A DNA stretch of 64,000 nucleotides from an uncultured Candidatus Saccharibacteria bacterium (GTDB taxonomy: Bacteria > Patescibacteriota > Saccharimonadia > Saccharimonadales > CAYLGV01). The DNA is taken from the NCBI GenBank assembly GCA_964383395.1, contig CAYLGV010000001.1, positions 4,031 through 68,030 on the forward strand, read 5' to 3'. This document shows, one piece after another, positions 1 through 64,000 of the stretch (positions within the stretch are counted from its first letter, which is position 1; every line of letters starts with the position of its first letter). Position numbers and translations under genes: made by a program. Below the pieces are notes generated by a model. It was not told the DNA's origin. It made no database searches and was given only the letters and a program-made list of their open reading frames with translations.

Positions 1-1130
1 AGCAGATCCTGAAAGAGTTTACCGAGGTGCTGGGTGCTCTCGTGAGCTTTTTCTAAGTAACTCCTAGCCTTACTATCAATGCGCGTAACTTTGTCATTTA
101 AGGCCAAGGCAAGATAGCCTTCAATAGCTGCCACAGGCGTACGCATCTCGTGGCTAGCAGTACTAATAAAATCAGCTCGTCGATGTTCCTCACTACGTTG
201 TTCACTGACATCACGTATCACAGCTACGGCACCCACCGACTCATTTGTTTTCGGTAGGATAACTGGCGAAATAACCAAGGACACAATCTTGCTGTCGGCC
301 TTCGTTTTATTAACGAGTTGCAGAATACTTGTTACCGTCTTGCCTTCTTCAATCACGGTATGAAAGGGATTTTCTTCATTAGTTAACTCTTTGCCGTCTT
401 CATGATTGAACTTGAGTACTAGCTGCACGTCGATGTTAGTAGCCTCGTCGATAGCCCAACCAGTCATAGTGGCCGCTGCGGGGTTAAACAGGCTAATTTT
501 GCCCTCTACGTCGGTCACAACCACACCATCAGTGATAGACTGCAGTAAAATCTCGGCTTGTTGCTGGTTGCTCTTGAGCGCACCAGATAGTTTGGCAATT
601 TGCACATTCACGCGGTCAACATACATGCGCCGCCAAATGAAATACGTAGCCCCACCCCAGGCATAACTAACCGCCAAGAAGACAATGTTCAGCCCATCAA
701 CAGTAACTTGCCCCCGGCTATTAGTCATGAGAAGCATAAAGTACATAGTGATGAGAACCTCAAAACTGAGGACCATATAGCCACCAAACATGCCGCCAAA
801 GAACAAAAGCGTGAGCCAGAGGATTCCAAATGGTGAGTGTAGTTGACCAGTGCTGTTTACGAAGTTAATACATAGCAGCATGATTATCAGGTGAAGCCCG
901 AAGGTGGCCATTCGACGTTCGTAACGTTGCACAAAGCGTTCATAGAAAAATGCCCTGAAAATTACGGCAGTCGCTGAAACCACTAGGGCTACCGAGTTAA
1001 AGCCATAATGGTCCAAATGCTTGAACGGTGCTACAAACAATGCCAATAGGCAGATAACAAGTGTGACACCAGCAATAATCGTGAGTATCCAGCAATAAAG
1101 CTTATACCAAGATTCTTTTACGGACTGCAT
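1..1130 (-). CDS. Membrane-bound PAS-domain sensor histidine kinase, C-terminal part cut off by the window edge
   Basis: I translated the minus strand from ATG 1130-1128; it is absent from the ORF track because no stop lies inside the window. It reads MQSVKESWYKLYCWILTIIAGV..., with several hydrophobic segments, a PAS-like middle part, and the H-box ASHEMRTP encoded at 158-135. Confidence 0.8.
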   Translation of the reverse strand, partial: MQSVKESWYKLYCWILTIIAGVTLVICLLALFVAPFKHLDHYGFNSVALVVSATAVIFRAFFYERFVQRYERRMATFGLHLIIMLLCINFVNSTGQLHSPFGILWLTLLFFGGMFGGYMVLSFEVLITMYFMLLMTNSRGQVTVDGLNIVFLAVSYAWGGATYFIWRRMYVDRVNVQIAKLSGALKSNQQQAEILLQSITDGVVVTDVEGKISLFNPAAATMTGWAIDEATNIDVQLVLKFNHEDGKELTNEENPFHTVIEEGKTVTSILQLVNKTKADSKIVSLVISPVILPKTNESVGAVAVIRDVSEQRSEEHRRADFISTASHEMRTPVAAIEGYLALALNDKVTRIDSKARSYLEKAHESTQHLGKLFQDL

Positions 1131-1295
1131 TTCGTCAATAACCCACCAGGCTGTATGTTAGTTGCTTACGCTTATCTGTTGGCTAGTATACAGGCTTGTC
1201 TCTGTTTTGACGAGATATTGACTGGACGCGCCATCCCTGTTGTGGTAAGATTTTCTCTTGTCTGGATACAGTGTTAAATCTCGTTCCATACGCGT

Positions 1296-1371
1296 GGCCC
1301 CGTCGTCTAGTGGTTAGGATATCTGGTTCTCATCCAGAAGATCGCGGGTTCGAATCCCGCCGGGGTCACCA
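1296..1371 (+). tRNA. tRNA-Glu (anticodon CUC), CCA encoded
   Basis: Hand-folded cloverleaf. Acceptor GGCCCCG pairs with CGGGGTC. Anticodon stem TCTGG/CCAGA carries loop TTCTCAT. T-arm is GCGGG-TTCGAAT-CCCGC, followed by discriminator A and CCA. Confidence 0.85.
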
Positions 1372-1378
1372 CGAAAAT

Positions 1379-1403
1379 AGCTCAGCGAAAGCTGGGCTTT
1401 TTT
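1379..1403 (+). terminator. Intrinsic terminator after tRNA-Glu
   Basis: Hairpin AGCTCAGC-gaaa-GCTGGGCT followed by a T run. Confidence 0.6.
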
Positions 1404-1410
1404 CGTGGTG

Positions 1411-1512
1411 GTTCTCTCGAGAACCGAACCCGCAGGGTTCGATCTTCGAGGACGCGCGCAGGTGCTCGCACCGAGCACGCCGCAAGAAGTAATCATCCCT
1501 CCAGGGTCACCA
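1411..1512. repeat. Repeat M1: ~77-nt core plus an 18-nt copy of the tRNA-Glu 3' end
   Basis: The sequence GTTCTCTCGAGAACCGAACCCGCAGGGTTCGATCTTC...GCAAGAAGTAATCATCCC recurs at 2674-2766 and, degenerate, at 6931-7008. Its tail ATCCCTCCAGGGTCACCA (1495-1512) matches tRNA-Glu 1354-1371 at 16 of 18 positions. Confidence 0.8.
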
Positions 1513-1527
1513 AGACGCTAATGCTTA

Positions 1528-1559
1528 AATACTTCTCTTTTGGAGAAGTATTTTTATTT
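1528..1559 (+). terminator. AT-rich hairpin with T tract just upstream of the nucleotidyltransferase gene
   Basis: AATACTTCTC-ttttg-GAGAAGTATT followed by TTTATTT. It could terminate an M1-containing transcript or act as a leader structure. It overlaps a possible -35/-10 pair (TTGGAG, 16-nt spacer, TAACAT, then 6 nt to ATG 1574). Confidence 0.45.
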
Positions 1560-1573
1560 GATAACATTTACAT

Positions 1574-2119
1574 ATGAACGAGACTGATACAAATAATCCC
1601 GAAAAACAAATGAGCTCACATGATGTCGTCTCTTTAATACAGCTTTGTGAAGAAAACGCTATCGAAGTCTATATAGATGGAGGCTGGGGTGTTGATGCAC
1701 TACTCGGCCAACAAACTCGCCAGCATGGTGACCTTGATATTGCTTTACCGCACAAACAAGTCCCTGTGTTACGTGCCCTGCTTGAAACAAGGGGTTATCG
1801 TGAAGTGCCACGTGATGATACGCGAGACTGCAACTTTGTCCTTGGTGATGACAATGGTCATGAAATTGATCTTCATTCATATACATTTGACGACCAAGGT
1901 AATAACGTATTTGGCGTAGCATATGAGCCGAGGCATTTAACTGGAACCGGCAGCATTAATGGTTACCCAGTAAAATGCATACCCGCAGATGTAATGATAG
2001 AGTTTCATCAAGGTTATGAAGTAGATGTCGATGATTACCATGACGTACGGGCTCTTTGCGATAAGTTTGGGTTTGAATTACCTGCCATTTACGAGAAGTT
2101 TGAAACGAAAGAGTTGTAA
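1574..2119 (+). CDS. Aminoglycoside-2''-adenylyltransferase (AadB/ANT(2'')) family nucleotidyltransferase
   Basis: 181-aa ORF. The N-terminal IDGGWGVDALLGQQTRQHGDLDIALP resembles the AadB signature GGGWAIDARLGRVTRKHDDIDL. The substrate cannot be read from the sequence. Confidence 0.7.
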   Translation: MNETDTNNPEKQMSSHDVVSLIQLCEENAIEVYIDGGWGVDALLGQQTRQHGDLDIALPHKQVPVLRALLETRGYREVPRDDTRDCNFVLGDDNGHEIDLHSYTFDDQGNNVFGVAYEPRHLTGTGSINGYPVKCIPADVMIEFHQGYEVDVDDYHDVRALCDKFGFELPAIYEKFETKEL

Positions 2120-2166
2120 ATAGCTAGGAAGAAAGCAAACGCCGCCACCGCAAAAACTCATCATAT

Positions 2167-2200
2167 ATGGGCGCTAAACTTTCAGGTGTTAGGTCACCAA
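2167..2200. repeat. 34-nt direct repeat, copy A (ATGGGCGCTAA...GTTAGGTCACCAA)
   Basis: 25 of 34 positions are identical to 2639-2672 by hand alignment. Its 3' end GGTCACCAA matches the tRNA-Glu and M1 tail. Confidence 0.6.
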
Positions 2201-2236
2201 TTGATTAACACATGTATTTATGTTATAGTTTGATTA
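2201..2236 (+). promoter_or_regulatory. Sigma70-type promoter placed for a leaderless transcript of the 2237 ORF
   Basis: TTGATT (2201-2206), 17-nt spacer, TATAGT (2224-2229), then 7 nt to ATG 2237. There is no Shine-Dalgarno sequence. Confidence 0.5.
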
Positions 2237-2557
2237 ATGAGTATACGAAAATCTGAATTTGTACCTGTTGTTCCTCCTGAGGAGCATCCTTACATGCATC
2301 ATCTTTATGCACGTACTGGGCTCGAATTAACGAGTGAAGCGGATGTAGTCTTGGCAGCCGCACACAGGAAGTGGAGCTCAGGATCAGAAGTTGAAGACCG
2401 CGTTGAAGTGGCAGAGTTACTATTAGGTCGAAGAATAGATGGTCAAGAGCTACATACTTTGCCAGTAGCATTTGGTTTACATATCTTCCATCCAGAAGAT
2501 TTTGACGGATTATTGAATATTGTTTCGCGAATTGCCGAAACTGAGCATGGTCAGTAA
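2237..2557 (+). CDS. Hypothetical protein (106 aa)
   Basis: ORF with a promoter-like signal directly upstream. Its N-terminal motif SEFVPVVPPEEHP resembles GFVPAIPPEEP in the 3431 ORF. Confidence 0.55.
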   Translation: MSIRKSEFVPVVPPEEHPYMHHLYARTGLELTSEADVVLAAAHRKWSSGSEVEDRVEVAELLLGRRIDGQELHTLPVAFGLHIFHPEDFDGLLNIVSRIAETEHGQ

Positions 2558-2638
2558 TTCCAGACAGTAAATGTCCTGTTTATAGCCACATTACAACTAG
2601 AATTTAGGATCTTTTGCCATCGTCTGAATTCACTGTAA

Positions 2639-2672
2639 ATGGGTGCTAATAATTCGTCGGTTAGGTCACTAA
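2639..2672. repeat. 34-nt direct repeat, copy B (ATGGGTGCTAA...GTTAGGTCACTAA)
   Basis: Matches 2167-2200. It abuts repeat M2. Confidence 0.6.
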
Positions 2673-2673
2673 A

Positions 2674-2766
2674 GTTCTCTACGAGAACCGAACCCGTAGG
2701 GTTCGATCTTCAAAAGCTCTCACAGGAGCTCCCTCCGAGAAAGCTTGCAGAAGTAATCATCCCGCC
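2674..2766. repeat. Repeat M2 (~93 nt)
   Basis: The 5' 37 nt are near-identical to M1 and the 3' end GCAGAAGTAATCATCCCGCC is shared. The central hairpin differs in sequence but still folds. Confidence 0.8.
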
Positions 2767-2774
2767 AAAAACGA

Positions 2775-2810
2775 TTGACACTAGCGCACTAGTATGCTAG
2801 TATATAGCCT
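2775..2810 (+). promoter_or_regulatory. Promoter of the trpR-like gene overlapped by three CTAG boxes (putative TrpR-family operator)
   Basis: TTGACA (2775-2780), 17-nt spacer, TAGTAT (2798-2803), then 7 nt to ATG 2811. CTAG starts at 2781, 2789 and 2797, an exact 8-bp phasing. Confidence 0.55.
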
Positions 2811-3062
2811 ATGTCAAACTTTAATGACGTAACCGATATTATCTACACCACTCGAGACAAAGGGCTGCTTGAGGACTTTCTTGTTGGTCTTACAACCGAC
2901 AAAGAACGTGCCGAACTGGCTCAACGAGTAGAAATCATTAAGCGATTAATTGCGGGTGAACCGCAAGCTAAAATCGCCAGTGATTTAGGAGTTGGTATTG
3001 CGACGGTTACTCGTGGCTCAAAGGCGTTGAGCCAAGGTCACTTTAAGGCTTTGAGGAAATAA
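2811..3062 (+). CDS. TrpR-related YerC/YecD family DNA-binding protein
   Basis: 83 aa. The segment EPQAKIASDLGVGIATVTRGSKAL is a TrpR-type helix-turn-helix. Size and layout fit the YerC/YecD family. Confidence 0.7.
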   Translation: MSNFNDVTDIIYTTRDKGLLEDFLVGLTTDKERAELAQRVEIIKRLIAGEPQAKIASDLGVGIATVTRGSKALSQGHFKALRK

Positions 3063-3064
3063 TA

Positions 3065-3133
3065 ATGACTAACTTACATATTAGGCAGCAGAACACTTGG
3101 TGGAACTCGCGTTATATATGGGAGTCTATTTGA
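3065..3133 (+). CDS. Trp-codon-rich leader peptide (trpL-like), 22 codons
   Basis: I read ATG ACT AAC TTA CAT ATT AGG CAG CAG AAC ACT TGG TGG AAC TCG CGT TAT ATA TGG GAG TCT ATT TGA. Tandem TGG codons lie at 3098-3103 and a third TGG at 3119-3121. GAGG (3053-3056) sits 8 nt upstream of the ATG. Confidence 0.7.
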   Translation: MTNLHIRQQNTWWNSRYIWESI

Positions 3134-3161
3134 CGTACTAAATTGTAAATAAGCAAATAAT

Positions 3162-3184
3162 CGCCTCCCATCTGGGAGGTTTTT
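3162..3184 (+). terminator. Attenuator terminator between the leader peptide and the trp structural genes
   Basis: Stem CCTCCC (3164-3169) pairs with GGGAGG (3174-3179), followed by TTTTT (3180-3184). The 5' arm can instead pair with ATGGGAG (3118-3124) inside the leader ORF. Confidence 0.7.
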
Positions 3185-3203
3185 AATATTAAGGAGAAAT
3201 ACT

Positions 3204-3434
3204 ATGAATGAACATTATGAACAAAGAGTGCCTGAGTACCGCCAGGCGTTTGAATCGATCTGCCAAGAATTTGGATCAGCGAAGGTCGTAGAACTACTGG
3301 TGGCCTGTTTTGGCGAAGAACCAACAGGATATGCCCTAGAAAAGCTTGGAGTAGCGGGCGTAATGCCTGGCATTCAACTCGTACACGTCTACGGAAGAAA
3401 TCGTAATTTTGAATATATAGGAGAACAATCATGA
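3204..3434 (+). CDS. Hypothetical protein (76 aa), first gene after the attenuator
   Basis: AAGGAG ribosome-binding site 8 nt upstream. Its stop overlaps the next start (ATGA). Confidence 0.6.
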   Translation: MNEHYEQRVPEYRQAFESICQEFGSAKVVELLVACFGEEPTGYALEKLGVAGVMPGIQLVHVYGRNRNFEYIGEQS

Positions 3435-3988
3435 GTGAAACAATGCAACCACGTAACGGAGATGAACGGAGAGACCGGATAATGGATATTCGAGAGCGTA
3501 AAGGTCACTTACTTGGACGAGGGATCATCGTGAGCAGCGGTAACCCTGGTTTCGTGCCAGCTATACCACCGGAGGAACCTCTGAAGTACAGCACACCTTA
3601 CATCGACAAAGATGGGAAACCTGCGTATAAGTATCGCGGCAAGCCAACTAGCTCTATTCGTACGCTACCAGCTGACCAAAGTGAATTTGTAAGGACAAGG
3701 AATAGGCATAGCGCTGAGGGGTGTGGGCGAACTGCTTTGAGCACTGCCGTAGAGCGTCAGCAAATAATGATTGCCGAGGACTTAGCTTACGAGCAACAGA
3801 CTAGTGAGGAGGCTCGAGCTAATCGACTTAATCGCTACTTAGAGCTTCTTGGAGACGGAACGGCTCTACTGGATGAGGCTGCTGTGGATGAGCTCAATGG
3901 CCTCGCTCATGAATTCCATATGCCACGTGACTATATAGAAGCGTGTCAGATTATGGATGCGGGAGGTGTGAGTTATGGCATCTGCTAA
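3431..3988 (+). CDS. Hypothetical protein (185 aa)
   Basis: Translationally coupled on both sides, with a 4-nt overlap upstream and a 14-nt overlap with trpB. I recognised no family. Confidence 0.6.
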   Translation: MSETMQPRNGDERRDRIMDIRERKGHLLGRGIIVSSGNPGFVPAIPPEEPLKYSTPYIDKDGKPAYKYRGKPTSSIRTLPADQSEFVRTRNRHSAEGCGRTALSTAVERQQIMIAEDLAYEQQTSEEARANRLNRYLELLGDGTALLDEAAVDELNGLAHEFHMPRDYIEACQIMDAGGVSYGIC

Positions 3989-5189
3989 CATGTTTTACGG
4001 CAAGTACGGGGGCCGTTATGTGCCCGAAATGCTTCAGCCAGCTTTGACTGAACTAGCTGAAGCATATGACAAGCTCAAGAAGGATCCTGATTTCCGAGCA
4101 GAGCTTAAGGAGTTACAAACCAAGTACAATAACCGCCCTACACCACTGGTACATGCCCAAAGCCTGACTGCTCAACTTGGTGGAGCGCAGATATACCTCA
4201 AGAACGAAGGTATGAATCATACAGGTGCACATAAGATTAACCATTGTCTTGGGCAGGCGCTTGTTGCCCGTAAATTGGATAAGAAGCGTCTTATCGCCGA
4301 GACTGGCGCTGGGCAGCATGGTGTGGCAACCGCCACAGTAGCAGCACGCCTGGGATTTGAGTGCACGATTTATATGGGCGCGCTTGATATGGACCGCCAG
4401 CGACCAAACGTACTCCTCATGGAATTACTGGGTGCTGAAGTCATTCCGGTTACTTTTGGTGCACGTACACTCAAAGATGCAGTCAGTGCTGCGATGAAAG
4501 ACTACCTGCAGAATTCAGACACGACACACTACGTGATTGGATCATGCCTCGGGCCTGATCCCTACCCGCGCATGAATCGTGATTTCCAAGCTATTATTGG
4601 TAAGGAGATACGACAGCAACTCGATAGAATACCAGATTACGTTGTTGCCTGTGTGGGCGGAGGTAGCAATGCACTTGGTGCTTTTACCGAGTTTTTGAAA
4701 GATCGAAATGTTACGCTTATTGGCGTTGAGGCTGGTGGTAAGGGCAAAAAACTTGGCGAGCATGCAACACGTTTCCCTGCGGCAAAATCAGGTATCGTGG
4801 AGGGCTACAAGTCGTACTTCTTGCAAGACGCAGATGGTAATACTGCCAAAACACATAGCATTGCTGCCGGGCTTGACTATATTGGGGTTGGCCCAGAGTT
4901 AGCTGCTCTACATGACCAGGGTCGAGTGGAGTTTACTCGAGCAAGTGACAAGGAAGCGCTCGCTGCTGTTAAGTTCCTAGCCCAGACTGAGGGCATTATT
5001 CCGGCTCTCGAATCTGCTCATGCTGTTGCTCACGCAATAAAGATTGCACCTAGACTACCGACAGACACGACTATAGTGGTTAATGTTTCTGGGCGTGGTG
5101 ATAAGGATTTGTTTACCCTTGCTCGTGCTTTCGATGCAAAAAACTTTTCTACATTCTTACAAAACGAGGTACAACACTATGAAAAATAA
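3975..5189 (+). CDS. trpB: Tryptophan synthase beta chain
   Basis: 404 aa. Contains GGRYVPE, NEGMNHTGAHKINH (PLP lysine region) and ETGAGQHGVATA. GGAGG lies 8 nt upstream. Confidence 0.92.
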   Translation: MASANMFYGKYGGRYVPEMLQPALTELAEAYDKLKKDPDFRAELKELQTKYNNRPTPLVHAQSLTAQLGGAQIYLKNEGMNHTGAHKINHCLGQALVARKLDKKRLIAETGAGQHGVATATVAARLGFECTIYMGALDMDRQRPNVLLMELLGAEVIPVTFGARTLKDAVSAAMKDYLQNSDTTHYVIGSCLGPDPYPRMNRDFQAIIGKEIRQQLDRIPDYVVACVGGGSNALGAFTEFLKDRNVTLIGVEAGGKGKKLGEHATRFPAAKSGIVEGYKSYFLQDADGNTAKTHSIAAGLDYIGVGPELAALHDQGRVEFTRASDKEALAAVKFLAQTEGIIPALESAHAVAHAIKIAPRLPTDTTIVVNVSGRGDKDLFTLARAFDAKNFSTFLQNEVQHYEK

Positions 5190-5934
5190 GATCATGACAC
5201 ATGTTGTGGCGGGTTACCCAAACCTAGAGGATTGCTTGGCTTTAATGCTAGAAATGCAAGATGCGGGTGTTCATGCGATTGAGGTGCAGATCCCTTTCAC
5301 TGACCCAATAGCAGACGGTGAAACAATCATGAAGGCCAACGATATTGCATTGACTAATGGCGTGACAATAGAAAGTTGTTTCGGGCTCATTCTGGCTGCC
5401 CGCAATGCAGGCTTAATGGTGCCGATCTACATCATGAGTTATGTGCACAAAGTGGCACATGTGGGCTTTCAAGAGTTTTGCGAGCAAGCAAAACAATGTC
5501 AGGCTGATGGTCTGATCATTCCTGACCTCCCTGCTAGCATGCCGGAGTTTAAGGCGTTGTTAAAACAGTGTGCTCAGTTCAAACTTGACCTGGTTCCTGT
5601 ACTATCGCCCGGCATGGCTGATGCCAGGCTTAAAGCGTACAAGTCGCAGTCTACGGACTTTGTGTACGTTACAAGCGGCAGAGGTATTACGGGAAATAAG
5701 CTGGCGCTTGACCCAGAGCTTACGCAGCTCGTTGAACACGTACGATCGGAGATATTATGTGATGTCGCGTTGGGTTTTGGTATCCAGAGTCAACTTGATG
5801 TTAAGAAAGCACTTGAAATTGCTGATATCGCAGTCGTTGGCAGCGCAGTTATTCGTGAGATTGAGCAGCGTGGAGTCAAAGGTGCTGCTGCATTTGTAAA
5901 ACAACTAATTAAGAAAACAGATCATGACAACTAA
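5179..5934 (+). CDS. trpA: Tryptophan synthase alpha chain
   Basis: The track ORF starts at 5083, but GAGG plus ATG 5179 overlapping the trpB stop gives MKNKIMTHVVAGYPNLED...IEVQIPFTDPIADGETI, which is TrpA-like. Confidence 0.85.
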   Translation: MKNKIMTHVVAGYPNLEDCLALMLEMQDAGVHAIEVQIPFTDPIADGETIMKANDIALTNGVTIESCFGLILAARNAGLMVPIYIMSYVHKVAHVGFQEFCEQAKQCQADGLIIPDLPASMPEFKALLKQCAQFKLDLVPVLSPGMADARLKAYKSQSTDFVYVTSGRGITGNKLALDPELTQLVEHVRSEILCDVALGFGIQSQLDVKKALEIADIAVVGSAVIREIEQRGVKGAAAFVKQLIKKTDHDN

Positions 5935-6925
5935 AAAACGAATTCTAACAGGTGATCGGCCAACAGGAAAACTGCACCTTGGGCACTATCTCGGTACATT
6001 AGAAAACCGGGTACGGCTTCAAGATGAGTATGAGACCTACATAATGGTGGCAGATGTTCAGGCACTGACAGACAACTTTGACAACCCTAAAAAGGTTCGT
6101 GAGAGTGTCTATGAGGTTGCACTTGATAACTTGGCTGTGGGGCTTGATCCTCAAAAGTCAGTTTTGTTTGTGCAGTCCCAGGTACCGGAACTGACTGAGT
6201 TAACGGTGTACTTCATGAACCTCATTAGTCTTGAGCGATTGCAACGCAACCCAACGGTTAAAGCAGAGATGAAGCAGAAAGGTTATGGTGGTAACGTTCC
6301 GGTAGGATTCGTGAACTATCCCCTGTCACAGACGGCTGATATCTTGGCCTTTAATGCTGATCTTGTTCCTGCTGGCAACGATCAGGCGCCTATGTTGGAA
6401 CTGAGTCGCGAGATTGTTGCGAAGTTTAAGAACATTTACGGCTATACCTTCCGGATGCCTGAGATTGTAGTCGGTCGAGTAGCCCGCCTGGTTGGTACTG
6501 ACGGCAATGCAAAGATGAGTAAGAGCCTCGGTAATGTGATCTACTTGTCAGATCCCGAGGAGGTTGTAACTAAGAAAGTAATGGCAATGTACACCGATCC
6601 AAGCCGAAAACATGCAACCGATCCAGGCAAAGTTGATGGCAACCCAGTCTTCATATACCTGGATGCTTTCGGTAAAGACATATCAATTATTGATGAGTTG
6701 AAGCAACGCTATGCTGCTGGCACGGTTGGTGATGTTGAGGTAAAACAGTACTTGGCAGCGGTTCTCAACGAGTTCCTGGGCCCTATTCGTGAACGACGCC
6801 ATTACTATGAAGCGCGACCCGAACTTGTTGCAGAAATTCTAAGAGAAGGAACGCTTAAGGCGAGAAGTACGGTAGCCAAGACAATGCAGGATGTTCACAG
6901 TGCAATGCAGCTCTATCAGTTTTAG
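5924..6925 (+). CDS. trpS: Tryptophanyl-tRNA synthetase
   Basis: 333 aa class I aaRS. HIGH-type motif KLHLGHYLG and KMSKS are present. Overlaps the trpA end by 11 nt. Confidence 0.92.
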   Translation: MTTKKRILTGDRPTGKLHLGHYLGTLENRVRLQDEYETYIMVADVQALTDNFDNPKKVRESVYEVALDNLAVGLDPQKSVLFVQSQVPELTELTVYFMNLISLERLQRNPTVKAEMKQKGYGGNVPVGFVNYPLSQTADILAFNADLVPAGNDQAPMLELSREIVAKFKNIYGYTFRMPEIVVGRVARLVGTDGNAKMSKSLGNVIYLSDPEEVVTKKVMAMYTDPSRKHATDPGKVDGNPVFIYLDAFGKDISIIDELKQRYAAGTVGDVEVKQYLAAVLNEFLGPIRERRHYYEARPELVAEILREGTLKARSTVAKTMQDVHSAMQLYQF

Positions 6926-6930
6926 ACAAG

Positions 6931-7008
6931 AGGGGTCCCGATTCACCCGCAAGGCTTGGAGCAGATCTACTCACACTAAAATCATCCGCAAGAAGTTATT
7001 ATCGCCCA
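6931..7008. repeat. Repeat M3, a degenerate and shorter copy of M1/M2
   Basis: CACCCGCAAGG...GATCT...CCGCAAGAAGTTATTATCGCCC aligns with ACCCGCAGGGTTCGATCT...CCGCAAGAAGTAATCATCCCTCC of M1, including an 11-nt exact CCGCAAGAAGT. Confidence 0.5.
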
Positions 7009-7024
7009 GCCACAACTCAACTAA

Positions 7025-7061
7025 TTGACCAAACACCCATTTAGTTGTATTGTAACCAAAT
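7025..7061 (+). promoter_or_regulatory. Promoter with a very short or absent leader for the 7062 ORF
   Basis: TTGACC, 17-nt spacer, TATTGT, then 8 nt to ATG. Confidence 0.45.
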
Positions 7062-7586
7062 ATGGCAGACGTGGAAAAATCACCGCTTGTGTTCCCCTTT
7101 GAAGCTCAATATGTTGACGCAGCACTTGCTATGGGCAGAGAGGATCAAGAACGGCTAAGAAAAGAAGAAGTTTCATGGTTACAGGAAAATAGTTCCTACC
7201 TCTACGCTCTCTTCTGTGGAGATTTTGCTAAGGTTATAGAGTTATCTGGCATAGATACAGGCAATGCATATTGGGCAGGTCGAGCCATGGGTAACCGGGC
7301 AATCCGACTCTTCTTGGATGATCACACCGAGCTTGACTATGAAGCGTTGGCGACACAGTATCGTGCAAATGTTGAAGTAGACAATAGGCGTCTAGGTGAT
7401 CGTGAGAATCCCACACGTGTAGTTCCCTGGAAGTCGCATGAGATCTTGACCGACTTGTTTGGTGACGAGAGAATTGCAGGAGCACTCACAAAAGTACGCC
7501 ATGAAACGGCACGCGAAACTGCTGCAATCACCATCGCCTTCTATTGTCTCTCGGATATCCCTGAATCTGCCTACGCTAACGTATAA
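7062..7586 (+). CDS. Hypothetical protein (174 aa)
   Basis: Long ORF with a promoter signal upstream. No recognisable motif. Confidence 0.6.
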   Translation: MADVEKSPLVFPFEAQYVDAALAMGREDQERLRKEEVSWLQENSSYLYALFCGDFAKVIELSGIDTGNAYWAGRAMGNRAIRLFLDDHTELDYEALATQYRANVEVDNRRLGDRENPTRVVPWKSHEILTDLFGDERIAGALTKVRHETARETAAITIAFYCLSDIPESAYANV

Positions 7587-7596
7587 TGTGAGCGAA

Positions 7597-8118
7597 ATGC
7601 CTGCTCCAATCTACACAATCAACCTCCCACAATATCAGGTAGAAACTGAACCTGACGATGAAGCAATTGGTGCTGTTATTGATGCAGAAATTAAAAAGCA
7701 CTTTTTGGGTAAATCAATTCTGATAAGAGGTGTGGCTTCAAGCGAACATCCCACCAAGACACGGGACGAGCTAGTAGAAATAATTACTAGTAATGGGACA
7801 GATCGATATGATCCGAATCGTGCCGGTGATCGTTATGAAAATGTTGAAGGCAAGCAGATTGATCTATTTGCTTTTCACTACAAAGTAGAAGCCGCAACTA
7901 AGCTTACGCAACCGCTCATTTGGGGTTTTTATCACAGCTCTCTTGGTATTCATGGTAAGCCGATGAGAATCGATGTCATCACTATCTACGATGTCGAACA
8001 AATGAACCAAATTACTCACCGTTACGAAGGCCGCGATGATGTTAAAGATGATGGCTTCACTTTCAGGTATCCCCAGAATAAGCTCGATGCTTTACAGGCA
8101 GTATTTGTACTCAACTAA
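7597..8118 (+). CDS. Hypothetical protein (173 aa)
   Basis: The track ORF begins at 7459 and overlaps the previous gene. ATG 7597 (MPAPIYTINLP...) is in the same frame and lies just after the upstream stop. Confidence 0.55.
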   Translation: MPAPIYTINLPQYQVETEPDDEAIGAVIDAEIKKHFLGKSILIRGVASSEHPTKTRDELVEIITSNGTDRYDPNRAGDRYENVEGKQIDLFAFHYKVEAATKLTQPLIWGFYHSSLGIHGKPMRIDVITIYDVEQMNQITHRYEGRDDVKDDGFTFRYPQNKLDALQAVFVLN

Positions 8119-8132
8119 CTATTCAGAGAAAA

Positions 8133-8834
8133 CTATTTCCTCAACTGATATACTTCGCCTGTTGCAACTACGTTATGTTTGTTAATGAGTGCCTTCAGTA
8201 GCTTAATAATAGCAGCCGTCTTCTGTGTCCCAACTGCCTCATTTGCTTCAATATAGAGGTTTGCCCAGTGGTTATCAATTGTTTGTAGATTAGCTTCAAC
8301 TTGTCTCGGTTTTGCCATCCAGCGTTGCTTTAATTTATAAAAACTCTCAATGGCGGTCACCAGAGCTCCATTTTGAAGATAGTAGCCAGGGACAGAAAGC
8401 TCTCCGAGTGACTCTAGATCGTCAATAAGAGTGCGTATAACATATCCAAGTATTGCAAGGGCCTCATCATCAAGCTTTGGAGGCCCAGCTGTATATATTT
8501 GCTGTGCTTTAGATTGGACGTCAGCTAAGCGCCCATGTGAGTCAAACACGATAGTTCCTGTAGCGAGCATATTCAATGCTGGATTTGAAATCTTTGAGGT
8601 GACAAGTTCATTCTCGTTAATGCTTGCGAGCGTATTGCAAAATGTCTCAATATGAGTGTTCCCATGTATCCAGGTTCTTCGGAATGATTTTGACTCATTG
8701 CTTAGTAATACATAGAAATCCCAGTCGCTTGTGGTTGTTGCAGAACCTTGTTGGCGGCTACCGGTATACAAAATACCATCACAGCCTTCGATTGCCTTCA
8801 CTTTATTGAGAATATCGTTTGGAATGTCTTGCAT
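8133..8834 (-). CDS. Nucleotidyltransferase-fold protein (KNTase/ANT-like architecture)
   Basis: GSRQQGSATTTSDWDFYVLL fits the GS...DxD minimal NTase motif, followed by a helical C-terminal domain. The start is set at the internal Met (MQDIPNDIL). Confidence 0.55.
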   Translation of the reverse strand: MQDIPNDILNKVKAIEGCDGILYTGSRQQGSATTTSDWDFYVLLSNESKSFRRTWIHGNTHIETFCNTLASINENELVTSKISNPALNMLATGTIVFDSHGRLADVQSKAQQIYTAGPPKLDDEALAILGYVIRTLIDDLESLGELSVPGYYLQNGALVTAIESFYKLKQRWMAKPRQVEANLQTIDNHWANLYIEANEAVGTQKTAAIIKLLKALINKHNVVATGEVYQLRK

Positions 8835-8978
8835 AACGTCATTGTAACAGATCGAAGTCTGTTCCTCTGAAGGGACAATTAAGGCAGCCAGGGTGGGTTT
8901 GTGATCACGGACCAGGCCGATGATAAGTATCAAAAACGATGGCTACGAAAGACAGATGATGTACATGTAATTGAGTAT

Positions 8979-9860
8979 CTAGCGACTGTAAGGTTCGATT
9001 TCGGCTTGAGCACCTGCTCGAGTGATCTTACCCTGCTCGTCAATCCTAGAAATTAACTCACTTGCCTTGCCCATGTCGCCTTTTATAGCGGCATTTTCGG
9101 CACGGTACTGTAGCCAATAATCAACTTCATCGTGAGCCGTGACTTTTGTGGTTTTGCCCTCATCGTCTATTGTTTCAACAAGTACTAAAGCTTCGTCAAA
9201 GTCGCTTTTTTCTGCTTTAGATTTGGCACCATAACTAACCCAATACTCAACTTCGTCGCGTGCAGCAACCGTTTCTTCTTCAGTTGCACCTGCTAGGTGG
9301 TCAACGATGTCGTAAGCGGCACCGAAATCTTTCTCGTCCTTTGCCAAGTTTTCTGCGGTAAAAGCTTGCCAGTATCGCGCATCACTGCCGTAGGCTGCTT
9401 TAGTTTGAGGGTTTGAAATAGAGTTCAACAATGTATTTGAAGTGGAGATTTCACCGGCAAAGGCAGCACATGTAGCCTTTAAGCCTGCCTGAGCACCCTC
9501 TGGATCAGCGAGAAATTCATCAGGATGTACTAGAATGCCCTTTTCGGTGTCAGTGCCTATCTGGCGTTTGATGCTCTCATATTGGAGCTTGGCGCCTGCA
9601 AGATCGTTGTTAATAGCAAGCTTTTGGGCGTAGTCTTCAGCATCTGCTAGTTTCTCGGCTTCAGTTTTAGGTTGGGTCGTAGTTGATGGATCGTAGATGA
9701 GACCTAGATCACCCACTAGCATGCCACAATCTTTTGAGGTAATGTCTTCGGGAGCTATGGTGTCACGGGCATGCATTGGGGCTTGCTCGCCAATGCCACA
9801 GGCCGAACCACCTACCAAAATTGCACCTGTCATAGCTAAACCACGTAATACGTTTCCCAT
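8979..9860 (-). CDS. Lipoprotein with degenerate ~40-aa repeats
   Basis: MGNVLRGLAMTGAILVGGSAC forms a lipobox. The C-terminal half repeats DEVEYWVSYGAK... and DEVDYWLQYRAEN... Confidence 0.6.
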   Translation of the reverse strand: MGNVLRGLAMTGAILVGGSACGIGEQAPMHARDTIAPEDITSKDCGMLVGDLGLIYDPSTTTQPKTEAEKLADAEDYAQKLAINNDLAGAKLQYESIKRQIGTDTEKGILVHPDEFLADPEGAQAGLKATCAAFAGEISTSNTLLNSISNPQTKAAYGSDARYWQAFTAENLAKDEKDFGAAYDIVDHLAGATEEETVAARDEVEYWVSYGAKSKAEKSDFDEALVLVETIDDEGKTTKVTAHDEVDYWLQYRAENAAIKGDMGKASELISRIDEQGKITRAGAQAEIEPYSR

Positions 9861-9947
9861 ACATCTCCCAAAAACCTTAATTATTCGATATATTATACAT
9901 TTATTACAACAAAAAGTCAACTATATCCTGATCGCAGCGTAGTCTTA

Positions 9948-10613
9948 CTACTCATCAAGCATACGAATATACTTCAAAACCCGCTTCGGTCTTAGGATCG
10001 TCTCATCGACAACTGTTCCAGCATGGGCGAAGTGTTTCGGTTCAATAAGGATAAACTTCTTATGTTTCTTGGCTTCCTCGCGAACATCCTCGACATCAAC
10101 CAGCTGATCTTTGAGGGGAAAAACCATGACCATTGACGCGTGATCAAGCGAGCCTGGATTGCTATACATATTCACTGGCTTCCAGATTTCTGCCAATTCA
10201 TCATAGCTCTGGGGCCACTGTTCTTTCGTAGAAAGCCGCAAGACAGCTTTGACGATATCTCCACCAGTTATAAACACTGCCCTATTGAACCGCGTATCTC
10301 GCCGTACTATGTTTAACGCAATGAGGCCGCCAAGGCTAAATCCAATAACAAGCACAGGTTGATTTACTCCTTCCTGATATGCGACTGCTAAGTTATAAAC
10401 CTCGTCTATAAGTCCAGGCAACATTGAGGGGTCCCCGGTCGAGAGCGTCTCAGCAGTATGATCAACGACTTTTACGGCGTAGCCGTCACGCATAAGTGTG
10501 CGTATCAAGCGTTTTGTTTGCCAAACCTTGCCGCCATGACCACAGATAACCAGCACATACTTAGGATTAGGCTTATCGAAACCATAGTCTTTCACGGTTG
10601 TTACGTATTTCAT
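9948..10613 (-). CDS. Alpha/beta hydrolase
   Basis: GFSLGG nucleophile elbow. The 221-aa size and motif order are typical. Confidence 0.6.
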   Translation of the reverse strand: MKYVTTVKDYGFDKPNPKYVLVICGHGGKVWQTKRLIRTLMRDGYAVKVVDHTAETLSTGDPSMLPGLIDEVYNLAVAYQEGVNQPVLVIGFSLGGLIALNIVRRDTRFNRAVFITGGDIVKAVLRLSTKEQWPQSYDELAEIWKPVNMYSNPGSLDHASMVMVFPLKDQLVDVEDVREEAKKHKKFILIEPKHFAHAGTVVDETILRPKRVLKYIRMLDE

Positions 10614-10698
10614 TAGAGAGAAGTATACCCCATCCCCTCAAGTGCTTGTGCTTGCCTTTTTATAACAGAGGCGTATAAGTAAAGTAAAAGGAGATGTT

Positions 10699-11421
10699 AT
10701 GCCTGGATTATCACATGAACAATATGATGAAAAAGTTATGGGCTTGGCGGCAACCTACGAAGCGCTGAGTGGTTTAGATTTAATGCCTGAGGCTTTGACG
10801 GGTGGCGAGGTTGATAACAGCGTAATATACGGCTACTACGGGAAAATTTACGAGACCGACACCTTTCATCATGACTTGACGCGTGGTGTTCGTGCAGGGC
10901 TGGATAAACTGAAGTTTGATGTAGGCTGCTGGGGTCGTTTTGCACACGACAGCAGTACATTTATTGACGAGGCCGACGAAGATAAAAGACTTGAAATGTC
11001 AGGAATTCTAGCAATGATGACTGCTCCTCGTGATCAAGAACAGTTCGACTCCTTAGCTCTGCAAATATTTGAACTTTTTGACAAAGTGACTAAGGGCGAA
11101 CCAGTTGTTGTTGAGCGTCCTGGAAAAAAACGCTTCATTGATGGTGACTGGCGACCAGATGTCCAGCAAGTGGGTGAACACAACGGTAAGCTTCAAGTCA
11201 TCTTTGATAACGGTCATGTCGCCGATAGAGCAATCAGTATTTGGTCGGATCGCCCAGAAAGAATTCACTCCGAAGAACCGAACGCTCGAGGCGGCCATCC
11301 CCAGGTGGTTTTCCCATTGCTTGTCGTAGATCTCGAAGCTTTGGCTCTCGGTGCTGTTAGGATTTCTTACCCAGACCACCTGCCCCAAGCTACAGAGCCA
11401 GAAGCTCAGCCTGTTTCTTAG
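10699..11421 (+). CDS. Hypothetical protein (240 aa)
   Basis: AAGGAG ribosome-binding site upstream. No family recognised. Confidence 0.6.
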   Translation: MPGLSHEQYDEKVMGLAATYEALSGLDLMPEALTGGEVDNSVIYGYYGKIYETDTFHHDLTRGVRAGLDKLKFDVGCWGRFAHDSSTFIDEADEDKRLEMSGILAMMTAPRDQEQFDSLALQIFELFDKVTKGEPVVVERPGKKRFIDGDWRPDVQQVGEHNGKLQVIFDNGHVADRAISIWSDRPERIHSEEPNARGGHPQVVFPLLVVDLEALALGAVRISYPDHLPQATEPEAQPVS

Positions 11422-11481
11422 TAAGCTATCTTTTCAGATGTGATTACTCTCAGATCGAGTTAAGAGCGTTATACTATAGCT

Positions 11482-12150
11482 ATGCTTGATCACCACCTAC
11501 AACGTGCCATTGTCTACCGATTAGCGTTATCCCATGAGCTACGCTTCAGTGAACTTAAGCCCGACACGGTCGACAACAAGTTATTTACCTATCACCTTCA
11601 CAAAGTTGAGTCGGCAGGCTATGTTCATAAAAATGAGGCTGGTCTCTATTCCCTGACTCCTGAGGGTCGTCGGCTTGGTATACGCGTACTCTACAACCAA
11701 GGTGCCTTTCAGGATCAGGCTGACTCAGTCCTGTTTTTGGTAATTCGCCGTAAATCAGATGGTGCCTGGCTGCTTTACAAGCGCAGTGCTCATCCATTGA
11801 TTGATCGTGTGGGCTTTATGCATGCCCCACCTTGGTCAAACCAGACAACCTCTGAAGCGGCACAAACCTATTGCAAACGTGTTACGGGCCTAGACGGTGA
11901 GTTCACGCCTCTGGGCGGTGGATACTTTCGGGTTTATAGCGACGAAAACATCGAGAGTTTTACGCATTTTACTCTTATGGTGTGTGAAGACATAACGGGC
12001 GAGCTTGATCAAAGTGACAAGCACGCCGGTTATTTCTGGAGTACTGAGCCAGACTTTTCGGCTAAGGAAATGATTCCTAACTCTCAGATCTTAGCTGATC
12101 TATATCTGGCTGGTAAGCCCTTCTTTATTGAGCAAACTTTTAATCTTTAA
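11482..12150 (+). CDS. Winged-helix DNA-binding protein with a degenerate NUDIX-like C-terminal domain
   Basis: The N-terminus ...RFSELKPDTVDNKLFTYHLHKVESAGYVHK is wHTH-like. TATACT lies 6 nt before the ATG. Confidence 0.45.
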   Translation: MLDHHLQRAIVYRLALSHELRFSELKPDTVDNKLFTYHLHKVESAGYVHKNEAGLYSLTPEGRRLGIRVLYNQGAFQDQADSVLFLVIRRKSDGAWLLYKRSAHPLIDRVGFMHAPPWSNQTTSEAAQTYCKRVTGLDGEFTPLGGGYFRVYSDENIESFTHFTLMVCEDITGELDQSDKHAGYFWSTEPDFSAKEMIPNSQILADLYLAGKPFFIEQTFNL

Positions 12151-12908
12151 GCAGCGAGTTGTAGGTCAACTGCTGTTTCGTAAGCCCTTACGGCATCAGT
12201 CGGTGCTTCGCGGCGCCAAAATACTGATAGATGACTATCTGGGTCGGCTAGCTGGGCAATTGATGGTGGTAAGCCAATAGTATCACCCAGGGTTCGAGCA
12301 TCGTTGAGCGCTCTTAGACTATGTTCTCGCACCAGTATCTGTGTATCCACACTGCTTAACGGTTGCTCAATCAACTTATCACCGAGGTCAACACAGGCTA
12401 ATGTAAGTGAAGCTTTCCCGATTTTACGTCCAAGGGTTCGCTTATGCCTTTCTACTCGCGGAGAATATGTTTCTATAGCATTCTTTAGCTGTTCGGCAGT
12501 AGCTCTGGCATCTCCGAATCTAAACGCTGCTTCGTCGAGAATATCGCTTGAACATTCCTGATAGGCGGGGTTTTGGATTGCAAGATACGGCAGCTTGAGG
12601 CGGCGGCGCATCACTTCAAACTCGGCGCCACGAGCAAACCCATACCATGCAGAGTTTAGGCCGCTGGCGGCAATAATCCGTGATGAGAAGCCGACACCCT
12701 CTGGTTCTTTCACGAACCTCAGAATGGTTGAGGCGACGGCTAGGCCGCGCTCTTGGTGTTCTGCAAGCAGGACGCCTTGTGGTAATTGGCGGCGGCGTTC
12801 TATTTCCTCCTCATCACGCGCTTTTGCCGGCACAAAGTGTCGTCCATCCAGATGCTTAGTTGGTAAATCGAAATCCTTGTATATGCGTTCTTTTTCCATG
12901 CTAGGCAT
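12147..12908 (-). CDS. Hypothetical protein (253 aa)
   Basis: Long ORF, with a 4-nt convergent overlap with the preceding plus-strand gene. Confidence 0.55.
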   Translation of the reverse strand: MPSMEKERIYKDFDLPTKHLDGRHFVPAKARDEEEIERRRQLPQGVLLAEHQERGLAVASTILRFVKEPEGVGFSSRIIAASGLNSAWYGFARGAEFEVMRRRLKLPYLAIQNPAYQECSSDILDEAAFRFGDARATAEQLKNAIETYSPRVERHKRTLGRKIGKASLTLACVDLGDKLIEQPLSSVDTQILVREHSLRALNDARTLGDTIGLPPSIAQLADPDSHLSVFWRREAPTDAVRAYETAVDLQLAA

Positions 12909-12968
12909 TCTGGGCCAGACCTAGCATGATTGCAGTGAAGACATTTTCACTCACCTATGCGGCGTAGG

Positions 12969-14288
12969 TTATGGATGTATGACGACTTGGGGCAGCTCGG
13001 CGAGGTTCGTAGTGTAGCGCGGACTACGCTGGTTATAAATGGGGCGCCATTGCTGCCCCAGGGCTTGGGTAGCAAAACGGATAGTGTGTTTGCCATAGGT
13101 TTCGTTAAGTGTATCTATGCTGACCATGCGGGCTCGGGCTCGGTCGTGGTCTTTCGGGTTGGCTTCGTTTAAGAGATCGAGCTGCAGATCGCCGGCTGGC
13201 AGAAAGTCGTATAGCATGACACCAGCACGGTGGTAGGACTGGTTGGGGTGGTAGAGCTGATTAAGCTCCTTTACCAAGGTGTGAATAAGATGGCCTGTAT
13301 CGGCCGTCGGAACACGGTAGGTAATTTCTTTGAACCACCGTCGGTAGCCTGGCTTGAATCGGTTATTGGTTAAAAATAGGGCTGCTCGTTTAGTTACCTG
13401 TCCACTGGTGCGCAGTCGAAAGGCGGCTTGGGTGGCAAAGGTGGCGATAGCGGCTTCCAGAGAGTCAAGATCGTTGGTATCGTGCCCAAAGGTGCGAGTG
13501 CGAGCGATACTTTTACGTATCTTCCCTTCACGATCGAGCGGATAGCAGGATAAGCCGTTCAACTCAGCTATTAGTTGTCGGCCACGGATACCCATGAGCT
13601 GCTGGGCATGTTTAGGCTGCAACTGGGCAAGCTGTTGGGCATTTGTGATGCCTTCGGCGCGCATTTTGGGCGCAAAGCGCCAGCCAATCCCCCATACGTC
13701 TTGAACGGGGACTGCCTCTAGGTGATGACGAGTGACCTGAGCTGACTCACTATAAAGGTTTAATACGCCCCCAAGTTCGGGGTCTTTTTTGGCTCGCTCA
13801 CTAGCTAACTTGGCCAATGTTTTGGTAGGCGCGATGCCAATTGAAACAGGTATACCAACCCATTTCCAAACAGCTTCACGTACTTGCTCTCCCCAGGCGG
13901 CATAGTCTTCGATGCGGAGTTCCTGTAAATCTAGGAATGATTCGTCTACAGAGTAGACCTCAATTCGTGGTGTTACGGATGTGAGTAGTTCGGTGATGCG
14001 GCGTGAAATGTCTCCGTAGAGGTCAAAATTGGCGCTAAACTGCACAACGCCGTGTTGCTTGAAAATCTCACGGTACTTGAAGGCTGGAGCGCCCATAGGT
14101 ACACCAAGCGCTTTAACTTCATTACTGCGGGCGACTGCACAGCCGTCATTGCTGCTTAATACGACCACAGGGGTTGTTAGTAGGTCTGGCCGGAAAACGC
14201 GCTCACAGCTTACGAAGAAGTTATTGCAGTCAATGAGCGCAAAAATCGGTGGTCTTTTTGCAGCTGAGTCATTGGAATTCGTTGACAC
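12969..14288 (-). CDS. umuC: Y-family translesion DNA polymerase (UmuC-like)
   Basis: IFALIDCNNFFVSCERVFRPDL...VVVLSSNDGCAVARSNEVKALGV and YSVDESFLDL retain the catalytic acidic residues. Confidence 0.88.
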   Translation of the reverse strand: MSTNSNDSAAKRPPIFALIDCNNFFVSCERVFRPDLLTTPVVVLSSNDGCAVARSNEVKALGVPMGAPAFKYREIFKQHGVVQFSANFDLYGDISRRITELLTSVTPRIEVYSVDESFLDLQELRIEDYAAWGEQVREAVWKWVGIPVSIGIAPTKTLAKLASERAKKDPELGGVLNLYSESAQVTRHHLEAVPVQDVWGIGWRFAPKMRAEGITNAQQLAQLQPKHAQQLMGIRGRQLIAELNGLSCYPLDREGKIRKSIARTRTFGHDTNDLDSLEAAIATFATQAAFRLRTSGQVTKRAALFLTNNRFKPGYRRWFKEITYRVPTADTGHLIHTLVKELNQLYHPNQSYHRAGVMLYDFLPAGDLQLDLLNEANPKDHDRARARMVSIDTLNETYGKHTIRFATQALGQQWRPIYNQRSPRYTTNLAELPQVVIHP

Positions 14289-14290
14289 CG

Positions 14291-14635
14291 CTAGCTCGCG
14301 GCACCTTCTCGATACTGGTGGATGGTTGCTGTAACGCTCCCCCAGACTTCGGCATGCTCGGGGATCTTATGTTTCGGTGAGAGTGCAAACTGGCCATCTT
14401 TAACCCAGACTGCGGGGTCGTTACCACACGGGGAGAGCGCACGGTCCACCAGTAGCATATCGCCAGCAAAGATTCCCTGTTTACTCCACTCATTGCCAGC
14501 GATCCGCATCATATAGGTGCTGGTAGTATGTTGAATAAGTAACTGATTTAAATCGATTCCTTGTAGTGAGCTATCAGTGGCTGGGTTGGGGAAGCCATCG
14601 TGCACCGATACTCCGCTAGGGTTGTTGTAATACAT
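14291..14635 (-). CDS. umuD: UmuD'-like protein lacking the Ser-Lys dyad
   Basis: [28 protein letters not shown] aligns with E. coli UmuD [28 protein letters not shown]. GDSM is replaced by GNEW and the K97 position by Ser. Confidence 0.75.
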   Translation of the reverse strand: [114 protein letters not shown]

Positions 14636-14792
14636 CGTCGAACTCCTTCTTTGTAATATTGCTTGCTTTTCGTCGCCAAAATCGCCAACGTCGCCACTGG
14701 GCTTGCCAGATGTCTGGATAACTCCCTTTCGGCAGGTCGTAAAGCGGCGTGGCGAGAGGTGTCTCTATGAAGAGTGGATCGTCGGCGTTCAT
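14616..14792 (-). CDS. Small ORF (58 aa), Trp/Arg-rich, coupled between the Y-family fragment and umuD'
   Basis: My translation is MNADDPLFIETPLATPLYDLPKGSYPDIWQAQWRRWRFWRRKASNITKKEFDDVLQQP. It has an ATGA overlap with the upstream ORF and overlaps the umuD' start. It is below the ORF-track size cut-off. Confidence 0.3.
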   Translation of the reverse strand: MNADDPLFIETPLATPLYDLPKGSYPDIWQAQWRRWRFWRRKASNITKKEFDDVLQQP

Positions 14793-15022
14793 GATTTGCG
14801 TCCCCCGTACAGTAGGATACGTAAATCAGGGAGTAATAGCTGTGCCTCTGCCACCCGCATGCCAGCAGTAATACCGAGGTTGCGGGCTTCTTTAGAAACG
14901 GCCGTGATAACTGCTTGATTAAAACGTTTTATGCGCCGATGTCGGAGCCCCGGTTGGTAGGCAGCAAACGCCCAGGAGTGTTTGATTTGTTCTTTGGTAG
15001 CGATGTTCATTGTAAGTTGCAT
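14789..15022 (-). pseudogene. Y-family polymerase/ImuB-like N-terminal fragment (77 aa)
   Basis: AVITAVSKEARNLGITAGMRVAEAQLLLPDL matches the conserved N-terminal block of Y-family polymerases. The catalytic block and the rest of the protein are absent. It may be a remnant or a small accessory protein. Confidence 0.35.
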
Positions 15023-15075
15023 AGTAATTCCTTTCAGTTAGTTGTAGGTACGTTATCGTGACCTAAAGGTCACGT

Positions 15076-15318
15076 TTATAGGACCCGGCTGCTTAAAAGT
15101 GTCCAGGTGCGGCTGCCTGGCTCAAAGCTTAGGCGGTATAGCTTGTCGCCGTCCGTCATGTTAAAGATCTGGACTAATTCCTGCCCTTTTTGCACCAAGC
15201 AGCGCAGGCCGTTTTGTAGAAAGCTAAGCTCCCTGCCCTCGACTTCGATTTGGCTGGGAAAACAGTGCTTCTGATCAAAGTAAAAAGCAGTGACATTAAC
15301 TTCGGTGTTGTGAGACAT
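15076..15318 (-). CDS. Hypothetical protein (80 aa), first gene of the umu operon
   Basis: AAGGAG lies 7 nt upstream of ATG 15318 (MSHNTEVNV...). The track ORF extends further upstream. Confidence 0.5.
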   Translation of the reverse strand: MSHNTEVNVTAFYFDQKHCFPSQIEVEGRELSFLQNGLRCLVQKGQELVQIFNMTDGDKLYRLSFEPGSRTWTLLSSRVL

Positions 15319-15661
15319 ATACGACTCCTTTAAAGGATTTAGGGATAAATAAAGAGTCAACTGAGACAAAATGTTCAGCTGGAACGGGTTAGAAGAGGCT
15401 TTCTGGTAGACTCGTGGGGCCGTTCACCCAGGAGCAATTTATAGAGAGCTATTGTCGTATATGTGAGGCGCGCAGGGACCGCAGTGTGCTTGCCTAGTCG
15501 TGTAATAAAGCTTGAAAACGATGGCCGTTTTGCCGGGCTGGCGAAACTGGCTCATGCTCCCATAGCTGCTCTTAGTATAGTCACTCAAAGCGCTCGTGGT
15601 CAATGCTTGAATGATGTGCTTTTTGTCACAACCTGGTTACTGTAACTGAACCAGCAGTAGG

Positions 15662-16120
15662 TTATTTATTGAGCTGCAGCTGATCCAGGAACGTGGCTAA
15701 TTCTTTGGGTGTAATCTCGGCTTTCACAATGTAGCCATCGGCTTGGGCCTCGATAGCGTTGCGGCTTTCTTCGCCAAGCTCGAGATTGGTAGTAACGATG
15801 ATCTTGGCACGTAAATTAGGCGTTTCACGTACATCCCGCAGGCGACGTAGGATCTCGGTCCCCGTTAGGTTGGGCAGCATGATATCGAGTAGGATGATAT
15901 CGTAGATATCGGCCTTAGATTTAGCCTCTTGGAGAGCATCTTGGCCGTCGATAACAACCTTAACGTTATAGCCAGCTTTAGTGAGAGAGCGAATGTACAA
16001 TTCACTAATAAAAGGCTCATCTTCGATAATGAGTACGTGCTTACTAGCGTTATCACGCGGGGCTGCGGTGGCATCCTGAGGTGGAGTTTGTTCTGATGGG
16101 GGTGTTTGGTTCTCGTCCAT
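15662..16120 (-). CDS. Single-domain (receiver-only) response regulator
   Basis: VLIIEDEPF...DIILLDIMLPNLTG...IIVTTN. No output domain is present. Confidence 0.85.
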   Translation of the reverse strand: MDENQTPPSEQTPPQDATAAPRDNASKHVLIIEDEPFISELYIRSLTKAGYNVKVVIDGQDALQEAKSKADIYDIILLDIMLPNLTGTEILRRLRDVRETPNLRAKIIVTTNLELGEESRNAIEAQADGYIVKAEITPKELATFLDQLQLNK

Positions 16121-16123
16121 TGG

Positions 16124-17665
16124 TTACCTTCTATAGATTGAATGGTTCTTTATCCAGCCATGGGCAGTGCGCACCATGTCTTCACTATTATTGCCAGTTT
16201 TGAGCTCATCGGCAAGTTGACTGTAGGGTTCTAAGGTAAAAGCAACTGTTGTACCCTCACCTTCCTTGGATTGTACCCAGATGTCGCCGCCATGGGCATT
16301 GACGATAACTTTACTGAGGTAGAGGCCAAGCCCAGTGCCACTGATAGTATCCCGATTACGGTGGTTACGGTGGAACTTCTCAAACAATGTTGGCAAAACG
16401 CTGGTAGGTATACCAAGGCCTTTGTCGATAACACTTACTTCGATGAGTTTTTCCTTGTTTAAGCTCACCTTAACGATGATACTTTTACTTTTGCCACTGT
16501 ATTTCAAGGCATTATCAATCAGATTGGAGATAACTTCGTAAATGGTCACTCGGTCAGCTGCAACGGTTGGTAGGCCCTCGGCAATATCGTATGAGACCTC
16601 TTTGCCAGTAGCACGAGCGCGTTCGGTCATATCGTTGCCGACGTGCTTAACGATGGCACCAATGTCTTCCTCGGCCAGCTTTACAGCCAGCTGATTCTCT
16701 TCAATACGAGCAACATTTAAAATGGTATTTACAAACGAAGTTAGCTGGTCGGCAGAGGCACGCAGGCGCCCCATGAAGGTGGTCATTTCGGGGTCGAGCT
16801 TGTCATGGAGTTCATCTTCGAACACTTCAATAAGGCCACGCATGAGGGTGAGCGGCGTACGAAGTTCATGTACTGCAAGGGCGATGAAGCTGAGCGACTC
16901 ATCATCTTGGCTGTACTCTTCGGTGCGGTCAAAGATCGTCACAATAAATTCGATGCCTGTCGGGTTATCGCGGTTATAGTAACCTGCCATGTCAACCTGG
17001 CGATATTCTTCTGGGTTATCTTTGTATAGCACACGAGCACGGCGCCAGTAGGCTGTGTCGGTGGCTTTGTTCTTGGTACAGTCCACAATCCAACTCTCTA
17101 GAGTAAAATCACTGGGAAATTCCAGGTCGATTGCCTCAAAGATTGGTTTACCGAATAACTCCGAACTTTCTTTTCGTATAAAGCTAATTGCCGAATCACT
17201 GGCAAAGGTTATGAGCTGTTCTTTGTTGAATACGAACAGTGGTAACGGTAGTCTGGTTAAGATGTTGCTAGCTTGAGTGGCTTCACGTTTATGCTCAGCG
17301 AGTAGCTTGTTGTTCTGTACATTACTTATCTGATAGAGCTGGTAGACCATGCTGGTTACGTACTGGTGCCCAATCTTAAGGCCATCTGTTTGAGGCGCAG
17401 CACTAGGCGTTTCGGTCGGTGATAAATGCATAATGGCATCGCCAAATGCTTTGAGAGGTATGCTGGCATAGTGTGCGGCCACGAGGGATGTTGCCCAGGC
17501 ATTTACACAGCTTAAGACTACGAACAGTCCTAACGCAAGCTGGGGACTCAAGGAGCCACTTTTGTAGGCAGCGAGACTTAGGCCGGCGGTGGCAAGCTGC
17601 AAGAAAGTCGCTAAGAGCCATATACGGTTTCGGATCTGGCCTGTTGCTTGTTTTAAGTGTTCCAC
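16124..17665 (-). CDS. Sensor histidine kinase
   Basis: H-box AVHELRTPLT and ATP-lid GTGLGLYLSK, with N-terminal transmembrane segments. Confidence 0.88.
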   Translation of the reverse strand: MEHLKQATGQIRNRIWLLATFLQLATAGLSLAAYKSGSLSPQLALGLFVVLSCVNAWATSLVAAHYASIPLKAFGDAIMHLSPTETPSAAPQTDGLKIGHQYVTSMVYQLYQISNVQNNKLLAEHKREATQASNILTRLPLPLFVFNKEQLITFASDSAISFIRKESSELFGKPIFEAIDLEFPSDFTLESWIVDCTKNKATDTAYWRRARVLYKDNPEEYRQVDMAGYYNRDNPTGIEFIVTIFDRTEEYSQDDESLSFIALAVHELRTPLTLMRGLIEVFEDELHDKLDPEMTTFMGRLRASADQLTSFVNTILNVARIEENQLAVKLAEEDIGAIVKHVGNDMTERARATGKEVSYDIAEGLPTVAADRVTIYEVISNLIDNALKYSGKSKSIIVKVSLNKEKLIEVSVIDKGLGIPTSVLPTLFEKFHRNHRNRDTISGTGLGLYLSKVIVNAHGGDIWVQSKEGEGTTVAFTLEPYSQLADELKTGNNSEDMVRTAHGWIKNHSIYRR

Positions 17666-17681
17666 CCCTGCATATGCCTTT

Positions 17682-18902
17682 CTATGGTGTGTATTTCACG
17701 AGTGATGGGTTGCCGACTGCGGTAATCCAGGTTTGACCAGCATTTATGCCGAGCGGTGCTCCATTAGCGTCGCCAAAGCGTATTTGAGCTGTTTCGCTCT
17801 CCTTAGACCAGGTACCTTCTACGACAGTACCATCTTGGAAGATGTAGGCTTTGCCATTTCCGATCATATTATAAGAGGTATGGATGCCGTCTGGATCAAT
17901 ACCCTGAGGGGTAACAATGGCAATAACTACCTTAGGATTGAGTTGTGCGCCAGATTTCTCATCGATATGTGGCTTACCACCTTCGCTGCGCTTGTATGAA
18001 TTAGTCGTTGCATCGTAATCATAGTGAGCATAGTATAGTGGGCTGCTGATAGTGAAGTCGATTGATTTTGCGGTAGGTGTGGCGGCTGGCGCCTCGGCTT
18101 TACGAGCAAAACCGGTGAAATTACTGGTTGTGAAGCCCTTTGACTTTTCGAGTTCTAAGAGCTTAGGCACAGAAGTATACATATTATGAGGTGCATAGCG
18201 TTGCGAGATGCGCCAGTACGGCCCAGTGTTAAAGAATTGGTCAAGATCTTTGTAGCCTGGTGAGCGGATCATTTGCAGCGCTTCGGCGCTACCACCGACG
18301 TGCGCAACTGCAGCGTCAAAGCCCCTCGCCCAACGGATGTAATATGGTCGAACAGAACGTACTGGTCCAACATAGTCGGGTTGACTCTCTTGGAATAGGG
18401 TTAAGAAGCGAGTGATACCACCTTCGGCAATGGCTTCGAAGACGACACCTGCAGCGTTTAAGCCAGATTGTGGCCTCGCATCAGGGCTGTTCTCGATCAT
18501 AATGCCAGTTACGGGTGTTTGATTGGTGCCGATTGGGACTTGGACGCCAGTTAATGTTGAGGCTTCGGTTGTTGGCTTCGGTGGCTCCTCTTTAACTTCT
18601 TGTTTTTGAACGGTAACTGTTTTTGTTGTTGTTTTCTTGAAGAATACGGTATATACGCCTGTTGCAGCTGCGCCGATGAGAATCACGATGCCGATGATGA
18701 TGAGAATCTTTTGCCAACCAGCTCGGTCTTGCCACCAATCTCCTATTGCACCAAAGAATGCAGCTAGCTTGCCCTTCTTATGACTAGGTCGTTTGTAAGC
18801 ATTTTGACTCTGCTTTTCATCTTCGCGGGACATATCGACGATATCTTCGTCGGCAGCAATCTTTTCGGGTGGTTCAAAGGTGGGTTCTTGGTCTCGTTCC
18901 AT
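17682..18902 (-). CDS. DUF3048 (YerB-like) membrane-anchored protein
   Basis: One transmembrane segment, then ENSPDARPQSGL...GITRFLTLFQ...VGPVRSVRPYY, typical of DUF3048. Confidence 0.6.
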   Translation of the reverse strand: MERDQEPTFEPPEKIAADEDIVDMSREDEKQSQNAYKRPSHKKGKLAAFFGAIGDWWQDRAGWQKILIIIGIVILIGAAATGVYTVFFKKTTTKTVTVQKQEVKEEPPKPTTEASTLTGVQVPIGTNQTPVTGIMIENSPDARPQSGLNAAGVVFEAIAEGGITRFLTLFQESQPDYVGPVRSVRPYYIRWARGFDAAVAHVGGSAEALQMIRSPGYKDLDQFFNTGPYWRISQRYAPHNMYTSVPKLLELEKSKGFTTSNFTGFARKAEAPAATPTAKSIDFTISSPLYYAHYDYDATTNSYKRSEGGKPHIDEKSGAQLNPKVVIAIVTPQGIDPDGIHTSYNMIGNGKAYIFQDGTVVEGTWSKESETAQIRFGDANGAPLGINAGQTWITAVGNPSLVKYTP

Positions 18903-18989
18903 ATCTGTTTTTAGCCAGTCTCATGCTGGCGATTCAAGCCTTATAAAATTACACTTTATTGTAACATGCTTATGCTAAGCGTGCATCAG

Positions 18990-20408
18990 TTACAGGGCAG
19001 CGATTTGTTGGCTGAGGCGACGGAGGCTAACTTCTTTGCCAAGAACAGCAAGCGTATCAGCCAAGCCTGGGCTTGATGGGGCTTGTGTAGTGGCAATACG
19101 TACAAGACTAAATAGCACTGCGGGCTTCTGGCCTGTTGCTTCAAGTAGATCGTTGAGGCGTGTCTGTAAATCGTCCGTGTTGAAATCACTAGCTTCAAGA
19201 CTGCTCTGAGCTTGCTCCAGAAGTGTCTTTATTTCACTCATCTCTAGCTTCTTGAGTTGTTTGTGACCTGTAATAAGCTCAGGGTTGATGGGTAGATCTT
19301 CAAAGAAGAAATTAGTGAGCTCTGGCAGTTCGGCAAAATACTTGAGGCGTTCCTGGACGAGTTCTAGCACCTGTTTTTTATAGCTGTCGTCGTAATTGTG
19401 AGCTGTCCCTGGCCAATAATTCGCTACTTTCTCATAAAGTTCATCGATAGGCAGTTCACGGATGAAGGTTCCGTTAACCCAAAGCAAGCGACGTTCGTCG
19501 AAGGCTGCGCCTGATTTGCCAATACGACTTAAGCTAAATTTTTCGATTAATTCGTTGCGAGTAAAGATTTCTTGCTCAGTACCGTCGTTCCATCCTAGTG
19601 TAGCAATAAAACTAACCATAGCTTCTGGTAAGTAACCATCTCTGATGTAATCCAAAACGTCTTTAGCCCCATCGCGCTTACTGAGCTTCTTTTTACCATC
19701 AGGGCCCATAATATGTGGTAGCGTTGCTAAAATTGGACGTTCTACGCTCAGCGCTTCGTACAAGTTGAGATAGTTTGGTGTGCTGGCAAGGAACTCCTGA
19801 CCGCGCATTACATGTGTAACGTTCATTTCTGCGTCATCGACGATGTGTGCGAAATTATACGTTGGATAGCCGTCAGACTTAATAAGAATAAAGTCATCTT
19901 GTGTTTCAGGCCCAGCTTTTAGTTCGCCCATAACGGCGTCTTCCCATTCCCAAGCCCGAGGATCTGCCTTAAGGCGTAATGGCGTTGTTCCGTCCCATGC
20001 TGGAGGATTCTCTGGGCGATGGTTACGGTACAAAAATGGTTTTTTGTCTTTTTGTGCTTGCTCTCGAAATGCCTGGACTTCTTCTGGTGTATACGGATCA
20101 GCATAGGCTAATCCTTTATCGATCAGTTTTTGAGCATATACTTTATAAATATCGAGGTTTTGGCTTTGGCGGATGGGGCCTTCATCAAAATCAAGCCCTA
20201 AGGCTAGTAAGCTGTCTACGATATGTTGATCAGCACCAACAACTTCTCGGGCTTTGTCGGTATCCTCTAGCCGTAGGATAAATTTTCCACCACCCTGGCG
20301 AGCGACGAGCCATGCAAAGAGCCCAGTGCGAATACCGCCAACATGCAGATAGCCAGTTGGACTAGGCGCAAAACGAGTGCGAGGAACGGGATTAGTTTCA
20401 GGAACCAT
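18990..20408 (-). CDS. gltX: Glutamyl-tRNA synthetase
   Basis: RFAPSPTGYLHVGG (HIGH) and KLSKRDG (KMSKS). Confidence 0.92.
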   Translation of the reverse strand: MVPETNPVPRTRFAPSPTGYLHVGGIRTGLFAWLVARQGGGKFILRLEDTDKAREVVGADQHIVDSLLALGLDFDEGPIRQSQNLDIYKVYAQKLIDKGLAYADPYTPEEVQAFREQAQKDKKPFLYRNHRPENPPAWDGTTPLRLKADPRAWEWEDAVMGELKAGPETQDDFILIKSDGYPTYNFAHIVDDAEMNVTHVMRGQEFLASTPNYLNLYEALSVERPILATLPHIMGPDGKKKLSKRDGAKDVLDYIRDGYLPEAMVSFIATLGWNDGTEQEIFTRNELIEKFSLSRIGKSGAAFDERRLLWVNGTFIRELPIDELYEKVANYWPGTAHNYDDSYKKQVLELVQERLKYFAELPELTNFFFEDLPINPELITGHKQLKKLEMSEIKTLLEQAQSSLEASDFNTDDLQTRLNDLLEATGQKPAVLFSLVRIATTQAPSSPGLADTLAVLGKEVSLRRLSQQIAAL

Positions 20409-20427
20409 AATGCCCTATTGTAACAGA

Positions 20428-21471
20428 TTACAGCGAGGCTGCGATATTGAGGAGTTGATCGCTGTTGAGCTGTGATTCACCTTCGATACGGTACCAAATG
20501 CCACCATCTACCCAAGTAGCATTGCTGCCATCGTAGATGTACACGGTTTTGCCACGGTCTTGAATGGTTTGGTTGTTTGGGTGATTAACGGCAACATAGC
20601 TGTCCATCAAGGCTTGGCTGTTCCATTCAGAAACATTCTGCATAATTTTGAAATTGCGGTTATCACTGTTTGATTTATACGAAATGGTTATTTGGCCTGG
20701 GTTATAGGCAATGCCACCTGCAACACCAAAACCAGCTGGCTGGTAACTAGGTAGATTGCCCTTGATCCCTGCCCGTGATGACGCGATACGCATGCCAATG
20801 TTGGTTACGTTCTGATACGCAAAGAAACCTACAACAAGAAGTAATGCGACAGCGAAACCACCGAAGCTTACTTGGCGAGGTGTAAGGTGTAATTTGCGAG
20901 CCACTCTTGCTGAGCGCTTCTCCTTCTTAAGTCTTTTCCCTGAGGTTGTTGGGGCATCTGCGAGGGCTTTATCGATAATACTAGTTTTGGTTGCTGTAAC
21001 ACTTGACGCAGCGGCTGTAGCAGTGGCCTGTGTGCTGGTCTTGGGTTGTTTGACAGCTGTATTCTTATGAGACTTTGGTTGAGCAACTAAATCTGGTGAA
21101 AAACGACTGACAGCCGTACTCTTTGGAATACTTTGAGCATGGGCTAGGCGTTTTTGGTCAACATTGTTCGTATGATTGATAACTGGCTTAGCTTTGGTCG
21201 TTTGTGCCACTGGGGCGGGTTGTTTAGGTTTGGCAACCGTTTTGCGCATCAATGTCTTTGATTTCTCGGTTTTATGAGCGGTAGCTTGGTTAGGTTGTCG
21301 CAGAGGCGTGCCAGCTTTTGCCTTGGCGAAACCATCTATAGATTTGGTGGCTGAGGTGTGGTGTGGCTTCTTTTTGGATGCGGTATGAGGAACAGGACTG
21401 GCTGTAATGATCTTGCCTGTACGCGTGTCGTAGCGCTTGCCGTTTAATTCAATGACGTTTTGATTACCCAC
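20428..21471 (-). CDS. Membrane-anchored protein with a Lys/Thr/Ala-rich low-complexity linker
   Basis: 347-aa ORF with a single transmembrane segment (FGGFAVALLLVVGFFAY) and a C-terminal globular domain. Confidence 0.6.
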   Translation of the reverse strand: MGNQNVIELNGKRYDTRTGKIITASPVPHTASKKKPHHTSATKSIDGFAKAKAGTPLRQPNQATAHKTEKSKTLMRKTVAKPKQPAPVAQTTKAKPVINHTNNVDQKRLAHAQSIPKSTAVSRFSPDLVAQPKSHKNTAVKQPKTSTQATATAAASSVTATKTSIIDKALADAPTTSGKRLKKEKRSARVARKLHLTPRQVSFGGFAVALLLVVGFFAYQNVTNIGMRIASSRAGIKGNLPSYQPAGFGVAGGIAYNPGQITISYKSNSDNRNFKIMQNVSEWNSQALMDSYVAVNHPNNQTIQDRGKTVYIYDGSNATWVDGGIWYRIEGESQLNSDQLLNIAASL

Positions 21472-21577
21472 AGTAGCCTAAGAAACCTTTGGTTTTACGT
21501 GATGCATCTATCTTAACGCTAGCGCTACTAACGCGCAAGCCTCTTACTATTCCGTTCATTATTCGGTATGCTTGGTA

Positions 21578-23056
21578 ATGATGGATTTCCTTGATCCCAA
21601 TAAGAAGCGTGCTCACCGAATTCGACTATATATAGGCTATGGTTTGATGGCAGTTGCTCTGGCTATTGCTACTGTGGTATTGCTATTCGCTGCCTACGGC
21701 TATGATATTGATCGCAGCACGGGCGGAATCATTCAGAATGGCTTAATTGTGCTCGATGCACACCCTGAATCCGCCACTATATATGCTAATGGTGAACAAA
21801 AAGGTACCACTGACAGTCGCCTTCCTCTGCCAGCTGGTCAATACAAGATAGAGCTTAAGAGAGATGGCTACCGTACATGGTCACATTCACTGAATCTTGA
21901 AGGTGGCAATATTGAGCAGCTTGTGTATCCGTTCTTATTTCCAAATAATCTGATAACTAAGAATGTACAGGAGTACACTTCAGCACCTCAAGTAGCTAGT
22001 GAGAGTCCAGATCGCCATTGGCTGATTGTGTCTCAACCGACGCCAGGTGCTTTCCAGGTTTTTGATCTAAATAACAACAAGACCCCTTCGACCACGGTAA
22101 CCCTTCCAGCCGATACGGTGACTCCAACAACAGGCCCACAAAGCTACGAGGCGATTGAATGGTCAAGCGACAATGTTCACCTACTTCTTAAGCACAACTA
22201 TCAAGGTGGTGCCGAGTTTGTGGTGTTAGACCGTGAGAATCCTACTAACAGCGTGAATATCAGCAAACTATTTACAAGTGTTGCTTTTGTATCAGCGAGC
22301 TTGCGAGATAAGAAACCAGATCAATTTTACTTACACGCCGCCGAAGGTTCACTATTCTCAGCAGAAACGAAAGCGAAAGCACCTACTCTGGTCTTGCCAA
22401 AAGCTGTCCAGTATAAGTCATATCAAGCTGACACGCTTTTGTACGCATACGTACCATCTGACAATGCAACAATAGCCGAGATTCACTTCCGACAAGGCAC
22501 TCAAGATTATGTCCTTCGCAGTGTTCCAAAAGCGGATAAGTATTTACTAGATATGGCCCAGTTCGATGGCCACTTTTATGTTGCTGCCGGCAGCACCGCT
22601 GATGGGCACACGTATCTATACAAGGACCCCTTGTTAGATTATGGTCGCAAGCCAGCACGTACGCCGCAGCCTAGCCGTGTGCTGATTGTAAATGGGGCTC
22701 AGTACGTTTCCTTCTCTGCGATTGCCAGGTTTATTGCCGTTCAAGCTGGAAGCAACTTTGCAGTGTATGATGCGGAAACAGGACGACAATTTAAGTACGA
22801 TGTTAAACTGCCTCTTACTCCTGACCAAAAAGCTACCTGGATGGACGGGCATCGTCTGCTGCTAAATAGTAATGATACACAGTATGTATTTGATTTTGAC
22901 GGCACTAATATGCAGAAGCTTAACCCAGTCGTACATACCTACAAGCCATTCTTTGATCGTGATTACACAGCCATCTTTACTATCGCACCCCAGAACAATA
23001 GTGCCGAAAAGCCAGTCCTTACTCGCGGCGAACTCAAGATCTCTAACAATCAGTAG
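21578..23056 (+). CDS. PEGA domain-containing membrane protein
   Basis: An N-terminal transmembrane segment, then HPESATIYANGEQKGTTDSRLPLPAGQYKIELKRDGY (PEGA-like). The start is ambiguous among TTG 21572, ATG 21578 and ATG 21581. Confidence 0.6.
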   Translation: MMDFLDPNKKRAHRIRLYIGYGLMAVALAIATVVLLFAAYGYDIDRSTGGIIQNGLIVLDAHPESATIYANGEQKGTTDSRLPLPAGQYKIELKRDGYRTWSHSLNLEGGNIEQLVYPFLFPNNLITKNVQEYTSAPQVASESPDRHWLIVSQPTPGAFQVFDLNNNKTPSTTVTLPADTVTPTTGPQSYEAIEWSSDNVHLLLKHNYQGGAEFVVLDRENPTNSVNISKLFTSVAFVSASLRDKKPDQFYLHAAEGSLFSAETKAKAPTLVLPKAVQYKSYQADTLLYAYVPSDNATIAEIHFRQGTQDYVLRSVPKADKYLLDMAQFDGHFYVAAGSTADGHTYLYKDPLLDYGRKPARTPQPSRVLIVNGAQYVSFSAIARFIAVQAGSNFAVYDAETGRQFKYDVKLPLTPDQKATWMDGHRLLLNSNDTQYVFDFDGTNMQKLNPVVHTYKPFFDRDYTAIFTIAPQNNSAEKPVLTRGELKISNNQ

Positions 23057-23058
23057 TA

Positions 23059-23177
23059 TTTAGGCAACAAGAGCCATAACAGCTAGGGTACGGAAAGCCG
23101 CCAAAAGAACAATTGTTCTTGGCTTTCCTCCGGCAAATAAGCCGAGCCCCTAGCATTTATGGCTGTTGTTGCCTAAG
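23059..23177. repeat. ~118-nt imperfect palindrome between convergent genes
   Basis: TTAGGCAACAAGAGCCATAA (23060-23079) pairs with TTATGGCTGTTGTTGCCTAA (23157-23176). Nested pairs are GCTAGGG/CCCTAGC, GGAAAGCC/GGCTTTCC and GAAC-aatt-GTTC. Confidence 0.7.
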
Positions 23178-23184
23178 GTGTCTG

Positions 23185-24408
23185 TCAGTTAGAGAGCCAG
23201 CTGGTAAGGCGATGCCAAAGGGTTTCGCTGTCGCTTGGTAGCTTTGTTGGGGCTGCTGTGCTTCCCAGGTTGGCCTTAACTGCGCTGGCTGAGTTGGTCC
23301 CTGGATCCGGAGATATCTGTTCACCTGTCACGACTAAACGGTTTAAGCTCGTGCCTGGTGGGTCACAAGTGATTAGGCTGAATGTGGCAGGTTTACCGTA
23401 GTCAGCATTAAGGATATGTACATCACTTGGTTTCACGACCTTCTTATCAAAGACCCGGTACACATAGCGCTTGCCATCTTTCTGTATGATAAACGTATCG
23501 CCATTTTCAAGGCGCTTTAGCAGCACAAACGCGAACTTATACTTTCCTTTGTTAAAGATGTTATTTGCAGAGTGTCCAAAGATTGCCCCGTTCCCGTTCT
23601 GGCCTGGGGTCGGGGTTGTGGCATAGTGCACCACGCCTCTATCGAGGGCATTATGAATAGCGGTTTCGTCGATAGATGGCTCGTCGTAGACAACGGGTAT
23701 CTCAACATTTATCTTCGGGATGATAATAAGTGGTTCTGGACCTGCAGTAGTAGCGTTCTGATCAATTATGATTGAGTTGTTGCTAACGGTTTTACTCGGT
23801 GTAATAAATGGTGCCAGAAAGCGTTCGTTAAAGAAGCTAAACAGCAGTATAACAACCACAATAAGCCCAGAGGCTAATCCAAATGCTAACGACTTAAAGT
23901 GCTCGCTACGTTTGCTTCGAGCACGCTTATTAACGGTGCCAAGCAGTTGTTGTTTCACGTCGCTTACGCTGCGTGCGTCGGGGCGATGGGATCTTCGTTT
24001 GTTTTGTTTGGTGTTATGTGAAATGGGCTCTACTGGTGTTGGTGTGGTGAGTTGCGTCTTGGAGTCGGCGTGTGGTTGGGGCTGTTCTTGTGAATGAGGT
24101 GTCGGGTTCACACCTCGCTTGTTGTATTCGTTATAAAACTCTTGCCATACCTGATGTTTTTCTTCGTTTGGAAGTTTGAGGTAATAGTTATGCCAAGCCG
24201 TTTGGATCTCTGCCAAAGAACGGCCAGATTCACTCAATTCAAGCATGTAACGTTGGTGTTTTGAGCGGTGTGTCTTGTGTTCCGCCTCAACTAATTCTTC
24301 TTCTGCATTCGGTTCATTGGCGTACAAATCAGTGAGCTTGGCACGAATCAAATCCGCCGCCGGGTTGGCGGCGTTATCGGACGAGTGATCAGAATTAGTA
24401 TTGCTCAT
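23185..24408 (-). CDS. Sortase-family transpeptidase with a long N-terminal region
   Basis: One transmembrane segment, a His block (IFGHSANN), and the catalytic TLxTC-type motif FSLITCDP. Confidence 0.7.
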   Translation of the reverse strand: MSNTNSDHSSDNAANPAADLIRAKLTDLYANEPNAEEELVEAEHKTHRSKHQRYMLELSESGRSLAEIQTAWHNYYLKLPNEEKHQVWQEFYNEYNKRGVNPTPHSQEQPQPHADSKTQLTTPTPVEPISHNTKQNKRRSHRPDARSVSDVKQQLLGTVNKRARSKRSEHFKSLAFGLASGLIVVVILLFSFFNERFLAPFITPSKTVSNNSIIIDQNATTAGPEPLIIIPKINVEIPVVYDEPSIDETAIHNALDRGVVHYATTPTPGQNGNGAIFGHSANNIFNKGKYKFAFVLLKRLENGDTFIIQKDGKRYVYRVFDKKVVKPSDVHILNADYGKPATFSLITCDPPGTSLNRLVVTGEQISPDPGTNSASAVKANLGSTAAPTKLPSDSETLWHRLTSWLSN

Positions 24409-24472
24409 ATGTGCTTATGCTGGAATAACAGATACCAGTATAGTATAATTTGGCGGTCATTCATACCAACCA

Positions 24473-24557
24473 GGGCGAGTGGCGGAACTGGTATACGCGC
24501 ACGACTCAAAATCGTGTTCCTAACGGAGTGAGGGTTCGATTCCCTCCTCGCCCACCA
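24473..24557 (+). tRNA. tRNA-Leu (anticodon CAA), CCA encoded
   Basis: Acceptor GGGCGAG pairs with CTCGCCC. Anticodon arm is CACGA-CTCAAAA-TCGTG. It has a long variable arm and T-arm GAGGG-TTCGATT-CCCTC. Confidence 0.85.
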
Positions 24558-24565
24558 CACAAACA

Positions 24566-24587
24566 GTCCAGCAACGCTGGGCTTTTT
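24566..24587 (+). terminator. Terminator after tRNA-Leu
   Basis: GTCCAGC-aac-GCTGGGC followed by TTTTT. Confidence 0.5.
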
Positions 24588-24699
24588 GTTTGATTAATCT
24601 CGCACCTTACATTAATACAAGACCCAGCCTCGTCAGCTGGGCTTGTATAGCGATACCTCCGTACCCCCACAAGAGAGATACTATCAACCGAAACTGAGA

Positions 24700-25503
24700 C
24701 TAGCCTGATTTATCGGTAAGCTCATACATAGCAGTAGTGAGGGCCTCAAGTGGCCTTGTAGGGTTCTGGAGCCACCAGATAGAAGCGTAGGTAGCAGCTC
24801 TAACTTGCCATTTATCTGAATCGCTCTCAGATTTACTTGTACTTACTCTGCCACCGCAGGCAGCAATATATTGATCAAGATGCTTCACGATAATGCCTAG
24901 ATCATGATCTGTGGTTAAGGCATGAATGCTATCAACGAGCTGAAGTAGAGCCATATTTGAGATAATAGGCTCAGTGACATGCAAGCGAGTGGCTAGCTTT
25001 TGTAACTGAGGCATTGTCAGTACATATAAGCAATTTGTTTCTGGAAGAGGTGTATTGCCTTGTATGAGAATGTCAGCCGCGTCGTCGGTGATAGTTATCT
25101 GTCCCGGTTGTTTGGTGGTGACACTCTCGAGGAGTACTGCTGTTTCGCTGTTCTGTCCAAAGTTACCTGCCAATAACGTACCGTCGGCCCATGCCGAAGC
25201 GGCAATAATCTCGGCAGTGGCTTTTTGGCTAAAACTGCCACTCGGCGTACTTGGTGCAAATTCAACTTGTGGCAAAACCGCACCAGCGAGTTTATGGACT
25301 GCATCGGGTAACATGACGCGGATTGTCCCTGCACCAGCTTTAAGAGCGTGTGTATAGGCTTCAGCGGGGCCTAGGAAGCCATGACCGTTGCCGCCCACAA
25401 TGAGCAGCTTTCCCGCTTGAGCAGTATGCTCTGGTCGACTCCATAACAGATCTGAGAAGAGTGGCTCGGTAGCCGATTGCTTTACCCAGTAATCTGTCGA
25501 CAT
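24700..25503 (-). CDS. YjeF C-terminal/carbohydrate-kinase-like protein (NAD(P)HX dehydratase family, divergent)
   Basis: AGKLLIVGGNGHGFLGPAEAYTHALKAGAGTIRVMLP resembles the YjeF_C N-terminal block. I did not find the C-terminal GxGD motif. Confidence 0.4.
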   Translation of the reverse strand: MSTDYWVKQSATEPLFSDLLWSRPEHTAQAGKLLIVGGNGHGFLGPAEAYTHALKAGAGTIRVMLPDAVHKLAGAVLPQVEFAPSTPSGSFSQKATAEIIAASAWADGTLLAGNFGQNSETAVLLESVTTKQPGQITITDDAADILIQGNTPLPETNCLYVLTMPQLQKLATRLHVTEPIISNMALLQLVDSIHALTTDHDLGIIVKHLDQYIAACGGRVSTSKSESDSDKWQVRAATYASIWWLQNPTRPLEALTTAMYELTDKSG

Positions 25504-25516
25504 CCTTTTCCTCGCC

Positions 25517-26314
25517 CTAGTCCTTAAGTGTCACGCTGACGGGACAATGGTCACTACCCATGACATCGGGATGAATTTCGGCATTCTCGAGTTTATCGCG
25601 TAAAGATGAAGATATGAGGAAGTAATCAATACGCCAGCCAACGTTACGCTCTCTCGATTTCGCAAAGTGACTCCACCATGAGTAAAAGCCATTACCCTGC
25701 TTAAATTCACGGAAGGTATCAATAAAGCCTGCAGCCAGCCAGTTATCAAAACCATTTCGCTCCTCTGTGGTAAAACCACGCTTGCCCTTGTTGGGTTTAG
25801 GATTAGCAAGGTCGTCTTCGGTATGAGCTACGTTCATATCTCCGCAATACACGACAGGCTTTTTCTTTTGAAGCTCCACACAATAAGCTGTGATTGCAGC
25901 ATCCCAACGCTCGCGTAACGGTATACGAGTTAGGTCATCTTTGGCGTTCGGGGTATATGCAGTAACCACGTAAAAGTCATCAAACTCAGCAGCTATAACA
26001 CGGCCTTCGTCATTACTATGTCCATAACTATCGGTTTCAAGACCGCTAGCCTTCACAAACTCTTCGGGAATATCATTTATAACAGCGATAGGTTTCTGTT
26101 TGGCGAATATAGCGGTGCCACTATAGCCTTTTTTAGTCCGAGACGAGTTCCAGTACTCTTCGTAACCAGACATATCAATAACGGCCTGTCCCTGCTCGGC
26201 TTTGGTTTCCTGCAGACATAAAATGTCAGGCTGGTGTTTGGTCACAAATTCCTGAAAGGTTTCTTTTCTGACGACGGCACGAATTCCATTCACATTCCAA
26301 GAGTATATCTTCAT
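25517..26314 (-). CDS. xth: Exodeoxyribonuclease III
   Basis: MKIYSWNVNGIRA...LCLQETK...SDHCPV. Confidence 0.88.
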   Translation of the reverse strand: MKIYSWNVNGIRAVVRKETFQEFVTKHQPDILCLQETKAEQGQAVIDMSGYEEYWNSSRTKKGYSGTAIFAKQKPIAVINDIPEEFVKASGLETDSYGHSNDEGRVIAAEFDDFYVVTAYTPNAKDDLTRIPLRERWDAAITAYCVELQKKKPVVYCGDMNVAHTEDDLANPKPNKGKRGFTTEERNGFDNWLAAGFIDTFREFKQGNGFYSWWSHFAKSRERNVGWRIDYFLISSSLRDKLENAEIHPDVMGSDHCPVSVTLKD

Positions 26315-26332
26315 ATACAACAGTATACGTTA

Positions 26333-26367
26333 TTGCGCATATTTCAGATTATGTTATAGTTTTATTC
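26333..26367 (+). promoter_or_regulatory. Promoter placed for a leaderless transcript
   Basis: TTGCGC, 16-nt spacer, TATAGT (26355-26360), then 7 nt to ATG 26368. Confidence 0.45.
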
Positions 26368-27324
26368 ATGGTTACAGAGATGCAGAATCCAGAACTCTAC
26401 GTCTTTGAGTACGGTGGGACAGCTCGAAGTGGAAAAGGCACAATTGTGTCTTGGCTTTCTGAGGTGCATCCAGAAATCGCTACTGAAGAAACGGGTGCAG
26501 ATTACCGTGCAGTTACACTTGGATTACTACGCCAAGGAGATCTCGAACTTGGTATGAATGAGGAGCATATCGCTAAGCTATTTAAGCAAATTACCATTGG
26601 TTCCCTAACTGACTTAGTTGCACGACGTAAAGAGCTGGAGGCTGCTGAAGGTAGTGAGGCATTGTATGGCTCTGATGTGAATCAAACGGTACACCTTGTA
26701 TCGCCACTTCAAATGGTTAGAAAGGCTGTCAAAAGCGGCTTTGCCAAGCGAGTTGAGAAGATTCGTGATGATGACAAACACAGCATATTGTTGGTTGATG
26801 GACGAAACCTTGGGCCTGTTGTAGAAGGTATTGAAGGCACAACGCTTGTAATGCGAACGTTTGTTAACTGTGTTGCCTATGAGGCAGCACGAAGAGAATG
26901 TCTCAGAGCGGGACTGAAACCTGGTACTAATGAATGGAATGCTGCCTTTGGTGTCAATATGGAAGCAATTGTTAATCGAAATAATGCTGACCAGGATCGA
27001 GAACTTGATCCAGTAGTGGCTGATTCTAATGCAATTGATTACTGGAAGAACCAATCACTTATCGAAGCCACATCACAGCTTTATGGTCGTTTTTTGTTCG
27101 ACAATGACAGTACTCTAGCTGTTCAAGGGTTGTTTGATGGTGCGCGTGATCTCACTGATGTTCCACGAATTGGAGCAGGCCTAAAAGCTGTTAAGCAAGC
27201 TCGTCAAATAAACTTTGATACAACGCCGTTTACATCATATCCCAATTCAAAGCATGCGATGTTGCTGGCCGCAAACACCATGTTTGAAGAAGCCCTACGC
27301 GCAAAACAGATACTAGCTGCGTAA
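26368..27324 (+). CDS. Cytidylate-kinase-like P-loop protein with a C-terminal extension
   Basis: GGTARSGKGT P-loop and LVDGRNLGPVV, compared with Cmk DGRDxGTVV. The 318-aa length exceeds canonical Cmk. Confidence 0.45.
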   Translation: MVTEMQNPELYVFEYGGTARSGKGTIVSWLSEVHPEIATEETGADYRAVTLGLLRQGDLELGMNEEHIAKLFKQITIGSLTDLVARRKELEAAEGSEALYGSDVNQTVHLVSPLQMVRKAVKSGFAKRVEKIRDDDKHSILLVDGRNLGPVVEGIEGTTLVMRTFVNCVAYEAARRECLRAGLKPGTNEWNAAFGVNMEAIVNRNNADQDRELDPVVADSNAIDYWKNQSLIEATSQLYGRFLFDNDSTLAVQGLFDGARDLTDVPRIGAGLKAVKQARQINFDTTPFTSYPNSKHAMLLAANTMFEEALRAKQILAA

Positions 27325-27362
27325 TAATTGCTTGTAGCATCACAGATTTAAGCGTGAAACAG

Positions 27363-27391
27363 AAAAAGAGCCGCATGAAGCGGCTCTTTTT
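27363..27391. terminator. Bidirectional terminator between convergent genes
   Basis: AAAAA-GAGCCGC-atgaa-GCGGCTC-TTTTT. Confidence 0.7.
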
Positions 27392-27409
27392 GGTTTTTTG
27401 TAAGAACGA

Positions 27410-27859
27410 CTAGTTAAGGTTGTTCTTGGTGAAGGTGCCACCACCTTCGAGCGTTGCGGTCAATGTGTACGTTGTACATGTAGTGTCATCAGACTCACAT
27501 GAAGCGTTTGAGGCATTTGTAACGGCATATGAATATGTCGTTGATCCAGGTGAGGTTGCAATTGTGTAACCAGAACCCTTCGGATCCTTGAGAGCTTCTT
27601 GGTCAAGACCCTTCATATTAGTACTGCGCCATGAGCTGTCATTAAGATCACCAGATGATGGGTAATAACCCTTCTGGGCGTAGAATGCTTCTACCTGGCC
27701 ATGGAGAGCCTTGATATCTGTTGTGCGCTCGGTGTTACGAGCTTTTTGTTGAATACCTGTGAAAGTAGTGATTACTAACGCGGCCAAAATACCGATCACC
27801 ACAATAACGATCAAGAGTTCCACGATTGTGAAACCTTGCTGCTTAGCTTTACTGGTCAT
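27410..27859 (-). CDS. Type IV pilin (prepilin-type N-terminal cleavage/methylation domain), copy 1
   Basis: QQGFTIVELLIVIVVIGILAAL. Confidence 0.88.
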   Translation of the reverse strand: MTSKAKQQGFTIVELLIVIVVIGILAALVITTFTGIQQKARNTERTTDIKALHGQVEAFYAQKGYYPSSGDLNDSSWRSTNMKGLDQEALKDPKGSGYTIATSPGSTTYSYAVTNASNASCESDDTTCTTYTLTATLEGGGTFTKNNLN

Positions 27860-27975
27860 AAGAGTGTTCCCACCTTTTCCTTATGATTAATTTTAATGTT
27901 GATGAGTGCATTGTACACCTAAGTATTTAATAACCACAAGCGTAATCTGATGCACATACGCTACACGCCGTGCAT

Positions 27976-28004
27976 AAAGAAAGAAGCCGTCTGCACGGCT
28001 CCTT
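27976..28004 (-). terminator. Terminator after pilin copy 2
   Basis: On the minus strand, GGAGCCGT-gcag-ACGGCTTC followed by TTTCTTT. Confidence 0.55.
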
Positions 28005-28026
28005 TCAAATACGATAAGAGTCTTAC

Positions 28027-28482
28027 CTAGTTAAGGTTGCTCTTTGTGAACGTGCCACCACCTTCGAGGGTTGCGGTCAATGTGTATGTTGTACATGTAG
28101 TGTCATCAGACTCACATGAAGCATTTGAGCTGTTAGTAACAGCGTATGAGTATGTTGTTGAGGCTGGTGAAGTAGCTACGGTGTAGCCAGAACCCTTCGG
28201 ATCCTTAAGAGCTTCTTGGTCGAGACCCTTCATGTTTGTGCTGCGCCATGAGCTGTTGTTTAGGTCAGCAGATGATGGGTAGTAACCCTTCTGGGCGTAG
28301 AATGCTTCTACTTGACCGTGAACTGCCTTGATATCTGTTGTGCGCTCGGTGTTACGAGCTTTTTGTTGAATACCGGTAAAGGTTGTGATAACCAATGCGG
28401 CCAAAATACCAATAACGACGATAACGATCAGGAGTTCGACGATCGTAAAACCGCGCTGGTCTTTTTGTAATGTACGTGACAT
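28027..28482 (-). CDS. Type IV pilin, copy 2 (tandem paralog)
   Basis: The start is set at MSRTLQKDQRGFTIVELLIVIVV. It differs from copy 1 at only a few residues after the leader. Confidence 0.85.
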   Translation of the reverse strand: MSRTLQKDQRGFTIVELLIVIVVIGILAALVITTFTGIQQKARNTERTTDIKAVHGQVEAFYAQKGYYPSSADLNNSSWRSTNMKGLDQEALKDPKGSGYTVATSPASTTYSYAVTNSSNASCESDDTTCTTYTLTATLEGGGTFTKSNLN

Positions 28483-28623
28483 GAGAATGCCCACCCTTCT
28501 TAAACTATGTTGTATTAGTAATATACCTCGGAAGTATACCCCACCGTATATCTGGAACACAAGCGTTTTTCCACAGCGTATTTACTCTATAAAAAGTTAC
28601 ACAAAATCCAGAAGCCAACGTGA

Positions 28624-28658
28624 TTGACTAATATCATCGTATATTGTATAATGTAGTT
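28624..28658 (+). promoter_or_regulatory. Near-consensus promoter placed for a leaderless transcript
   Basis: TTGACT (28624-28629), 17-nt spacer, TATAAT (28647-28652), then 6 nt to ATG 28659. Confidence 0.6.
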
Positions 28659-30071
28659 ATGATAGAGCGCTTGGGCAAACCAGTAGCTATCGCTGTTGCA
28701 ACTGGTGCTTTGTTGGCCGGTTGTGCCGACGTGTCTCCAAACTCCGAACCCCAAGTTTCGGTGCCAAGGACTGAGGTCACTGCGCCTCTAGAGCCAGGAA
28801 CTACTATTGCACCACCAGCTCCAGAGTGTACGACTCTTTCTACTGAGGCAGTTGGAGATTCGACAAATATGTTTGTTTCATTCCAAGCCATTAATGCATC
28901 TCTGTTGCAAAAACATGTTCCGTTTGAGCCGATAATAACCGTAAACCCTGTTACGCATGAAAAGAATCCTACAGTTGAACGATCAGCGTCTTTTCTCCGT
29001 ATTACAAAAAATGATACAGGTTCTCTATGTTATATATCTGAAGCTACAGACACAGCGTCAAAGCCACAGATCGATAACCTATTACTCGCGGTATCAGCAA
29101 ATGCACCTTACATTCGCTCGGCAATTGATAATGACGAGCTTGATGTGATTGATTTCCGAATGGTATCTGAAGAATACCTTCTCGATGACTATTCTGCAGA
29201 TGCTCCCGCCTACAGCGAGCTGGATGTGACAAGTGGCAAGGAGCAAGCCGTAATTAGTTACCCACTCGATCCGCGTAGCACGATTTCAGTTGAAGATGTG
29301 CGTACTATGCTTCGCCACGAAACTATCCATGCACTCACCAGTAAAGCTGACTTAAGTAACGGCAACCAAGTAACCGATTTGCCTCGTGCCAAAGACTTTG
29401 CAGACGCCTGTCGTTCACTTCGTAACATTGCTATCGTGCAAGCTACAAATGGTGCTAATAGCGTAATTGCTAACTTGCGTACCATTTCAGAACACCTAGA
29501 CCAAGCTCAAGTTGAAATAATCAACAATGTCATTGCAAGCGTAGAGGATGGTTCTTTTGGGGATCTACAGCCTGTTAGCGGTTCGTATGATAGTGATACG
29601 ACAACGCCTTTACGTGATGGTAATGTAGCTGAGTGTAGGGCAATTGGGCCGTGGTATGTGGCTCGTCGAGAAATGGACAAGCAGCAAATTGACGACAAGA
29701 ATATTTCTCAGTTAATGATTGATGACCCAACATTTAGTGAAGTACTTCCTGGGGTGATTGATGACTGGAATAATCTATTCCGTCAGAAGACAATTTACCA
29801 AACCTTGCGTGAAGCACCTTACATGACAAAAGCTGATATTACAGGATTTGAAGGCCACCCATGGGATAATTGGGACGAAACCATCACCTCACTTCTAAAT
29901 GTAGCAGTCACCTATCCAGATACATTTGTTAGTAATGTACATCAGCTTCCATCCGAGCAAGCCAAGGCAATCAAGGATCTTCTTGGACATTCAAACCAAG
30001 TATTCAAGCAATTGCATCCTGAGATGAATGACGTAAACGCTACACTTGAGCACGTTTACTCACAGATATAA
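28659..30071 (+). CDS. Lipoprotein with an HExxH zinc-metallopeptidase motif
   Basis: MIERLGKPVAIAVATGALLAGC forms a lipobox, and HETIH is present. The track start 28644 lies inside the -10 box, so ATG 28659 is preferred. Confidence 0.6.
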   Translation: MIERLGKPVAIAVATGALLAGCADVSPNSEPQVSVPRTEVTAPLEPGTTIAPPAPECTTLSTEAVGDSTNMFVSFQAINASLLQKHVPFEPIITVNPVTHEKNPTVERSASFLRITKNDTGSLCYISEATDTASKPQIDNLLLAVSANAPYIRSAIDNDELDVIDFRMVSEEYLLDDYSADAPAYSELDVTSGKEQAVISYPLDPRSTISVEDVRTMLRHETIHALTSKADLSNGNQVTDLPRAKDFADACRSLRNIAIVQATNGANSVIANLRTISEHLDQAQVEIINNVIASVEDGSFGDLQPVSGSYDSDTTTPLRDGNVAECRAIGPWYVARREMDKQQIDDKNISQLMIDDPTFSEVLPGVIDDWNNLFRQKTIYQTLREAPYMTKADITGFEGHPWDNWDETITSLLNVAVTYPDTFVSNVHQLPSEQAKAIKDLLGHSNQVFKQLHPEMNDVNATLEHVYSQI

Positions 30072-30092
30072 ATCGAGTATGGACTAGTTATT

Positions 30093-30182
30093 TGGCGGAG
30101 GGAGAGGGATTCGAACCCTCGACACCCTTGCGGGTGAACCCACTTTCCAGGCGAGCGCCATAAACCACTAGGCGACCCCTCC
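30093..30182 (-). tRNA. tRNA-Ser (anticodon GGA), CCA encoded
   Basis: The reverse complement GGAGGGGTCGCCTAGTGG...CTCGC-CTGGAAA-GTGGG has a long variable arm, T-arm GAGGG-TTCGAAT-CCCTC, and ends GCCA. Confidence 0.85.
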
Positions 30183-30278
30183 ATGAGCTAAAAAACCAGA
30201 ACGAAGCCTAGTATACCGAAAAATAGTGAAGATTACACCTTGATTACAGATACCGTTAAGAGGTAGACTATATCAAAC

Positions 30279-31172
30279 ATGCCAGTGATTGAATTGAAGG
30301 ACGTCAGTAAACTGTACGGCTTCGGCGACGCTACTACCATTGCACTCGACGAAGTTAACTTGGTAATTGAGCCAGGTGAGTTTGTGGCAATCATGGGTCC
30401 CAGCGGTTCTGGTAAGTCTACCTTGCTAAATATGATGGGCCTTTTAGACCGTCCAACACATGGTGAATACAAGCTTGGTGAACGCTATGTTTCCCGGCTA
30501 CGCCCTAACCAGCGCGCTAAGGCTCGCCGTGATACGATCGGTTTTGTATTTCAGTTCTTTAACCTGCTCCCTAACCTAACTGTCCTCGAAAATGCTGCCT
30601 TGCCTCTGGCATATAAAGGCACTACACGTACGCGTCGGCTGAAGCAGGCTGGGTATGTACTAGAGCGCGTGGGTTTGGCTGATCGCGAATACTTTTACCC
30701 TTCTCAACTCAGTGGTGGTCAGGCACAGCGTGTAGCAATCGCAAGAGCACTCGTTAACAACCCAAGTATTATTATTGCCGACGAACCGACTGGTAACCTT
30801 GACAGTGCTTCTTCGAGACTTGTCATGGAATTGTTAAGTGAGATTCATCAGTCTGGCAGCACGATTCTTATGGTGACTCATAACCCAGAACTGACTCGCT
30901 ACGCTAGTCGCGTGGTCTTTATGCGTGATGGCTCAATTGTTAACGATGAGCAATCTCAAGTTGGTGAGTTGCCAGAAACGATTCGCCGCCGCGCCTATTT
31001 CGTACCCCGTAAGACTGTTGAAGATGATTTAGCTGGAGTTTCTGCGTTAATGGAATCTGCCCCAGACCAGGCTATTAAAGGTGGCGAAAAAGCCAAGGCG
31101 ACCAAAAAGACCAAGAAACGAACTCGAACCAAGTCTTACACTACGAAGACCACTACAAGGAAGAAAAAGTAA
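30279..31172 (+). CDS. ABC transporter ATP-binding protein (MacB/LolD-type) with a Lys/Thr-rich C-terminal tail
   Basis: Walker A GPSGSGKST, signature LSGGQ, Walker B IIIADEPT. The tail reads KKTKKRTRTKSYTTKTTTRKKK. Confidence 0.88.
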   Translation: MPVIELKDVSKLYGFGDATTIALDEVNLVIEPGEFVAIMGPSGSGKSTLLNMMGLLDRPTHGEYKLGERYVSRLRPNQRAKARRDTIGFVFQFFNLLPNLTVLENAALPLAYKGTTRTRRLKQAGYVLERVGLADREYFYPSQLSGGQAQRVAIARALVNNPSIIIADEPTGNLDSASSRLVMELLSEIHQSGSTILMVTHNPELTRYASRVVFMRDGSIVNDEQSQVGELPETIRRRAYFVPRKTVEDDLAGVSALMESAPDQAIKGGEKAKATKKTKKRTRTKSYTTKTTTRKKK

Positions 31173-32401
31173 TGGCTCAGAATAATATTCGCATGGCCAT
31201 GAACTCAATCAGTGCCTATAAATGGCGTAGTTTCCTAACAATGCTTGGCATCATCATAAGTGTGGTGAGTATTGTAACTATCGTATCGCTGGGTGAAGGT
31301 GTGAAACATCAACTCAGCGCTCAGATTACACGCACGGGCAAAGATCTCATTACTGTTCGTGGCGGTACTATTGTGGACCGTAATGAAAAGGGTGAGATAA
31401 CTGGCGTTAATTTACTTAATCTTTTTGCTGGCAATAATCTGAACGAAACAGATTATCAAGTGGTGAACGGTGTCCCAAATATGCAACTCGTTGCTCCGTT
31501 TGCATCAATCTCGGGTGCTCCAGCAACCGACGACGGTGTGCGTGCTAATAATATTTCAACCGTTGCGACGACCAGTAAAGCTGCTGACGCGTTAAGCCAG
31601 GATGTACAATACGGCGGTTTCTTTAGCGATTCTGACACCGACTCAGCCACGGCAGTTATTGGTAAACAAGTTGCCGAGCAACTCTTTAAAGAAGATGCGC
31701 CAATCGGTAAATCTTTCCAACTGCGCGGTCAGCGGGTGGTTGTCCAGGGTGTGTTTAAGAAGTTTGCAGCAACTCCTCTGACTCCAGGTATCGACTACAA
31801 TAATACGATATTTGTTCCCTACACATTCGGACAGCGCTTAACGGGAGCTACCTTGCAGCCATATCAGATCCTCGTGCGACCAAATGCAGATGTGAGTTCT
31901 GCTCAAGCTGCCAATGATATTAGCAATGCTCTCAAACAAGCGCATGGTGGTCAGACTGACTTTACAGTCCTACAGGCAGACGACAATCTAGCTCTAGCTA
32001 GTACGGCTTTGAGTCTCATCACTAATGTAGTTGCGGCGATAGCAGCGGTGTCATTGATCGTTGGTGGGATCGGTATTATGAATATTATGTTGGTATCAGT
32101 TAGTGAGCGTACTCATGAAATCGGGGTACGCAAAGCTGTTGGTGCAACTAACAAACAAATCTTGCGGCAGTTCTTAACCGAGGCGGTGGTGCTGAGTACA
32201 ACGGGTGGCATTATTGGTATTCTCTTTGCCATTCTTGCCAACTATCTCTTGCGAGTGTTTACAAACTTACAGCCGGTTATAACCTTGCCAATTGTGTCTG
32301 TGGCGGTACTCGTAGCAATAATTGTAGGCAGTGTATTTGGTGTTGCCCCTGCCCTTCAGGCGGCTCGCAAGGACCCAATCGAAGCTCTACGTCGTATTTA
32401 A
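31172..32401 (+). CDS. ABC transporter permease, MacB/FtsX family
   Basis: An N-terminal transmembrane segment, a large extracytoplasmic domain and a C-terminal FtsX-type 3-TM block. Its start overlaps the ATPase stop. Confidence 0.8.
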   Translation: MAQNNIRMAMNSISAYKWRSFLTMLGIIISVVSIVTIVSLGEGVKHQLSAQITRTGKDLITVRGGTIVDRNEKGEITGVNLLNLFAGNNLNETDYQVVNGVPNMQLVAPFASISGAPATDDGVRANNISTVATTSKAADALSQDVQYGGFFSDSDTDSATAVIGKQVAEQLFKEDAPIGKSFQLRGQRVVVQGVFKKFAATPLTPGIDYNNTIFVPYTFGQRLTGATLQPYQILVRPNADVSSAQAANDISNALKQAHGGQTDFTVLQADDNLALASTALSLITNVVAAIAAVSLIVGGIGIMNIMLVSVSERTHEIGVRKAVGATNKQILRQFLTEAVVLSTTGGIIGILFAILANYLLRVFTNLQPVITLPIVSVAVLVAIIVGSVFGVAPALQAARKDPIEALRRI

Positions 32402-32402
32402 T

Positions 32403-32855
32403 ATGAACATCACTATTCTGGCTGTGGGCAAAAAACGAACTGAGTATTTTGAATCGGCATTAGCTGAGTACCAGAAGCGTTTGTCCCGCTGGGTCAAAGT
32501 TGAGTGGCGCATCATACCTGTAAGCTCTACCGATCTAGAAAGCCAACACCTTATTCGATGTATCGATGACGCTGGTAATCATAGTGTTTGCGTGCTTTTA
32601 GATGAACGTGGTCTAAACTGGTCAACGCCGGAACTAGCCAATAAGGTTGAAGCTTGGCAAAACCAAGCAATCAAGGAAGTTATATTTATAATCGGCGGCG
32701 CGCACGGCGTCAGCAAGCAACTGCAAGATACCGTTACACAGATATGGTCACTATCTACCCTAGTATTTCCTCATGAGTTAGTGCGTGTCTTGCTACTTGA
32801 ACAACTTTACCGGGCCTACGACTTAAATGCCGGCGGCAAGTACCATCACGCTTAG
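32403..32855 (+). CDS. rlmH: 23S rRNA (pseudouridine1915-N3)-methyltransferase
   Basis: MNITILAVGKK...LDERG...FIIGGAHG is SPOUT/RlmH-like. The track ORF start lies upstream inside the permease gene. Confidence 0.75.
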   Translation: MNITILAVGKKRTEYFESALAEYQKRLSRWVKVEWRIIPVSSTDLESQHLIRCIDDAGNHSVCVLLDERGLNWSTPELANKVEAWQNQAIKEVIFIIGGAHGVSKQLQDTVTQIWSLSTLVFPHELVRVLLLEQLYRAYDLNAGGKYHHA

Positions 32856-33607
32856 ATAATGCTACGAAATGTTGTTGAGGTCACGACTAAGTGATCAATT
32901 ACGTCAATACCCAAGAGCTTACCAGCGCTTACTAATTGCTCGGTTATTGAACTATCCGCTAAGGTGGGAGTTAATCGGCCAGATGGATGGTTATGGGCAA
33001 GAATGATCGCGATGGCACCCCGTTCGATAGCAGGTTGAAATACTTCACGTGGATGGACGATGTTAGCAGTGAGACTGCCAACCGATATAACTTCATCATG
33101 AATCAATTGATAGCGACTGTTTAAATATAAGCCCCGTAATTGTTCTTTACGCAAGTGGCCCATATCTTTCACGTACTCATAGGCTTGACGACTGTTACGC
33201 ACATACACTGGTCGACCGGCCTGCTTGGCAAAGTAGCGGCGTCCCAGCTCAAAACTCGCAACAACTTGGCAGGCTTTGACGAGTGGTATGTCGAGGGCTT
33301 CCATAAGTTTATGAGGGTCTTCTTCATTGATGATGGCCTTTTCGCCATATTCTTTGACTATGCGTCGGGCCATAGCCAAAACATCTTCCTTTTGTGTACC
33401 AACACCCAAAACGACCGACAAAAGTTCAGCAGCATTTAGGTTTTTGATACCACTAGACAGTAGTTTTTCACGCGGCTTTTGGTCGTCGGGAATATCACGA
33501 AACCTTAATACATAACGTTCGTCAGTTTCGCTCATAACATGGTCGTTGTCTTGCAAGGTGTAGCTTGTCACTATAGTGTTTGGCATAGATTTCACTATAG
33601 CAGACAA
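32852..33607 (-). CDS. radC: RadC-family JAB/MPN domain protein
   Basis: KPREKLLSSGIKNLNAAELLSVVLGVGT and HNHPSG. The true start may be an internal Met. Confidence 0.8.
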   Translation of the reverse strand: MSAIVKSMPNTIVTSYTLQDNDHVMSETDERYVLRFRDIPDDQKPREKLLSSGIKNLNAAELLSVVLGVGTQKEDVLAMARRIVKEYGEKAIINEEDPHKLMEALDIPLVKACQVVASFELGRRYFAKQAGRPVYVRNSRQAYEYVKDMGHLRKEQLRGLYLNSRYQLIHDEVISVGSLTANIVHPREVFQPAIERGAIAIILAHNHPSGRLTPTLADSSITEQLVSAGKLLGIDVIDHLVVTSTTFRSII

Positions 33608-33659
33608 AGGCCAGCCATTCTACGAACAGCCCATCAAACGCCCTACTTTTAATAATTTG

Positions 33660-36557
33660 TTAATGTTTTTTGGTAAGCCGACGTTGATAGTGTCCTTTGA
33701 GAAATGCCAAGTATGCGATGATTGGAATGGTTAAGAGGGCTATTAATGGACCGAAGAACCTGCCTAGCAAACCAGCGATCACTAGTGCCAAAATGATCCA
33801 AAGTGCTACTAAATGCCCTTGAGAACGTACACGTAGGTACTCGGCAGCCAGATAGTAGTATGGGAAGACCGTAACAACCAGGAAGGTGCTGGATAGCAGG
33901 CCGAAGATGAGCACCACAGAGAGGCCTTGCCAGAACGGGCTGGCAATTGCTAGTGGAATCAGTGAAACAACAGCTGTCATGCTGGTTGCAAACAGTGGTC
34001 GGAAGCGTTCTTCAAGTGCCGCTACAGTTGCATCAATAGGTGCCATTCCCTGTCGTCGTGCTTGGTTGGCATAATCTGTGAGAAGAATCGTGTTCTTAAT
34101 GCTCAAACCAACGAGTGCAAAGAAGCCAAGCATGGTGAAGAAACTAATGGCGTTATTGGTGAGCTTGAGTCCAAGCATCACACCAAAAATGCTAAATGGA
34201 ATAGCCATGAAGATGAGTAAAGGTTGCAGAAGTGAATGGAATTCGACTGCCAAGAGAAGGAAGATGACAAAGAGCAAAACTGGGAATGCCAGTGCTAATG
34301 TCTTAAACGAATCTTGATTGTCAGACTCCTGACCGATATCAAAGCTTAAGGCATCTCTTGGCAAGCCATAGCTCGTAATTTTATCGGGAGAAAATTCTTT
34401 CTTCACGGCTGTTTGAGCGAGCGTTACAAGAGTCGTTGTATCATTGCCGTCAAAGTTTGCTGTCACCGTTACGATAACCTTACCATCACTACGTTGGATA
34501 ATTGCGGCGTTAGATACGGTGGGATTTACGAAACGTGCGGTGGTTTTATTGGTACGTTTGAGTTCAGCTGTTTTCATCCAGGCTTGTAGATCATTGGCCA
34601 TCTTGGTTGCAGCCTCGCGGTTATCGGCACTTATTTGCACAGTAAAACCAGATGACGGTGGGCCAAGATCAACCTGAGCAACTGACACCTGTGCTTCCTG
34701 GAAGTCTTGATCGAAGGTTGACTGTAATTGTTTAACAAGTTCTGGTGAGGTTACATCACGTTTGCCATATGGCGTTAACTCAATATTTAGCGTTGCTGAC
34801 TGCGTACTGCCTGTATTGTAGTAGGAGGCTTCAACAAAGTTGTTGCCAAGTACCTGGCTCGTTACTTTCTCGGCTTGAGCAGTAATTGCTTCCGCGTCAT
34901 CGATAGTAGTGCCTGGCTTAAAGTTAACACTTACGGTTAGCCCGTTGGTGTCTTTGGAAGGTGGAAAAATATTGAAAACGACATCTCGAGCGATGAACAT
35001 ACCGGCGCCAACAAATAAGAGACCAACAAAAATTGCTGTGACAATTACACCGCCAAGGCGCTTACGTGAGGTGCGAGCCCAAAGCATAGGTTTTGCAATA
35101 AACGCTGCTAATTTAGCTTCAAAACCAGCGCTAAGCTCTTTTACGCCACTCTTACCAAGTTGTTTCTTACCAAGTAGCAAGAAACGGCTAAAGAATGGAA
35201 TAAAGATTAAAGCGACCAGCAAGCTGATAAGAAGTGAGGCAATCAACGTTAGTGGGATAGCTCGAATAAATGTACCGAGAATACCGCCGACAAAAAGTAG
35301 TGGTGCGAAACTAAGACAGGCGGTAAGTGTAGCAGCCAGCATAGCGCGACTAATCTTGGTGGCAGCTTCTTTGACAATTTCGCGGCGATCTTTGAGACGT
35401 TTACGGGCTGCATCGATAGCTTCCACCATAATGATGGTGTCATCGACGATGAGAGCCAAGCCCAAAATAAGGGCAAACAAGGTTATGACGTTTAGTGTAT
35501 TCCCCGAAGCGTACATAAGACCCAGTGTTGCAAGTAATACGGTGATCATTGACACCACGGTGATTACGGAGGCACGGATAGCTATAACGATTGAGCCAAC
35601 TACTAGGACAGCAATGAGCCCTTCAATGAGGACACGCTGCAATTCACCAATATTATCCTTAATAGATGGTGCAAAGCTTGCGCTGACTTTTGCCCCATAA
35701 TTCTCGAACTGAGGTTGCTTAAGCATTTCATCTATGGCTTTCTCAACATGATCATTGAGCTTTATAACATCGGTGCCCTTCTCTGTTGAAATACCGATCA
35801 GAACAGAGTTATAGAACTTGCTCTCATTTCCCTCTCGCTGGCCGTAACCATCGAAATTTTTCTGAATGGTAACAGGCTTGCCTGTCGCTGGATCAATACT
35901 TACTTCGAATGGACTCTTTACGAATACATCTTTCACTCCAGGTATATGCTGGTCTTTGAGCCATGTTGCGGCTTCTTCGGCCTTGGCTGAGGTCTGGGCG
36001 GTTGATGAGGTGCCTGTCTTGTCGTAAAACGATATCGCTTCATCAATTTGCTGAATATCTCCACCGGTCGCCCCAAAGTATGGTGCGTTAAAGCGTATTT
36101 GCGCTTGCGGTGGTATTTTGCCTGAATCCTTGACTGATTTCTCAAGGCGCGCCGCTGCACTTTGGGCGTCGGTGCCGTCTTTATACTGGATAGTAACGCT
36201 AAAGAAGTTCGGGGCGCTAGTGCTACTAACTGACTTCACATCTTTATCAGCCAGAGCAATATCGGAGATTGGCTTTGCGGCCTGTTGGTCTACTTTAATA
36301 GGGTCATTGACAAAGTAGCCGCCTGTTACGATGTTGAGAGGAATATTTACGCTTGGAAAGCCTTCTCTTCGCAAAAAGGTGGTGTAACTTAAGAAGCCAA
36401 ATAATACGATGGAAACCCATAATATAAATGTGAGTAAGGGTCTATCAAAAAACAGCAATGTTATACGCGGCAAAAACTTATCTTTGGGCTTGATGTCCTT
36501 ACTAGTTTTGGCCTTCGTCTTTGCTTTAGGTGTCTGCTTCGCTGGTTTTTTAGCCAT
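33660..36557 (-). CDS. RND-superfamily efflux transporter permease
   Basis: 965 aa with two blocks of transmembrane helices separated by large loops. No adaptor or outer-membrane partner gene is adjacent. Confidence 0.7.
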   Translation of the reverse strand: MAKKPAKQTPKAKTKAKTSKDIKPKDKFLPRITLLFFDRPLLTFILWVSIVLFGFLSYTTFLRREGFPSVNIPLNIVTGGYFVNDPIKVDQQAAKPISDIALADKDVKSVSSTSAPNFFSVTIQYKDGTDAQSAAARLEKSVKDSGKIPPQAQIRFNAPYFGATGGDIQQIDEAISFYDKTGTSSTAQTSAKAEEAATWLKDQHIPGVKDVFVKSPFEVSIDPATGKPVTIQKNFDGYGQREGNESKFYNSVLIGISTEKGTDVIKLNDHVEKAIDEMLKQPQFENYGAKVSASFAPSIKDNIGELQRVLIEGLIAVLVVGSIVIAIRASVITVVSMITVLLATLGLMYASGNTLNVITLFALILGLALIVDDTIIMVEAIDAARKRLKDRREIVKEAATKISRAMLAATLTACLSFAPLLFVGGILGTFIRAIPLTLIASLLISLLVALIFIPFFSRFLLLGKKQLGKSGVKELSAGFEAKLAAFIAKPMLWARTSRKRLGGVIVTAIFVGLLFVGAGMFIARDVVFNIFPPSKDTNGLTVSVNFKPGTTIDDAEAITAQAEKVTSQVLGNNFVEASYYNTGSTQSATLNIELTPYGKRDVTSPELVKQLQSTFDQDFQEAQVSVAQVDLGPPSSGFTVQISADNREAATKMANDLQAWMKTAELKRTNKTTARFVNPTVSNAAIIQRSDGKVIVTVTANFDGNDTTTLVTLAQTAVKKEFSPDKITSYGLPRDALSFDIGQESDNQDSFKTLALAFPVLLFVIFLLLAVEFHSLLQPLLIFMAIPFSIFGVMLGLKLTNNAISFFTMLGFFALVGLSIKNTILLTDYANQARRQGMAPIDATVAALEERFRPLFATSMTAVVSLIPLAIASPFWQGLSVVLIFGLLSSTFLVVTVFPYYYLAAEYLRVRSQGHLVALWIILALVIAGLLGRFFGPLIALLTIPIIAYLAFLKGHYQRRLTKKH

Positions 36558-36622
36558 AATCCCTCGCTATCTTTATAGATATGGTAGCAGAGTGGTTCAG
36601 AAAACAAAGTTTTCTTTATGTA

Positions 36623-36910
36623 TTAGGCTGTAGGTGATTCAGTTTGTTTGCCTTGCCAAAAGAGCTTCCAAAGTAGGGCTGGTGTTCGTTTCCAGCCTTC
36701 TTTTTTGGCTTCGTCTAAGGCAACCCTACCTGCAAGGCCTACGCCAATTAGGCCGATAATGATCTGGATTCCCCATACGACAGTGCGGAATTTGTCACTT
36801 GCTTGAGAGCTGGTGAGTTTACTGTTGTTGTGAGCAACATAGAGCAGTAGCTGGGCTATCGGTAGCCATGAAATAAGTACTAGTAGAATCCCGGCACGTA
36901 ATCGTTTCAT
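36623..36910 (-). CDS. Small membrane protein (95 aa)
   Basis: Two or three hydrophobic helices. Confidence 0.5.
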   Translation of the reverse strand: MKRLRAGILLVLISWLPIAQLLLYVAHNNSKLTSSQASDKFRTVVWGIQIIIGLIGVGLAGRVALDEAKKEGWKRTPALLWKLFWQGKQTESPTA

Positions 36911-36940
36911 GGTTATAGCATACCAAACATAGCTGCCATT

Positions 36941-37477
36941 TTAGGCATAATTAGGCTCAAGCAAAACGCCATTTTTTGAAACTGCCATCTCAGTACACAT
37001 ATTACTATTGAAGCAACATGGGCGACGCATACCTGAGCTTAGTTTGGAGATAGCCACCTCGACATGACGTTTACGGGTTTCGACTTGTTTGGTTGAGCGA
37101 ATCCAACGAACCCACTCCCATTGAGCCTTTGGGGTAACCTTACTCCAAGTATCTTGTGCTTTCGGGGCTTTCTTAAGCGCTTCCGCAAAATCTTTCGGAA
37201 GTTCGGGTAGTGGCCATTCTTTGGCTGGCTCAAAGTCAATACTAATAGTACTTCCTTCAACAATTCCGGCCGATTTCTGCAATTCCTTAGATACGTTAAA
37301 CCAATGGCTCCAATTTCCGTCTGGCTCAAGTGGTGCGGTGAACGGTTGGCCATTAATAGTTCCGGTTGCCATGCCCATCCCACGAGATGGTAACTTCTTG
37401 CTCACATCCGCAGGAATACGAACGACGAGCCAAGAGTCGATGGCGTATGGTTTTGCTTCGAAAGTGAGTTTACTCAT
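36941..37477 (-). CDS. DUF1905/YdeI-family protein
   Basis: LPSRGMGMATGTINGQPFTAPLEPDG is DUF1905-like. The C-terminal helical part is YdeI-like. Confidence 0.55.
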   Translation of the reverse strand: MSKLTFEAKPYAIDSWLVVRIPADVSKKLPSRGMGMATGTINGQPFTAPLEPDGNWSHWFNVSKELQKSAGIVEGSTISIDFEPAKEWPLPELPKDFAEALKKAPKAQDTWSKVTPKAQWEWVRWIRSTKQVETRKRHVEVAISKLSSGMRRPCCFNSNMCTEMAVSKNGVLLEPNYA

Positions 37478-37528
37478 GTTTATATGATAACAAGTTTAGC
37501 TCGTTATTACGTAGGCTATACTAGATGT

Positions 37529-38338
37529 ATGAATGTTCAAAATAAAGTTTTCGTTGTGACTGGTGCTGGTGGTGGCATTGGCGCCGAGTTGGTCTTAGAG
37601 CTGCTTTCAAGAGGTGCGCATGTAGCTGCAGTTGATATGCGCCAAGATAGTCTGATTGAGCTTGCAAAACGTGCTGACAACAATGTTGACCGGCTTACCA
37701 CCCATGTCGTTGATATTACTGATAAAGCTGCGGTTGCTACTTTACCCACCGTGATCAATGACAAGCATGGATCAGTAGATGGACTTATAAATAATGCGGG
37801 GATTATACAGCCATTCGTAAGAGTTAATGATATAGATTATGAAACTGTTGAACGTGTAATGCATGTGAACTTTTACGGCACACTCTATATGACAAAGGCT
37901 TTTCTGCCTGAGCTACTAAAGCGTGACGAAGCATATATTGTTAACGTTTCAAGTATGGGCGGCTTTCTGCCAGTGCCCGGTCAGTCGGTCTATGGTGCTT
38001 CAAAGGCTGCAGTTAAACTACTAACAGAAGGGTTGTACGCTGAATTGCTCGATACGTCAGTGCATGTCAGCGTGGTCTTCCCTGGTGCTACTAAAACTGA
38101 GATTACAAAGAACTCCAACGTTTCACTGCCATCATCTACTGGAGCTGATGCAGCAAAATTAGCAGCTTCAATGCTGTCTCCAGATCGTGCTGCATCAATT
38201 ATTCTTGATGGAATCGAAAAGAATAAACCACAAATATATACCGGCAAAGATTCTAAGCTGATGAACCGCTTGTATCGTTTGAGCCCGGTTCTTGCAACCA
38301 AATTTATTGCAAAACAAATGAAATCACTGCTGCCCTAA
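37529..38338 (+). CDS. Short-chain dehydrogenase/reductase
   Basis: VTGAGGGIG and YGASKAA. TATACT lies 6 nt before ATG 37529. Confidence 0.85.
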   Translation: MNVQNKVFVVTGAGGGIGAELVLELLSRGAHVAAVDMRQDSLIELAKRADNNVDRLTTHVVDITDKAAVATLPTVINDKHGSVDGLINNAGIIQPFVRVNDIDYETVERVMHVNFYGTLYMTKAFLPELLKRDEAYIVNVSSMGGFLPVPGQSVYGASKAAVKLLTEGLYAELLDTSVHVSVVFPGATKTEITKNSNVSLPSSTGADAAKLAASMLSPDRAASIILDGIEKNKPQIYTGKDSKLMNRLYRLSPVLATKFIAKQMKSLLP

Positions 38339-38342
38339 GCAG

Positions 38343-38906
38343 TTACTTATTCGATATGTTGGGTATAGCTAAGAGTTGTTTGAGCTGATCTTTGCACCAC
38401 CAACTCCATGCATCATTAGAGTCGTTCAAGGCTTGGGTGGTGAATTCTTCCCAAGAAAGCCATTTGTATGCATCTACCTCTAGAGGATTTGGCTTTGGCT
38501 GGTCAGTGGTTTTGGCGAAATATAACGGACATGCCTCATGTTCGACCACGCCTTTAAAAGGAGGAGTTTTGTACTGATACTTAGGTAACACGACGTGTGC
38601 ATCGGTGAGCGTCATACTTAGCTCGTACTCTACCCTTCTAATGATGGCGTCAGTAATAGATTCACCTGGTGCTGGGTGGCCGCAGCAACTGTTTGTCCAG
38701 GCTCCAGGCCAGACCTTTTTTGTATTTGCTCGTTGGGTTACTAATACTTTGCCGTCTGGCCGAAAAATATACACCGAAAATGCTAAATGAAGTGGTGTGT
38801 TCGCGTGATGGCTTTCAAGCTTTGGAGCAGTTCCAATAGGCTCCCAATCGTCGTTTACGAGCACAATATGCTCTGTCTCTGCTGGATCGATAGTTAGTTC
38901 ACTCAT
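38343..38906 (-). CDS. idi: Isopentenyl-diphosphate delta-isomerase, type 1
   Basis: LHLAFSVYIF...WTNSCCGHPAPGE, in the NUDIX-fold IDI-1 pattern. Confidence 0.8.
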   Translation of the reverse strand: MSELTIDPAETEHIVLVNDDWEPIGTAPKLESHHANTPLHLAFSVYIFRPDGKVLVTQRANTKKVWPGAWTNSCCGHPAPGESITDAIIRRVEYELSMTLTDAHVVLPKYQYKTPPFKGVVEHEACPLYFAKTTDQPKPNPLEVDAYKWLSWEEFTTQALNDSNDAWSWWCKDQLKQLLAIPNISNK

Positions 38907-39769
38907 GTTGAGAGACTACTAACAATTAAAATCAATGTAACCACAAAACCGGTGAATTGGTTGAGTAAAAGAAATTTGCGCCAACCTTTGTTTGCCTGTT
39001 CGGCGTGTTTGTCGGTGAGGTTAATGTATGGCCATACCATTGCTACATATCCAAGCATCGGAATACTGACCATTACGGCAGGCCAGCCACAGACCAGCAG
39101 CAATATGATAGTGGCAAGGTAGAGCACTAAACTCAGTCGTACTGTCTTAGCGGCTCCTAGATATGTACCTATTGAATGAATCTTTGCTGCCCGATCAGCT
39201 TGAATATCTTGCACAGCTCCAAACGCATGGCTTGCACAGCCCCATAAGAAAAAGGCTAACACATAGGGCCAATACACCGTTTGCCAACCTGTTATCAGCA
39301 TGGCAAAAACAAGTGGGCTTACAAAATGGAAGCTGGAATTTATAGAGTCCAGGAATGGCCGTTCCTTGAGTCGAAATGGTGGCATACTGTAGGAGATGGC
39401 ACCAAACACAATAAGCGCCAAGAACAGATTGCTTAGCAAGCTGCCGTGAACAAAAAGATACACCAGCGATACCGCGTTAAATAGAACGGTCGAAATGAGC
39501 ATGAAGCGGTGTGTGTCTGGTGGTAGTAGACCACCTTCAATACTGTTCTTGCGCGGGTTACGCAAGTCAGACTCATAATCGTACACATCGTTTACTACAT
39601 ACACCAGAAAGTTATAGGGGATCAAAAAATAAAATGTCGCCAGATAAAAATAAACATTCAACGAGCCACCAGTAGCTAAGTAGCCTGCCGCAAACGGAAA
39701 CGCGGTATTGATCCATGAAATCGGTCGAGACGAAACCAGTAATTTTGTCAGTTTATCGCTTGTTTTCAC
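38903..39769 (-). CDS. UbiA-family prenyltransferase, lycopene-elongase-like by context
   Basis: NDVYDYESD and a second Asp-rich motif QDIQAD, with 8-9 transmembrane helices. It sits directly after the split cyclase genes. Confidence 0.6.
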   Translation of the reverse strand: MKTSDKLTKLLVSSRPISWINTAFPFAAGYLATGGSLNVYFYLATFYFLIPYNFLVYVVNDVYDYESDLRNPRKNSIEGGLLPPDTHRFMLISTVLFNAVSLVYLFVHGSLLSNLFLALIVFGAISYSMPPFRLKERPFLDSINSSFHFVSPLVFAMLITGWQTVYWPYVLAFFLWGCASHAFGAVQDIQADRAAKIHSIGTYLGAAKTVRLSLVLYLATIILLLVCGWPAVMVSIPMLGYVAMVWPYINLTDKHAEQANKGWRKFLLLNQFTGFVVTLILIVSSLST

Positions 39770-40061
39770 AGTATTCCCAGATTAACACAACCAACACGAC
39801 GGAAGCGACGGCATACGCAAAATCTTCTATGGGTGCCCTGCCAATATACACGCCAAGAATGCGCGCAGTGTCGTAACCAACAATGCCAGCCGCAATAATA
39901 AGTGAGTCAAACAGGACGGTAAGTAACAGAATGGCTGAGAGGGTGAACCAGAACGGCTTTAAGATGTGATGTTTGTGCTTGGCTGGTATACGACGAAGCA
40001 ATATAAGACTTGCCAAGATAGTTCCAAGCAGTACTAAACCGTTCAATACCAGATAATTCAT
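39753..40061 (-). CDS. Lycopene-cyclase-domain small membrane subunit (CrtYd/CrtYf-like)
   Basis: 102 aa with 3 transmembrane segments. One of a pair of small subunits after crtI, with an ATGA overlap. Confidence 0.55.
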   Translation of the reverse strand: MNYLVLNGLVLLGTILASLILLRRIPAKHKHHILKPFWFTLSAILLLTVLFDSLIIAAGIVGYDTARILGVYIGRAPIEDFAYAVASVVLVVLIWEYCENKR

Positions 40062-40369
40062 GTTCTTTCCACCTGTCGCTTAATCATGAGATATACAAGT
40101 AGACTGGTGTAATTTAGGAGCGTCAAAAAGAATAGTTCTTCTAGCGGAAATTGTCCTATGCGTATGCCAAGCAGAAAGGTTGTTTGGCCGATAAAAAATA
40201 TGTTAGACAGTATGCCAGCAATGTCCCACAATACGAAGAAACCGATAGTGATGAGCAAAATCAATGCAGTACGTTTCGCGTGCTTAAAGAATGCCAGCCT
40301 AAGCCGATAATCAATAAATGCCAAGCCGCCAAGCGAAACAAGCAAAGCGATCATGTACGCACCACTCAT
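40058..40369 (-). CDS. Lycopene-cyclase-domain small membrane subunit (CrtYc/CrtYe-like)
   Basis: The start is set at the ATG overlapping the crtI stop (ATGA). About 103 aa with 3 transmembrane segments. Confidence 0.55.
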   Translation of the reverse strand: MSGAYMIALLVSLGGLAFIDYRLRLAFFKHAKRTALILLITIGFFVLWDIAGILSNIFFIGQTTFLLGIRIGQFPLEELFFLTLLNYTSLLVYLMIKRQVERT

Positions 40370-41892
40370 AATTTCACCTGTTTGATTGCCTGGGGTGCGC
40401 CCGCCGACCAATCTTTGACCATGTGTTTATACACTAATTGCGCACTAATAATACACATTGGTACACCAATCCCTGGTTGTGTGCCGCCGCCCACATAATA
40501 GAGATTCTTTACTTTCTTGCTTTTAACGCCAGGTCGTAAGATGGCAGTTTGTCTAAGGGTATGACTCATTCCAAGAGCAGTGTTTTGCCAGGCATTGAAA
40601 GCGTCTCCAAAATACTGAGGTGTGCGGATCTCTTTAACCACGATGCGAGAGCGTAGGTCATCAATCCCCGACATGGTTTCGAGCTGTTCAAGATAATGCT
40701 CAGCGTATGAGCTAATAGCTTTTGCATCTTTGTCTGCTCCAGCTGGTAATGGTACCAATACAAAGATATTCTCGTGCCCTTTTGGTGCGGTAGCTGCATC
40801 CGTAGCAGTTGTTTTACTTACGTATATCGATGCTTTCTCGGGCCACACCTTTGATTTATAGATGTCATCAAAGTTTTGTTTCCAAGCTGATACAAAAAAT
40901 AAATTGTGGTGCTCAAGCTCAGGTAACTCACCCTTAACACCAAGGTACATAAGCAGCGCCGATGGTCCGGCCTGCCGCTTACTCCAATAGTCTGAAGAAT
41001 AAGACCTATCCTGGGGCTTTAACAATGATTGCTCGGTGAAGTGCAGATCAGCGTTCGAGATAACTACATCTGCATGAATAGTTTTACCGTCAACAGTTAT
41101 CCCAATTGCTTTCCCCTTTTCTGTGATTATATTTTCTACAGGGCTATTGTAGTGATATTTCACGTCCAGTTCTTTGCCCAATGAAACCAATGCCTCTGTG
41201 ACAGCGTGCATACCGTGCTTAGCTGGGTAAAACACTCCTTCTTGAAAATCTAGATAGCTCATAAGTTGATAAAGCGCTGGAGTTGTAAATGGTGAGGCAC
41301 CCAAGAAAACACTGGGATATTCAAGAATTTGTTGCAGTTCTTGTCGCTTGAAATGCCTAGCAACATAGCTGTGTAATGTTTGACTAAACATAGGTAGTAG
41401 CGATGGAGACGCTTTTATAACTTCACGATTAGCGAGGTCTACGTAGCGTTTAAATGGATTGTAGAGGAAATATGTAAGAGCAGCATCGTAGTGGCGTCGG
41501 CCACGCTTTATATATGAGCGAAGTTTCTCGGCCGCACCCGGTTCAAGTGTTTCAAATGTCTTTAGGTTTTTTTCTAAATCACCCGTGATTGTAACGGGCT
41601 CAATCGTTTCAAAAAATACTTTATAAGCTGGATCGAGACGAATGAGCTCAAAGTAGTCCCCTATTTGCTTATCAAATAATTTGAAGTAACTCGAAAAAAC
41701 ATCACTCATGAGATACCATGAAGGACCACTGTCAAAAGTATAACCGTCTGTTTTTAGTTGTCCCATACGACCACCAGGCTGGGCATTTTTTTCGTATATC
41801 GAAACATCCATACCAGCTTTCGCAAGCATATTTGCGAGAGCTAAACCTCCTGCTCCTGCGCCAATAATAATTGCTGTTTGCTTATGAGCCAT
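40366..41892 (-). CDS. crtI: Phytoene desaturase
   Basis: IIIGAGAGGLALA...GGRMG...DSGPSW. 508 aa, FAD-dependent CrtI family. Confidence 0.85.
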   Translation of the reverse strand: MAHKQTAIIIGAGAGGLALANMLAKAGMDVSIYEKNAQPGGRMGQLKTDGYTFDSGPSWYLMSDVFSSYFKLFDKQIGDYFELIRLDPAYKVFFETIEPVTITGDLEKNLKTFETLEPGAAEKLRSYIKRGRRHYDAALTYFLYNPFKRYVDLANREVIKASPSLLPMFSQTLHSYVARHFKRQELQQILEYPSVFLGASPFTTPALYQLMSYLDFQEGVFYPAKHGMHAVTEALVSLGKELDVKYHYNSPVENIITEKGKAIGITVDGKTIHADVVISNADLHFTEQSLLKPQDRSYSSDYWSKRQAGPSALLMYLGVKGELPELEHHNLFFVSAWKQNFDDIYKSKVWPEKASIYVSKTTATDAATAPKGHENIFVLVPLPAGADKDAKAISSYAEHYLEQLETMSGIDDLRSRIVVKEIRTPQYFGDAFNAWQNTALGMSHTLRQTAILRPGVKSKKVKNLYYVGGGTQPGIGVPMCIISAQLVYKHMVKDWSAGAPQAIKQVKL

Positions 41893-42733
41893 ATGGTAGT
41901 ACTTTGGCTCTAATAAGTAATGAGGCTTTTTTGTAGGAGCTTACCCGCACGCGCTCAGAGGCAATACTGCTGGCTGGTTTCTTGGCTAGTTCATGAAGAA
42001 GTGCTTCATAGTATTGATACGCTAGTCGTGTTGCCCGTCGTGCTGACTTCGGTAATTTTTCAATATACGTTTGGGCATTGTTAAAATCTTGCTGGATGTC
42101 TGCAAGTATTTGGTCTTTCAATTTATCGTTAAACGTTTCAAAACTCCCGTATGGAAAATAGTATCGATTCCGCACCACGTAATCGTCATGAATATCCCGC
42201 AAGAAGTTTACTTTCTGAAAAGCAGCGCCCAAAGCTTTGGCCCCATCACTCAGAGCATGGTATTGCTCTTCGTCTCCCTGAACAAACACACGCAAGCACA
42301 TTAACCCAACCACTTCGGCTGATCCATATATGTAATCATCGTATGTTTTCTGAGTGAACCTAACTGGCTTTAGGTCCATACGCATACTTACAAAAAATGG
42401 CTCGATAAGGTCTTTCTTGATCTGGTAAGCAACAGCAGTTTCAATAAAAGCATGAATGATAATATTGGCACTAAAACCACGTTTTAGCGCAGCATAGACT
42501 TCTAGTTCGAAGTCATCTAGTACCTTTTTGGCATCGGGGCCTTTATAGGTGTCAACAACTTCGTCAGTAACTCGTACTAATCCGTAAATGTTATAGATAT
42601 GTTGACGGATGTCAGTTCCGAACAATGTAATAGCTGAACTAAAAGATGAAGAGAAGGTTTGGGTGACAACCTTACTGGCTTGTCGTGCGCTAATCGTGTA
42701 ATCGTGAAGTGACTGATTGTTGGTTTGGTCCAC
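41882..42733 (-). CDS. crtB: Phytoene synthase (squalene/phytoene synthase family)
   Basis: YGLVRVTDEVVD, YIYGSAEVVG and LGAAFQKVNFLRDIHDD. GTG start. Confidence 0.8.
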   Translation of the reverse strand: MDQTNNQSLHDYTISARQASKVVTQTFSSSFSSAITLFGTDIRQHIYNIYGLVRVTDEVVDTYKGPDAKKVLDDFELEVYAALKRGFSANIIIHAFIETAVAYQIKKDLIEPFFVSMRMDLKPVRFTQKTYDDYIYGSAEVVGLMCLRVFVQGDEEQYHALSDGAKALGAAFQKVNFLRDIHDDYVVRNRYYFPYGSFETFNDKLKDQILADIQQDFNNAQTYIEKLPKSARRATRLAYQYYEALLHELAKKPASSIASERVRVSSYKKASLLIRAKVLPYGS

Positions 42734-42880
42734 TTGCTAGTTGTCCTTTCCTACTTCGTAAACTATAGCATAACCTCTGATGAAACGTGGATTTGAGTAC
42801 GCAATTGTGCAGGTTATTGACAAATGCATTCCTGAGGATGACAATTAAGTTATATCAAGGGTGGATCAATAGGAGGCTTT

Positions 42881-43279
42881 ATGGCTACACCAAACAATTC
42901 CCCGTCCGGCTGGGTCGGTTGGGCGTATTTTGCTAGTTTCATGATGATTCTGGCAGGCATTTTACAATCTATTGCGGGTCTTTCAGCAATATTTAGGAAG
43001 GGCTTTTTCGTGGTAACGGAAAATCAGCTCCTAGTTTTTAACTTCACAACTTGGGGTTGGGTTCACCTAATACTAGGTATTGTGATCTTTATGGCTGGTC
43101 TTGAGCTGCTGCGCGGTGCTATGTGGGCACGTGTTGTTGCAGTTATCTTGGCTGTTTTGAGCTTTGTTGCAAACATGGCTTTCTTCAATGCTTACCCATG
43201 GTGGTCATTGGTAGTCATGGTGATCGATGTGTTGGTTATCTACGCGCTTACTGTTAAAGGTGGTGAGTTAAAAGCTTAA
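42881..43279 (+). CDS. Small integral membrane protein (132 aa)
   Basis: AGGAGG ribosome-binding site and four hydrophobic helices. Confidence 0.65.
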   Translation: MATPNNSPSGWVGWAYFASFMMILAGILQSIAGLSAIFRKGFFVVTENQLLVFNFTTWGWVHLILGIVIFMAGLELLRGAMWARVVAVILAVLSFVANMAFFNAYPWWSLVVMVIDVLVIYALTVKGGELKA

Positions 43280-43295
43280 CTACTTCATTTACCTA

Positions 43296-43326
43296 AAAGC
43301 CCCGACATATGCGGGGCTTTTTTGTT
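43296..43326. terminator. Terminator between convergent genes
   Basis: AGCCCCG-acatatg-CGGGGCT followed by TTTTTT. Confidence 0.65.
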
Positions 43327-43338
43327 TGATCAATATAT

Positions 43339-44040
43339 TTAGAGCTCGCTGCTAGAGTGTCGGCCAGAATGACGGTTGTCATCACTAACTGGACGATTAC
43401 GAAGCAGCCATTGAAGATTAAAAAACGGCCGAGCATGAGCTTGGTCAACTTTTGGGATATGCCCGAGGTCAAGCGCAGTTTGATGAACAAGATAGCCCAA
43501 GAATGATTCGGTTAGCTTGTCCTTTCGTGTATCTCTTTCGCGAAGTGTATGGAGTAGTCGATGTGTAAGGAACGGAACGGTTACTATTTCTATACCTTGC
43601 ACTGTCTCTACAACTGGCGCCATAAGCTCTTTATGAATCTCTTCATCAAAGTCTGTTTCATGGCTAATAAGATGCCACGCATCATCCTTGTATCTGACAG
43701 ATACATCTGTATCATCAAAGGCTTGTGAATCAACGAGTACGCCATCTTCTACTGCACATGCTAATTCGAGGGTATCTGAGGATGCTCCAAGCACATCAAG
43801 ATCTGAAATCCCTAGAGCAAGGCCAGCTGCATCACGGTCACGAAATTCTCTGTAAGGATCGTCAATTGCTTGCTTGGCGAGCACCATGCGGCCGACCGAT
43901 CCCATAATTCGTGTATGTGGGTCACGTTGCAATATCTCTATTTGATCTGTGTATACAGATAGGTCGACAAGAGTTTCACGGATAGCCATACCAGCAATAT
44001 ATATGCCAGTTTGATTGCATGCAAGCATGAGCACTTGCAA
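43339..44040 (-). CDS. Hypothetical protein, possibly nucleotidyltransferase-fold
   Basis: GSVGRMVL...GISDLDVLG is loosely GS...DxD-like. The evidence is weak. Confidence 0.35.
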   Translation of the reverse strand: MQVLMLACNQTGIYIAGMAIRETLVDLSVYTDQIEILQRDPHTRIMGSVGRMVLAKQAIDDPYREFRDRDAAGLALGISDLDVLGASSDTLELACAVEDGVLVDSQAFDDTDVSVRYKDDAWHLISHETDFDEEIHKELMAPVVETVQGIEIVTVPFLTHRLLHTLRERDTRKDKLTESFLGYLVHQTALDLGHIPKVDQAHARPFFNLQWLLRNRPVSDDNRHSGRHSSSEL

Positions 44041-44158
44041 AAAATGTTAATTCGTGATAATATCATTGCATTGTATTTGATGAATCCGGGTTAGTACGTG
44101 TTACTCGATTTCAGCAATCGCAGTGGAACACATAACTAACAACAAGGATTCTATTTTT

Positions 44159-45382
44159 ATGTCTTATAGTTCTAATACTTACTCCAGCCGTCGTGCTGGC
44201 AACAAATATCGTCGTGGTTCAGGCTCTTCTTACGGAGGCCAGCGCCAAAACAATGGTGGTGGTCGTCGTCGTCCACAAAAAGATTACATTGACCCAAGCC
44301 GCTTCGTTAAAGTTGCTCGCCCAGTTGAGGCCGAGTCTTACACTCCACAATTTACCTTCGAAGATTTTGAGGTACATGAAGTACTAAAAAGTAACTTGCG
44401 AGCCAAGAACTATCACTCACCTTCACCAATTCAGGATAAGACTATCCCGCATGCGCTTGAAGGACGTGATGTTATCGGCATCGCTGATACAGGCACTGGC
44501 AAGACGGCAGCTTTTGCTATACCACTTTTACACATGGCAATGACTAAAGGTGCCAAAGCACTTATTGTGGCACCAACTCGTGAGCTTGCTCAACAGATTG
44601 AAGTTGAGCTACGTTCAATCGCCAAAGGCAGCCGATTGCGTGGGGCCATTCTTATTGGTGGCACAGGCATGGGCTCACAGCTCCATGATCTTCGCCTGAA
44701 CCCGCATATTGTTGTTGGTACACCTGGGCGCATCAAGGATCACCTTGAGCGTGGCAGTCTAAATCTTTCAGAGTTCAATATGGTAGTTCTCGATGAAGTT
44801 GACCGTATGCTCGACATGGGCTTTGTAAATGATGTTCAAACTATCTTGAGTGAACTACATCCAGATCGTCAGTCACTCTTCTTCTCCGCTACACTCGACA
44901 CACGTGTTAACAATCTTATTACTACTTTTTCAAATGACCCAATCACCATATCGATTAAGTCAGGTGACACCAGCGAAAACGTGCACCAAAACGTGGTTTA
45001 CGTAAATCATCAATCTGAAAAACTTGAGACACTTCACGAACTGTTGATGAACGGCGAAGTACAGAAAGCCATAATTTTTGATGACACACAGCGTAGCGTT
45101 GAAAGACTCTCAGAAGAGCTCACCAAGCGTGGCCTCAAGGCGGACGCAATTCATGGTGGGCGCAGCCAAGGCCAGCGTCAACGTGCGTTAAGCAAATTCA
45201 AGAAAAGTGAAGTCGATATTCTCGTTGCAACCGATGTTGCAGCTCGAGGCATCGACGTATCTGACATCACGCATGTGATCAATTACTCAACCCCACAGTC
45301 ATACTCAGACTACGTGCACCGTATTGGCCGCGCTGGTCGTGCAGGCCGTGTTGGTTACGCGCTTACATTTGTAAATCGCTAG
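44159..45382 (+). CDS. DEAD-box ATP-dependent RNA helicase
   Basis: Q-motif, AxTGTGKT, DEVD, SAT and HRIGRAGRAG, with an Arg/Gly-rich N-terminus. The ATG 44159 start is preferred over the track GTG. Confidence 0.9.
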   Translation: MSYSSNTYSSRRAGNKYRRGSGSSYGGQRQNNGGGRRRPQKDYIDPSRFVKVARPVEAESYTPQFTFEDFEVHEVLKSNLRAKNYHSPSPIQDKTIPHALEGRDVIGIADTGTGKTAAFAIPLLHMAMTKGAKALIVAPTRELAQQIEVELRSIAKGSRLRGAILIGGTGMGSQLHDLRLNPHIVVGTPGRIKDHLERGSLNLSEFNMVVLDEVDRMLDMGFVNDVQTILSELHPDRQSLFFSATLDTRVNNLITTFSNDPITISIKSGDTSENVHQNVVYVNHQSEKLETLHELLMNGEVQKAIIFDDTQRSVERLSEELTKRGLKADAIHGGRSQGQRQRALSKFKKSEVDILVATDVAARGIDVSDITHVINYSTPQSYSDYVHRIGRAGRAGRVGYALTFVNR

Positions 45383-45930
45383 ACAGTTGTCCTCTTGCGA
45401 CATAGTTCAGCAAGTTTCCTGGTTGTATTGGCGTTTCGTATAGTTATCGACTGATACGCTTTAGTACCTACAACTTTGCTATAGCGAGTGCGGCTGTAAG
45501 TTGCCAAGGGTGCACTCCAGAATATAATCGGTCCAACAGCTGCCACTTTTTCATACTCTGGTTTTGCCTCACCCACTTCTTTCATGATTTCTTTTGGTGT
45601 TTTCGGTGCGATGATGAACATGGCATCATGTTTTGTCTCGGTGCTTGATCCCCACCACCTAGGAGCATGGTCTACAGAATCAAGGAGCTCCTGAGCAGAT
45701 ATGACTGAACAGATAACACGGAAGCCAAATTCTTTTTCAATCGCAGCTTCACATAATATAACCAGCTTAGCGTCATTTGTTTTGGGCGTATCGAATAGTA
45801 CGTTGCCTGAGTTGATGTAGGTGAGGACATTCTTAAAACCTGCATCTTCAAAACAAGTTTTTAAGGCAGCCATAGAAACTTTGTTTTTACCACCGACGTT
45901 TATTCCACGGAGGAGTGCAATATATCTCAT
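45379..45930 (-). CDS. DUF1697 family protein
   Basis: MRYIALLRGINVGGKNKV. Confidence 0.6.
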   Translation of the reverse strand: MRYIALLRGINVGGKNKVSMAALKTCFEDAGFKNVLTYINSGNVLFDTPKTNDAKLVILCEAAIEKEFGFRVICSVISAQELLDSVDHAPRWWGSSTETKHDAMFIIAPKTPKEIMKEVGEAKPEYEKVAAVGPIIFWSAPLATYSRTRYSKVVGTKAYQSITIRNANTTRKLAELCRKRTTV

Positions 45931-46000
45931 AGTAGTCTTTGCCCTACTTACCTTCTGTGGTACTGCCTAGACAGGCTTGAAATGACATGTATCGATTATA

Positions 46001-46432
46001 TCAAGAAGCTTGCGTCGTGGTAGCCAGCCATTCCACTATCTCAACATAGTAGCTATCCGCGTGTTTTGGTGTTTCGAGGCTTAGGATCTCATCCTGGCCT
46101 AACCATACATGTCTATCGTGTTCCCAGCTGACAGTAACGTTTGGCCTAGATTCATTGAGATCAGCCTTGTACAGTATATGAACCGTGTTGGGTTCTGTCT
46201 CTTTCTCGAATACATTCGTTATTTGAGACGCATTAAGAGAAATACCTGTTTCTTCTTCAAGTTCTCGCAAGGCAGCTAGGCTTGGACTTTCACCTTTCTC
46301 AACTTCACCACCTGGGAAATCCCAATGATGGGCATAATACGGGTGGGTTTCGGAGCGTCTGAGTAATAAGATGTTACCATCGATATCAACAACCAATACT
46401 TTGGCCACGCGAAGTATATGGTCTGAGCTCAT
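46001..46432 (-). CDS. NUDIX hydrolase
   Basis: Nudix box GGEVEKGESPSLAALRELEEETGI. Confidence 0.8.
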   Translation of the reverse strand: MSSDHILRVAKVLVVDIDGNILLLRRSETHPYYAHHWDFPGGEVEKGESPSLAALRELEEETGISLNASQITNVFEKETEPNTVHILYKADLNESRPNVTVSWEHDRHVWLGQDEILSLETPKHADSYYVEIVEWLATTTQAS

Positions 46433-46485
46433 CTATCTATTCTAGCAAATACATAATGTATCAAGCCTCATGTTATACTAAAAGC

Positions 46486-46587
46486 ATGAACAAGAAGCTC
46501 GTATATACGAAGTCCACAGACAAAAAGCTTGTCAAAAAGCTTGCTAAAGATCTGAAGCCTGCTCTTATTTCTCTTTCTCAAAAATAA
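46486..46587 (+). CDS. 33-codon ORF immediately upstream of doc (candidate miniature antitoxin)
   Basis: My reading is MNKKLVYTKSTDKKLVKKLAKDLKPALISLSQK. TATACT (46474-46479) lies 6 nt before the ATG. The TAA stop abuts the doc ATG. Confidence 0.35.
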   Translation: MNKKLVYTKSTDKKLVKKLAKDLKPALISLSQK

Positions 46588-47055
46588 ATGGAAATTATAC
46601 TTCCCGATCGTGAATCTATAGAGCTACTGCACGAAGCAGTTATGATGTTTTCAGGCGGTCGACCAGGTATTCACTCAGAGAACTTAATTCTTAGCGCCAT
46701 CGGTCGTCCATTAACACACGCTGATTATAATGAAGATTTTACCCTAGATGAAATATGCGCAGTGCTAATAGATGCAATCGCGAGAAACCATGGCTATAAT
46801 GACGGGAACAAACGTACAGCTCTAATGACGGCGTTTTATACGTACCGTATGAATGGCGTACATTTTAAAGCAACTGAAGCCATGAACGTTGACTTTGATG
46901 AGCTTGTCATGTGGGTCGTAAATGAAAAACCCACAGTAAAGGAGATTACAGCTCGACTAAAAGAATTGCGTGTCACCCATGAGGGTTACCAAGAGAGCTG
47001 GGGACCTATACTTGCTGCGTTTAGAAAAGCAATGAGCAAAACAAAACGTGATTAA
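46588..47055 (+). CDS. doc: Fic/Doc family toxin (death-on-curing type)
   Basis: NHGYNDGNKRTAL matches the Doc variant of the Fic motif HxFx(D/N)(A/G)NKR. Confidence 0.7.
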   Translation: MEIILPDRESIELLHEAVMMFSGGRPGIHSENLILSAIGRPLTHADYNEDFTLDEICAVLIDAIARNHGYNDGNKRTALMTAFYTYRMNGVHFKATEAMNVDFDELVMWVVNEKPTVKEITARLKELRVTHEGYQESWGPILAAFRKAMSKTKRD

Positions 47056-47069
47056 CTATTGAGACGACT

Positions 47070-47606
47070 TTATTCCAGGTCGAGCTGGACGTTTTGCCAT
47101 ATGAGCCCATCATTATCGGGTTCGGGCTCACCGACTGGAGTGAAGCCCTGATCTGCCAAGAGCTTGGCTGCGGCAGTGTTGTCTGCCAGATGACGTGAAA
47201 AGACTTGTAAGCAATCGTCCTCTCGTAAGTAGTCAATGACTGCTTTCATTGAAGAGCTACCAATACCCTTGCCACGCGCTTGTGGATCGCCAATCATGAT
47301 ATGTATACCTGGAGCTTCCACAGAGTTCACCTCTTCCAGATCTACCCAAACAGCTCCCACGACTTTATCGTCATATTGTATAGCCCAGTTCAGTTGCTTG
47401 GGGTTATTTACAAAGCCCTGAACACGTTTTTTCTCGCCTTCTAACGTTGGTGCTTTGTTTTTGTCTTCAGTTACGCCCATCAATCTTAGTGTATTGCGGC
47501 CAATGTCACCTTCGAGCCAGGCTACACTCAGTGGCGCGTCACGCTCAACATCTGGTTCGATGAGATGTACTTTTGGATTCGTGGTCTCAAGTTGAGTGGC
47601 TTTCAT
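47070..47606 (-). CDS. GNAT family N-acetyltransferase
   Basis: ARGKGIGSS acetyl-CoA loop. 178 aa. Confidence 0.7.
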   Translation of the reverse strand: MKATQLETTNPKVHLIEPDVERDAPLSVAWLEGDIGRNTLRLMGVTEDKNKAPTLEGEKKRVQGFVNNPKQLNWAIQYDDKVVGAVWVDLEEVNSVEAPGIHIMIGDPQARGKGIGSSSMKAVIDYLREDDCLQVFSRHLADNTAAAKLLADQGFTPVGEPEPDNDGLIWQNVQLDLE

Positions 47607-47718
47607 GATGGCAGTATAGCAAAGTATTTTGGGCTAATAATTCCAAAAGCAATCGATGCGACGATAAACAGTCTTATGGCTAGCTTCTGCATTATTCAAC
47701 TACACCAAAAAACACTCT

Positions 47719-48516
47719 CTAGATCTGCAAGGCTTTTGGTCTGCGAATTGCGAAGTTGTCGTAGCGACTTACGTCAAAATCTGACCATGTTTGCGCTTCG
47801 ATTGGCAAGGTCTTGTCTCGAATTTGTATTTCATGTCCCATAACACCTCCATATGATTCATCGTCACGATAGGAGTCCCATATTTCAATCAAACCGTCAT
47901 CGGCTTCAACAACCATGGCTACATGCTTGGATTTTCCATTTTTACTCATTGCAATTAGATCACCTGGTTGTGTCTCGCATAAATGTGGTACGGCAACTGA
48001 AGCGGCATCGTTACACAAGCGAGCAACATTTACTTGAGAAGCCAGATCCTTGTTGAATGTCTTGGCTACCCATTCAAGTGGTACCTGGTGTGGTAAGTCT
48101 TCAAGCTCCCCTGCAGTTAGCTCATGTTCGACTCTCCAGCTTTCTTTTGTTGAGGCCTGAACTATCGCTGGCTTGGGCACGTACAGAGACTTAGCATAGC
48201 TTTCCTGTCCCTGCGACTCTAGAGCACGTGTGAATAGGTTAAATACGAACCCAGAACAATCAATACCAATCTGATTACGATACAGAAAATTTCTTGCGCT
48301 ATTCACGCTTGTTACATTTACTTCTTCTGAAATTTCAGCACAATTTGCAAGAATTCTGATGACCTCGCCCTGCATATCTTCTGGTGTACCTTTAGCTCCT
48401 TTGAAACCATCACCGTAATCAGGTGTGATTATCCAGTACACAGGCATAACCTCAACGTCATTTACAGTAAGCTCAAACTGGTCGATTCCCGTCCTCAAAA
48501 CTTCAGGAGTTAACAT
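47719..48516 (-). CDS. NlpC/P60-like (papain-fold) protein without a signal peptide
   Basis: IDCSGFVFNLF gives a candidate Cys and KHVAMVV a candidate His. The N-terminal domain is unknown. Confidence 0.4.
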   Translation of the reverse strand: MLTPEVLRTGIDQFELTVNDVEVMPVYWIITPDYGDGFKGAKGTPEDMQGEVIRILANCAEISEEVNVTSVNSARNFLYRNQIGIDCSGFVFNLFTRALESQGQESYAKSLYVPKPAIVQASTKESWRVEHELTAGELEDLPHQVPLEWVAKTFNKDLASQVNVARLCNDAASVAVPHLCETQPGDLIAMSKNGKSKHVAMVVEADDGLIEIWDSYRDDESYGGVMGHEIQIRDKTLPIEAQTWSDFDVSRYDNFAIRRPKALQI

Positions 48517-48583
48517 AAAGCAAAAATAACATTTATATAGCTATATGTCAATAATCCGCTCTCTGTAGAAGCAAGTAAAATGG

Positions 48584-48973
48584 TTATTTTTCAGGCCACG
48601 GATATGGCATAAGTTCCGAGATAGGTATTTGTTTAATGCCTTTATCTTCTTGAATAATTACGAGCGTATCAATACCTGACTTTAAGCTACTTTCGTAGAT
48701 GAGTTGTTTGCAGATGTGGCAGTTTGGTCCAGTGATGGCGACGATATCTTTTTCGCCATGGATGGCTGCGTTAGCAAGCGCCGTGGCTTCGGAGTGCATG
48801 GTAAGCGTGAGTGTGTCAGATTTATAACTGATACCTTCGTAGATGTTTCCTGCCTTAGTAAGCACAGTTACCGCATAGCCTTCATTTGCAATCGGGTAGG
48901 TATTTACGAGTGCTTGCTCTGCTTTTGTAAGGAGTTGTTCGCATAATTCGGTAGATAGTGGTTCTGGCTTCAT
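48584..48973 (-). CDS. Cytidine/deoxycytidylate deaminase-fold protein
   Basis: HSEATAL (H/CAE motif) and PNCHICKQ (PCxxC-type). The C-terminal ELMPYPW resembles the Cdd ELLPxAF. Confidence 0.6.
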   Translation of the reverse strand: MKPEPLSTELCEQLLTKAEQALVNTYPIANEGYAVTVLTKAGNIYEGISYKSDTLTLTMHSEATALANAAIHGEKDIVAITGPNCHICKQLIYESSLKSGIDTLVIIQEDKGIKQIPISELMPYPWPEK

Positions 48974-48987
48974 TGCATTCCAATTCT

Positions 48988-49323
48988 TTAGTGTTCGGCA
49001 GCTTTTTTGCCAGATAATTCGCGATTCTTTAGAAATTCAGCTGACTGTTCAAGGTTATTACTGGCAACATCGGATAGTTTTAAGTCATAGTATTCTGCAA
49101 GCACAGCTGCGTAGTACAAGACGTCACCTAGTCTTTTCTTCACGATTTCAAGGTCTTCTGGAGTGGCCTTGCCATCCTTGTCTCGGATAACTTTGTTAAG
49201 CTCATTGCTCAATATGCCAGCAGCACCATTAAGACCCATAGTTCGGTGTGCTAATGCAACAGCCGTTTTTTGGGTAATGGCGACACTTTTAAGCGCTTGT
49301 TGCTGAAACTCATCTATATCCAT
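48988..49323 (-). CDS. MazG-like all-alpha nucleotide pyrophosphohydrolase
   Basis: 111 aa, with LGDVLYYAAVLAEYYDL typical of small MazG-family proteins. Confidence 0.5.
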   Translation of the reverse strand: MDIDEFQQQALKSVAITQKTAVALAHRTMGLNGAAGILSNELNKVIRDKDGKATPEDLEIVKKRLGDVLYYAAVLAEYYDLKLSDVASNNLEQSAEFLKNRELSGKKAAEH

Positions 49324-49348
49324 AGCCTTATCATATCAAATGAAGTAA

Positions 49349-49786
49349 CTATTCTGTTGGTCCAGTGAGTGCTGCAACTACTTTGGCGAGTGATGGCTCA
49401 TTGGCTGGATCGAATTCATCACAGTGATCACGGATTACAAGTGTCTCACTACCCATATTCTCGTACCAGTAAAGAGTATTTTCTGTAGGAATGGATGTTT
49501 CTGTACCATCTTCAAGAAATACATTACTTGTTCCACCTGTCTTTAGGTCAACTATAGCAAGGCGCCCAAAGCCACTCTCAACTGTCAGTTCTAAAGCATG
49601 ACCACCTATGAGCACACAAGGCTCGGCGGTATCACGAATTTCTAGTAAAACCTCATCACCTACTGTTATGCCATCACGATTAAGAACATGTATTGAATAG
49701 TCGACCGAAGAGTCTTCGCCCTTTTCATGGATGCCTTCAACGATTGTTTCGCCTGGATACAAAAAGTTATCAATCATGGATTTCAA
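49349..49786 (-). CDS. Hypothetical protein (145 aa)
   Basis: ORF overlapping the upstream gene by 17 nt, which suggests operon membership. Confidence 0.5.
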   Translation of the reverse strand: MKSMIDNFLYPGETIVEGIHEKGEDSSVDYSIHVLNRDGITVGDEVLLEIRDTAEPCVLIGGHALELTVESGFGRLAIVDLKTGGTSNVFLEDGTETSIPTENTLYWYENMGSETLVIRDHCDEFDPANEPSLAKVVAALTGPTE

Positions 49787-50519
49787 AAATTGGCACCTCT
49801 TCGCCAGTAATAGTTACGCTGCCATTTAGAATTTCATCTTGTGTACGAGAGTATCGAGTACCAGCTGGGTAGCCACCGGCCACGATCTGGGTGTAGATGA
49901 CATCGTCTTCAAGATTTCCCGTGCTCTCGTAACCCTGCGCACGAACTATAACTTCATCAACCATATAACAGGTGCCTTCAACATGATCAATTTGGCGACC
50001 GACTAATGGATTGTTGGACAGATTTACCTCATAACCTGGGTTGGCAGTCACACGGAGGGCGTAATTAAATGGGTCGCTAAAACGGAACTCTTGAACACCG
50101 GCATGCTCATGGGGTGGAACGTGCGTATGCGCTTCAATGGTTGGTCCACCTGCGCTGAAAATATCATGCACGTGATCGTTAGACGGTACGATCAAAGTGA
50201 CTTCGACAAGGTCCATGAGTTTAGGTAGACGTAAGCCTTTAGCAAACTCTGTTGGGTTTGCGTTTGGGTTTTCAATAAAGTGAATAATCTTTTCAGGATC
50301 TTCGGTCTGCCAGTACGCTATAGTTGGTGTTCGGAATGCCCCAACATCTGGTGATGCCAAGGTATCAAATTCTGAGCTTGAATCGTTCCGTACATCCCAA
50401 CCGATAGAGTTATAGAAGCCATGAATACGCTCGGCGACTTCTGGGTCGCGAGGTACCATCAGCTCTGCCATCACTGTATTGTGATACGGACGGTAAGTCA
50501 TAAGTAAATAATACCACAA
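49770..50519 (-). CDS. Hypothetical protein with a His-rich cluster (AHTHVPPHEHAG)
   Basis: Long ORF. It may bind metal, but I recognised no family. Confidence 0.5.
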   Translation of the reverse strand: MWYYLLMTYRPYHNTVMAELMVPRDPEVAERIHGFYNSIGWDVRNDSSSEFDTLASPDVGAFRTPTIAYWQTEDPEKIIHFIENPNANPTEFAKGLRLPKLMDLVEVTLIVPSNDHVHDIFSAGGPTIEAHTHVPPHEHAGVQEFRFSDPFNYALRVTANPGYEVNLSNNPLVGRQIDHVEGTCYMVDEVIVRAQGYESTGNLEDDVIYTQIVAGGYPAGTRYSRTQDEILNGSVTITGEEVPIFEIHD

Positions 50520-50546
50520 ATAATGTATTTTGTAAAATCATATAGT

Positions 50547-50795
50547 TTAGTTTGCTACACGCAGAACATCGAGATCAACTTCAAGATCGGCGAGCTTCTT
50601 TTCGATCGCCTTTTTGGCATCTTCGATAGCGTGATTGTAAATTTCTGGACCTAGATGACCGGCAACAATATCGATTATCTCTTGTGCTGCAATCATGCCA
50701 AACTCCGAATTGCCTTGTTCATCTACTCGGGCAATAATCTCATCTCTGCACTGACGACTCGCCTCTTCGTTTGTAATGTCCCATTTGCGTATCAT
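50547..50795 (-). CDS. DUF2164-like small protein
   Basis: 82 aa with pattern ...FGMIAAQEIIDIVAGHLGPEIYNHAIEDAK. Confidence 0.45.
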   Translation of the reverse strand: MIRKWDITNEEASRQCRDEIIARVDEQGNSEFGMIAAQEIIDIVAGHLGPEIYNHAIEDAKKAIEKKLADLEVDLDVLRVAN

Positions 50796-50822
50796 GCCTT
50801 TATCATAGCAAACAGATGTAGA

Positions 50823-51080
50823 TTATCTTCGATCAAGCCACTGTTTTTTCAAGAGTGAAACAGTAAGAGTGGAGAGTAAAAAACCAATGACTGGCACCAA
50901 TGCGTTAATCCACGGGCTGATATGTACAACGAAGTGTAAATAGAACGCGACAACTAAGTATGTGAGCAGCATAATGCTTATTCGTCTGGTCCAACTTGTT
51001 TCCCATGCCTTATCGCCCTCAACACGTTTATTACGTGCCTCTAGCTCTGCAACACGCTTCTCTAGTTCGTTAACGTTCAT
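50823..51080 (-). CDS. Small membrane protein with an N-terminal coiled-coil
   Basis: MNVNELEKRVAELEARNKRVE followed by two transmembrane helices. Confidence 0.5.
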   Translation of the reverse strand: MNVNELEKRVAELEARNKRVEGDKAWETSWTRRISIMLLTYLVVAFYLHFVVHISPWINALVPVIGFLLSTLTVSLLKKQWLDRR

Positions 51081-51092
51081 ACCGAAAGTATA

Positions 51093-51884
51093 TCAAACTG
51101 TAGAAGTAGCAAATGCTTCATCGAGGGCCAGCAGTTCATCCCAGCTTTCAATCGCTCCGCCTTCAAGAATACGTGACAAGTTACCCAAGTATTTGATCAC
51201 AGGAACTTTATGAGTAGCTAAGGCATTCTCAATATCTCGTTCTGGGTATCGGTAGTTCAGCAAGAACTCAATCTGTGAGTTTTGAAATGGCACTAAACCT
51301 TCTATGAGGTTATCTGTGTTGTCATTGGCGGCCTGCATTTCTCTGAATAACTGATGAGAAAGCCAAGGGCCTAAAGGTGTGAATAGTCTTCCGACATCTG
51401 CACTGGCAACTGCGTGGGCTATGAGCTCAGCTCGTTTGGTCGGGTAGGTCTGCTCCACTGCCTTTTGCACAATAGTGCCATCTTGGAAGCGAGGTGTTGT
51501 GCCAATCACGGCCAAGCGACCAGTTGCGATAGCGACTTGTGATATGCCTGGCAGTGCTCGAAGCTCTGATTCTAGCCAATCAGCACTTTCGGCTTCATCA
51601 ACGCCCGGGGCACGGTCAAAGGTCTTAACGACATCGTGGGCTGCCATAGCAGATACGCCCAGCAGAAATTCTGCTCTGGTGAGCCCTAAGGTATCCCTTA
51701 ACACCGAGAAGTCTTCGCAGGCCATACGGGTATGTACGCCATTATGATAATAGTATGGCGAGATGGCAGATTCTTCCATTGCACCGTAGTTGGTATCGAT
51801 CTCGTGTAAGGCACGAGACACGATCAACCTGCCGTCACCAGCAAGCTCGTGATACCAAGGATGTTCTTCAAGTATTTGACGCAT
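51093..51884 (-). CDS. Possible HD-domain phosphohydrolase
   Basis: H...HD pattern (NGVHTRM ... AMAAHDVV). The evidence is weak. Confidence 0.35.
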   Translation of the reverse strand: MRQILEEHPWYHELAGDGRLIVSRALHEIDTNYGAMEESAISPYYYHNGVHTRMACEDFSVLRDTLGLTRAEFLLGVSAMAAHDVVKTFDRAPGVDEAESADWLESELRALPGISQVAIATGRLAVIGTTPRFQDGTIVQKAVEQTYPTKRAELIAHAVASADVGRLFTPLGPWLSHQLFREMQAANDNTDNLIEGLVPFQNSQIEFLLNYRYPERDIENALATHKVPVIKYLGNLSRILEGGAIESWDELLALDEAFATSTV

Positions 51885-51946
51885 AAGTGTTCCTTTCTAT
51901 TAGTTACACCTGCATTGTATCTACGTTATTCCAACTATAGAAATTG

Positions 51947-51981
51947 TTGTGCAAAAAATGCACAGAACGTATAATATTGTC
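51947..51981 (+). promoter_or_regulatory. Promoter placed for a leaderless transcript of the TrmB-like regulator
   Basis: TTGTGC, 17-nt spacer, TATAAT (51970-51975), then 6 nt to ATG 51982. Confidence 0.5.
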
Positions 51982-52776
51982 ATGACAAGCAAGCAGAATA
52001 TTCGAAAAATTATTCACTCTGTTGGCGGAGATACTGAGGTGGCTGATCTGTATTACGCTTTGGTAATCTATGGCCCACAAACTATCTCCCAGCTTGCAAA
52101 AAATGCACATATCGAAAGAACTAAGGTCTATCGGCTCCTGGATGATATGCAATCCTTGAGGCTGATAGAGATTGAACTACATCCAAAGCGCAACATAATT
52201 AAAGCAACCCCGCTCTCTTCAATTTTGCCGATCATTACTCAGAAACAGCAAGAACTTACAGAAGCTGCTAAGGCTTTGCCTCATCTCGAGAGCTTACTCA
52301 ACAAACAGACACTGACTTCACCACTCACTAGGGTGCAATTCTATAAGGGTCAAGAAGGTGCCAAACAGATGCTTTGGAATCAAACAAAAGCTCAAGGTGA
52401 AACTCTTTCAATTTTATACGAGAATATGCAGTCTCATACGGGCGAAGAGTTTTATGTTCGTTGGGCAGAACGATGCAACGAACGAGGCCTAACTTTCCGG
52501 AGTGTAGTTGGCGATGCGTTCATGAAAAGCCAACAGGAATGGGCCACGAAGAATACAAGCGGTACTCTAAAAAATTGGCATGGCAAGTATATTTCAAGAG
52601 ATATTCACGAGATACACTTTTGGACATGTTTATACGATGACGTAGTGGCTTACTTTAGCTGGCATGACTACGAGATTTACGGGATTGAGATTTATAACCA
52701 AGATATAGCTAATTCAAGTCGTGATTTCTTTGAAATGCTATGGGAGAAGTCCGAAGAAATTCCTCGTCGCGCTTAA
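51982..52776 (+). CDS. TrmB-family transcriptional regulator
   Basis: ADLYYALVIYGPQTISQLAKNAHIERTKVYRLLDDMQSLRLI forms a wHTH. The start is moved to ATG 51982, in the same frame as the track ORF. Confidence 0.6.
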   Translation: MTSKQNIRKIIHSVGGDTEVADLYYALVIYGPQTISQLAKNAHIERTKVYRLLDDMQSLRLIEIELHPKRNIIKATPLSSILPIITQKQQELTEAAKALPHLESLLNKQTLTSPLTRVQFYKGQEGAKQMLWNQTKAQGETLSILYENMQSHTGEEFYVRWAERCNERGLTFRSVVGDAFMKSQQEWATKNTSGTLKNWHGKYISRDIHEIHFWTCLYDDVVAYFSWHDYEIYGIEIYNQDIANSSRDFFEMLWEKSEEIPRRA

Positions 52777-53474
52777 GCAGCTCGTGTATCTTGCAAGCTC
52801 CACTTATCTGCTTCGACTTGAAGTTTCGAGATTTCATCTGCAAGTTGTTGCCTTGGCTTTTTCGTGGCTCGAATAAGCTCCTTGGGGTTATCAAACAAGC
52901 CTTCTGTTTGCCCAAATTCCATAGGCTCTCCAAATACAAGACGTATTGGTCCGCGATTATCTTTGTCAGTGCCAGCAATTCCTGCTGGCACTATCGGAAT
53001 ACCGAAGCTAAGTGCCAAAGCAAGCACGCCACGCTTTACGTCTTTAGGCGTGATCAGTTCTCCTGGACGACGTTCACCTTCTGGGAAGATGCCAAATAAA
53101 CCTTTTGCGACTATGCGTCTAGTTATTTCTGCCATGTCTTCAACCGAAAACATTTCACTTCGGTCGATAATAATACCATCCCCATACTCAATAAGTTGCT
53201 TAAGCACCGGTTTGGCTAATTTTTCTTTGCCAAGAAATGTGAGATGATCTCCAGTTGCTTCGAGTATAGCCTGTGCGGATGCGGGTGTATCTAGCTGGCC
53301 GCTATGCTTAGGAGCGAGAATGCCGCCATCATTAATATATGCAAAAACGTCTGCACCGCGATGTTCAATTCCACCATAATGATCAAGTAATGGCTCCATG
53401 ACATGGCCCATTACAAAGTTGTAATAACGTGGATGAGTTGCAGGACGATGTTCGCCTAAGTGTTCATATGCCAT
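52773..53474 (-). CDS. 1-acyl-sn-glycerol-3-phosphate acyltransferase (PlsC family)
   Basis: HSGQLD (HX4D), FPEGERRP and IPIVPAGI. Confidence 0.7.
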   Translation of the reverse strand: MAYEHLGEHRPATHPRYYNFVMGHVMEPLLDHYGGIEHRGADVFAYINDGGILAPKHSGQLDTPASAQAILEATGDHLTFLGKEKLAKPVLKQLIEYGDGIIIDRSEMFSVEDMAEITRRIVAKGLFGIFPEGERRPGELITPKDVKRGVLALALSFGIPIVPAGIAGTDKDNRGPIRLVFGEPMEFGQTEGLFDNPKELIRATKKPRQQLADEISKLQVEADKWSLQDTRAA

Positions 53475-53520
53475 GAGACAAAAGATAGCACTTCTGGTGC
53501 ACTAAGTAAAAAGCTAACGT

Positions 53521-54231
53521 TTAAGCGGCGTGACGGAGGTCGTAGAACTCACCGATATCGCTAATGTCAATGCCAGCGAGACGTTGGTATGCAAAGCGCG
53601 CAAGGCGACCTTCTCTTTCGAGGCTACTGTAAATACGTGGTTCGTATTTTCGTGCTCGTCCGACCCACTTGTGCTCCACTACGCCAGTACTATTCATGCA
53701 TGGAAGACCAATCGGGTCAGGTACAATAATTGCCATAAGCCCTGCCTTAACAGCTTCACCAGTGTTTTTTACACCCTGATCGTCAATCAATACCATGCGT
53801 TGAGGAGCAACTTCCAATATTTCAGAGAGCGTCGTTGTCTGCTCGCCACTTGGTTTCTTGCCAAGTACTAAACCACCTATCTCCATACCTTTATGTACAT
53901 ATGGGATTCCATCAAGCTTTTCGGAGACTACTGACACAAGACCTGGCCACTCTCGTTGTGTATCCGGTTCATTCGTATTGTTGGTTGCGAGCCCGTGAGC
54001 TACATTTTTATTAGCACGTATTGCTGTATGAGCCAGTTCTAAGTTGTGAATACCTTGCGCTCGCTCAAAATCAAAGAACATACCTTCATATGGATCGTTG
54101 TCCACAAAATTACCGAGGACGCCTTCTACGTCTAGCGCAACTGCCTCAGCTTCGAGTGCATATGCCGTTCTAAGCGCGACGTTAAGATCAGGAACTAAAT
54201 ATATATCGGTTTTATGTGCTTCAAATGTCAT
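53521..54231 (-). CDS. HAD-like hydrolase (divergent)
   Basis: LDVEGV in place of DxDGT, and VLIDDQ as motif IV. The assignment is tentative. Confidence 0.35.
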   Translation of the reverse strand: MTFEAHKTDIYLVPDLNVALRTAYALEAEAVALDVEGVLGNFVDNDPYEGMFFDFERAQGIHNLELAHTAIRANKNVAHGLATNNTNEPDTQREWPGLVSVVSEKLDGIPYVHKGMEIGGLVLGKKPSGEQTTTLSEILEVAPQRMVLIDDQGVKNTGEAVKAGLMAIIVPDPIGLPCMNSTGVVEHKWVGRARKYEPRIYSSLEREGRLARFAYQRLAGIDISDIGEFYDLRHAA

Positions 54232-54261
54232 TAGTATATTTTGTCACCAATATATGAATTG

Positions 54262-54762
54262 TCAATATGTCTTAAGTTGCTCACCTCGAAGGATGGCAAA
54301 GCCTTTACGCACAGCTTGAAACTCAATGTCGTCAGCGTCTTTGTTCTCGGAATAGACGATTTCTAACTCGGATTCTGCATACCAGCCATATTCGGAGTGG
54401 TCTTCAGGGTTCAGTACAACGTTCTCTATTCCGTCTGAGAACGCCGCAAAGTAGATGACTTCAATTGAGTGGGAACCTTTCACTTCATTTGTGTATGTAA
54501 ACACAAAGAATGGATCGCCCACCTCAAGGCTTTTACTGAACTCTTCATTGACTTCACGCACTAGGCCAACTACTGGATCTTCGCCAAAGTCGATATGACC
54601 GCCAGGCAGCTCATGTACGCTGGGCAAAAACTTCTTGGTATCAGCACGTTTGGCCAGGAAGACCTTTTCAACGCCATCAAAACTATGATGAATAAAGGCA
54701 CAAGCTGTGATTACTTGTTGGCCGTGTGCTGCTACTTCTGAGTCGTGAGATATTTTAGTCAT
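54262..54762 (-). CDS. NUDIX hydrolase
   Basis: GGHIDFGEDPVVGLVREVNEEF. Confidence 0.8.
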   Translation of the reverse strand: MTKISHDSEVAAHGQQVITACAFIHHSFDGVEKVFLAKRADTKKFLPSVHELPGGHIDFGEDPVVGLVREVNEEFSKSLEVGDPFFVFTYTNEVKGSHSIEVIYFAAFSDGIENVVLNPEDHSEYGWYAESELEIVYSENKDADDIEFQAVRKGFAILRGEQLKTY

Positions 54763-54847
54763 AGGACAATAATAGCAAACTGGCTAGCGTTATTTGACTT
54801 ATCTATACGTTCTGTAAGATTAACGAATTAATACGAACCAAAAGCAA

Positions 54848-55489
54848 CTATTGTGGTATTTGTTGAGGGGTCGCAGCTTCCGCTACATCACGGTTGAGGA
54901 ACTTTTTTAGGGTTACGAGACCAAACTGTGACTTATATACTTCGTAAGCTTCAGGCAGATCATGTATGGGTGTTTCGCTATTTCTAGCCAAGAAATGATG
55001 TGTCATATTGCGGCCGATAACTTCTCGTAGCTGCTCTACTGCAGTGGCTCTTTGACCAGATGCTGTGTAACCAACGAGCTCAAAAGAGCTTCTGTCTGCA
55101 ACAAAATTACCAATACGTTGCATACGACTTTGATTAACTTTCGCGGTTATTCCCATCACCGTTTCGGCACCAAGGCTTTCAATTATTGGCGCTGAACGGG
55201 CCCAGTTACCCATTGTTGAGGTTGAAGTATCCTCGAGTTCGATCTGGCTATTTGGGATTCCCATGCCCACTAAGAAGTCAGCCATAAGTCGTGCTTCTGT
55301 CGTTCCGTAGGCTTCGCCCGCGACTGGTCCGCGACCACTACAAATAACACTTTCTACTGATCCGTCGAGAAGTAATTGCCCTGCTCTTGCAGCATTGAGC
55401 CGCGTGGCATCCGACATCTGATTTAAGCCATCAATTACATCAAAACCAGAGCCGTGAACTAAACCAACTTCTGCAACAAGACCTTTCAT
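54848..55489 (-). CDS. DUF218 (YdcF/ElyC-like) protein
   Basis: VICSGRGP...TTEARLMADFLV pattern. Confidence 0.4.
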   Translation of the reverse strand: MKGLVAEVGLVHGSGFDVIDGLNQMSDATRLNAARAGQLLLDGSVESVICSGRGPVAGEAYGTTEARLMADFLVGMGIPNSQIELEDTSTSTMGNWARSAPIIESLGAETVMGITAKVNQSRMQRIGNFVADRSSFELVGYTASGQRATAVEQLREVIGRNMTHHFLARNSETPIHDLPEAYEVYKSQFGLVTLKKFLNRDVAEAATPQQIPQ

Positions 55490-55530
55490 TTAATTAACGG
55501 TAACATAAAAAGTAAAATCTGTAAACTTAA

Positions 55531-56301
55531 CTAACTCATGACCATAATTGGCTCAGAAAGTTTCTGAATCGTCTGCCTATAAGCTTCCTTGTATGCAACC
55601 ATACCTCGATAGAGCTTAAATGGGTTTACGGTTGGCAACGCTTCAAGCGAAAGTCTTTGTAGATTTTCTCTATTCACAGTAACTTGTTTACGCTTTAGAT
55701 CGTGATGCAGAATACGCTCTTGTAATGGAGCGCCATAGTAGCCAGCATGATCCTTAATGCCACCGTCTAGTTTCGGCTGACCATTGATTATCACTGGTTG
55801 AAATAGTCCAGGGAACGCGCTTGAAGCTCTAGTAGCTAACACTAAATCACCGCTATTTATAACTTCAGTTTCTCGTTTCCGAACATCAAAGACCGAGATG
55901 CTAATTGGCAGCCGGCATCCTGCGAAATCTGTAACTGGCATTCTGCTGCGAAGCGTATCATCAAGCACCTCGCCACGTAGCAGACCAACGCCTGGTGCCG
56001 GATCCCAGAAGTCCTCTCGCTTCACCTGGCTCAAGCCTTGACTTAATTCGGCAGGTTCCAGGCCGGAAGCCCACAACGCAGCTGTTACTGCCCCACCGCT
56101 TGACGCCCGAAGCGCAGCTGGTGCAACATCACTCTCGCAAAGTGCTTCTAAAACACCGGCGTGGGCGTAGAAACCAAAGAAGCCCGATGACAGGGCAAGT
56201 GTGTATGGCCCTTCTGCGAGCCATTCTCCCAGGGAAACTCTTTCCGGAGATGACATGATACAAATAATGCCACATTGTGCATTCCTTGTAAATGTAGCCA
56301 T
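55531..56301 (-). CDS. Patatin-like phospholipase
   Basis: Gly-rich oxyanion region GFFGFYAHAG, GxSxG-type ASSGG, and DGG. The start may be the internal MSSPERV. Confidence 0.65.
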   Translation of the reverse strand: MATFTRNAQCGIICIMSSPERVSLGEWLAEGPYTLALSSGFFGFYAHAGVLEALCESDVAPAALRASSGGAVTAALWASGLEPAELSQGLSQVKREDFWDPAPGVGLLRGEVLDDTLRSRMPVTDFAGCRLPISISVFDVRKRETEVINSGDLVLATRASSAFPGLFQPVIINGQPKLDGGIKDHAGYYGAPLQERILHHDLKRKQVTVNRENLQRLSLEALPTVNPFKLYRGMVAYKEAYRQTIQKLSEPIMVMS

Positions 56302-56330
56302 TTCGTTAAGGACTAATTGATAAGCTGTTG

Positions 56331-57197
56331 TTACTTCTCAGATGTGCCTAGCTGCTCGGGTGGCTTAGGTCGACCCAGTCGCCACATGCCAAAGCGAGCG
56401 AGCGCTCCAGCTCCAACGATTAGCCATAGAGTTGCATCGCCAGTGTTCTGGGCTTTCAAATGACCTAGCTGTTTATCTATTTCTTCAACCTGATCTGGCC
56501 CTACGGTCTGCCTTTCAGCCTGCAATGCCTCGATCTGAGGTTGATTTACTACTCGAGCAGTTTCTGCACTCGCGTGACCGTTAAAAGCCAAGACAGCCGA
56601 AGCAAAAGCTAACCCTAGTGTTCGAGCATACCTACCCCGCATCAATTTCTGTTCTCTTGTGTAGTTACGTAGGGCTGACCTTGACTCTTTGGTCTCATCT
56701 GGCCCAAGTTTTGGTTCGGCTGTAGACAATTGCTTCAGTGCAAACTTTGTTGAGTCACAAGGAGTCATCCTGGTGAATACTCGATAGACCACACCAGCAA
56801 CAATATGGGGGTGAATCGATTCGCCAGTGTAGTTATCAGGATCTGCAAGTGGGCCACGTTGCTCGTTGGCTCTATGTACTTTCTTGCCAGTTTTTAGCAA
56901 ATCTAGATATGCTTTGGGATCGCTGACTTTTGATGGATGCCCCGTAATTAGTCCTGCCTCCAGGCTGTCCATCGTAATGTGAACAAGAGAACGAGTAATC
57001 ACGCCACTCACAACCACTACTCTTTCTTGTGGCGGCAGTTCTGCAACGGGCATAACAACTCCGCTTGGGAAACATCCCTCGCGAGTAACGCTTGGATGGA
57101 TTAGGTCAGTTGGTATGTCATGAAATGCAAACTCAGCACTTGCTTCGAGCAAGCTCTTACTTCCTGGAGACAGTCTAGCTAGCATTGCACTCGCCAC
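56331..57197 (-). CDS. Hypothetical protein with C-terminal transmembrane helices
   Basis: 288-aa ORF. No family recognised. Confidence 0.5.
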   Translation of the reverse strand: MASAMLARLSPGSKSLLEASAEFAFHDIPTDLIHPSVTREGCFPSGVVMPVAELPPQERVVVVSGVITRSLVHITMDSLEAGLITGHPSKVSDPKAYLDLLKTGKKVHRANEQRGPLADPDNYTGESIHPHIVAGVVYRVFTRMTPCDSTKFALKQLSTAEPKLGPDETKESRSALRNYTREQKLMRGRYARTLGLAFASAVLAFNGHASAETARVVNQPQIEALQAERQTVGPDQVEEIDKQLGHLKAQNTGDATLWLIVGAGALARFGMWRLGRPKPPEQLGTSEK

Positions 57198-57263
57198 ATA
57201 TTACATATATATTCCATAACATGATTCTACAATCATGCAAATATTATGCAAGCATGAGCATGA

Positions 57264-57920
57264 TTAACCCAATGATGCTAAGAAATTCTTGAGTTCACTC
57301 ACGACCAAGTCGTGATCAAACAGATTTTCATCATTCAAAATTATACTTGGTTGATAGTGTTTGCGGAACCTGGCTTGATGAATTTTGTGATCTTCCATGA
57401 TCTTGTAAAAACGCTCTTCCTTAACGGTAGGTGTATCACCACGAGCTTTAATTAACTCGATTGCCTTCTCTTCTGTTAGGTTGTAAGCCACGATAAAAAG
57501 CTGGTAGCCAGCTTTCTCAAAGAACGGCAAAATTCTATCGAAGTACCAGTCGATAACACCGTCTCGAACGAGTAAGCCATTCTTGGTGTATTCGCCTAGG
57601 CGTGGGTATAAGTTCATGGTGTAATTCCAGGTTAGCTTATTGAGGGCATCACGATTGCCATCAAGCTCGGGTTTATAACTGATAATCGTTCTTTTCACGC
57701 CATCATTCTCCAGCCTCAAGCCATGTAGTTCTTGCTCGATTTTCTTGGAAAGCGTTGTTTTCCCCATTGCATTACCTCCCGAGAAAACTACCAAAACTTT
57801 AGGATTCGTTTCGTTAAGGTTAGGTAACAGCTTTAGAAAATGTTCATCCAAATACACCTCTAAATCTTTATCAACGTTGCCGATTTCATCTTGTCGATAG
57901 TGTGGTGATGCTAAAGCCAT
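57264..57920 (-). CDS. P-loop kinase-like protein (zeta-toxin/AAA_33-like)
   Basis: Walker A FSGGNAMGKTTL. Confidence 0.45.
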   Translation of the reverse strand: MALASPHYRQDEIGNVDKDLEVYLDEHFLKLLPNLNETNPKVLVVFSGGNAMGKTTLSKKIEQELHGLRLENDGVKRTIISYKPELDGNRDALNKLTWNYTMNLYPRLGEYTKNGLLVRDGVIDWYFDRILPFFEKAGYQLFIVAYNLTEEKAIELIKARGDTPTVKEERFYKIMEDHKIHQARFRKHYQPSIILNDENLFDHDLVVSELKNFLASLG

Positions 57921-57947
57921 AGGGCGATTATAGCAAACATGAGTTGG

Positions 57948-58646
57948 CTAGTTTTTGTAGAATTTCCACTCGCCTTCGCTGACAACTTCGATAGTGCTGT
58001 CGATAACTTTTATTGCTGACATGTCATCGATAGCATACAGAGGAACCGCTACATCCTTGGCAATTTCTTCGAGGAAGTCTCCTCTAATTTTCGGAAAACT
58101 TTTACTATTTAGGTGTGGCCTTACAACGAAGTCAACTAACTTTGCGGTACGGCCAGCAGATCGTCCTTCGGGACCCATCTCATCGTATTCTTCATCGTAG
58201 AATTTGTCGGTATTCTTAATGGCTCCCGAAGCACTTCTAAGGCTCTGTGTCGCAATCATACTGCCAGCGCTAATACCTGCGTAAACTCGAGTTTCGAGCA
58301 GTTTTGGCAGCGCGTCGAATAGCCCAGTTTTTTCCATCATGTAGCTCAAATAGAATGCGTTGCCACCACCAACAAAAATAACGTCGGCATATTCAAGACG
58401 TTCAACGATTTGATTGTTCGTTAAATCGGCTAGGCTGACAATATCGATAAACCCACAGAACTCTTTGATGCGATATAAGTCGTTAACGAGCCAGTCTCGT
58501 GAGTCGTGCTTAAAGTCGTCAACTGGAAAGCCGGCGTTCGGGATGAACGCAACTTTGATCTGGTCACGTGGTTTCGCGACCAACTCTTCCAGGGCATTTG
58601 CAATGGAAGTGTTCGATAAGCCGTTAGATGTAAGGAGTAGTTTCAT
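57948..58646 (-). CDS. Peptidase S51 (dipeptidase E-like)
   Basis: LLLTSNG, FVGGGNAF and GISAGSM. Confidence 0.65.
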   Translation of the reverse strand: MKLLLTSNGLSNTSIANALEELVAKPRDQIKVAFIPNAGFPVDDFKHDSRDWLVNDLYRIKEFCGFIDIVSLADLTNNQIVERLEYADVIFVGGGNAFYLSYMMEKTGLFDALPKLLETRVYAGISAGSMIATQSLRSASGAIKNTDKFYDEEYDEMGPEGRSAGRTAKLVDFVVRPHLNSKSFPKIRGDFLEEIAKDVAVPLYAIDDMSAIKVIDSTIEVVSEGEWKFYKN

Positions 58647-58680
58647 GATTACATCATAGCAAATGATGAAGCCAAGAGGT

Positions 58681-59310
58681 CTAAACTATAGATGGTTTGT
58701 CGATTTCATCAAGGTTAACTTTCCTGACAAAGCCTGGCTCGGCATGTATTTCTGCGGGTACATCTGCAGATAATTCATCCAAGAAATCACGCCCAAGATG
58801 CTCACCGGTACCTACCGATGCAAGTTTAATAACTGGTGTGCCAATACCCCTCCACGGATGTCGGTGCCCTGCTACTAGATCTATGCCCTGTGTAATCCCA
58901 TCAAACTCATTACCAAGTTCAGTCGTGCCTGTAGCCTTAATAACTGCAACATGCTCAATGCCTAGCGCTCCAGTGATTCGATGAATGTCGAGACCCTCAG
59001 TTTTCAATGTCATTGGCTTTCGGAAACTTTCGGGTGCTTCACGACGAGCACGTTTTGCTGCTGCTCTCAGTGATACACTGCCAAGTTTTTCTGAACGTCT
59101 GATCATGTGAAACATTTCACCACTACCTAAAATTGTTAGGCCCATTACTTCTGGATCAAAAAAATCGAGTGATGAGCCTCGAAGTTCCCATGCACGAAAA
59201 GCTAGGCGTTCAAGCCACCCACTACTATCAACAGGCCTTTTGGCGTGAATAGATTCTCGTGCGGCATCGAGTGTTGTTGCTGGGTTGATTGAGTGAAGTG
59301 TAGCTGTCAT
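58681..59310 (-). CDS. Hypothetical protein (209 aa)
   Basis: Long ORF. No family recognised. Confidence 0.5.
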   Translation of the reverse strand: MTATLHSINPATTLDAARESIHAKRPVDSSGWLERLAFRAWELRGSSLDFFDPEVMGLTILGSGEMFHMIRRSEKLGSVSLRAAAKRARREAPESFRKPMTLKTEGLDIHRITGALGIEHVAVIKATGTTELGNEFDGITQGIDLVAGHRHPWRGIGTPVIKLASVGTGEHLGRDFLDELSADVPAEIHAEPGFVRKVNLDEIDKPSIV

Positions 59311-59395
59311 TAACTGTATAGTTTCTCAGATTTTTCGTGAGATGCAAGCTTGAGCGTTATCAATTTTATATGTATTTCAAGAAGGTTTTACGATC

Positions 59396-59917
59396 TTATG
59401 TTACTGTTTTGACAATAGCACGAGCAACTTCTTGAACAGGTTCACTGGCATCAATCATTACGGCACCGTGAGCGCGATACCTTTGTAATGTAGCTTCAAA
59501 TTCTTGCTTAAGTAGTTGTAAAACTGCGGGGTCCTTACCGTAAGCTTCGGGTCGGGTGAGTATTCGGTGTGTCATGGTGGGAATATCTATTTCCAGGCAG
59601 ATAATTTTATCAAAATATTTATCTGCAATCTCAAGGTCGTTCCCTAGCGCATTGCCGCAGACAAAGACAAGTTTGTCTTTTGACGCGTCGGCTAGTTTCT
59701 TGGTTAACTCGTCAGAAAAGTTAAAACTGTGATGGTTTTCCCACTCGACTAAATTTGTATTTTCCCCAGAGGGGTACGAAACTCGTTGATTATTCTCGTC
59801 ATACCAACCGCAGAGTTCGTTGTCGGCATCATGAGCTTCGTAGCCTTGCTTCCTTAATTCTAGTATGGTGGTTGTTTTGCCGCTGCCTGCGGGACCAGTT
59901 ATATAGATGAGTGACAT
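59396..59917 (-). CDS. P-loop NTPase/nucleotide-kinase-like protein
   Basis: ITGPAGSGKTT. Confidence 0.5.
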   Translation of the reverse strand: MSLIYITGPAGSGKTTTILELRKQGYEAHDADNELCGWYDENNQRVSYPSGENTNLVEWENHHSFNFSDELTKKLADASKDKLVFVCGNALGNDLEIADKYFDKIICLEIDIPTMTHRILTRPEAYGKDPAVLQLLKQEFEATLQRYRAHGAVMIDASEPVQEVARAIVKTVT

Positions 59918-59929
59918 GATTTAACCTTA

Positions 59930-60970
59930 CTAAATTTGAATAGCTGCTTTTGCATCAGTAATTAATGACTCAATAGCCTCTCTTTGAGTAGCCCACGAAC
60001 AGACAAAGCGGACCTTGGTTTTACTATCATCAACGGCATTCCAAGGATAGAACCCATAATCATTGCGCAATTGTTCGTAAACATTATTGTCTAAAATAGC
60101 AAAGACTTGATTTGCATCAGCAGCAAGATCAAACTCAATACCAGCTTCTTTCAAGCCAGCGTAAAGTACTTGAGCCATTTCGTTAGCGTGCTTGGCAAGG
60201 TTTAGCCATAAGTTATCTTCATCAAAGAAACGTGCAAACTGTTGACCCATGAAACGTCCCTTTGCCATCATGCCGCCGCGCTGCTTGATGAAGTGACGGA
60301 AGTCCTTCTTGAATAAGTCGTTCTGGACCACCAGCGCTTCGCCGTACATGCCTCCATTCTTAGTGCCACCAATATAGAACATATCTAGCCCAAGATTGCC
60401 GACATCCTTCATAGTCATATTTGCAGCTCGGCTTGCAACTGCCATAGACAAGCGAGCGCCGTCTAGGAACGTGTAAAGACCTCTTGATTTTGCGTGATCA
60501 ATGACCTGTTTAAGTTCGTCTTTGGTGTATACCGTACCTAGCTCAGTGACCTGAGTGAGGTACACAACTTTAGGAATAACGGTGTGCTCGTCTTCGTAAC
60601 GAGCCATGGCTTCATCTATTAGGGAGGGCGTTATTTTGCCATCTGGCGTGTCAACCCAGATAATCTTATGCCCGTGCGCTTCTAAGGCGCCTGTTTCATG
60701 TGTGTTGATGTGACCACTAGCTGGCGCGATAACACCTTCTATGGCACGAAGCATAGACTTTAAACCAATTACATTACAAGCGGTACCAGTCGGAAGAAAG
60801 TGTACGTCTGCATCAGGGATGGCAAATGCCTTTTGGATCCGTTCTGCTGCCAGCTCTGAATATTCATCCCTACCGTAGGTTAACTGAGCATCGTCATTGT
60901 GATCAGTTATGTATTTGAGTAACTCTGGGTGGACACCTTCTGAGTAGTCATCGTAAAAGCTGTATTTCAT
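59930..60970 (-). CDS. PLP-dependent threonine aldolase family protein
   Basis: Fold-type I layout, with GGTKNGG as the candidate PLP-lysine block. Confidence 0.5.
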   Translation of the reverse strand: MKYSFYDDYSEGVHPELLKYITDHNDDAQLTYGRDEYSELAAERIQKAFAIPDADVHFLPTGTACNVIGLKSMLRAIEGVIAPASGHINTHETGALEAHGHKIIWVDTPDGKITPSLIDEAMARYEDEHTVIPKVVYLTQVTELGTVYTKDELKQVIDHAKSRGLYTFLDGARLSMAVASRAANMTMKDVGNLGLDMFYIGGTKNGGMYGEALVVQNDLFKKDFRHFIKQRGGMMAKGRFMGQQFARFFDEDNLWLNLAKHANEMAQVLYAGLKEAGIEFDLAADANQVFAILDNNVYEQLRNDYGFYPWNAVDDSKTKVRFVCSWATQREAIESLITDAKAAIQI

Positions 60971-61041
60971 AGCCTTATCATAACAAACACCGATACCAAG
61001 ACAGCCCTTTCATCCATAGACTGAATTGATACTAGCAATAT

Positions 61042-61539
61042 TCAAGAACTAATCGCTCCGAGAATGAATGGCATGGAAGGAACGTATTTGTCGGGATTTT
61101 TCTCGACATCGTCTCTTAGCTCATCTAGATGAATCCATTTGACCACCTGTACTTCTTCGGGTTGGGGTACAAATTGTTCAGCAGACCAATCGCATAGCCC
61201 AAAGTACCATTGCACGAATGACTTGCGAGGTGTCTCGAACTTCATTTTCGGTCCCGGGCTGAGTGTTATGCCCTTTAGCCCAATCTCTTCCTCGGCTTCT
61301 TTGTAGGCATTTGACTCATATGTCTCACCTTCTTCAAGTGTGCCGGCTGCCGCTGGGCCCCACTTGCCAGGATCTTTATCTTTTGTGAGTAATCGCTGGG
61401 CAATTAGAACCTCACCTTTCGAGTTTGTTAACCATAACGCTGAAACCCTATAGATGTCTTTCTTGAAATCGATATCTGGGCGTAGCTTGTAGGCGACTAT
61501 CTCGTCATCGTCGTTTACAACTTGGTAAAGGTTGCTCAT
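61042..61539 (-). CDS. NUDIX hydrolase
   Basis: GTLEEGETYESNAYKEAEEEIGL. Confidence 0.8.
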   Translation of the reverse strand: MSNLYQVVNDDDEIVAYKLRPDIDFKKDIYRVSALWLTNSKGEVLIAQRLLTKDKDPGKWGPAAAGTLEEGETYESNAYKEAEEEIGLKGITLSPGPKMKFETPRKSFVQWYFGLCDWSAEQFVPQPEEVQVVKWIHLDELRDDVEKNPDKYVPSMPFILGAISS

Positions 61540-61577
61540 GACTACATCATATCAAAGCCATAGGCTATACTAGATAT

Positions 61578-62624
61578 ATGAAAGCAAAAGCATACGCCGT
61601 ACCAGCAATAGATAAGCCTTTAGAGTATTACGAATTTGACCGTCGTGAGCCCACTGAGACTGACGTGGAGCTAGAAGTCCATTACTGTGGTATCTGTCAC
61701 AGTGATATACATACTGCCCGTGGAGACTGGGGCCAGGTTGAATACCCCTGTATTCCAGGTCACGAGATAGTCGGAATTGTTACTCGCGTAGGAAGTGCAG
61801 TTACTGCATTCAAACCTGGTGATAGGGTTGGCGTAGGCTGTATGGTTAATAGTTGTGGTACTTGTGAGGCGTGTAAGCGTGGCTATGAGAATAGCTGTTA
61901 TAAAGAGACTATTTGGACATATAGTTCAAAAGACCCAGTTGACGGTACTGATACCAAAGGTGGCTATTCAACCATTATGGTGGCCCCAGAACACTTTGTG
62001 TTATCGCTTCCAGAATCATTAAACATGGCAGCTGCAGCGCCATTACTTTGTGCTGGCATCACTACTTATTCACCGCTCAAGAATTGGAAGGTAGGTAAAG
62101 GCTCTAAGGTTGGGATTATTGGGCTTGGTGGCCTAGGACATATGGGCGTTAAGTACGCTAAATCATTCGGCGCTGAAGTATGGGTAATCACGTCTTCACC
62201 AGGAAAAGTTGACGCTGCGAAATCCTACGGCGTTGATGGGGTGATTGTTTCTTCATCAGAAGCAGATATGGCCTCGGCAGCGCACAAGTTCGATTTCTTG
62301 CTAGATACTATTCCAAAGGCACATGACCTTTCCCCGTATATGCAGTTATTAAATGTGCATGGAACCATTTGTTTGGTTGGGCCAATAGAGCCAATGCCAG
62401 GTTATCATTCGGGTGACGTAATCGGTGGTCAAAAATCTATTGCAGGGTCTGGAATCGGCGGTATTAAAGAAACTCAGGAAATGCTTGAGTACAGTGCTGA
62501 GCATGGCATTCTACCCGAAATAGAGATTATTGATATAAAGGACGTAAATAAGGCTTGGGATGCTTTGCTGAACAAGCAGATGGCCAAGCGCTACGCTATT
62601 GATATGAAGAAGTCGTTTTCTTAA
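61578..62624 (+). CDS. Zinc-dependent NAD(P) alcohol dehydrogenase (cinnamyl-alcohol DH-like)
   Basis: GICHSDIH, structural-zinc Cys cluster CGTCEACK, and GLGGLGH. TATACT lies 6 nt before the ATG. Confidence 0.85.
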   Translation: MKAKAYAVPAIDKPLEYYEFDRREPTETDVELEVHYCGICHSDIHTARGDWGQVEYPCIPGHEIVGIVTRVGSAVTAFKPGDRVGVGCMVNSCGTCEACKRGYENSCYKETIWTYSSKDPVDGTDTKGGYSTIMVAPEHFVLSLPESLNMAAAAPLLCAGITTYSPLKNWKVGKGSKVGIIGLGGLGHMGVKYAKSFGAEVWVITSSPGKVDAAKSYGVDGVIVSSSEADMASAAHKFDFLLDTIPKAHDLSPYMQLLNVHGTICLVGPIEPMPGYHSGDVIGGQKSIAGSGIGGIKETQEMLEYSAEHGILPEIEIIDIKDVNKAWDALLNKQMAKRYAIDMKKSFS

Positions 62625-63301
62625 GCAGTTTTCGATAACGCTTGTTCGATCTTTTCTAGAATGTTTCCGCCGAAATTATAAAGTCGTTGCTTGTATGCCT
62701 CATCAAATGACGCTTCAATTTCTTCATAACTAACACTAGCTGCTTCTGGGGTGTTAGCTATAGCGCTGAAACGAGTAGCTGCCCCTTCGGATAAGAAACG
62801 TGGGTCAATAAAGAAGTCAGCGTATGCACGCTCCGCATGCTCTAAGTACACTTCACTTTTTGTTAACCATGATTCGATGATATTACACCTCAACCTTGCA
62901 ACTTGTTCGCCCTCGAAGATTGTAGGTGCTAGGCTCAGCGGCCAGCCGCGTGGCGAAAAAGTTGTCCCATATCCAAAGTCAATCAGGCTTACGTTTGGGG
63001 CCATATCAATAGCCTCGTTTAGGGCTATTGTCGCGTAATAAGAACTTATTTCTTTGTCATAATGAATAACTGCTAGATCAAGATCTGAATCAAGTCTTGC
63101 ATAGCCTTTAATACGGCTACCAAAAGGAACTAACGCAACACCTGACATATCAGGCAGGCTGGCAGCAGTCTCACGAACGGTGTCCAATAATCCCTCGGTT
63201 TGCTGCTGAACACCCTGTTCCAGACCTAGTGTAGCCCAAAATTCCGACTGTATATTCTCGCATGCTTCCCGTAGGGGTATTCTGCTTGGGCCGGCTGTCA
63301 T
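62621..63301 (-). CDS. Nucleotidyltransferase-domain protein
   Basis: FGSRIKGYARLDSDLDLAV (GS...DxD). Confidence 0.6.
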   Translation of the reverse strand: MTAGPSRIPLREACENIQSEFWATLGLEQGVQQQTEGLLDTVRETAASLPDMSGVALVPFGSRIKGYARLDSDLDLAVIHYDKEISSYYATIALNEAIDMAPNVSLIDFGYGTTFSPRGWPLSLAPTIFEGEQVARLRCNIIESWLTKSEVYLEHAERAYADFFIDPRFLSEGAATRFSAIANTPEAASVSYEEIEASFDEAYKQRLYNFGGNILEKIEQALSKTA

Positions 63302-63476
63302 AAAAAGGCATATCCGCTAGAAAAGAAACGTATCTCTTGAGTCAGCAGGTGCATCCCAATCTCTCTACACGGCTGCGCGGATTTCATCAGATGATAAGTA
63401 TATGATTCGGGAGAAGTAGTCTCTGTTTTAACAGACCTCATTTATAAACAATACCATATAAATACAAATATGTAAA

Positions 63477-63914
63477 TTATATCTTCTGATAAATAACCTT
63501 AGATAATTGTGTTTTATCGGAAGTGGGATGCAGCTTTGCTCGTAACAATTCATTTTTGCTAAACCAATCCCATTTTGTGCCTCTATCTGCTTGCTTGAGT
63601 GAATCTCCCGAAAGGGTGGCTTTTATGAAGAAATTCATGCGAGGAATGGCATTTACAACGTTTCCGATGTTGTAGTGTACAACATTATAATTTGATGAGA
63701 TTGCTTCTGTGGATAAGCCTAGTTCTTCGTGCAACTCTCTAATCAGTGCAGATTCAATTGTTTCACCATGATTAACGCCGCCGCCAGGTAGAGCCCACCA
63801 ATCATCCGTCTCTTCTTTAATTAAGAGTACTTTATTAGCATGAATAATAATCACACGTACTGCAACACGGTACAAGCAATCATCTATCTTATTTAATCGG
63901 GGGTCTATGAGCAT
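63477..63914 (-). CDS. NUDIX hydrolase
   Basis: GGGVNHGETIESALIRELHEELGL. Confidence 0.8.
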   Translation of the reverse strand: MLIDPRLNKIDDCLYRVAVRVIIIHANKVLLIKEETDDWWALPGGGVNHGETIESALIRELHEELGLSTEAISSNYNVVHYNIGNVVNAIPRMNFFIKATLSGDSLKQADRGTKWDWFSKNELLRAKLHPTSDKTQLSKVIYQKI

Positions 63915-64000
63915 ATTTTAATAATACCATTGTCTACAAATCACCTCTGTGTTTTAAGAGGTATTCGTTAACATTTCTTTGCCCTTATTGACATATTATT

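Follow-up and report, generated by a model that had tools for sequence, protein, structure and literature searches.

tRNA-seeded islands have been described in Prochlorococcus, where they are accounted for by the tycheposon model (bioRxiv 10.1101/2020.12.28.424599, in which the tRNA sublocation classes of Williams 2002 are cited). Such islands begin on the 3′ flank of a complete tRNA gene, contain direct-orientation partial tRNA copies between successive acquisitions, and have fixed flanks around a strain-varying content with niche-adaptation cargo. Recombinase-bearing elements are transient in them, so that most islands are found without one. A second relevant system is that of the large serine recombinases (LSRs), whose attP and attB half-sites differ by a +5 spacing (Rutherford et al. 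2013, PMC3783163). The locus analysed here, in a stretch of 64,000 nucleotides (hereafter the window) from a probable Saccharibacteria genome, is like the tRNA-seeded islands in each of the respects listed. The original prediction had read it as serial site-specific insertion at a tRNA gene, which is supported by the variability of the island and by LSR genes at the same tRNA in relatives. It had also seen no known element type, and this was mistaken as to the overall architecture, which is that of a tRNA-seeded additive island (bioRxiv 10.1101/2020.12.28.424599).

The tRNA-Glu(CTC) gene is the seed and the attachment target of the island (Table 1). Its terminator hairpin extends into a stem covering approximately 1365-1410, with CACCACGAAAA paired with TTTTCGTGGTG. 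Compared by tblastx with the syntenic relative L005, the island has both flanks conserved and zero genes in common in between. No recombinase domain was found in the approximately 40 window ORFs searched, island included, in agreement with the predicted lack of an integrase. Neither a circular or excised form nor an empty site for M, the repeat described below, was seen. In relatives, LSR-type recombinase genes abut tRNA-Glu in L006, L017/L018 and L024, and a recombinase ORF overlaps tRNA-Glu 3′-end sequence at the contig edge in L025 and L027. Recombinase genes also abut tRNA-Pro and tRNA-Leu in contigs with homologues of the island's nucleotidyltransferase. Both the nucleotidyltransferase gene and the trp module recur elsewhere in or beside LSR elements. 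We conclude that the locus is a known kind of island, tRNA-seeded and additive, whose recombinase was lost.

The explanation we favour, with a probability of about 0.62, is an additive tRNA-Glu island with lost recombinases, in which the tail of M serves, or once served, as an attachment site and the hairpin within M is a cis-acting structural part of that site, in a non-autonomous family mobilised in trans. Site-specific recombinases aimed at the 3′ part of tRNA-Glu, presumably LSRs like those at this site in relatives, would have inserted small elements repeatedly, every insertion restoring the tRNA and moving the earlier 3′ end downstream. Recombinase genes would have been lost later, so that partial tRNA ends now divide the cargo left behind, which comprises a nucleotidyltransferase gene of the lincosamide/aminoglycoside type, the 106-aa ORF, and the module for trp salvage and TrpRS. 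Counting against this explanation, there is no recombinase gene anywhere in the window, and the negative results for circular or excised forms and for an empty M site weigh the same way.

Table 1. Features of the island and its flanks (positions in the window)
Feature	Position	Strand	Basis or remark
tRNA-Glu(CTC)	1296-1371	+	ARAGORN; Rfam tRNA model 66 bits; intact, CCA encoded
Strain-variable island	1372-12968	.	between tRNA-Glu and Y-family polymerase gene
tRNA-Glu terminator hairpin	1379-1398	+	terminator scan, sequence read directly
M1, pseudo-tRNA-Glu 3′ half	1411-1512	+	covariance model 101 bits; structure counts
Single-gene nucleotidyltransferase unit	1505-2200	+	9-nt direct repeat GGTCACCAA at 1505-1513 and 2192-2200
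ANT(2'')/Lnu-type nucleotidyltransferase gene, 181 aa, cargo	1574-2119	+	PF10706, E 1.7e-28
N1	2167-2200	+	P-type mimic of tRNA-Glu 3′ half
106-aa ORF between N1 and N2	2237-2557	+	no family match; 87-aa gene called here on contig L004
N2, second N copy	2639-2672	+	25/34 identical to N1
M2, second pseudo-tRNA-Glu 3′ half	2674-2766	+	covariance model 84 bits; compensatory pairs
trp module	2775-6925	+	Pfam; promoter scan
trp module promoter	2775-2803	+	promoter scan
Trp-repressor-like gene	2811-3062	+	Pfam
76-aa ORF	3204-3434	+	
185-aa ORF	3431-3988	+	
trpB	3975-5189	+	Pfam
trpA	5179-5934	+	Pfam
trpS	5924-6925	+	Pfam
GGGGTCCCGA, putative displaced rest of M2 tail	6932-6941	+	directly after trpS
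M3, possible decayed third M copy	6942-7008	+	24-nt local alignment
Conserved Y-family polymerase gene	12969-14288	-	right flank of island

The tRNA-Glu 3′ end, ATCCCGCCGGGGTCACCA (1354-1371), recurs as predicted at the end of M1, as ATCCCTCCAGGGTCACCA (1495-1512), with 16 of 18 positions identical. By our own calculation, at least 16 matches out of 18 have a chance probability of ~2e-8 per site, and ~0.003 for the window with both strands counted. M1 and M2 were also rightly taken for a true repeat: they are 79% identical over 86 nt, and a 29-mer common to both occurs exactly 2 times in the window, for 0.00 expected. M had been seen as a repeat with a tRNA-like end; the tail copy stands, but M is no plain repeat: it is the 3′ half of a pseudo-tRNA, its T-loop interrupted by an insert of 52 nt. 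M1 comprises hairpin 1 (1411-1424), hairpin 2 (1425-1441), TTCGA (1438-1442), the insert (1443-1494) and the tail. The 5′ arm of hairpin 2 with the first two loop bases (CGAACCCGC, 1425-1433) is the reverse complement of GCGGGTTCG in the tRNA. In M2, TTCGA (2702-2706) is followed by the insert (2707-2758), whose stem is re-paired as AAGCT/AGCTT, and by a tail which ends after ATCCCGCC (2759-2766), homologous in position to the start of the M1 tail. Beyond M1 and M2, the covariance model gave no score above tRNA-level noise in the whole window.

Outside the window further M loci were found, and all lay beside tRNA genes; these were tRNA-Asp and tRNA-Tyr besides tRNA-Glu. The M design is present at five more loci after tRNA-Asp or tRNA-Tyr, and in one copy after tRNA-Glu in L005. 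One pattern scan returned seven distinct family members, each just past the terminator of a same-strand tRNA; L009 is a short contig without a full tRNA gene, and its tRNA position is taken from its near-identical twin L010. The order tRNA, terminator, M is common to all family loci. Each M copies the T-arm and acceptor 3′ strand of the neighbouring tRNA, and reads as an inverted copy of the T-stem 5′ region, the T-stem 5′ strand, TTCGA, the 52-nt bulged hairpin, ATCC with the T-stem 3′ strand, then the acceptor 3′ strand and CCA. At the tRNA-Asp and tRNA-Tyr loci too the M tail is that of the neighbouring tRNA, with 18/18 identity in L012 and L013, and also in L009/L010, where the reference was the incomplete tRNA end present in L010. 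At every locus whose surroundings allowed a comparison, M borders strain-variable DNA on the side nearest the tRNA.

There are parallel cases. L013 has a lone Fic gene between exact 26-nt tRNA-Arg repeats, L015 has stacked pseudo-ends after tRNA-Tyr, and L034/L035 carry a pseudo-tRNA-Pro with a different, 88-nt insert in the T-loop region and a displaced TTC.

Could M and the second repeat of the island, N, be dispersed REP-like repeats or a chance likeness, unrelated to insertion boundaries? The separate 8- and 9-mer halves of the 18-mer, present as predicted, are individually within chance and have meaning only through their homologous position, and M3 is not significant. However, the only two M matches in 64 kb are both within the island, all outside members adjoin tRNA genes, and tail identity is far beyond chance and tracks the identity of the neighbouring tRNA. 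Homology moreover breaks at 2775, 8 nt past the truncated tail of M2, and L012 and L015 diverge exactly past the M tail, to realign at the next tRNA. This reading is already contradicted by the evidence, and we regard its probability as negligible.

The 52-nt hairpin is conserved in structure. In the family, 94.7% of cells are paired, versus 33-49% when partners are slid. Ten pairs are changed on both sides, a value reached in 0 of 500 shuffles, and eight of the ten lie in stems 3 and 4, inside the insert; covariation in stem 1 is inherited from differing parent tRNAs, and the search pattern itself accounts in part for the invariance of TTCGATCTTC and GAAGTAANCATCC. RNAalifold found the same structure independently. 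Because the stem is kept by compensatory changes, the hairpin is presumably no passive scar. Its insertion point and length are identical in 8/8 copies, in three tRNA types, while the surroundings are locus-specific. Two further points count against the favoured explanation. The tRNA-to-M segment contains a terminator only (~40-130 nt), for which a decayed full element is no explanation in all eight copies, and the 52 nt, the only part conserved across the Asp, Tyr and Glu types, either move alone or are under their own selection. What is new at this locus is a family of T-loop-insert pseudo-tRNAs with a conserved, undescribed 52-nt hairpin, and three roles are conceivable for M: part of an att site, a tRNA-like RNA, or a selfish mini-insert.

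If M were a functional small RNA of tRNA-like type, transcribed together with its parent tRNA or immediately after it, its place at the island border would be only incidental. It would retain the T-loop pentanucleotide UUCGA and an acceptor-like, CCA-bearing end, would have an arm for binding protein or RNA inserted after position 58, and its flanks would be held identical to the neighbouring tRNA by gene conversion. T-loop motifs tolerate insertions after A58, which is the M insertion point. In the insert, internal loops are asymmetric and conserved, and the stems covary. Wobble pairs of the G-U type are confined to the tRNA strand: pair 32-50 is U-G in L013, and L008 has GGTGAT/ATCGTC where L013 has GGCGAT/ATCGCC. 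M1 and M2 with their flanks fold more stably than shuffles (z -3.1 and -3.7), but the minus strand folds just as well. A terminator directly follows 4/8 copies and L013 keeps the tRNA-Asp 5′ acceptor heptamer GCTCGTG; yet the gap between tRNA terminator and M is too small for a promoter, and the inverted T-stem 5′ copy competes with formation of the T-arm. Neither ARAGORN nor the Rfam tRNA model recognises M, no Rfam family matches it even at E up to 10, and M2 lacks a 3′ end while its stem is nevertheless maintained. We consider such an RNA rather unlikely.

The hairpin might also be a selfish miniature insertion at TTCGA^ATCC of T-loops, without any role of M in island building, which would persist only where ordinary integrations have left pseudo-tRNA ends that are dispensable. 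The constant insertion point and length fit this, as does the fact that M1 is closer to the family consensus (~87%, own count) than to the same-site copy in L005 (~65%). The perfect tails in L012, L013 and L009/L010 suggest recent events, and the 88-nt insert of the pseudo-tRNA-Pro is a different one in the same region. However, terminal inverted repeats are limited to CTTC/GAAG, the target is not duplicated, neither a transposase nor a homing enzyme accompanies the hairpin, and every copy found lies in a T-loop context. Compensatory upkeep of the stem in the diverged M2 and L005 copies is unexpected for a dead insertion, and the inverted T-stem copy upstream in every M is left unexplained. 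All in all, a selfish insert appears distinctly improbable.

Downstream of M1, the nucleotidyltransferase unit appears to start within the M1 tail, and the terminator scan marks a T-run hairpin inside it at 1527-1553. Homologues of its gene, at 65-77% identity, are found across phyla, also within or next to recombinase elements located at tRNA genes. The 34-nt direct repeat that had been noticed around the 106-aa ORF is real: the N pattern has 2 occurrences for 0 expected, and a third copy in L005. GGTCACTAA upstream of M2 had been interpreted as the split-off 3′ half of the M2 18-mer, but it belongs to a separate unit, N2, whose tail it forms. From GGG to GGTCACCA the distance is 20 nt in N1 versus 15 nt in tRNA-Glu, an offset of +5. 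At a bona fide tRNA-Pro recombinase element, the far end reads CACAGGTTCG-18 nt-CGACCA and the tRNA itself CACAGGTTCG-13 nt-CGACCA, which is the +5 expected for attP versus attB half-sites. N looks like an LSR attR scar on these sequence grounds, and N1 is probably one; in N1 and N2 an element half-site would be joined to the final 8 or 9 nt of the tRNA, as in an attR-type junction. For the nucleotidyltransferase unit, the attP as reconstituted is weakly palindromic (12/26, uncorrected p ~0.02); the palindrome test was significant for 1 of 3 cassettes, and for none after correction.

The original gene calls (ANT(2'')/Lnu-type nucleotidyltransferase, Trp-repressor-like, TrpB, TrpA and TrpS) were correct. 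Homology of the trp module to L024 (70%) and L028 (85%) begins exactly at 2775, a start kept in three different left-hand contexts, which shows the cargo to be mobile. In L024, the module adjoins Replic_Relax and recombinase genes abutting tRNA-Glu(TTC). The module is not bounded by M2 and M3, as had been thought. GGGGTCCCGA, right after trpS, would complete the M2 tail: joined to 2759-2766 it gives ATCCCGCCGGGGTCCCGA, with 16/18 matches to the tRNA tail and 16/18 to the L005 M tail (p ~0.01 for at least 8/10 matches within 20 offsets, own calculation). This points to insertion of the trp module inside the pseudo-acceptor tail of M2. No recognisable half-sites were found at its junctions, and its orientation is opposite to that of the L024 copy. 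As for M3, proposed as a degenerate third copy (6931-7008), it was missed by the covariance model (filters off, E up to 10) and by nhmmer (E up to 100). Only the 24-nt stretch CCGCAAGAAGT.AT.ATC.C-CCAG aligns to M1, with a marginal score of 28 versus a background maximum of 24, so M3 is at best a decayed relic.

How does the locus differ from the described systems? Unlike in tycheposons, where tyrosine recombinases are typical, the enzymes at this site in relatives are LSRs. Compared with tRNA-seeded islands, the units are very small (0.5-4 kb, often one gene), and M is a partial tRNA with a structured 52-nt T-loop insert and an inverted T-stem copy, neither of which is mentioned in bioRxiv 10.1101/2020.12.28.424599. 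M is also reminiscent of TnpB omega RNA (IS200/IS605) and Cas12 crRNA, in which a structured scaffold is followed by a 3′ segment of 18-20 nt with the sequence of the target, which here is the tRNA 3′ end. TTCGA precedes that segment in the intact tRNA gene, and the M insert parts the two as a transposon parts adjacent motif from target. However, no TnpB, IscB or Cas gene is present among the window ORFs tested, the M scaffold is much shorter, and left-end/right-end hairpin pairs are missing; the likeness is purely formal. With integron attC and CTX-phi attP(+) sites, the locus shares small cassettes in arrays, often with one gene each, for toxin-antitoxin pairs, nucleotidyltransferases or NUDIX proteins, bulged hairpin sites conserved more in structure than in sequence, and an inverted half-target copy able to fold into a target-mimicking duplex. 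It differs in having no IntI/Xer gene nearby, no attI and no RYYYAAC/GTTRRRY core motifs, and its anchor is a tRNA gene. As to LSR att sites (PMC3783163), M has 52 extra bases, not 5; placed between the presumed zinc-ribbon-domain and recombinase-domain motifs, these should spoil LSR binding, so M misfits the standard attB/attP geometry. The window is without a recombinase gene, and the half-site symmetry of its cassettes, at sites predicted from sequence, is weak. The N repeats and the far end of the tRNA-Pro elements, by contrast, resemble LSR sites: their outer motif and their bases next to the crossover are those of the tRNA, with 5 extra bases between the two, as in a P versus a B half-site. 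Flanking direct repeats of 9 nt are a further likeness, and quasi-palindromic symmetry (13/26) is seen in the attP reconstituted for the bona fide tRNA-Pro element.

The variable DNA of the window starts at position 1372, immediately 3' of an intact tRNA-Glu gene. By the names of their sources, homologues of the histidine kinase encoded upstream assign the window to Saccharimonadales/Patescibacteria. In L005, a syntenic relative, this kinase (76% identical) and tRNA-Glu are shared with the window on one side; on the other, the shared genes begin with the Y-family polymerase and correspond by tblastx to window 12969 onward. Between these flanks lie 11.6 kb in the window and 3.9 kb in L005, with no gene in common (tblastx); the order in L005 is its own copy of the M repeat, one gene, and a copy of the N repeat. 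The comparison of synteny suggested with the original prediction gave conserved flanks around different cargo in L005, and other content again in L006 and L017. In L006 (kinase 80% identical) and L017/L018 (76%), a large serine recombinase (LSR) gene converges on the 3' end of tRNA-Glu instead. LSR genes abut tRNA-Glu in these loci and in L024; in L025 and L027, the sequence of the tRNA-Glu 3' end is at the edge of the contig and a recombinase ORF runs over it. Both M and these elements are absent from more distant relatives.

The window itself had been described as devoid of integrase, and this proved correct: none of the ~40 window ORFs tested contains a Phage_integrase, Resolvase or Recombinase domain, and tblastn of recombinase and Replic_Relax proteins on the window returned a tRNA antisense match only. 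An autonomous integrative element (ICE, IME or prophage) carries a recombinase of its own, and none was found in these ORFs. In four contigs, LSR ORFs were called through the antisense of the adjacent tRNA, and therefore unrelated recombinases share the C-terminus GDPGGIRTRDLLDENQIS. Either the ORF calling produced an artefact here, or the attachment site overlaps the gene end.

Coordinates of the features discussed (window positions unless a contig is named)
Feature	Position	Content
tRNA-Glu(CTC)	1296-1371	CCA end encoded; one of three tRNA genes in the window
Variable island	1372-12968	
M1	1411-1512	pseudo-tRNA-Glu 3' half with hairpin insert
Nucleotidyltransferase gene	1574-2119	
N1	2167-2200	34-nt repeat
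N2	2639-2672	34-nt repeat
M2	2674-2766	pseudo-tRNA-Glu 3' half with hairpin insert
trp module	2775-6925	self-contained, own promoter; Trp-repressor-like gene, two small ORFs, trpB, trpA, trpS
Hairpin with T-run	3163-3180	within trp module
M3	6942-7008	doubtful third copy, originally placed at 6931-7008
300-nt direct repeat	27410-27709 and 28027-28326	
Motif (G)TnTCATnnCnTTATCATAnCAAA	36904, 49321, 50789, 58640, 60964	
Carotenoid-type genes	38903-42733	phytoene/squalene synthase, CrtI-like amine oxidase, UbiA prenyltransferase
L024, trp module and neighbourhood	7400-13600	trp module beside hisG, histidinol-phosphate aminotransferase-like gene, hisD, Pycsar-like pair (PycTM + cyclase)
LSR ORFs called through tRNA antisense	L006 3790-5520; L017 2-643; L031 7404-8852; L029 7713-9722	
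L013, Fic insert	140-1523	tRNA-Arg(CCT), then 1.3-kb insert
Pseudo-tRNA-Pro	L034 ~5040-5260; L035 ~2140-2360	minus strand
Block differing between M twins	L009 355-375; L010 1875-1895	

The partial copies of the tRNA-Glu 3' end are in direct orientation and lie within the island. As predicted, the tail of tRNA-Glu, ATCCCGCCGGGGTCACCA, recurs at the end of M1 (1354-1371 versus 1495-1512, 16/18 identical); the M2 tail matches it in two parts, 8/8 and 8/10, the second being displaced. M1 and M2 form a true repeat, 86 nt long at 79% identity, and the 29-mer common to both occurs exactly twice in the 64 kb, for an expectation of 0.00. N1 and N2 agree at 25 of 34 positions, as stated initially, and terminate in GGTCAC(C/T)AA; the N pattern has only these two sites in the window, where none is expected by chance. 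The gene calls were right as well: an ANT(2'')/Lnu-type nucleotidyltransferase, a 106-aa ORF, to which no family was assigned, a Trp-repressor-like protein, two small ORFs, TrpB, TrpA and TrpS. The proposed third copy, M3, did not hold up in the form described. Neither an M covariance model, searched without filters, nor nhmmer recovered it; just 24 nt align with M, with a score of 28 for a background maximum of 24, and M3 is not supported as a member of the family. L004, an identical Logan contig (SRR13208889), has its position 1 at window 1450, so that it breaks inside M1, where the conserved 5' block has just ended; at this point no 31-mer is common to M1 and M2. The break may be due to a further M copy elsewhere in that genome, or merely to low coverage.

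A scan pattern made of the blocks common to M1, M2 and the L005 copy was run on the metagenome collection, and also on viral contigs. Nine stretches were found in the metagenome collection, of which seven were real, corresponding to five distinct further copies: L008 (identical to L011), the near-identical twins L009 and L010, L012, L013 and L015. The matches in L007, L014 and L016 (the last one from the viral scan) look like chance matches and were set aside because of wrong spacing or coding context and absence of the conserved interior. Each of these copies directly follows the terminator of a tRNA gene and has the orientation of that gene, the DNA between tRNA and M consisting at each locus of the terminator only. 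This tRNA is tRNA-Asp in L008/L011, L010 and L013, and tRNA-Tyr in L012 and L015; for L009, a short contig without a full tRNA gene, its position was deduced from the twin L010. The flanks of M copy the sequence of the adjoining tRNA, locus by locus (CCTTCGTAGGTTCGA and ATCCTACACCCTGCACCA in L012, ATCGCCGGTTCGA and ATCCGGTCGAGCCCGCCA in L013). Between TTCGA and ATCC, every copy has an insert of 52 nt, with the consensus TCTTCGAGGACGCGCACAG, a variable palindromic tip, then CGAGCACGCCGCAAGAAGTAAnC. In addition, the 5' region of the T-stem is repeated in inverted form upstream in every copy: CGAACCCGC in the window corresponds to the reverse complement of GCGGGTTCG in the tRNA. Given flanks that copy the local tRNA, a constant 52-nt insert and an inverted T-stem, we conclude that M is the 3' half of a pseudo-tRNA whose T-loop has received an insert after position 58. 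M had been reported as a repeat with a tRNA-like end; the tRNA-like end stands, and the simple repeat gives way to this insert-bearing half. Nor does M behave as a REP or dispersed repeat, expected in many scattered intergenic copies: two copies are present in 64 kb, and none was found outside tRNA-adjacent sites in ~200 kb of related loci.

The M copies of L009 and L010 are near-identical except for 11 nt that immediately precede the inverted T-stem (ACGGCAGGGTA in L009, TAGAACGAATG in L010); in L009 this block lengthens the complementarity to the tail to ~16 bp.

We then consider the structure of the insert. M1 and M2 fold better than shuffled sequences (z of -3.1 and -3.7), and their opposite strand folds equally well. 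In a structure derived by hand and then tested on eight sequences, 94.7% of the cells were paired, versus 33-49% when the partners were slid, and ten pairs were changed on both sides; 0/500 shuffles reached the observed values, and RNAalifold predicted the same helices independently. The T-stem covariation of the M alignment is inherited from differing parent tRNAs, and the blocks adjoining the T-loop are invariant in part because the search pattern required it; it is the covariation inside the insert that is informative. M2 and the L005 copy have many substitutions there, with pairing restored (G-C to U-A at 29-53 and 31-51; AAGCT/AGCTT versus GCCCG/CGGGC), and the tip hairpin differs in nearly every copy while remaining paired. 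Wobble pairs are few and on the tRNA strand (one U-G in L013; GGTGAT/ATCGTC in L008 replacing GGCGAT/ATCGCC in L013), which hints at RNA, or single-stranded DNA, of that strand, though it proves neither. This bears on a rival explanation, that M is a tRNA-like small RNA. ARAGORN and Rfam RF00005 found only the three true tRNAs in the window and did not detect M as a tRNA or tmRNA, and Rfam gave nothing for M1/M2 or N, at gathering threshold or at E up to 10. Neither did M1 match phage and plasmid collections, and a scan with the hairpin-2 pattern gave three chance matches only, in genome contigs of unrelated phyla, and 0 in viral contigs.

The attachment-site geometry of LSRs was examined using the bona fide elements abutting tRNA-Pro in L031-L036, whose far end could be defined from the point at which the contigs cease to resemble each other. 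This far end reads CACAGGTTCG-TTTACAGTATCTGTATTG-CGACCA and tRNA-Pro itself CACAGGTTCG-AGTCCTGTAACCC-CGACCA: they agree in the outer motif and in the final six bases, and the spacer is 18 nt versus 13 nt. Such a +5 offset is known between attP and attB half-sites of LSRs, the outer motif lying 5 bp outward in the P half-site (PMC3783163). In N, 20 nt separate GGG from GGTCACCA, versus 15 nt in tRNA-Glu, the outer motif common to both being short (GGGnnCnAA). As this +5 spacing is that of the tRNA-Pro elements and of the published rule, N1, N2 and the L005 N copy would be attR-type scars. A reconstituted attP palindrome scored 12/26 for the nucleotidyltransferase unit (uncorrected p ~0.02), was not significant for two other units, and reached 13/26 for the tRNA-Pro element used as positive control. 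The idea that N is a relic of a recombinase-gene 3' end was abandoned, the tblastn match being limited to the tRNA-antisense stretch and attributed to ORF calling.

The cargo of the island is also found in or beside bona fide mobile elements elsewhere. Homologues of the nucleotidyltransferase at 65-77% identity occur in many phyla. In L031-L036, which are Saccharibacteria-like contigs, the gene is inside the compact tRNA-Pro recombinase elements; in L029/L030 it stands alone between tRNA-Gly and tRNA-Cys, adjoining an element at tRNA-Leu with a recombinase, Replic_Relax and a coupling protein. In the window, the nucleotidyltransferase unit (1505-2200) has the 9-nt direct repeat GGTCACCAA on both sides, and the tRNA-Pro element likewise has a 9-nt repeat, CGACCAGTA.

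The trp module lacks trpE, D, C and F, and its gene content suggests indole-to-tryptophan salvage, with TrpRS travelling along. Its 185-aa protein has just a handful of homologues. In L024-L027, the whole module adjoins Replic_Relax and an LSR gene at tRNA-Glu(TTC), and on its other side his genes and a Pycsar-like gene pair. A search for the far end of the L024 element through tRNA-tail copies gave only a 13-mer in a coding region, probably by chance. Nucleotide homology of the module to L024 and L028 begins exactly at window 2775, which is the -35 box, 8 nt past the truncated tail of M2, and each of the three genomes has a different sequence to the left of this point. Directly 3' of trpS, at 6932-6941, lies GGGGTCCCGA; joined to ATCCCGCC of M2, it matches both the tRNA tail and that of M in L005, at 16/18 in each case. 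The trp module therefore appears to sit inside the pseudo-acceptor arm of M2.

Comparable arrangements were seen at other tRNA genes. In L013, tRNA-Arg(CCT) is followed by an insert with a Fic/DOC gene only, without recombinase, and the last 26 nt of tRNA-Arg, AGGTTCGAATCCTGGCGAGGGCACCA, stand as an exact direct repeat on either side of it; a single gene seems to have integrated here recently, without an integrase, at a site of the T-loop type. L015 has a stack of two pseudo-ends behind tRNA-Tyr. Its homology with L012 ends just past the M tail (...CACCAA) and is regained at the following tRNA, the cargo between these points being different. In L034 and L035, a pseudo-tRNA-Pro has its T-arm split by an 88-nt multi-hairpin insert, as GAGGTCACAGG, the insert, then GAGTCCTGTAACCCCGACCA (an exact 20-nt tail): the architecture is that of M and the insert is unrelated. 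From these cases, both small cassettes with tRNA ends as borders and pseudo-T-arms interrupted by structured inserts are general in these genomes.

Further observations concern the rest of the window. The two copies of a 300-nt direct repeat, 87% identical, overlap a pair of neighbouring ORFs on the minus strand (149 and 177 aa), which are probably tandem paralogues, and a 20-24-nt motif is found in four or five intergenic copies ahead of minus-strand genes, where it may be a promoter or operator. The proximity of the carotenoid-type genes is unexpected for a genome-reduced Patescibacterium.

The nature of M is less certain than the architecture of the island. M fits no LSR half-site, only a terminator separates it from the tRNA, and the Asp, Tyr and Glu types have in common the 52 nt only. 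A selfish mini-insertion specific to T-loops is a second rival explanation. We favour M as the attachment-site end of a non-autonomous element family, whose hairpin would be a maintained cis-acting structure; this is supported by the M tails serving as junctions of both the nucleotidyltransferase unit and the trp module. It is conceivable, but in our opinion improbable, that M-type elements are a new class of tRNA-mimicking, structure-dependent attachment sites. Their inverted T-stem and 52-nt hairpin, folded in single-stranded DNA or RNA, would present, or guide to, the tRNA 3' end, and integrase-less single-gene cassettes would be captured beside tRNA genes in naturally competent, genome-reduced bacteria.

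Saccharibacteria are host-dependent, and their genomes are tiny. The locus offers one concrete route of gene gain in such genomes, with tRNA genes as seeds, and tRNA-targeting LSR elements and very small cassettes as vectors. Judging from family membership, the nucleotidyltransferase, of lincosamide/aminoglycoside type, could be of use to an epibiont that has antibiotic producers around it, and the trp module could provide indole-to-tryptophan salvage and supply TrpRS. The M family adds a compact, conserved structured element, without Rfam match, at the junction of tRNA and variable DNA. Should it be a component of a recombination site, or a tRNA-like RNA, it would give a new handle on site-specific gene capture, and could also aid the engineering of these hard-to-manipulate bacteria.

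Compared with known systems, M does not have the geometry of LSR attB or attP, as 52 nt separate its T-stem-TTCGA from ATCC and the acceptor strand. N shows the displaced outer motif. Integron attC sites have RYYYAAC/GTTRRRY cores; the GTTCGAT of M does not fit GTTRRRY, and an integron cassette array is not indicated, no tyrosine recombinase being present in the tested window ORFs. These ORFs contain no TnpA or TnpB domains either, and IS200/IS605 elements, a possible source of miniature elements and omega RNA, have subterminal hairpins at left and right ends, whereas the M insert is a single hairpin. K-turn or loop-E motifs, an archaeal-type bulge-helix-bulge intron and IS91 targeting of GTTC were considered from the sequence and dropped, having no testable match; the TGT...ACA termini of Tn7-like ends are absent, and no Casposon-type duplication was seen. 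If the improbable reading of M as a structure-dependent attachment site were correct, M would be a tRNA-anchored analogue of integron attC or of guide-RNA homing. For the island as a whole, the initial statement that it was not recognised as a known element type has to be revised. In additive tRNA-seeded islands, integration takes place at a tRNA, newcomers displace older elements, and partial tRNAs and degraded elements pile up, most such islands having no integrase (bioRxiv 10.1101/2020.12.28.424599). The tRNA seed, partial tRNA copies, variable content, recombinase elements and mobile cargo are all found here, and we estimate the probability that the architecture of the island matches this model at about 0.8.

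Follow-up and report, generated by a model that had tools for sequence, protein, structure and literature searches.

The region between trpR and a tryptophan (Trp) salvage block in this 64-kb stretch of Saccharimonadales DNA (Patescibacteria/CPR; "the window" in what follows) is very probably a ribosome-mediated leader-peptide transcription attenuator, which would sense charged tRNA-Trp from within a single transcript. Because dozens of relatives share this design, the element is most likely a starvation-induced switch, turning on the Trp-free genes behind it when charged tRNA-Trp runs out. All the parts of a leader-peptide attenuator are found here: a small open reading frame (ORF) with a Shine-Dalgarno sequence (SD), cognate codons, a terminator, an antiterminator, a hairpin between the first two RNA segments (1:2), and a geometry that fits a ribosome. 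The operon is predicted to be under dual control, by a TrpR operator and by the attenuator, because a conserved triple CTAG operator overlaps its promoter. The original prediction drew the analogy to Escherichia coli trpL, and the TrpR operator is an addition to that account. All features described below lie on the forward strand.

The operon promoter is of the sigma-70 type (positions 2775 to 2803; TTGACA, 17 nt, TAGTAT), with 10 of 12 matches and a TG, and it is also kept in relatives. The −10 hexamer ends only 7 nt upstream of the trpR ATG, and for this reason the trpR mRNA is probably leaderless. A motif scan revealed three CTAG units with 8-bp spacing, CTAGcgcaCTAGtatgCTAG, at positions 2781 to 2800, overlapping the −10 hexamer. 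The pattern CTAG-N4-CTAG has just two matches in the whole 64 kb, both at this promoter, and most of the approximately 60 loci listed keep gtaCTAGtatgCTAGtat ahead of trpR. The trpR gene itself (2811 to 3062, with the stop codon at 3060 to 3062) encodes an 83-amino-acid TrpR-family repressor (Pfam PF01371, E = 1e-15) without a single Trp residue. It has 299 homologues, and the few that carry an organism name belong to Saccharimonadales. A TrpR-family protein together with CTAG repeats over the promoter is the combination seen in repression of the E. coli type, and points to a similar mode of control here.

The trpL-like leader ORF, MTNLHIRQQNTWWNSRYIWESI, runs from 3065 to 3133 (22 codons, ATG to TGA) and begins 2 nt past the trpR stop. 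Its Shine-Dalgarno sequence, GAGG (3053 to 3056), lies within the 3′ end of trpR, 8 nt before the leader ATG. Two adjacent TGG codons, W1 (3098 to 3100) and W2 (3101 to 3103), are the putative regulatory codons, and a third in-frame TGG (3119 to 3121) falls inside RNA segment 2. All of these positions agree with the original prediction. Three Trp codons among 22 have a probability of about 1e-3 at the Trp usage of the window (0.96%). Across relatives, the leader starts between −8 and +5 nt relative to the trpR stop, thus abutting or overlapping it, and most of those listed have a GGA-containing stretch (GAGGAA- or AAGGAA-like) ahead of the leader ATG. In Pfam and NCBIfam, with their trp-operon leader-peptide models, neither the window leader nor those of two relatives matched any family at E ≤ 10.

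An in-frame TGG at the position of W1 is present in 31 of 31 non-redundant Saccharimonadales relatives, a count that combines the codon table of the relatives with a separate reading for locus L097. Of the tandem pair that had been proposed as the sensor, W1 is kept throughout the relatives and W2 in a minority: the codon following W1 encodes Trp in 10, Arg in 9, and Gln in 11 of the 31, and in 21 of them the control region holds just one Trp codon, where textbook leaders have more. The third TGG, which had been counted among the Trp codons, is, judged from its codon pattern, conserved as an RNA arm (NGG-GAG) and not as a regulatory codon. At this position (+7 after W1) Trp occurs in 22 and Arg in 6 of the 31 relatives with NGG in all, and pS is 0.28 in the arm (+7 to +10) versus approximately 0.75 (saturated) in the rest of the ORF. 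W1 and the GGGAG arm are separated by 22 nt in 29 of the 31 relatives and by 19 nt in loci L034 and L088, which corresponds to 6 to 7 codons. In most relatives, the nine codons ahead of W1 (−9 to −1) spell I-T-N-F-G-Q-Q-G-A. Their third positions vary freely (GGC/GGT/GGA, CAG/CAA, GCT/GCA/GCC), and pN/pS in the part of the leader preceding W1 is approximately 0.5, a pattern that agrees with translation of the ORF under modest constraint. The window leader lacks this stretch (it has HIRQQNT) and yet contains WW and all of the helices. An extra hairpin upstream of W1, considered as an explanation for the FGQQGA codons, was rejected: 69% of its cells are paired, but its covariation is matched by 102 of 500 shuffles.

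The RNA of this region can form three mutually exclusive helices, 1:2, 2:3, and 3:4, with energies of −10.5, −13.3, and −12.9 kcal/mol, respectively. Segment 1 (3100 to 3112), the 5′ arm of the 1:2 hairpin, overlaps W1 and W2 and the Asn-Ser codons (AACUC). Segment 2 (3118 to 3132) comprises AUGGGAG (3118 to 3124), C3126, and UAUUUG (3127 to 3132), and has either segment 1 or segment 3 as its partner. The 3′ side of the antiterminator (3154 to 3171), which includes segment 3, consists of CAAAUA (3154 to 3159), G3163, and CUCCCAU (3165 to 3171). The predicted intrinsic terminator (3163 to 3184), which would be the attenuator proper, is made of segment 3 (GCCUCCC), the loop AUCU, segment 4 (GGGAGGU), and five U residues (3180 to 3184). 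None of 200 shuffles equals the fold energy of the terminator (z = −3.9), whereas 2 of 200 equal that of the 1:2 hairpin (3100 to 3112 with 3118 to 3129; z = −2.9) and 4 of 200 that of the antiterminator (z = −2.45). In the antiterminator, ATGGGAG (3118 to 3124) complements CTCCCAT (3165 to 3171), and the pairing of UAUUUG with CAAAUA lengthens the helix; this is the minimum free energy structure of a transcript that ends before segment 4, with a stability close to that of the terminator. The terminator with its TTTTT and the antiterminator with its ATTTG/CAAAT extension had both been read from the DNA beforehand, and the folds bear them out; the antiterminator is not thermodynamically negligible. 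The fold stability of the whole 156-nt region is ordinary (z = −1.58).

Canonical intrinsic terminators are rare in the window, where hairpins with a ΔG of −9 or below followed by T5 occur at eight sites on both strands, two of them 3′ of tRNA genes. No leader, T-box, or riboswitch family of Rfam matches the element at the gathering score, and Trp_leader (RF00513) gave no match between 2750 and 3300 at the gathering score or at E ≤ 10. The sole leader-type match in this interval is Phe_leader, which scores 19.4 bits (E = 1.1) where the gathering score is 55.

From these elements we infer a course of events in which ribosome stalling, footprint geometry, transcription-translation coupling, and Trp-dependent termination would act together. 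Transcription would start at the TrpR-operator-controlled promoter (2775 to 2803), and ribosomes would translate trpR and then the 22-codon leader, either directly or by reinitiation. When Trp-tRNA is scarce, a ribosome would wait with W1 or W2 in its A site. The standard ribosome footprint, −12 to +15 around the P site, was used for the geometry, and by this arithmetic the waiting ribosome would reach approximately W1+12 (around position 3110) and mask segment 1. Because segment 1 would be covered, segment 2 would be free to pair with segment 3 (3163 to 3171) once the latter is made, and the resulting antiterminator would block the terminator and let RNA polymerase proceed into the downstream genes. 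When Trp-tRNA is plentiful, the ribosome would reach the stop codon (3131 to 3133) and cover approximately 3116 to 3143, including segment 2, so that the 3:4 terminator would form and transcription would end at the U-run. If the leader were not translated, pairing of 1 with 2 would again leave the terminator to form. The trpL-like logic put forward at the outset is supported by this geometry, with a stall at W1 masking segment 1 and a ribosome at the stop masking segment 2. Folding with masked positions gave a divided answer: the antiterminator forms in the truncated transcript, but at equilibrium the terminator prevails in the full transcript even with a ribosome masked at W1 and W2. The switch must therefore be kinetic, and a purely thermodynamic switch was ruled out, as the antiterminator appears only in the cotranscriptional fold before segment 4 is made. 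The E. coli trp attenuator is a kinetic switch.

The element lies directly 3′ of trpR in the 31 non-redundant relatives. An nhmmer search located a single copy in the window and 44 further ones in the fetched loci, and every match with an E value below 1e-4 lies within approximately 50 nt past the end of a trpR match. Orthologous operons retain the small ORF and its Trp codon, as in loci L166 (MSNLHTSQQNTWWNSHYLWESI) and L163 (MKNIILTIFGQQGAWRSSHDIWESI), so that the proposed conservation of both holds in these two operons as in the 31 relatives. Across relatives, 96% of the terminator cells are paired, with compensatory changes in 5 of 7 pairs, and 82% of those of the 1:2 hairpin, with compensatory changes in 3 of 5 pairs. 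Taken jointly, these two helices have 90% of cells paired versus 34 to 57% when slid, and their covariation score is reached by none of 500 shuffles. The antiterminator is paired in 77% of cells versus 29 to 52% when slid, and it formed in 31 of 31 folds of truncated, ribosome-masked transcripts. Its covariation score is reached by 3 to 5 of 500 shuffles, although kinship alone can beat such shuffles without any structure. The stem covariation expected of an attenuator is thus observed, and for the antiterminator it rests on few lineages, because the core GGGAG:CUCCC is nearly invariant. Where this core does change, segments 2, 3, and 4 change together: GGGAG/CUCCC/GGGAG is replaced by GGCGG/CCGCC/GGCGG in loci L029 and L087, and by GGGGA/UCCCC/GGGGA in locus L014. 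The formal antiterminator counts understate the GGCGG:CCGCC compensation, which is seen by eye, because in the covariance model of the antiterminator (R1) L029 is misaligned by one column and L087 is outside the alignment. At least four U residues immediately follow the stem in 30 of the 31 elements, the exception being L014 (AATTT).

The Shine-Dalgarno sequence of the first downstream gene, AAGGAG (3191 to 3196), lies outside the hairpins, 7 to 10 nt past the U-run, is unpaired in all folds, and is kept as TTTTTAATTTAAGGAGAAAT in relatives. The leader had been described as fronting a trpBA-trpS salvage operon. These three genes are indeed present, but two orphan genes come before them. The predicted first regulated gene, orf76 (3204 to 3434), encodes a Trp-free protein of 76 amino acids, and the same position is filled in loci L163 to L166. 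It is followed by orf185 (3431 to 3988), which encodes a Trp-free two-domain protein of 185 amino acids. Neither has a match in Pfam or NCBIfam. An exhaustive HMMER search of 1.84e9 representative proteins returned 26 matches for orf185, all unannotated, and the gene lies between orf76 and trpB in four contigs recovered via two homologues; L166 is counted among these four on the assumption that its last gene, which is cut by the contig end and unannotated, is trpB. Next come trpB, for the tryptophan synthase beta subunit (3975 to 5189; Pfam PALP; 72 to 74% identity to the TrpB of relatives), trpA, for the alpha subunit (5179 to 5934; Pfam Trp_syntA, E = 4.5e-61), and trpS, for tryptophanyl-tRNA synthetase (5924 to 6925; Pfam tRNA-synt_1b), all Trp-free, and trpS closes the Trp-free block. 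The ORF after trpS (7062 to 7586) contains three Trp codons, and a promoter-like site lies at 7025 to 7053. No second trpS was found in the 64-kb window, and no separate promoter for the downstream genes was found in the 20-nt gap after the element.

The six operon proteins contain no Trp in 1,332 residues, versus approximately 12.8 expected (P ~ 3e-6). In relatives, the genes 3′ of the element contain 0.17% Trp versus 1.14% for the remaining ORFs of those loci, even though they belong to families unrelated to those of the window. They include a PEP-utilizing enzyme with a histidine phosphatase, a luciferase-like oxidoreductase with a TIGR04076 protein, and a DUF3182 protein with an aspartoacylase-like protein. 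This Trp-free composition is indirect support for Trp-dependent regulation.

A hairpin with a U-run is also what normally ends a gene, and the element could simply terminate a monocistronic trpR, with a measure of constitutive read-through, in which case the small ORF would have no sensing role. Locus L090, whose trpR is fused to the leader tail and whose next gene has six Trp codons and no AAGGAG SD, fits such a reading, as the hairpin there may merely end trpR. For the element in general we consider it improbable. It explains neither the in-frame TGG that all 31 diverged loci keep at a constant 6 to 7 codons from the GGGAG arm, nor segments 1 and 2 that complement each other and segment 3 with compensatory and three-way changes, nor downstream genes that are Trp-free and have a conserved SD but lack a separate promoter within the 20-nt gap. 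A purely translational role, in which the hairpins would mask the first downstream SD or couple translation without any transcription termination, is suggested by the SD-like sequence of segments 2 and 4 (GGGAG) and the anti-SD-like sequence of segment 3 (CUCC); it is very unlikely, given that this SD is located past the U-run and stays unpaired in every fold, and that a U-run kept in 30 of 31 elements is a signature of intrinsic termination. Equally slight is the probability that the same terminator is governed by a protein or tRNA, in a TRAP-like, T-box, or Rho-dependent manner. A terminator/antiterminator pair could in principle answer to a trans factor, and trpS is T-box-controlled in Firmicutes. 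TRAP, however, requires 9 to 11 (G/U)AG repeats spaced by 2 to 3 nt and overlapping the antiterminator, and positions 3065 to 3165 hold one TAG and one GAG triplet, no more. For a T-box or any other Rfam family there is no match at threshold, and the conserved, translatable ORF with its in-frame TGG would be left unexplained.

The leader peptide itself might also be the sensor, as in TnaC or SpeFL, arresting the ribosome when free Trp or some other ligand is present, or sharpening the stall at a single Trp codon, with the position of the ribosome again selecting terminator or antiterminator. The stretch I-T-N-F-G-Q-Q-G-A, with its free third positions and its pN/pS, argues for this, as does the presence of only one control Trp codon in most relatives, and the alternative account of that stretch as a hairpin has no covariation support. 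On the other hand, its constraint is modest and may stem from common descent, the window leader keeps WW and all the helices without it, and the leaders of other Patescibacteria are unrelated in sequence, with Trp codons and the RNA logic in common. There is no Pro-stop end as in TnaC, and every conserved feature is already covered by sensing of tRNA charging. We therefore regard a nascent-peptide sensor as unlikely, if slightly less so than the plain terminator of trpR, and favor the attenuator that responds to charged tRNA-Trp.

This attenuator shares with trpL of E. coli and Salmonella a short leader ORF with tandem Trp codons, four segments forming 1:2, 2:3, and 3:4 helices of similar stability, and a stop codon a few codons past segment 2. 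W1 and the end of the U-run are 86 nt apart in the window and approximately 87 nt apart in E. coli trpL, a figure for which the trpL AUG is placed at nt 27. The E. coli attenuated transcript is 141 nt long, with Trp at codons 10 and 11 (PMC1183508), and the trp operons of E. coli and Salmonella likewise combine a TrpR/CTAG operator with attenuation (PMC1183508, PMC7755916). There is, however, no homology of sequence or structure, RF00513 and the Pfam and NCBIfam leader models being unmatched. Whereas trpL is located at the 5′ end of its mRNA, has tandem Trp codons, and precedes trpEDCBA, the window leader is located 3′ of trpR in the same transcript, abuts the trpR stop, and precedes orphan genes with trpBA and trpS, and just one control Trp codon is present in 21 of 31 relatives.

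The trpRBA operon of Chlamydia trachomatis has the same order of trpR, an intergenic regulatory region, trpB, and trpA, and it too belongs to a host-dependent bacterium with a reduced genome, salvage-only Trp synthesis, and a Trp-depletion logic in its proteome (PMC7755916, PMC3937554). The chlamydial TrpL is a putative annotation of 59 amino acids without tandem Trp codons, predicted by PASIFIC to be a poor attenuator, and attenuation there is by YtgR (PMC7755916). The window differs in having a 22-codon leader with WW and three helices with covariation within a 141-nt intergenic region. Control of a tryptophanyl-tRNA synthetase gene by ribosome-mediated attenuation was reportedly described for trpRS1 of Streptomyces coelicolor by Vecchione and Sello in 2010 (J Bacteriol 192:3565), trpRS1 being, as reported, an antibiotic-resistant accessory trpS with a 5′ leader of its own, whereas trpS in the window ends an operon headed by trpR. 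With TnaC the element shares a short leader with a key Trp and, in most relatives, a run of conserved residues ahead of that Trp. High Trp makes TnaC stall at Pro-stop and block Rho, which switches on catabolic genes. The window peptide, in contrast, ends in WESI-stop before an intrinsic terminator and anabolic or salvage genes, and shows neither the W...D...P-stop pattern nor the Rho-dependent terminator and catabolic genes of the TnaC type.

In the literature on attenuation in CPR or Saccharibacteria, no report of such an attenuator was found, and as far as we could find, this would be the first leader-peptide attenuator in CPR. Other classes of Patescibacteria have different, unrelated Trp-rich leaders 3′ of trpR. 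Among 16 hand-picked candidates from these other Patescibacteria, the 5′ arm of the terminator pairs with an upstream segment over at least five arm bases in 14 and over four in one more; in 12 of the pairing candidates, this upstream segment ends at the leader stop or at most 23 nt upstream of it. We tentatively raise, while leaning slightly against it as a whole, a broader reading in which the trpR-leader-terminator unit would be a portable Trp-starvation switch across Patescibacteria, with handover from trpR by termination-reinitiation, often a single Trp codon, and interchangeable Trp-free genes behind it. As part of this same reading, the sensor codon would in some lineages lie in an in-frame C-terminal tail of TrpR, the single Trp codon would often be preceded by a conserved peptide stretch, and the genes controlled, orf76 and orf185 included, would be mostly uncharacterized enzymes, strictly free of Trp.

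The element is an RNA family ready for a covariance model in CPR genome annotation, and a clean natural counterpart to the disputed trpR-TrpL-trpBA arrangement of chlamydiae. Leader-peptide attenuation works only when ribosomes closely trail RNA polymerase, and a conserved family of attenuators is therefore indirect evidence of transcription-translation coupling in the barely cultivated CPR radiation. The genes behind the cassette are Trp-free and belong to unrelated families, and therefore are candidates for a Trp-starvation response of organisms that rely on a host for their amino acids. Should the portable switch prove true, it would reveal a regulon for Trp starvation, not seen before, in obligate episymbionts and would be evidence for translation-transcription coupling in CPR bacteria.

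The leader open reading frame (ORF) spans 3065 to 3133 on the forward strand and comprises 22 codons (ATG...TGA) reading MTNLHIRQQNTWWNSRYIWESI, with a Shine-Dalgarno (SD) sequence, GAGG, at 3053 to 3056, 8 nt 5' of the ATG. Tandem TGG codons lie at 3098 to 3103 (W1 and W2) and a third TGG at 3119 to 3121, as described in the original prediction of a ribosome-mediated tryptophan attenuator. Because Trp usage in the window's long ORFs is 0.96%, three Trp among 22 codons have a chance probability of about 1e-3. The leader follows trpR (2811 to 3062, stop codon at 3060 to 3062), which encodes an 83-amino-acid TrpR-family protein (PF01371, E = 1e-15). It precedes, on the same strand, orf76 (3204 to 3434, 76 amino acids), orf185 (3431 to 3988, 185 amino acids), trpB (3975 to 5189), trpA (5179 to 5934), and trpS (5924 to 6925), all with overlapping stop and start codons. 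The original prediction placed the leader in front of a trpBA-trpS salvage operon; since the ORF at 3204 is orf76 and trpB begins only at 3975, the first downstream gene is not trpB, and two ORFs without family matches precede trpB. A tRNA-Glu gene (1296 to 1371) with its own terminator-like hairpin (1379 to 1398) and an aminoglycoside 2''-nucleotidyltransferase-like gene (1574 to 2119) are located just upstream of the operon.

Three helices can be drawn in the window: an anti-antiterminator between segments 1 and 2 (3100 to 3112 with 3118 to 3129), an antiterminator between segments 2 and 3 (3118 to 3132 with 3154 to 3171), and a terminator between segments 3 (GCCUCCC) and 4 (GGGAGGU). The terminator hairpin, GCCTCCC-ATCT-GGGAGGT at 3163 to 3180 on the forward strand, is followed by TTTTT as predicted, and the proposed complementarity of ATGGGAG (3118 to 3124) to CTCCCAT (3165 to 3171) holds. 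Folded separately, the three helices have energies of −10.5, −13.3, and −12.9 kcal/mol, equaled by 2, 4, and 0 of 200 shuffles, respectively. The entire region at equilibrium is unremarkable in stability (z = −1.58), and the terminator prevails even with the 5' part masked, a check proposed with the original prediction; the antiterminator is the minimum-energy structure solely before segment 4 is synthesized. Counting both strands of the 64-kb window, just eight sites have a hairpin with dG of −9 or lower followed by at least five T residues (1379, 1528, 3163, 24565, 27366 [bidirectional], 36672, and 43297), two of them behind tRNA genes. Canonical intrinsic terminators are thus scarce in the window, and few long ORFs end with one.

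The window's TrpR has 299 homologues, several labeled TrpR-family regulators; the two with an organism name are from Candidatus Saccharimonadales. The alignment of these homologues was used to fetch 80 loci from species-representative genomes and 80 from metagenomes (L-numbers below), the closest genome loci being nearly all labeled Saccharibacteria or Saccharimonadales. In many of them the trpR stop is directly followed by a small ORF ending in ...GAW(W/R/Q)(N/S)S.Y.(W/R)ESI-stop, followed by CTCCC-loop-GGGAG-T5-6 and then by TAATTTAAGGAGAAAT-ATG of the next gene. An HMM of the element matched once in the window (3082 to 3208) and 44 times elsewhere among the fetched loci, and all matches with E < 1e-4 lie within about 50 nt past the end of the trpR match. 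Thirty-three nonredundant copies were gathered, of which 31 were aligned and analyzed. The leader is retained in operons orthologous to that of the window (trpR-leader-orf76-orf185-trpB-trpA-trpS), reading MSNLHTSQQNTWWNSHYLWESI in L166 and MKNIILTIFGQQGAWRSSHDIWESI in L163; the L166 contig stops within the gene that follows orf185. The orf185 product has only 26 matches among 1.84 billion representative proteins and shows two conserved halves, the C-terminal one being repeated 14 times within one 2,557-amino-acid protein. Two homologues led to four contigs, and in each of these orf185 follows orf76 and precedes trpB behind the trpR-leader cassette, the contig end in L166 cutting a gene assumed to be trpB. 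Around the orthologous operon of L163 (2450 to 4318 and 8586 to 9392) are a second TrpR-family gene of 110 amino acids, divergent from hisG-hisC-hisD (HisR-like), a PycTM and nucleotide-cyclase pair (Pycsar-like defense), and a Replic_Relax gene directly after trpS, so that a variable or mobile region may harbor the salvage operon.

In a codon alignment of the 31 relatives anchored at the first Trp codon, all 31 keep the small ORF with an in-frame TGG (L097 included), as the original prediction would have it. W1 is followed by W in 10 relatives, by R in 9, and by Q in 11. At codon +7, the supposed third Trp codon, 22 relatives have W and 6 have R, the codon being NGG followed by GAG throughout; this position is retained as the RNA arm GGGAG and not as Trp. 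Synonymous sites of codons +7 to +10 are nearly frozen (pS, 0.28) and elsewhere saturated (about 0.75), so that the constraint on the 3' end of the leader ORF acts at the RNA level. The codons preceding W1 spell I-T-N-F-G-Q-Q-G-A in most leaders; their third positions are free and pN/pS is about 0.5, which is compatible with a translated ORF and points to a modest constraint on the peptide. This motif is absent from the window's own leader, and a hairpin proposed for the stretch was rejected for want of covariation.

An attenuator demands covariation among segments 2, 3, and 4, because segment 3 alternates between partners 2 and 4. Across the 31 relatives, 96% of terminator cells are paired, with compensatory changes in five of seven pairs, and 82% of cells of the 1:2 hairpin, with compensatory changes in three of five (ACUCC:GGAGU becomes AUUCC:GGAAG in L014). 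Jointly, these two helices are 90% paired, versus 34 to 57% in slid controls, and their covariation score was reached by 0 of 500 shuffles. When each of the 31 sequences was masked to W1+12 and cut before segment 4, the minimum free energy structure paired at least four bases of the terminator 5' arm with the leader GGGAG arm in every case. On a MAFFT alignment, 77% of antiterminator cells are paired (29 to 52% when slid) and the covariation score was reached by 3 of 500 shuffles; a model-based alignment left the picture unchanged. The antiterminator core is nearly invariant, and informative cases are therefore few, though clear: segments 2/3/4 read GGCGG/CCGCC/GGCGG in L029 and L087 and GGGGA/UCCCC/GGGGA in L014, and the antiterminator of L034 is extended to AUGGGAGCC:GGCUCCCAU.

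Applying the standard ribosome footprint to these coordinates, a ribosome with W1 in the A site would have segment 1 under its footprint, which reaches about W1+12 (3110), and would leave segment 2 free from 3118, whereas one with the stop codon in the A site would cover about 3116 to 3143, and thus segment 2. In 29 of the 31 relatives, 22 nt separate W1 from the GGGAG arm; L034 and L088 have 19 nt there. Measured from the first Trp codon, the U-run ends after 86 nt in the window and after about 87 nt in Escherichia coli, as counted from the AUG position of its trp leader. The attenuated E. coli trpL transcript measures 141 nt, with Trp at codons 10 and 11 (PMC1183508).

The best promoter match between 2400 and 7200 is TTGACA-17-TAGTAT at 2775 to 2803. 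It is overlapped by CTAGcgcaCTAGtatgCTAG, in which three CTAG with 8-bp spacing resemble a TrpR operator, CTAG half-sites at this spacing being the hallmark of the E. coli operators. CTAG-N4-CTAG matches in the window occur at this promoter only, and the string gtaCTAGtatgCTAGtat is kept 5' of trpR in most of the about 60 loci listed. Between the end of the −10 hexamer and the trpR ATG are 6 to 7 nt, with no SD, which suggests a leaderless trpR mRNA. Between the terminator and orf76, no promoter-like site was found; together with the operator-overlapped promoter, this suggests that expression of the downstream genes should require both TrpR derepression, sensing free Trp, and antitermination, sensing charged tRNA-Trp. 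Such a dual logic would be that of E. coli (PMC7755916, PMC1183508).

In relatives, the leader begins −8 to +5 nt from the trpR stop, overlapping or adjoining it, which suggests ribosome hand-over from trpR to the leader. In two metagenome contigs, L090 (485 to 769) and L097 (12 to 296), TrpR continues in frame at its C terminus into the leader tail (...FKVLGAWQGNSVKREST-stop), the tails reading G-A/D-W-Q-G-N-S-..-R-E-S-T-stop with the usual terminator next. The next gene in L090 contains six Trp and lacks the usual SD. In six Saccharimonadales loci (L012, L015, L016, L017, L022, and L033), a trpC-like gene overlaps trpR and is followed by trpB, with no leader or terminator from the trpR stop to +830; the attenuator is therefore not universal beside trpR. 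Other classes of Patescibacteria have unrelated W-rich leaders just 3' of the trpR match (L041, L043, L063, L068, L070, L078, L110, L111, L115, L124, L130, L134, L135, L139, and L146), such as SIWQSWQ..EDLL, NKWWKTRLC, PLCWWTGRYRWRS, KVWWAPQ, TYWQKWYF, RWWQNLF, HAWWLDTLCWR, and TNWWDNL. Their records are titled, among others, Roizmanbacteria, Dojkabacteria, Paceibacterota, or Microgenomates, and several are mislabeled as "Gammaproteobacteria" MAGs. A terminator is present, in most cases with an antiterminator arm adjoining the leader stop, and trpB or trpS often comes next. Among 16 such leaders hand-picked for folding, the terminator 5' arm pairs with an upstream segment through at least five bases in 14 and four bases in one more, and in 12 this segment ends at the leader stop or up to 23 nt before it. 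The folds suggest that the design is general across Patescibacteria and not a peculiarity of one genome.

With regard to known systems, all sequence-level defining features of a leader-peptide attenuator are present, and the window element would be of the E. coli trpL kind in mechanism. Membership of the TRAP, T-box, or TnaC systems was rejected, their defining features being absent. Rfam RF00513 gave no match even at an E value of ≤10, nor did the leader-peptide models of Pfam and NCBIfam. The only leader-type match, Phe_leader (RF01859) at 3053 to 3187, is full length and subthreshold (19.4 bits versus a gathering score of 55; E = 1.1) and probably reflects resemblance in overall attenuator shape, not homology. 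In Streptomyces, a trpS gene is reportedly under ribosome-mediated attenuation, as attributed to Vecchione and Sello in 2010 (cited in PMC4787780). The nearest system in gene organization is trpR-IGR-trpBA of Chlamydia trachomatis, whose TrpL, annotated with 59 amino acids and without tandem Trp codons, is regarded as a poor, unvalidated attenuator (PMC7755916). No literature on transcription attenuation in CPR, Patescibacteria, or Saccharibacteria was found in a search that covered subscription journals poorly. The finding is real, and on computational evidence the ribosome-mediated Trp attenuator originally predicted is very probably the best explanation of the element. It is a new representative, without detectable homology, of a kind of switch long known, and the mechanism is therefore unsurprising.

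Not one Trp occurs among the 1,332 residues of TrpR and the products of orf76, orf185, trpB, trpA, and trpS (about 12.8 expected; P of about 3e-6). In relatives, codirectional genes after the element have 0.17% Trp, versus 1.14% for the remaining ORFs at these loci, and Trp returns where the operon seems to end. The genes behind the cassette belong to unrelated families and are again Trp free: a 276-amino-acid unknown protein with a luciferase-like/F420-type oxidoreductase and a TIGR04076 protein; a 527-amino-acid unknown protein with a 200-amino-acid protein and TrpS; a PPDK_N/PEP-utilizing protein of 866 amino acids with a histidine phosphatase and TrpS; a 353-amino-acid unknown protein with a NIF3 protein; and DUF3182 with an aspartoacylase-like protein. 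Examples of cassettes with such nonhomologous cargo among L002 to L039 are L003 (2368 to 4407), L004 (5400 to 9615), L002 (5410 to 8590), L037 (1910 to 3558), and L024 (5407 to 7260). Trp avoidance is expected in proteins needed while Trp-tRNA is scarce, and avoidance under Trp scarcity has been discussed for Chlamydia (PMC3937554). The placement of the switch behind, and at times fused to, a repressor gene raises its interest. An attenuator in a bacterial lineage new for such switches would imply, as indirect evidence, that transcription and translation are coupled in CPR bacteria, and the cassette would mark Trp-free, mostly uncharacterized genes as a putative Trp starvation regulon of these host-dependent bacteria.

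Follow-up and report, generated by a model that had tools for sequence, protein, structure and literature searches.

A probable tryptophan-salvage operon of the Chlamydia trpRBA type with an undescribed small protein family joined to trpB

Described tryptophan-control systems and the present locus

In Chlamydia trachomatis, trpR lies in an operon upstream of trpB and trpA with a regulatory intergenic region between them, TrpR works at its own promoter, and the last pathway step is encoded alone in a partner-dependent organism (PMC7755916, PMC6504234). TrpL attenuation is reported to be absent or degenerate in Chlamydia, with an atypical, probably non-functional TrpL and with YtgR in that role (PMC7755916). 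The locus described here, which lies in a 64-kb stretch of DNA (the window), shares the operon order, the TrpR action predicted at its own promoter and, as seen within the 64-kb window, the last pathway step alone. The parallel with Chlamydia drawn in the initial annotation holds for the order of trpR, regulatory region and trpBA, but breaks down at the attenuator, which is well formed here: the leader is compact, at 22 codons, and has Trp codons in tandem, and the terminator and antiterminator are clean. Further differences are two extra conserved ORFs before trpB, the addition of trpS at the operon end, a different phylum and a TrpA without sign of degeneration. What is new here is a probable salvage operon of Chlamydia-like trpRBA layout in which an undescribed small protein family is joined to trpB.

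The double control of the E. coli trp operon offers a second comparison, with the same repressor family, a CTAG-box operator with 8 bp spacing, tandem Trp codons in the leader and a four-segment logic of 1:2/3:4 versus 2:3 pairing. However, trpR is unlinked in E. coli and would be autoregulated inside the operon here, and apart from the two undescribed ORFs this operon has no structural genes beyond trpBA and trpS. Two Bacillus systems are also similar in outline: anti-TRAP (rtpA) is a small protein whose induction depends on uncharged tRNA-Trp, sensed at a leader with Trp codons, and the T-box of trpS raises TrpRS expression upon Trp starvation. The present locus has neither T-box nor TRAP, its small ORFs lack sequence or structural similarity to anti-TRAP, and orf185 tracks trpB rather than the regulatory cassette.

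Positions 2775-6925 of the window form one tightly overlapping operon running from promoter/operator through trpR, leader peptide, terminator, orf76, orf185, trpB and trpA to trpS, with the following features:

2775..2806, + strand, predicted trpR promoter and TrpR-type operator (sigma-70 match, CTAG boxes)
2811..3062, + strand, trpR-family repressor, 83 aa (PF01371 match)
3065..3133, + strand, leader peptide ORF (trpL-like), 22 codons (homologous peptides in related loci)
3105..3185, + strand, attenuator RNA (terminator scan, RNA folds)
3204..3434, + strand, orf76, small acidic protein (position conserved, dN/dS)
3431..3988, + strand, orf185, two-domain protein (family search, dN/dS)
3975..5189, + strand, trpB, tryptophan synthase beta chain, TrpB1 type (TIGR00263, motifs)
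5179..5934 (actual start 5179), + strand, trpA, tryptophan synthase alpha chain (TIGR00262, motifs)
5924..6925, + strand, trpS, tryptophan--tRNA ligase (TIGR00233)

All ORFs listed in the initial annotation were present, and its naming of trpR, trpB, trpA and trpS was borne out by matches to Trp_repressor (E = 1e-15), TIGR00263, TIGR00262 and TIGR00233. The overlaps it described at the orf76/orf185 junction (ATGA at 3431-3434), between orf185 and trpB (14 nt, 3975-3988) and between trpA and trpS (11 nt, 5924-5934) were found as stated, along with an 11-nt trpB/trpA overlap (5179-5189) that it had missed. The same gene order was found again in independent contigs, in which orf185 is 42-79% identical to that of the window, and since the order recurs, the arrangement is not due to chance; the proposed tight coupling of the two small ORFs to trpBA is kept in relatives and has withstood the refuting check that the initial annotation set for it. 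None of the 1332 operon residues is Trp, compared to 1.22% elsewhere in the window (P ~8e-8).

Repressor, operator and leader-peptide attenuator

The trpR-like product scored 58 bits against PF01371 (cutoff 27) but 50.1 bits against the TIGR01321 equivalog, below the cutoff of 67.25, and it is therefore a TrpR family member rather than a certified equivalog. E. coli TrpR touches its corepressor and DNA through T44, R54 and a helix-turn-helix with the sequence GIATITRGS. Alignment with the E. coli TrpR structures (1JHG/1TRO chains) revealed that the motif T..ER..RV..GIAT(V)TRGS is kept, with LTTDKERAELAQRVEI...GVGIATVTRGS in the window against LTPDEREALGTRVRI...GAGIATITRGS, and the corepressor- and DNA-contact residues are conserved in the window's trpR product. 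Upstream, the region's best sigma-70 match (10/12, with a TG extension) consists of a -35 TTGACA at 2775-2780 and a -10 TAGTAT at 2798-2803, and CTAG occurs three times over these elements, at 2781, 2789 and 2797, with a spacing of 8 bp. The 17-mer TACTAGTATGCTAGTAT occurs once in the window (0.16 expected) and stands exactly in front of trpR in 7 distinct related loci. We predict that this is a TrpR operator whose CTAG half-sites, 8 bp apart, overlap the promoter that it regulates. Since the trpR ATG is positioned 7 nt downstream of the -10 element, this spacing suggests that the trpR mRNA is leaderless.

The leader and attenuator proposed in the initial annotation are real, and we could define both. 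The leader ORF, preceded by a GAGGA ribosome-binding site 7 nt before its start, encodes the peptide MTNLHIRQQNTWWNSRYIWESI followed by a stop codon, and 3 of its 22 codons specify Trp, with a tandem pair at 3098-3103 and a third at 3119-3121. The peptide pattern ...G(A/G)W(W/Q/R)xS(H/R)xxxWES(I/V)-stop was found in 20 distinct related loci, which is every one whose contig spans the region. Within the attenuator, segment 1 (ACTCGCGT) lies at 3105-3112, segment 2 (ATGGGAG) at 3118-3124, segment 3 (CTCCCAT) at 3165-3171 and segment 4 at 3174-3180, ahead of a U-run at 3181-3185; the last leader Trp codon falls inside segment 2 and, unlike in E. coli, is itself the antiterminator arm. A terminator scan placed a stem-loop at 3163-3180 with a T-run after it. 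Minimum-energy folds of the full length contained the 1:2 and 3:4 hairpins, and when segment 1 was masked to mimic a ribosome parked at the first UGG codon, with arm 4 taken as not yet transcribed, the 2:3 antiterminator pairing formed in 16 of 16 folded loci (-9.4 to -18.7 kcal/mol). The leader peptide, the terminator and the alternative pairings are all conserved in related loci. In a search of window positions 1-10000 with Rfam at E values up to 1, only tRNA was matched, and unlike the E. coli leader, this RNA matched neither the Trp leader nor another family. As modelled, the element is TrpL-like in function and lies outside the curated Rfam Trp_leader family, and the predicted promoter region and leader together have the form of a textbook double switch, namely a repressor plus a leader-peptide attenuator.

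Enzyme genes, orf76 and the orf185 family

The trpB product scored 559 bits against TIGR00263 (cutoff 392) and matched PDB TrpB chains at 2e-149, with conservation of the HTGAHKIN, ETGAGQHG, GGGSNA and SGRGDKD motifs, while the trpS product scored 284 bits against TIGR00233 (cutoff 177). The trpA product scored 177.5 bits against TIGR00262 (cutoff 102) and has retained both catalytic residues, E in IEV and D in FTDP, as well as the GFGI and GSA phosphate-site motifs; since these motifs are intact, indole-3-glycerol phosphate may also be a substrate. A Pfam scan of window ORFs of at least 95 aa, which included ORF 7062-7586 and left out shorter ORFs and ORF 32331-32855 (174 aa), found no trpE/G/D/C/F domains, in agreement with the earlier statement that trpE, trpD, trpC and trpF are missing from the window.

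Neither orf76 nor orf185 matched a described family or fold in Pfam, NCBIfam, PHROGs, PADLOC, PDB sequences or Foldseek; the best Foldseek E-values for the two models against PDB folds were 2.7 and 10, and similarity in the databases searched gave no biochemical hint for either. Both are real genes under purifying selection, with dN/dS values of 0.09-0.19 for orf76 and 0.08-0.17 over the whole length of orf185, resembling those of trpR and trpA. orf76 forms a family of its own with no relation to orf185; it encodes a small, acidic, lineage-specific protein, is conserved at the same position in L002, L006, L008, L047, L049 and L052, and is predicted to be all-helical (model pLDDT 78).

orf185 founds a two-domain family that is so far undescribed, for which we found 28 representatives among 1.84 billion proteins, including stand-alone N-only and C-only forms. 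Its N domain (approximately residues 1-92, pI 10.0) was modelled mostly as a low-confidence, extended chain, and its C domain (approximately residues 93-185, pI 4.4) as three helices with pLDDT of 87-91. Both domains are conserved at the protein level down to ~40% identity, and the family contains 1 Trp in 4048 residues. The most invariant family motif is the C-terminal DAGGxxYG, and part of this conservation arises because the end of the gene doubles as the ribosome-binding site and start codon of trpB, the last orf185 codons holding the Shine-Dalgarno sequence (GGAGG) and the start (tATGg). Internal-deletion variants (P0013, P0018 and P0025) are reduced to a few residues at the start plus the final part, and in P0025, a 58-aa deletion variant, only the DAGGxxYG end is kept.

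The two domains differ in their gene partners. In each of the 10 distinct trpB loci found (W, L002, L006, L008, L011, L012, L048, L049, L051 and L052), which were collected through orf185 homology, trpB comes directly after a C-domain ORF that overlaps it; in L012 this ORF is present with no trpR adjoining. Conserved N-domain-only forms precede an amino-acid racemase gene rather than trpB. orf185 itself fuses the two modules, which are separable and differ in gene partner. The trpR-leader cassette was also found in 9 further metagenome loci with quite different cargo, often with trpS at the end, and the C domain is missing from all 9 of these cassettes without trpB. The alternative cargoes are an Rph-like kinase plus phosphatase, DUF3182 or NIF3 plus an AstE/AspA-type hydrolase, and a luciferase-like protein or aldo-keto reductase plus TIGR04076, and in L025 and L035 a close trpS orthologue ends cassettes with other cargo. 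Judged by gene order, trpS seems to be the fixed end of a trpR-leader-cargo-trpS locus in which trpBA is one of several alternative cargoes. Related cassettes adjoin mobile-element genes.

Proposed function and alternative readings

We think it probable that a Saccharimonadales-like bacterium (Patescibacteria) has here a single tryptophan-starvation operon, in which TrpBA makes Trp from serine and indole and the orf185 C domain is an accessory TrpB partner. When Trp is plentiful, Trp-bound TrpR would occupy all three CTAG boxes at the trpR promoter, and transcripts that escape would end at the terminator because the ribosome finishes the leader's 22 codons and then covers segment 2. If charged tRNA-Trp runs short, the ribosome would instead stall on the tandem Trp codons and hide segment 1, AUGGGAG (with the last Trp codon) would pair with the terminator 5' arm CUCCCAU, and transcription would go on. 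Readthrough would then yield orf76, orf185, TrpB, TrpA and TrpRS, all Trp-free, by translational coupling. TrpBA would convert serine plus indole, its presumed substrate, to Trp and could also use indole-3-glycerol phosphate if any is available, and the additional TrpRS would improve charging. In orf185, the acidic C domain with its three helices would interact with TrpB, physically or functionally, and the basic N domain, a separable module, is found elsewhere with an amino-acid racemase. The taxonomic assignment is based on the only named relative, a Candidatus Saccharimonadales MAG, and on pilin, sortase and DUF3048 genes present in the window, a set typical of Saccharibacteria; because of that relative, the organism is probably partner-dependent, as had been suggested.

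A broader hypothesis, which we advance only as speculation, is that the C domain is an obligatory TrpB partner, the N domain is a partner of a PLP-independent racemase, and trpR-trpL-X-trpS is a cargo-swapping 'tryptophan-stress' site. If so, the N-C fusion would mark a previously unknown racemase-TrpB metabolic link in epibiotic Patescibacteria, e.g. L-Ser supplied from D-Ser or the handling of D-Trp, and each cargo would be a different response to poorly charged tRNA-Trp, perhaps also where the cause is a TrpRS-targeting antibiotic made by the host.

The position of orf76 and orf185 directly after the attenuator, together with their small size and lack of Trp, would also suit regulators rather than enzyme partners, with the C domain as an anti-repressor titrating TrpR or the N domain binding leader RNA or tRNA, and with positive feedback once the attenuator opens, as with anti-TRAP in Bacillus. 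The opposite charges of the two orf185 domains (pI 10 and 4.4), the largely low-confidence, extended N domain and the lack of an enzyme-like fold in Foldseek are consistent with such a role. However, a general cassette regulator would be expected in the cassettes with other cargo, and the orf185 family is found in 0 of these 9; moreover, the C domain tracks trpB, even in L012 without an adjacent trpR, and the N domain tracks the racemase, which suggests cargo-specific roles, and we therefore regard regulation as an unlikely function. It is highly improbable that orf185 is a coupling ORF with little protein function that feeds ribosomes to trpB, with orf76 as similar filler or a decayed gene. 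Although DAGGxxYG encodes GGAGG followed by the tATGg of the trpB start, and the three deletion variants keep little beyond the two ends, dN/dS is ~0.1 along the whole length, both domains are conserved to ~40% identity with a confidently predicted three-helix C domain, N-only forms are conserved before a different gene, and the family is strongly depleted of Trp.

The salvage reading itself requires that trpEDCF be missing genome-wide, which would leave indole as the sole precursor, and our survey covered the 64-kb window. In a Chlamydia-type operon, TrpBA would draw on exogenous indole with TrpA mainly in an activating role; here the active-site motifs of TrpA are intact. A complete but dispersed trp pathway, with this locus as its trpBA-trpS part plus lineage-specific small ORFs, would fit the retained TrpA catalytic Glu/Asp and phosphate-binding motifs and the canonical TrpB1. 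We nonetheless consider this distinctly unlikely, since trpEDCFG were not found among ORFs of at least 95 aa in the 64 kb and the only named relative belongs to Saccharimonadales, a lineage that generally lacks de novo amino-acid synthesis. In addition, trpA and trpB by themselves are reported from a minority of Patescibacteria MAGs, at 15-18% in some MAG sets (PMC8672522). Finally, in relatives the regulatory cassette carries other cargo in place of trpBA near mobile-element genes, which suggests an accessory, exchangeable trait.

Operon layout and predicted tryptophan-responsive control

The initial annotation had described a trpR-like gene, a leader, two coupled ORFs, trpB, trpA and trpS, and the ORF listing, together with a reading of the sequence, bore out every one of these elements. 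The two ORFs, orf76 and orf185, belong to no known family and lie between the attenuator and trpB.

Genes of the window operon
2811-3062: trpR-like gene (ORF listing; Trp_repressor match, 1e-15)
3204-3434: orf76 (ORF listing; no profile match)
3431-3988: orf185 (ORF listing; no profile match)
3975-5189: trpB (TIGR00263, 559 bits)
5179-5934: trpA, true start at 5179 (TIGR00262, 177.5 bits)
5924-6925: trpS (TIGR00233, 284 bits)

From orf76 through orf185, trpB and trpA to trpS, consecutive genes overlap by 4, 14, 11 and 11 nt, and the catalytic motifs of TrpA and TrpB are intact. The genes from trpR to trpS encode 1332 residues without a single Trp, whereas Trp makes up 1.22% elsewhere in the window (P ~8e-8), and Nei-Gojobori dN/dS values for orf76 (0.09-0.19) and orf185 (0.08-0.17) are comparable to those of trpR (0.12) and trpA (0.18). 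On sequence grounds, orf76 and orf185 are real genes that fit expression under starvation.

The best sigma-70-like promoter of the region lies 5' of trpR (TTGACA at 2775, a 17-nt spacer and TAGTAT ending at 2803). Three CTAG boxes (2781, 2789 and 2797) lie across it and make up a putative operator, with the same 8-bp spacing as in the E. coli trp operator. We found that the operator 17-mer, TACTAGTATGCTAGTAT, has its sole match in the window at this site and occurs at the equivalent place 5' of trpR in seven distinct related loci. When the TrpR protein was aligned with E. coli TrpR structures, the T..R..GIAT(V)TRGS residues were kept. In all loci (window 2798-2813; related contigs L002, L006, L007, L008 and L011), the trpR ATG sits 6-9 nt past the -10 element without a Shine-Dalgarno sequence, which suggests that the trpR mRNA is leaderless.

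Three nucleotides past the trpR stop, a leader ORF of 22 codons (3065-3133) encodes MTNLHIRQQNTWWNSRYIWESI and a stop; its ribosome-binding site, GAGGA, sits inside the last trpR codons, and a G+C-rich hairpin with a T-run follows at 3163-3185. Pairing of the leader RNA was judged by folding each locus separately. The folds show the four segments of a classic attenuator. Segment 1 (ACUCGCGU), just past the tandem Trp codons, forms a hairpin with segment 2 (AUGGGAG), in which the last Trp codon lies; the partner of segment 3 (CUCCCAU) is segment 4 (GGGAGG), which is followed by a U-run. For a stalled ribosome, modeled by masking the RNA under it (A site on the first UGG) and leaving out the not-yet-transcribed terminator arm, the 2:3 antiterminator formed in 16 of 16 loci (-9.4 to -18.7 kcal/mol); with the ribosome placed at the leader stop codon, the terminator alone remained. 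The pair flanking CUCCC/GGGAG differs among loci (C-G, U-A, A-U or G-U), with the terminator stem still paired. Since the leader RNA matched no Rfam family, the attenuator is TrpL-like in its working but lies outside the curated Trp-leader family.

The best-supported model combines autorepression and attenuation with a Trp-free, translationally coupled TrpBA/TrpRS output, and its regulatory part is demonstrated by in silico analysis and by conservation. Trp-bound TrpR would repress its own promoter, the leader would sense charged tRNA-Trp, and starvation would lead to readthrough and coupled translation of the Trp-free proteins. TrpBA would then make Trp from serine and indole, which we infer to be its substrate, or cleave indole-3-glycerol phosphate instead if the cell has any, with TrpRS made in greater amount alongside. 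The closest architecture is that of Chlamydia trachomatis trpRBA (PMC7755916, PMC6504234), and the closest control logic is that of E. coli TrpR and TrpL. Unlike these systems, the window operon places both controls in one autoregulated operon in a Patescibacteria-like genome, uses a compact attenuator outside Rfam, has trpS appended and carries two conserved proteins without described relatives. In the literature searched, occurrence of trpA and trpB on their own is already on record for a minority of Patescibacteria MAGs (PMC8672522), and there was no description of the operon's regulation, the orf185 family or the cargo-swapping locus.

The orf185 family and its association with trpB

Only a handful of close relatives of orf185 were found among 5.8 billion protein clusters, and an exhaustive profile search of 1.84 billion representatives gave a family of 28 members; Trp accounts for 1 of 4048 residues in the family. 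Neither orf76 nor orf185 had a match in Pfam, NCBIfam, PHROGs or PADLOC (Pfam on all 30 family members was likewise empty), and PDB profile searches and Foldseek searches of the PDB with both AlphaFold models returned nothing significant. The two proteins are unrelated to each other (hhalign probability 0.2%). Sequence comparison shows orf185 to be a fusion of two modules, each found elsewhere as a separate 80-120-aa protein: a basic N domain (pI 10.0; MSE..TGEER..RI.DIR.RKGHLLG...KYSVLV..YVYKG.P..SIRQ...SEF) and an acidic C domain (pI 4.4; AVERQQ.MLAE...RL.RYLELL...EFY.PR..EE..I.DAGG.TYG, ending at the C terminus). AlphaFold predicted three helices for the C domain (pLDDT 87-91) and, with low confidence, a helix and hairpin for the N domain; since the global confidence of the orf185 model is low (pTM 0.38), the C domain alone is informative. 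For orf76, a small helical bundle (pLDDT 78) was predicted in the best of five models only. The invariant C-terminal DAGGxxYG of orf185, encoded in the window by GAT GCG GGA GGT GTG AGT TAT GGC, is under dual constraint because the trpB Shine-Dalgarno sequence and start codon lie within these codons.

Contexts of orf185 relatives (contigs and loci from metagenome and genome collections; N-only and C-only, stand-alone domains)
L002, L006, L008, L049: orf185 49-79% identical; trpR-leader-orf76-orf185-trpB-trpA-trpS; L006 cut within trpB
L052: orf185 ~42% identical; order kept up to trpB, which is cut by an IS element
L011: rpoA-rplQ-rplM-rpsI-...-(frameshifted racemase)-trpR-leader-NC fusion-trpB-trpA-trpS; core-genome setting
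L012, L051: C-only protein overlapping trpB
L048: 58-aa deletion variant overlapping trpB
L007, L050: N-only protein, then amino-acid racemase (TIGR00035); no trpBA
L047: trpR-orf76-N-only; decayed locus

A C-domain ORF lies immediately 5' of trpB, overlapping its start, in all 10 distinct loci with trpB or a remnant of it. Fused orf185 has orf76 beside it in seven lineages (the window's own locus, L002, L006, L008, L047, L049 and L052, with L047 tabulated as N-only). Among GTDB species-representative genomes, the sole orf185 match was a Candidatus Saccharimonadales MAG (L007), and because of this match and the window's gene content, the window is likely of Saccharibacteria-like origin.

Some relatives' modules adjoin mobile or defence genes, including Replic_Relax, serine recombinase, a Pycsar-like pair, IS1595 and an rve integrase. 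The trp module of L002 is flanked by 3870-9318 and 13586-16581, which hold a second TrpR-family gene (110 aa) divergent from hisG, a single gene that has both aminotransferase and phosphatase domains, and hisD, as well as a Pycsar-like pair (PycTM and cyclase), Replic_Relax and a serine recombinase. Their content suggests a mobile or variable region, in which the second TrpR-family gene is possibly a TrpR-like regulator of a partial his pathway. In L007 (1953-2930) and L050 (97-1102), the N-only gene stands directly 5' of the racemase, which is of the Asp/Glu type, under a Trp attenuator, and in L011 the frameshifted racemase copy (TIGR00035; 2657-3341) stands just 5' of trpR. Such gene order hints that the racemase is connected with tryptophan supply.

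Because its association with trpB is strict and translationally coupled, the C domain of orf185 is inferred to act alongside TrpB as an accessory partner, and its absence from cassettes without trpB supports this. Tryptophan synthase is among the best-studied enzyme complexes, and an orf185 family without known relatives and tightly tied to trpB would, if it modulates this enzyme, be a new kind of partner; the regulation and partner ideas are both open to simple heterologous experiments. The C domain may stabilise or activate the beta subunit, capture indole or restrain the serine-deaminase side reaction, which is mentioned for chlamydial TrpBA (PMC7755916).

Other readings of the locus were weighed against this one. 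A feedback regulator in the style of anti-TRAP, encoded between the attenuator and trpB, would be conceivable but is doubtful, while a mere coupling ORF that hands ribosomes to trpB, to be set beside both the overlap with the trpB start and the low dN/dS of orf185, is very improbable. It is also unlikely that a complete pathway is dispersed in the genome and that the locus, which holds trpBA and trpS, is only one part of it; a Pfam scan of the remaining window ORFs of at least 95 aa, run on concatenated pseudo-proteins and single ORFs, gave no chorismate-binding, GATase, anthranilate phosphoribosyltransferase, IGPS or PRAI domain. Decayed remnants of trpC, trpF or trpG were rejected as an origin of orf76 and orf185, given no similarity, a predicted fold that is not a barrel and dN/dS of ~0.1. 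A toxin-antitoxin or defence pair was rejected as well, since PADLOC gave no match and the position inside the trp operon is kept across lineages.

The cassette with other cargo

Scanning a metagenome collection with the DNA pattern of leader and terminator picked up 34 loci; 25 of them have neither TrpR nor leader peptide and are matches by chance. The other nine carry a genuine cassette, with a TrpR gene, operator and homologous leader peptide, and none of the nine contains trpB or a member of the orf185 family.

Cargo behind the nine genuine cassettes (metagenomic loci)
L025: unknown 353-aa protein - NIF3 - AstE/AspA-type hydrolase - trpS
L035, L038: 865-aa PPDK_N and PEP-utilising protein (rifamycin-phosphotransferase-like) - histidine phosphatase - trpS; L038 cut after the 865-aa gene
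L020: DUF3182 - AstE/AspA-like protein - trpS
L041, L045: luciferase-like oxidoreductase; in L041, unknown 277-aa protein before and TIGR04076 after; L045 cut within the oxidoreductase
L039: aldo-keto reductase - TIGR04076-like protein
L019: unknown 151-aa protein, where the contig ends
L044: 111-aa ORF resembling the N terminus of the L041 277-aa protein, then nothing recognisable

The cargo ends in trpS in all three loci that reach that far (L020, L025 and L035), and trpS is, as far as gene order indicates, the recurring terminal gene of cassette loci. DNA conservation reaches into the first cargo gene, taking in its ribosome-binding site and opening codons (ATGAGTGAA), which explains the recurrent MSE N termini. 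Given the other cargoes behind the same cassette, trpBA with orf76 and orf185 is one option among several that a tryptophan-stress switch spread across the lineage can carry, and the trpR-leader locus looks like a cargo-swapping site. Patescibacteria and Saccharibacteria are considered host-dependent for amino acids, and accounts of how they sense or respond to shortage are few. The locus displays a complete, conserved Trp-sensing switch in this lineage, a TrpR operator plus leader-peptide attenuator reused with varied cargo, and offers a direct handle on the genes deployed under tryptophan stress.

Neighbourhood of the operon

The window neighbourhood includes gltX, umuC/umuD-like genes, a two-component pair, a sortase, type IV pilins, a MacB-type ABC transporter, an RND/MMPL-like transporter, carotenoid-type genes and a DEAD-box helicase, along with numerous NUDIX, GNAT and nucleotidyltransferase genes. 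The carotenoid-type block (38343-42733) comprises a NUDIX gene (IPP-isomerase-like), a UbiA prenyltransferase, two small lycopene-cyclase-domain genes, a phytoene desaturase-like gene and phytoene synthase, and is unusual for a reduced Patescibacteria-like genome. A Beta_elim_lyase-family gene at 59930-60970 was rejected as the tryptophanase TnaA, being too short (346 aa) and weakly resembling threonine aldolase or GntG; broad homology screens could mislabel it as a TnaA homologue.

Directly 3' of trpS, two ORFs of 174 and 219 aa (7062-8118, overlapping as called) had no match in Pfam, NCBIfam or PADLOC. Between tRNA-Glu (1296-1371) and the trp module lies an aminoglycoside-2''-adenylyltransferase-family gene (1574-2119; PF10706, 1.7e-28), and this ANT(2'')-like gene was also found on the Logan contig L001. 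No clear att pair emerged when island boundaries were sought at tRNA-Glu, but there is an 86-nt intergenic direct repeat at 1418-1503 and 2682-2767 (79% identity, with an exact 27-nt core in both), with partial copies at 2148-2165 and 6986-7003. The first copy, just past tRNA-Glu, ends in GGGTCACCA, resembling the 3' end of that tRNA, and the second lies just 5' of the trpR promoter. The repeats are possibly what is left of cassette or island junctions on either side of the ANT(2'')-like gene and the trp module.
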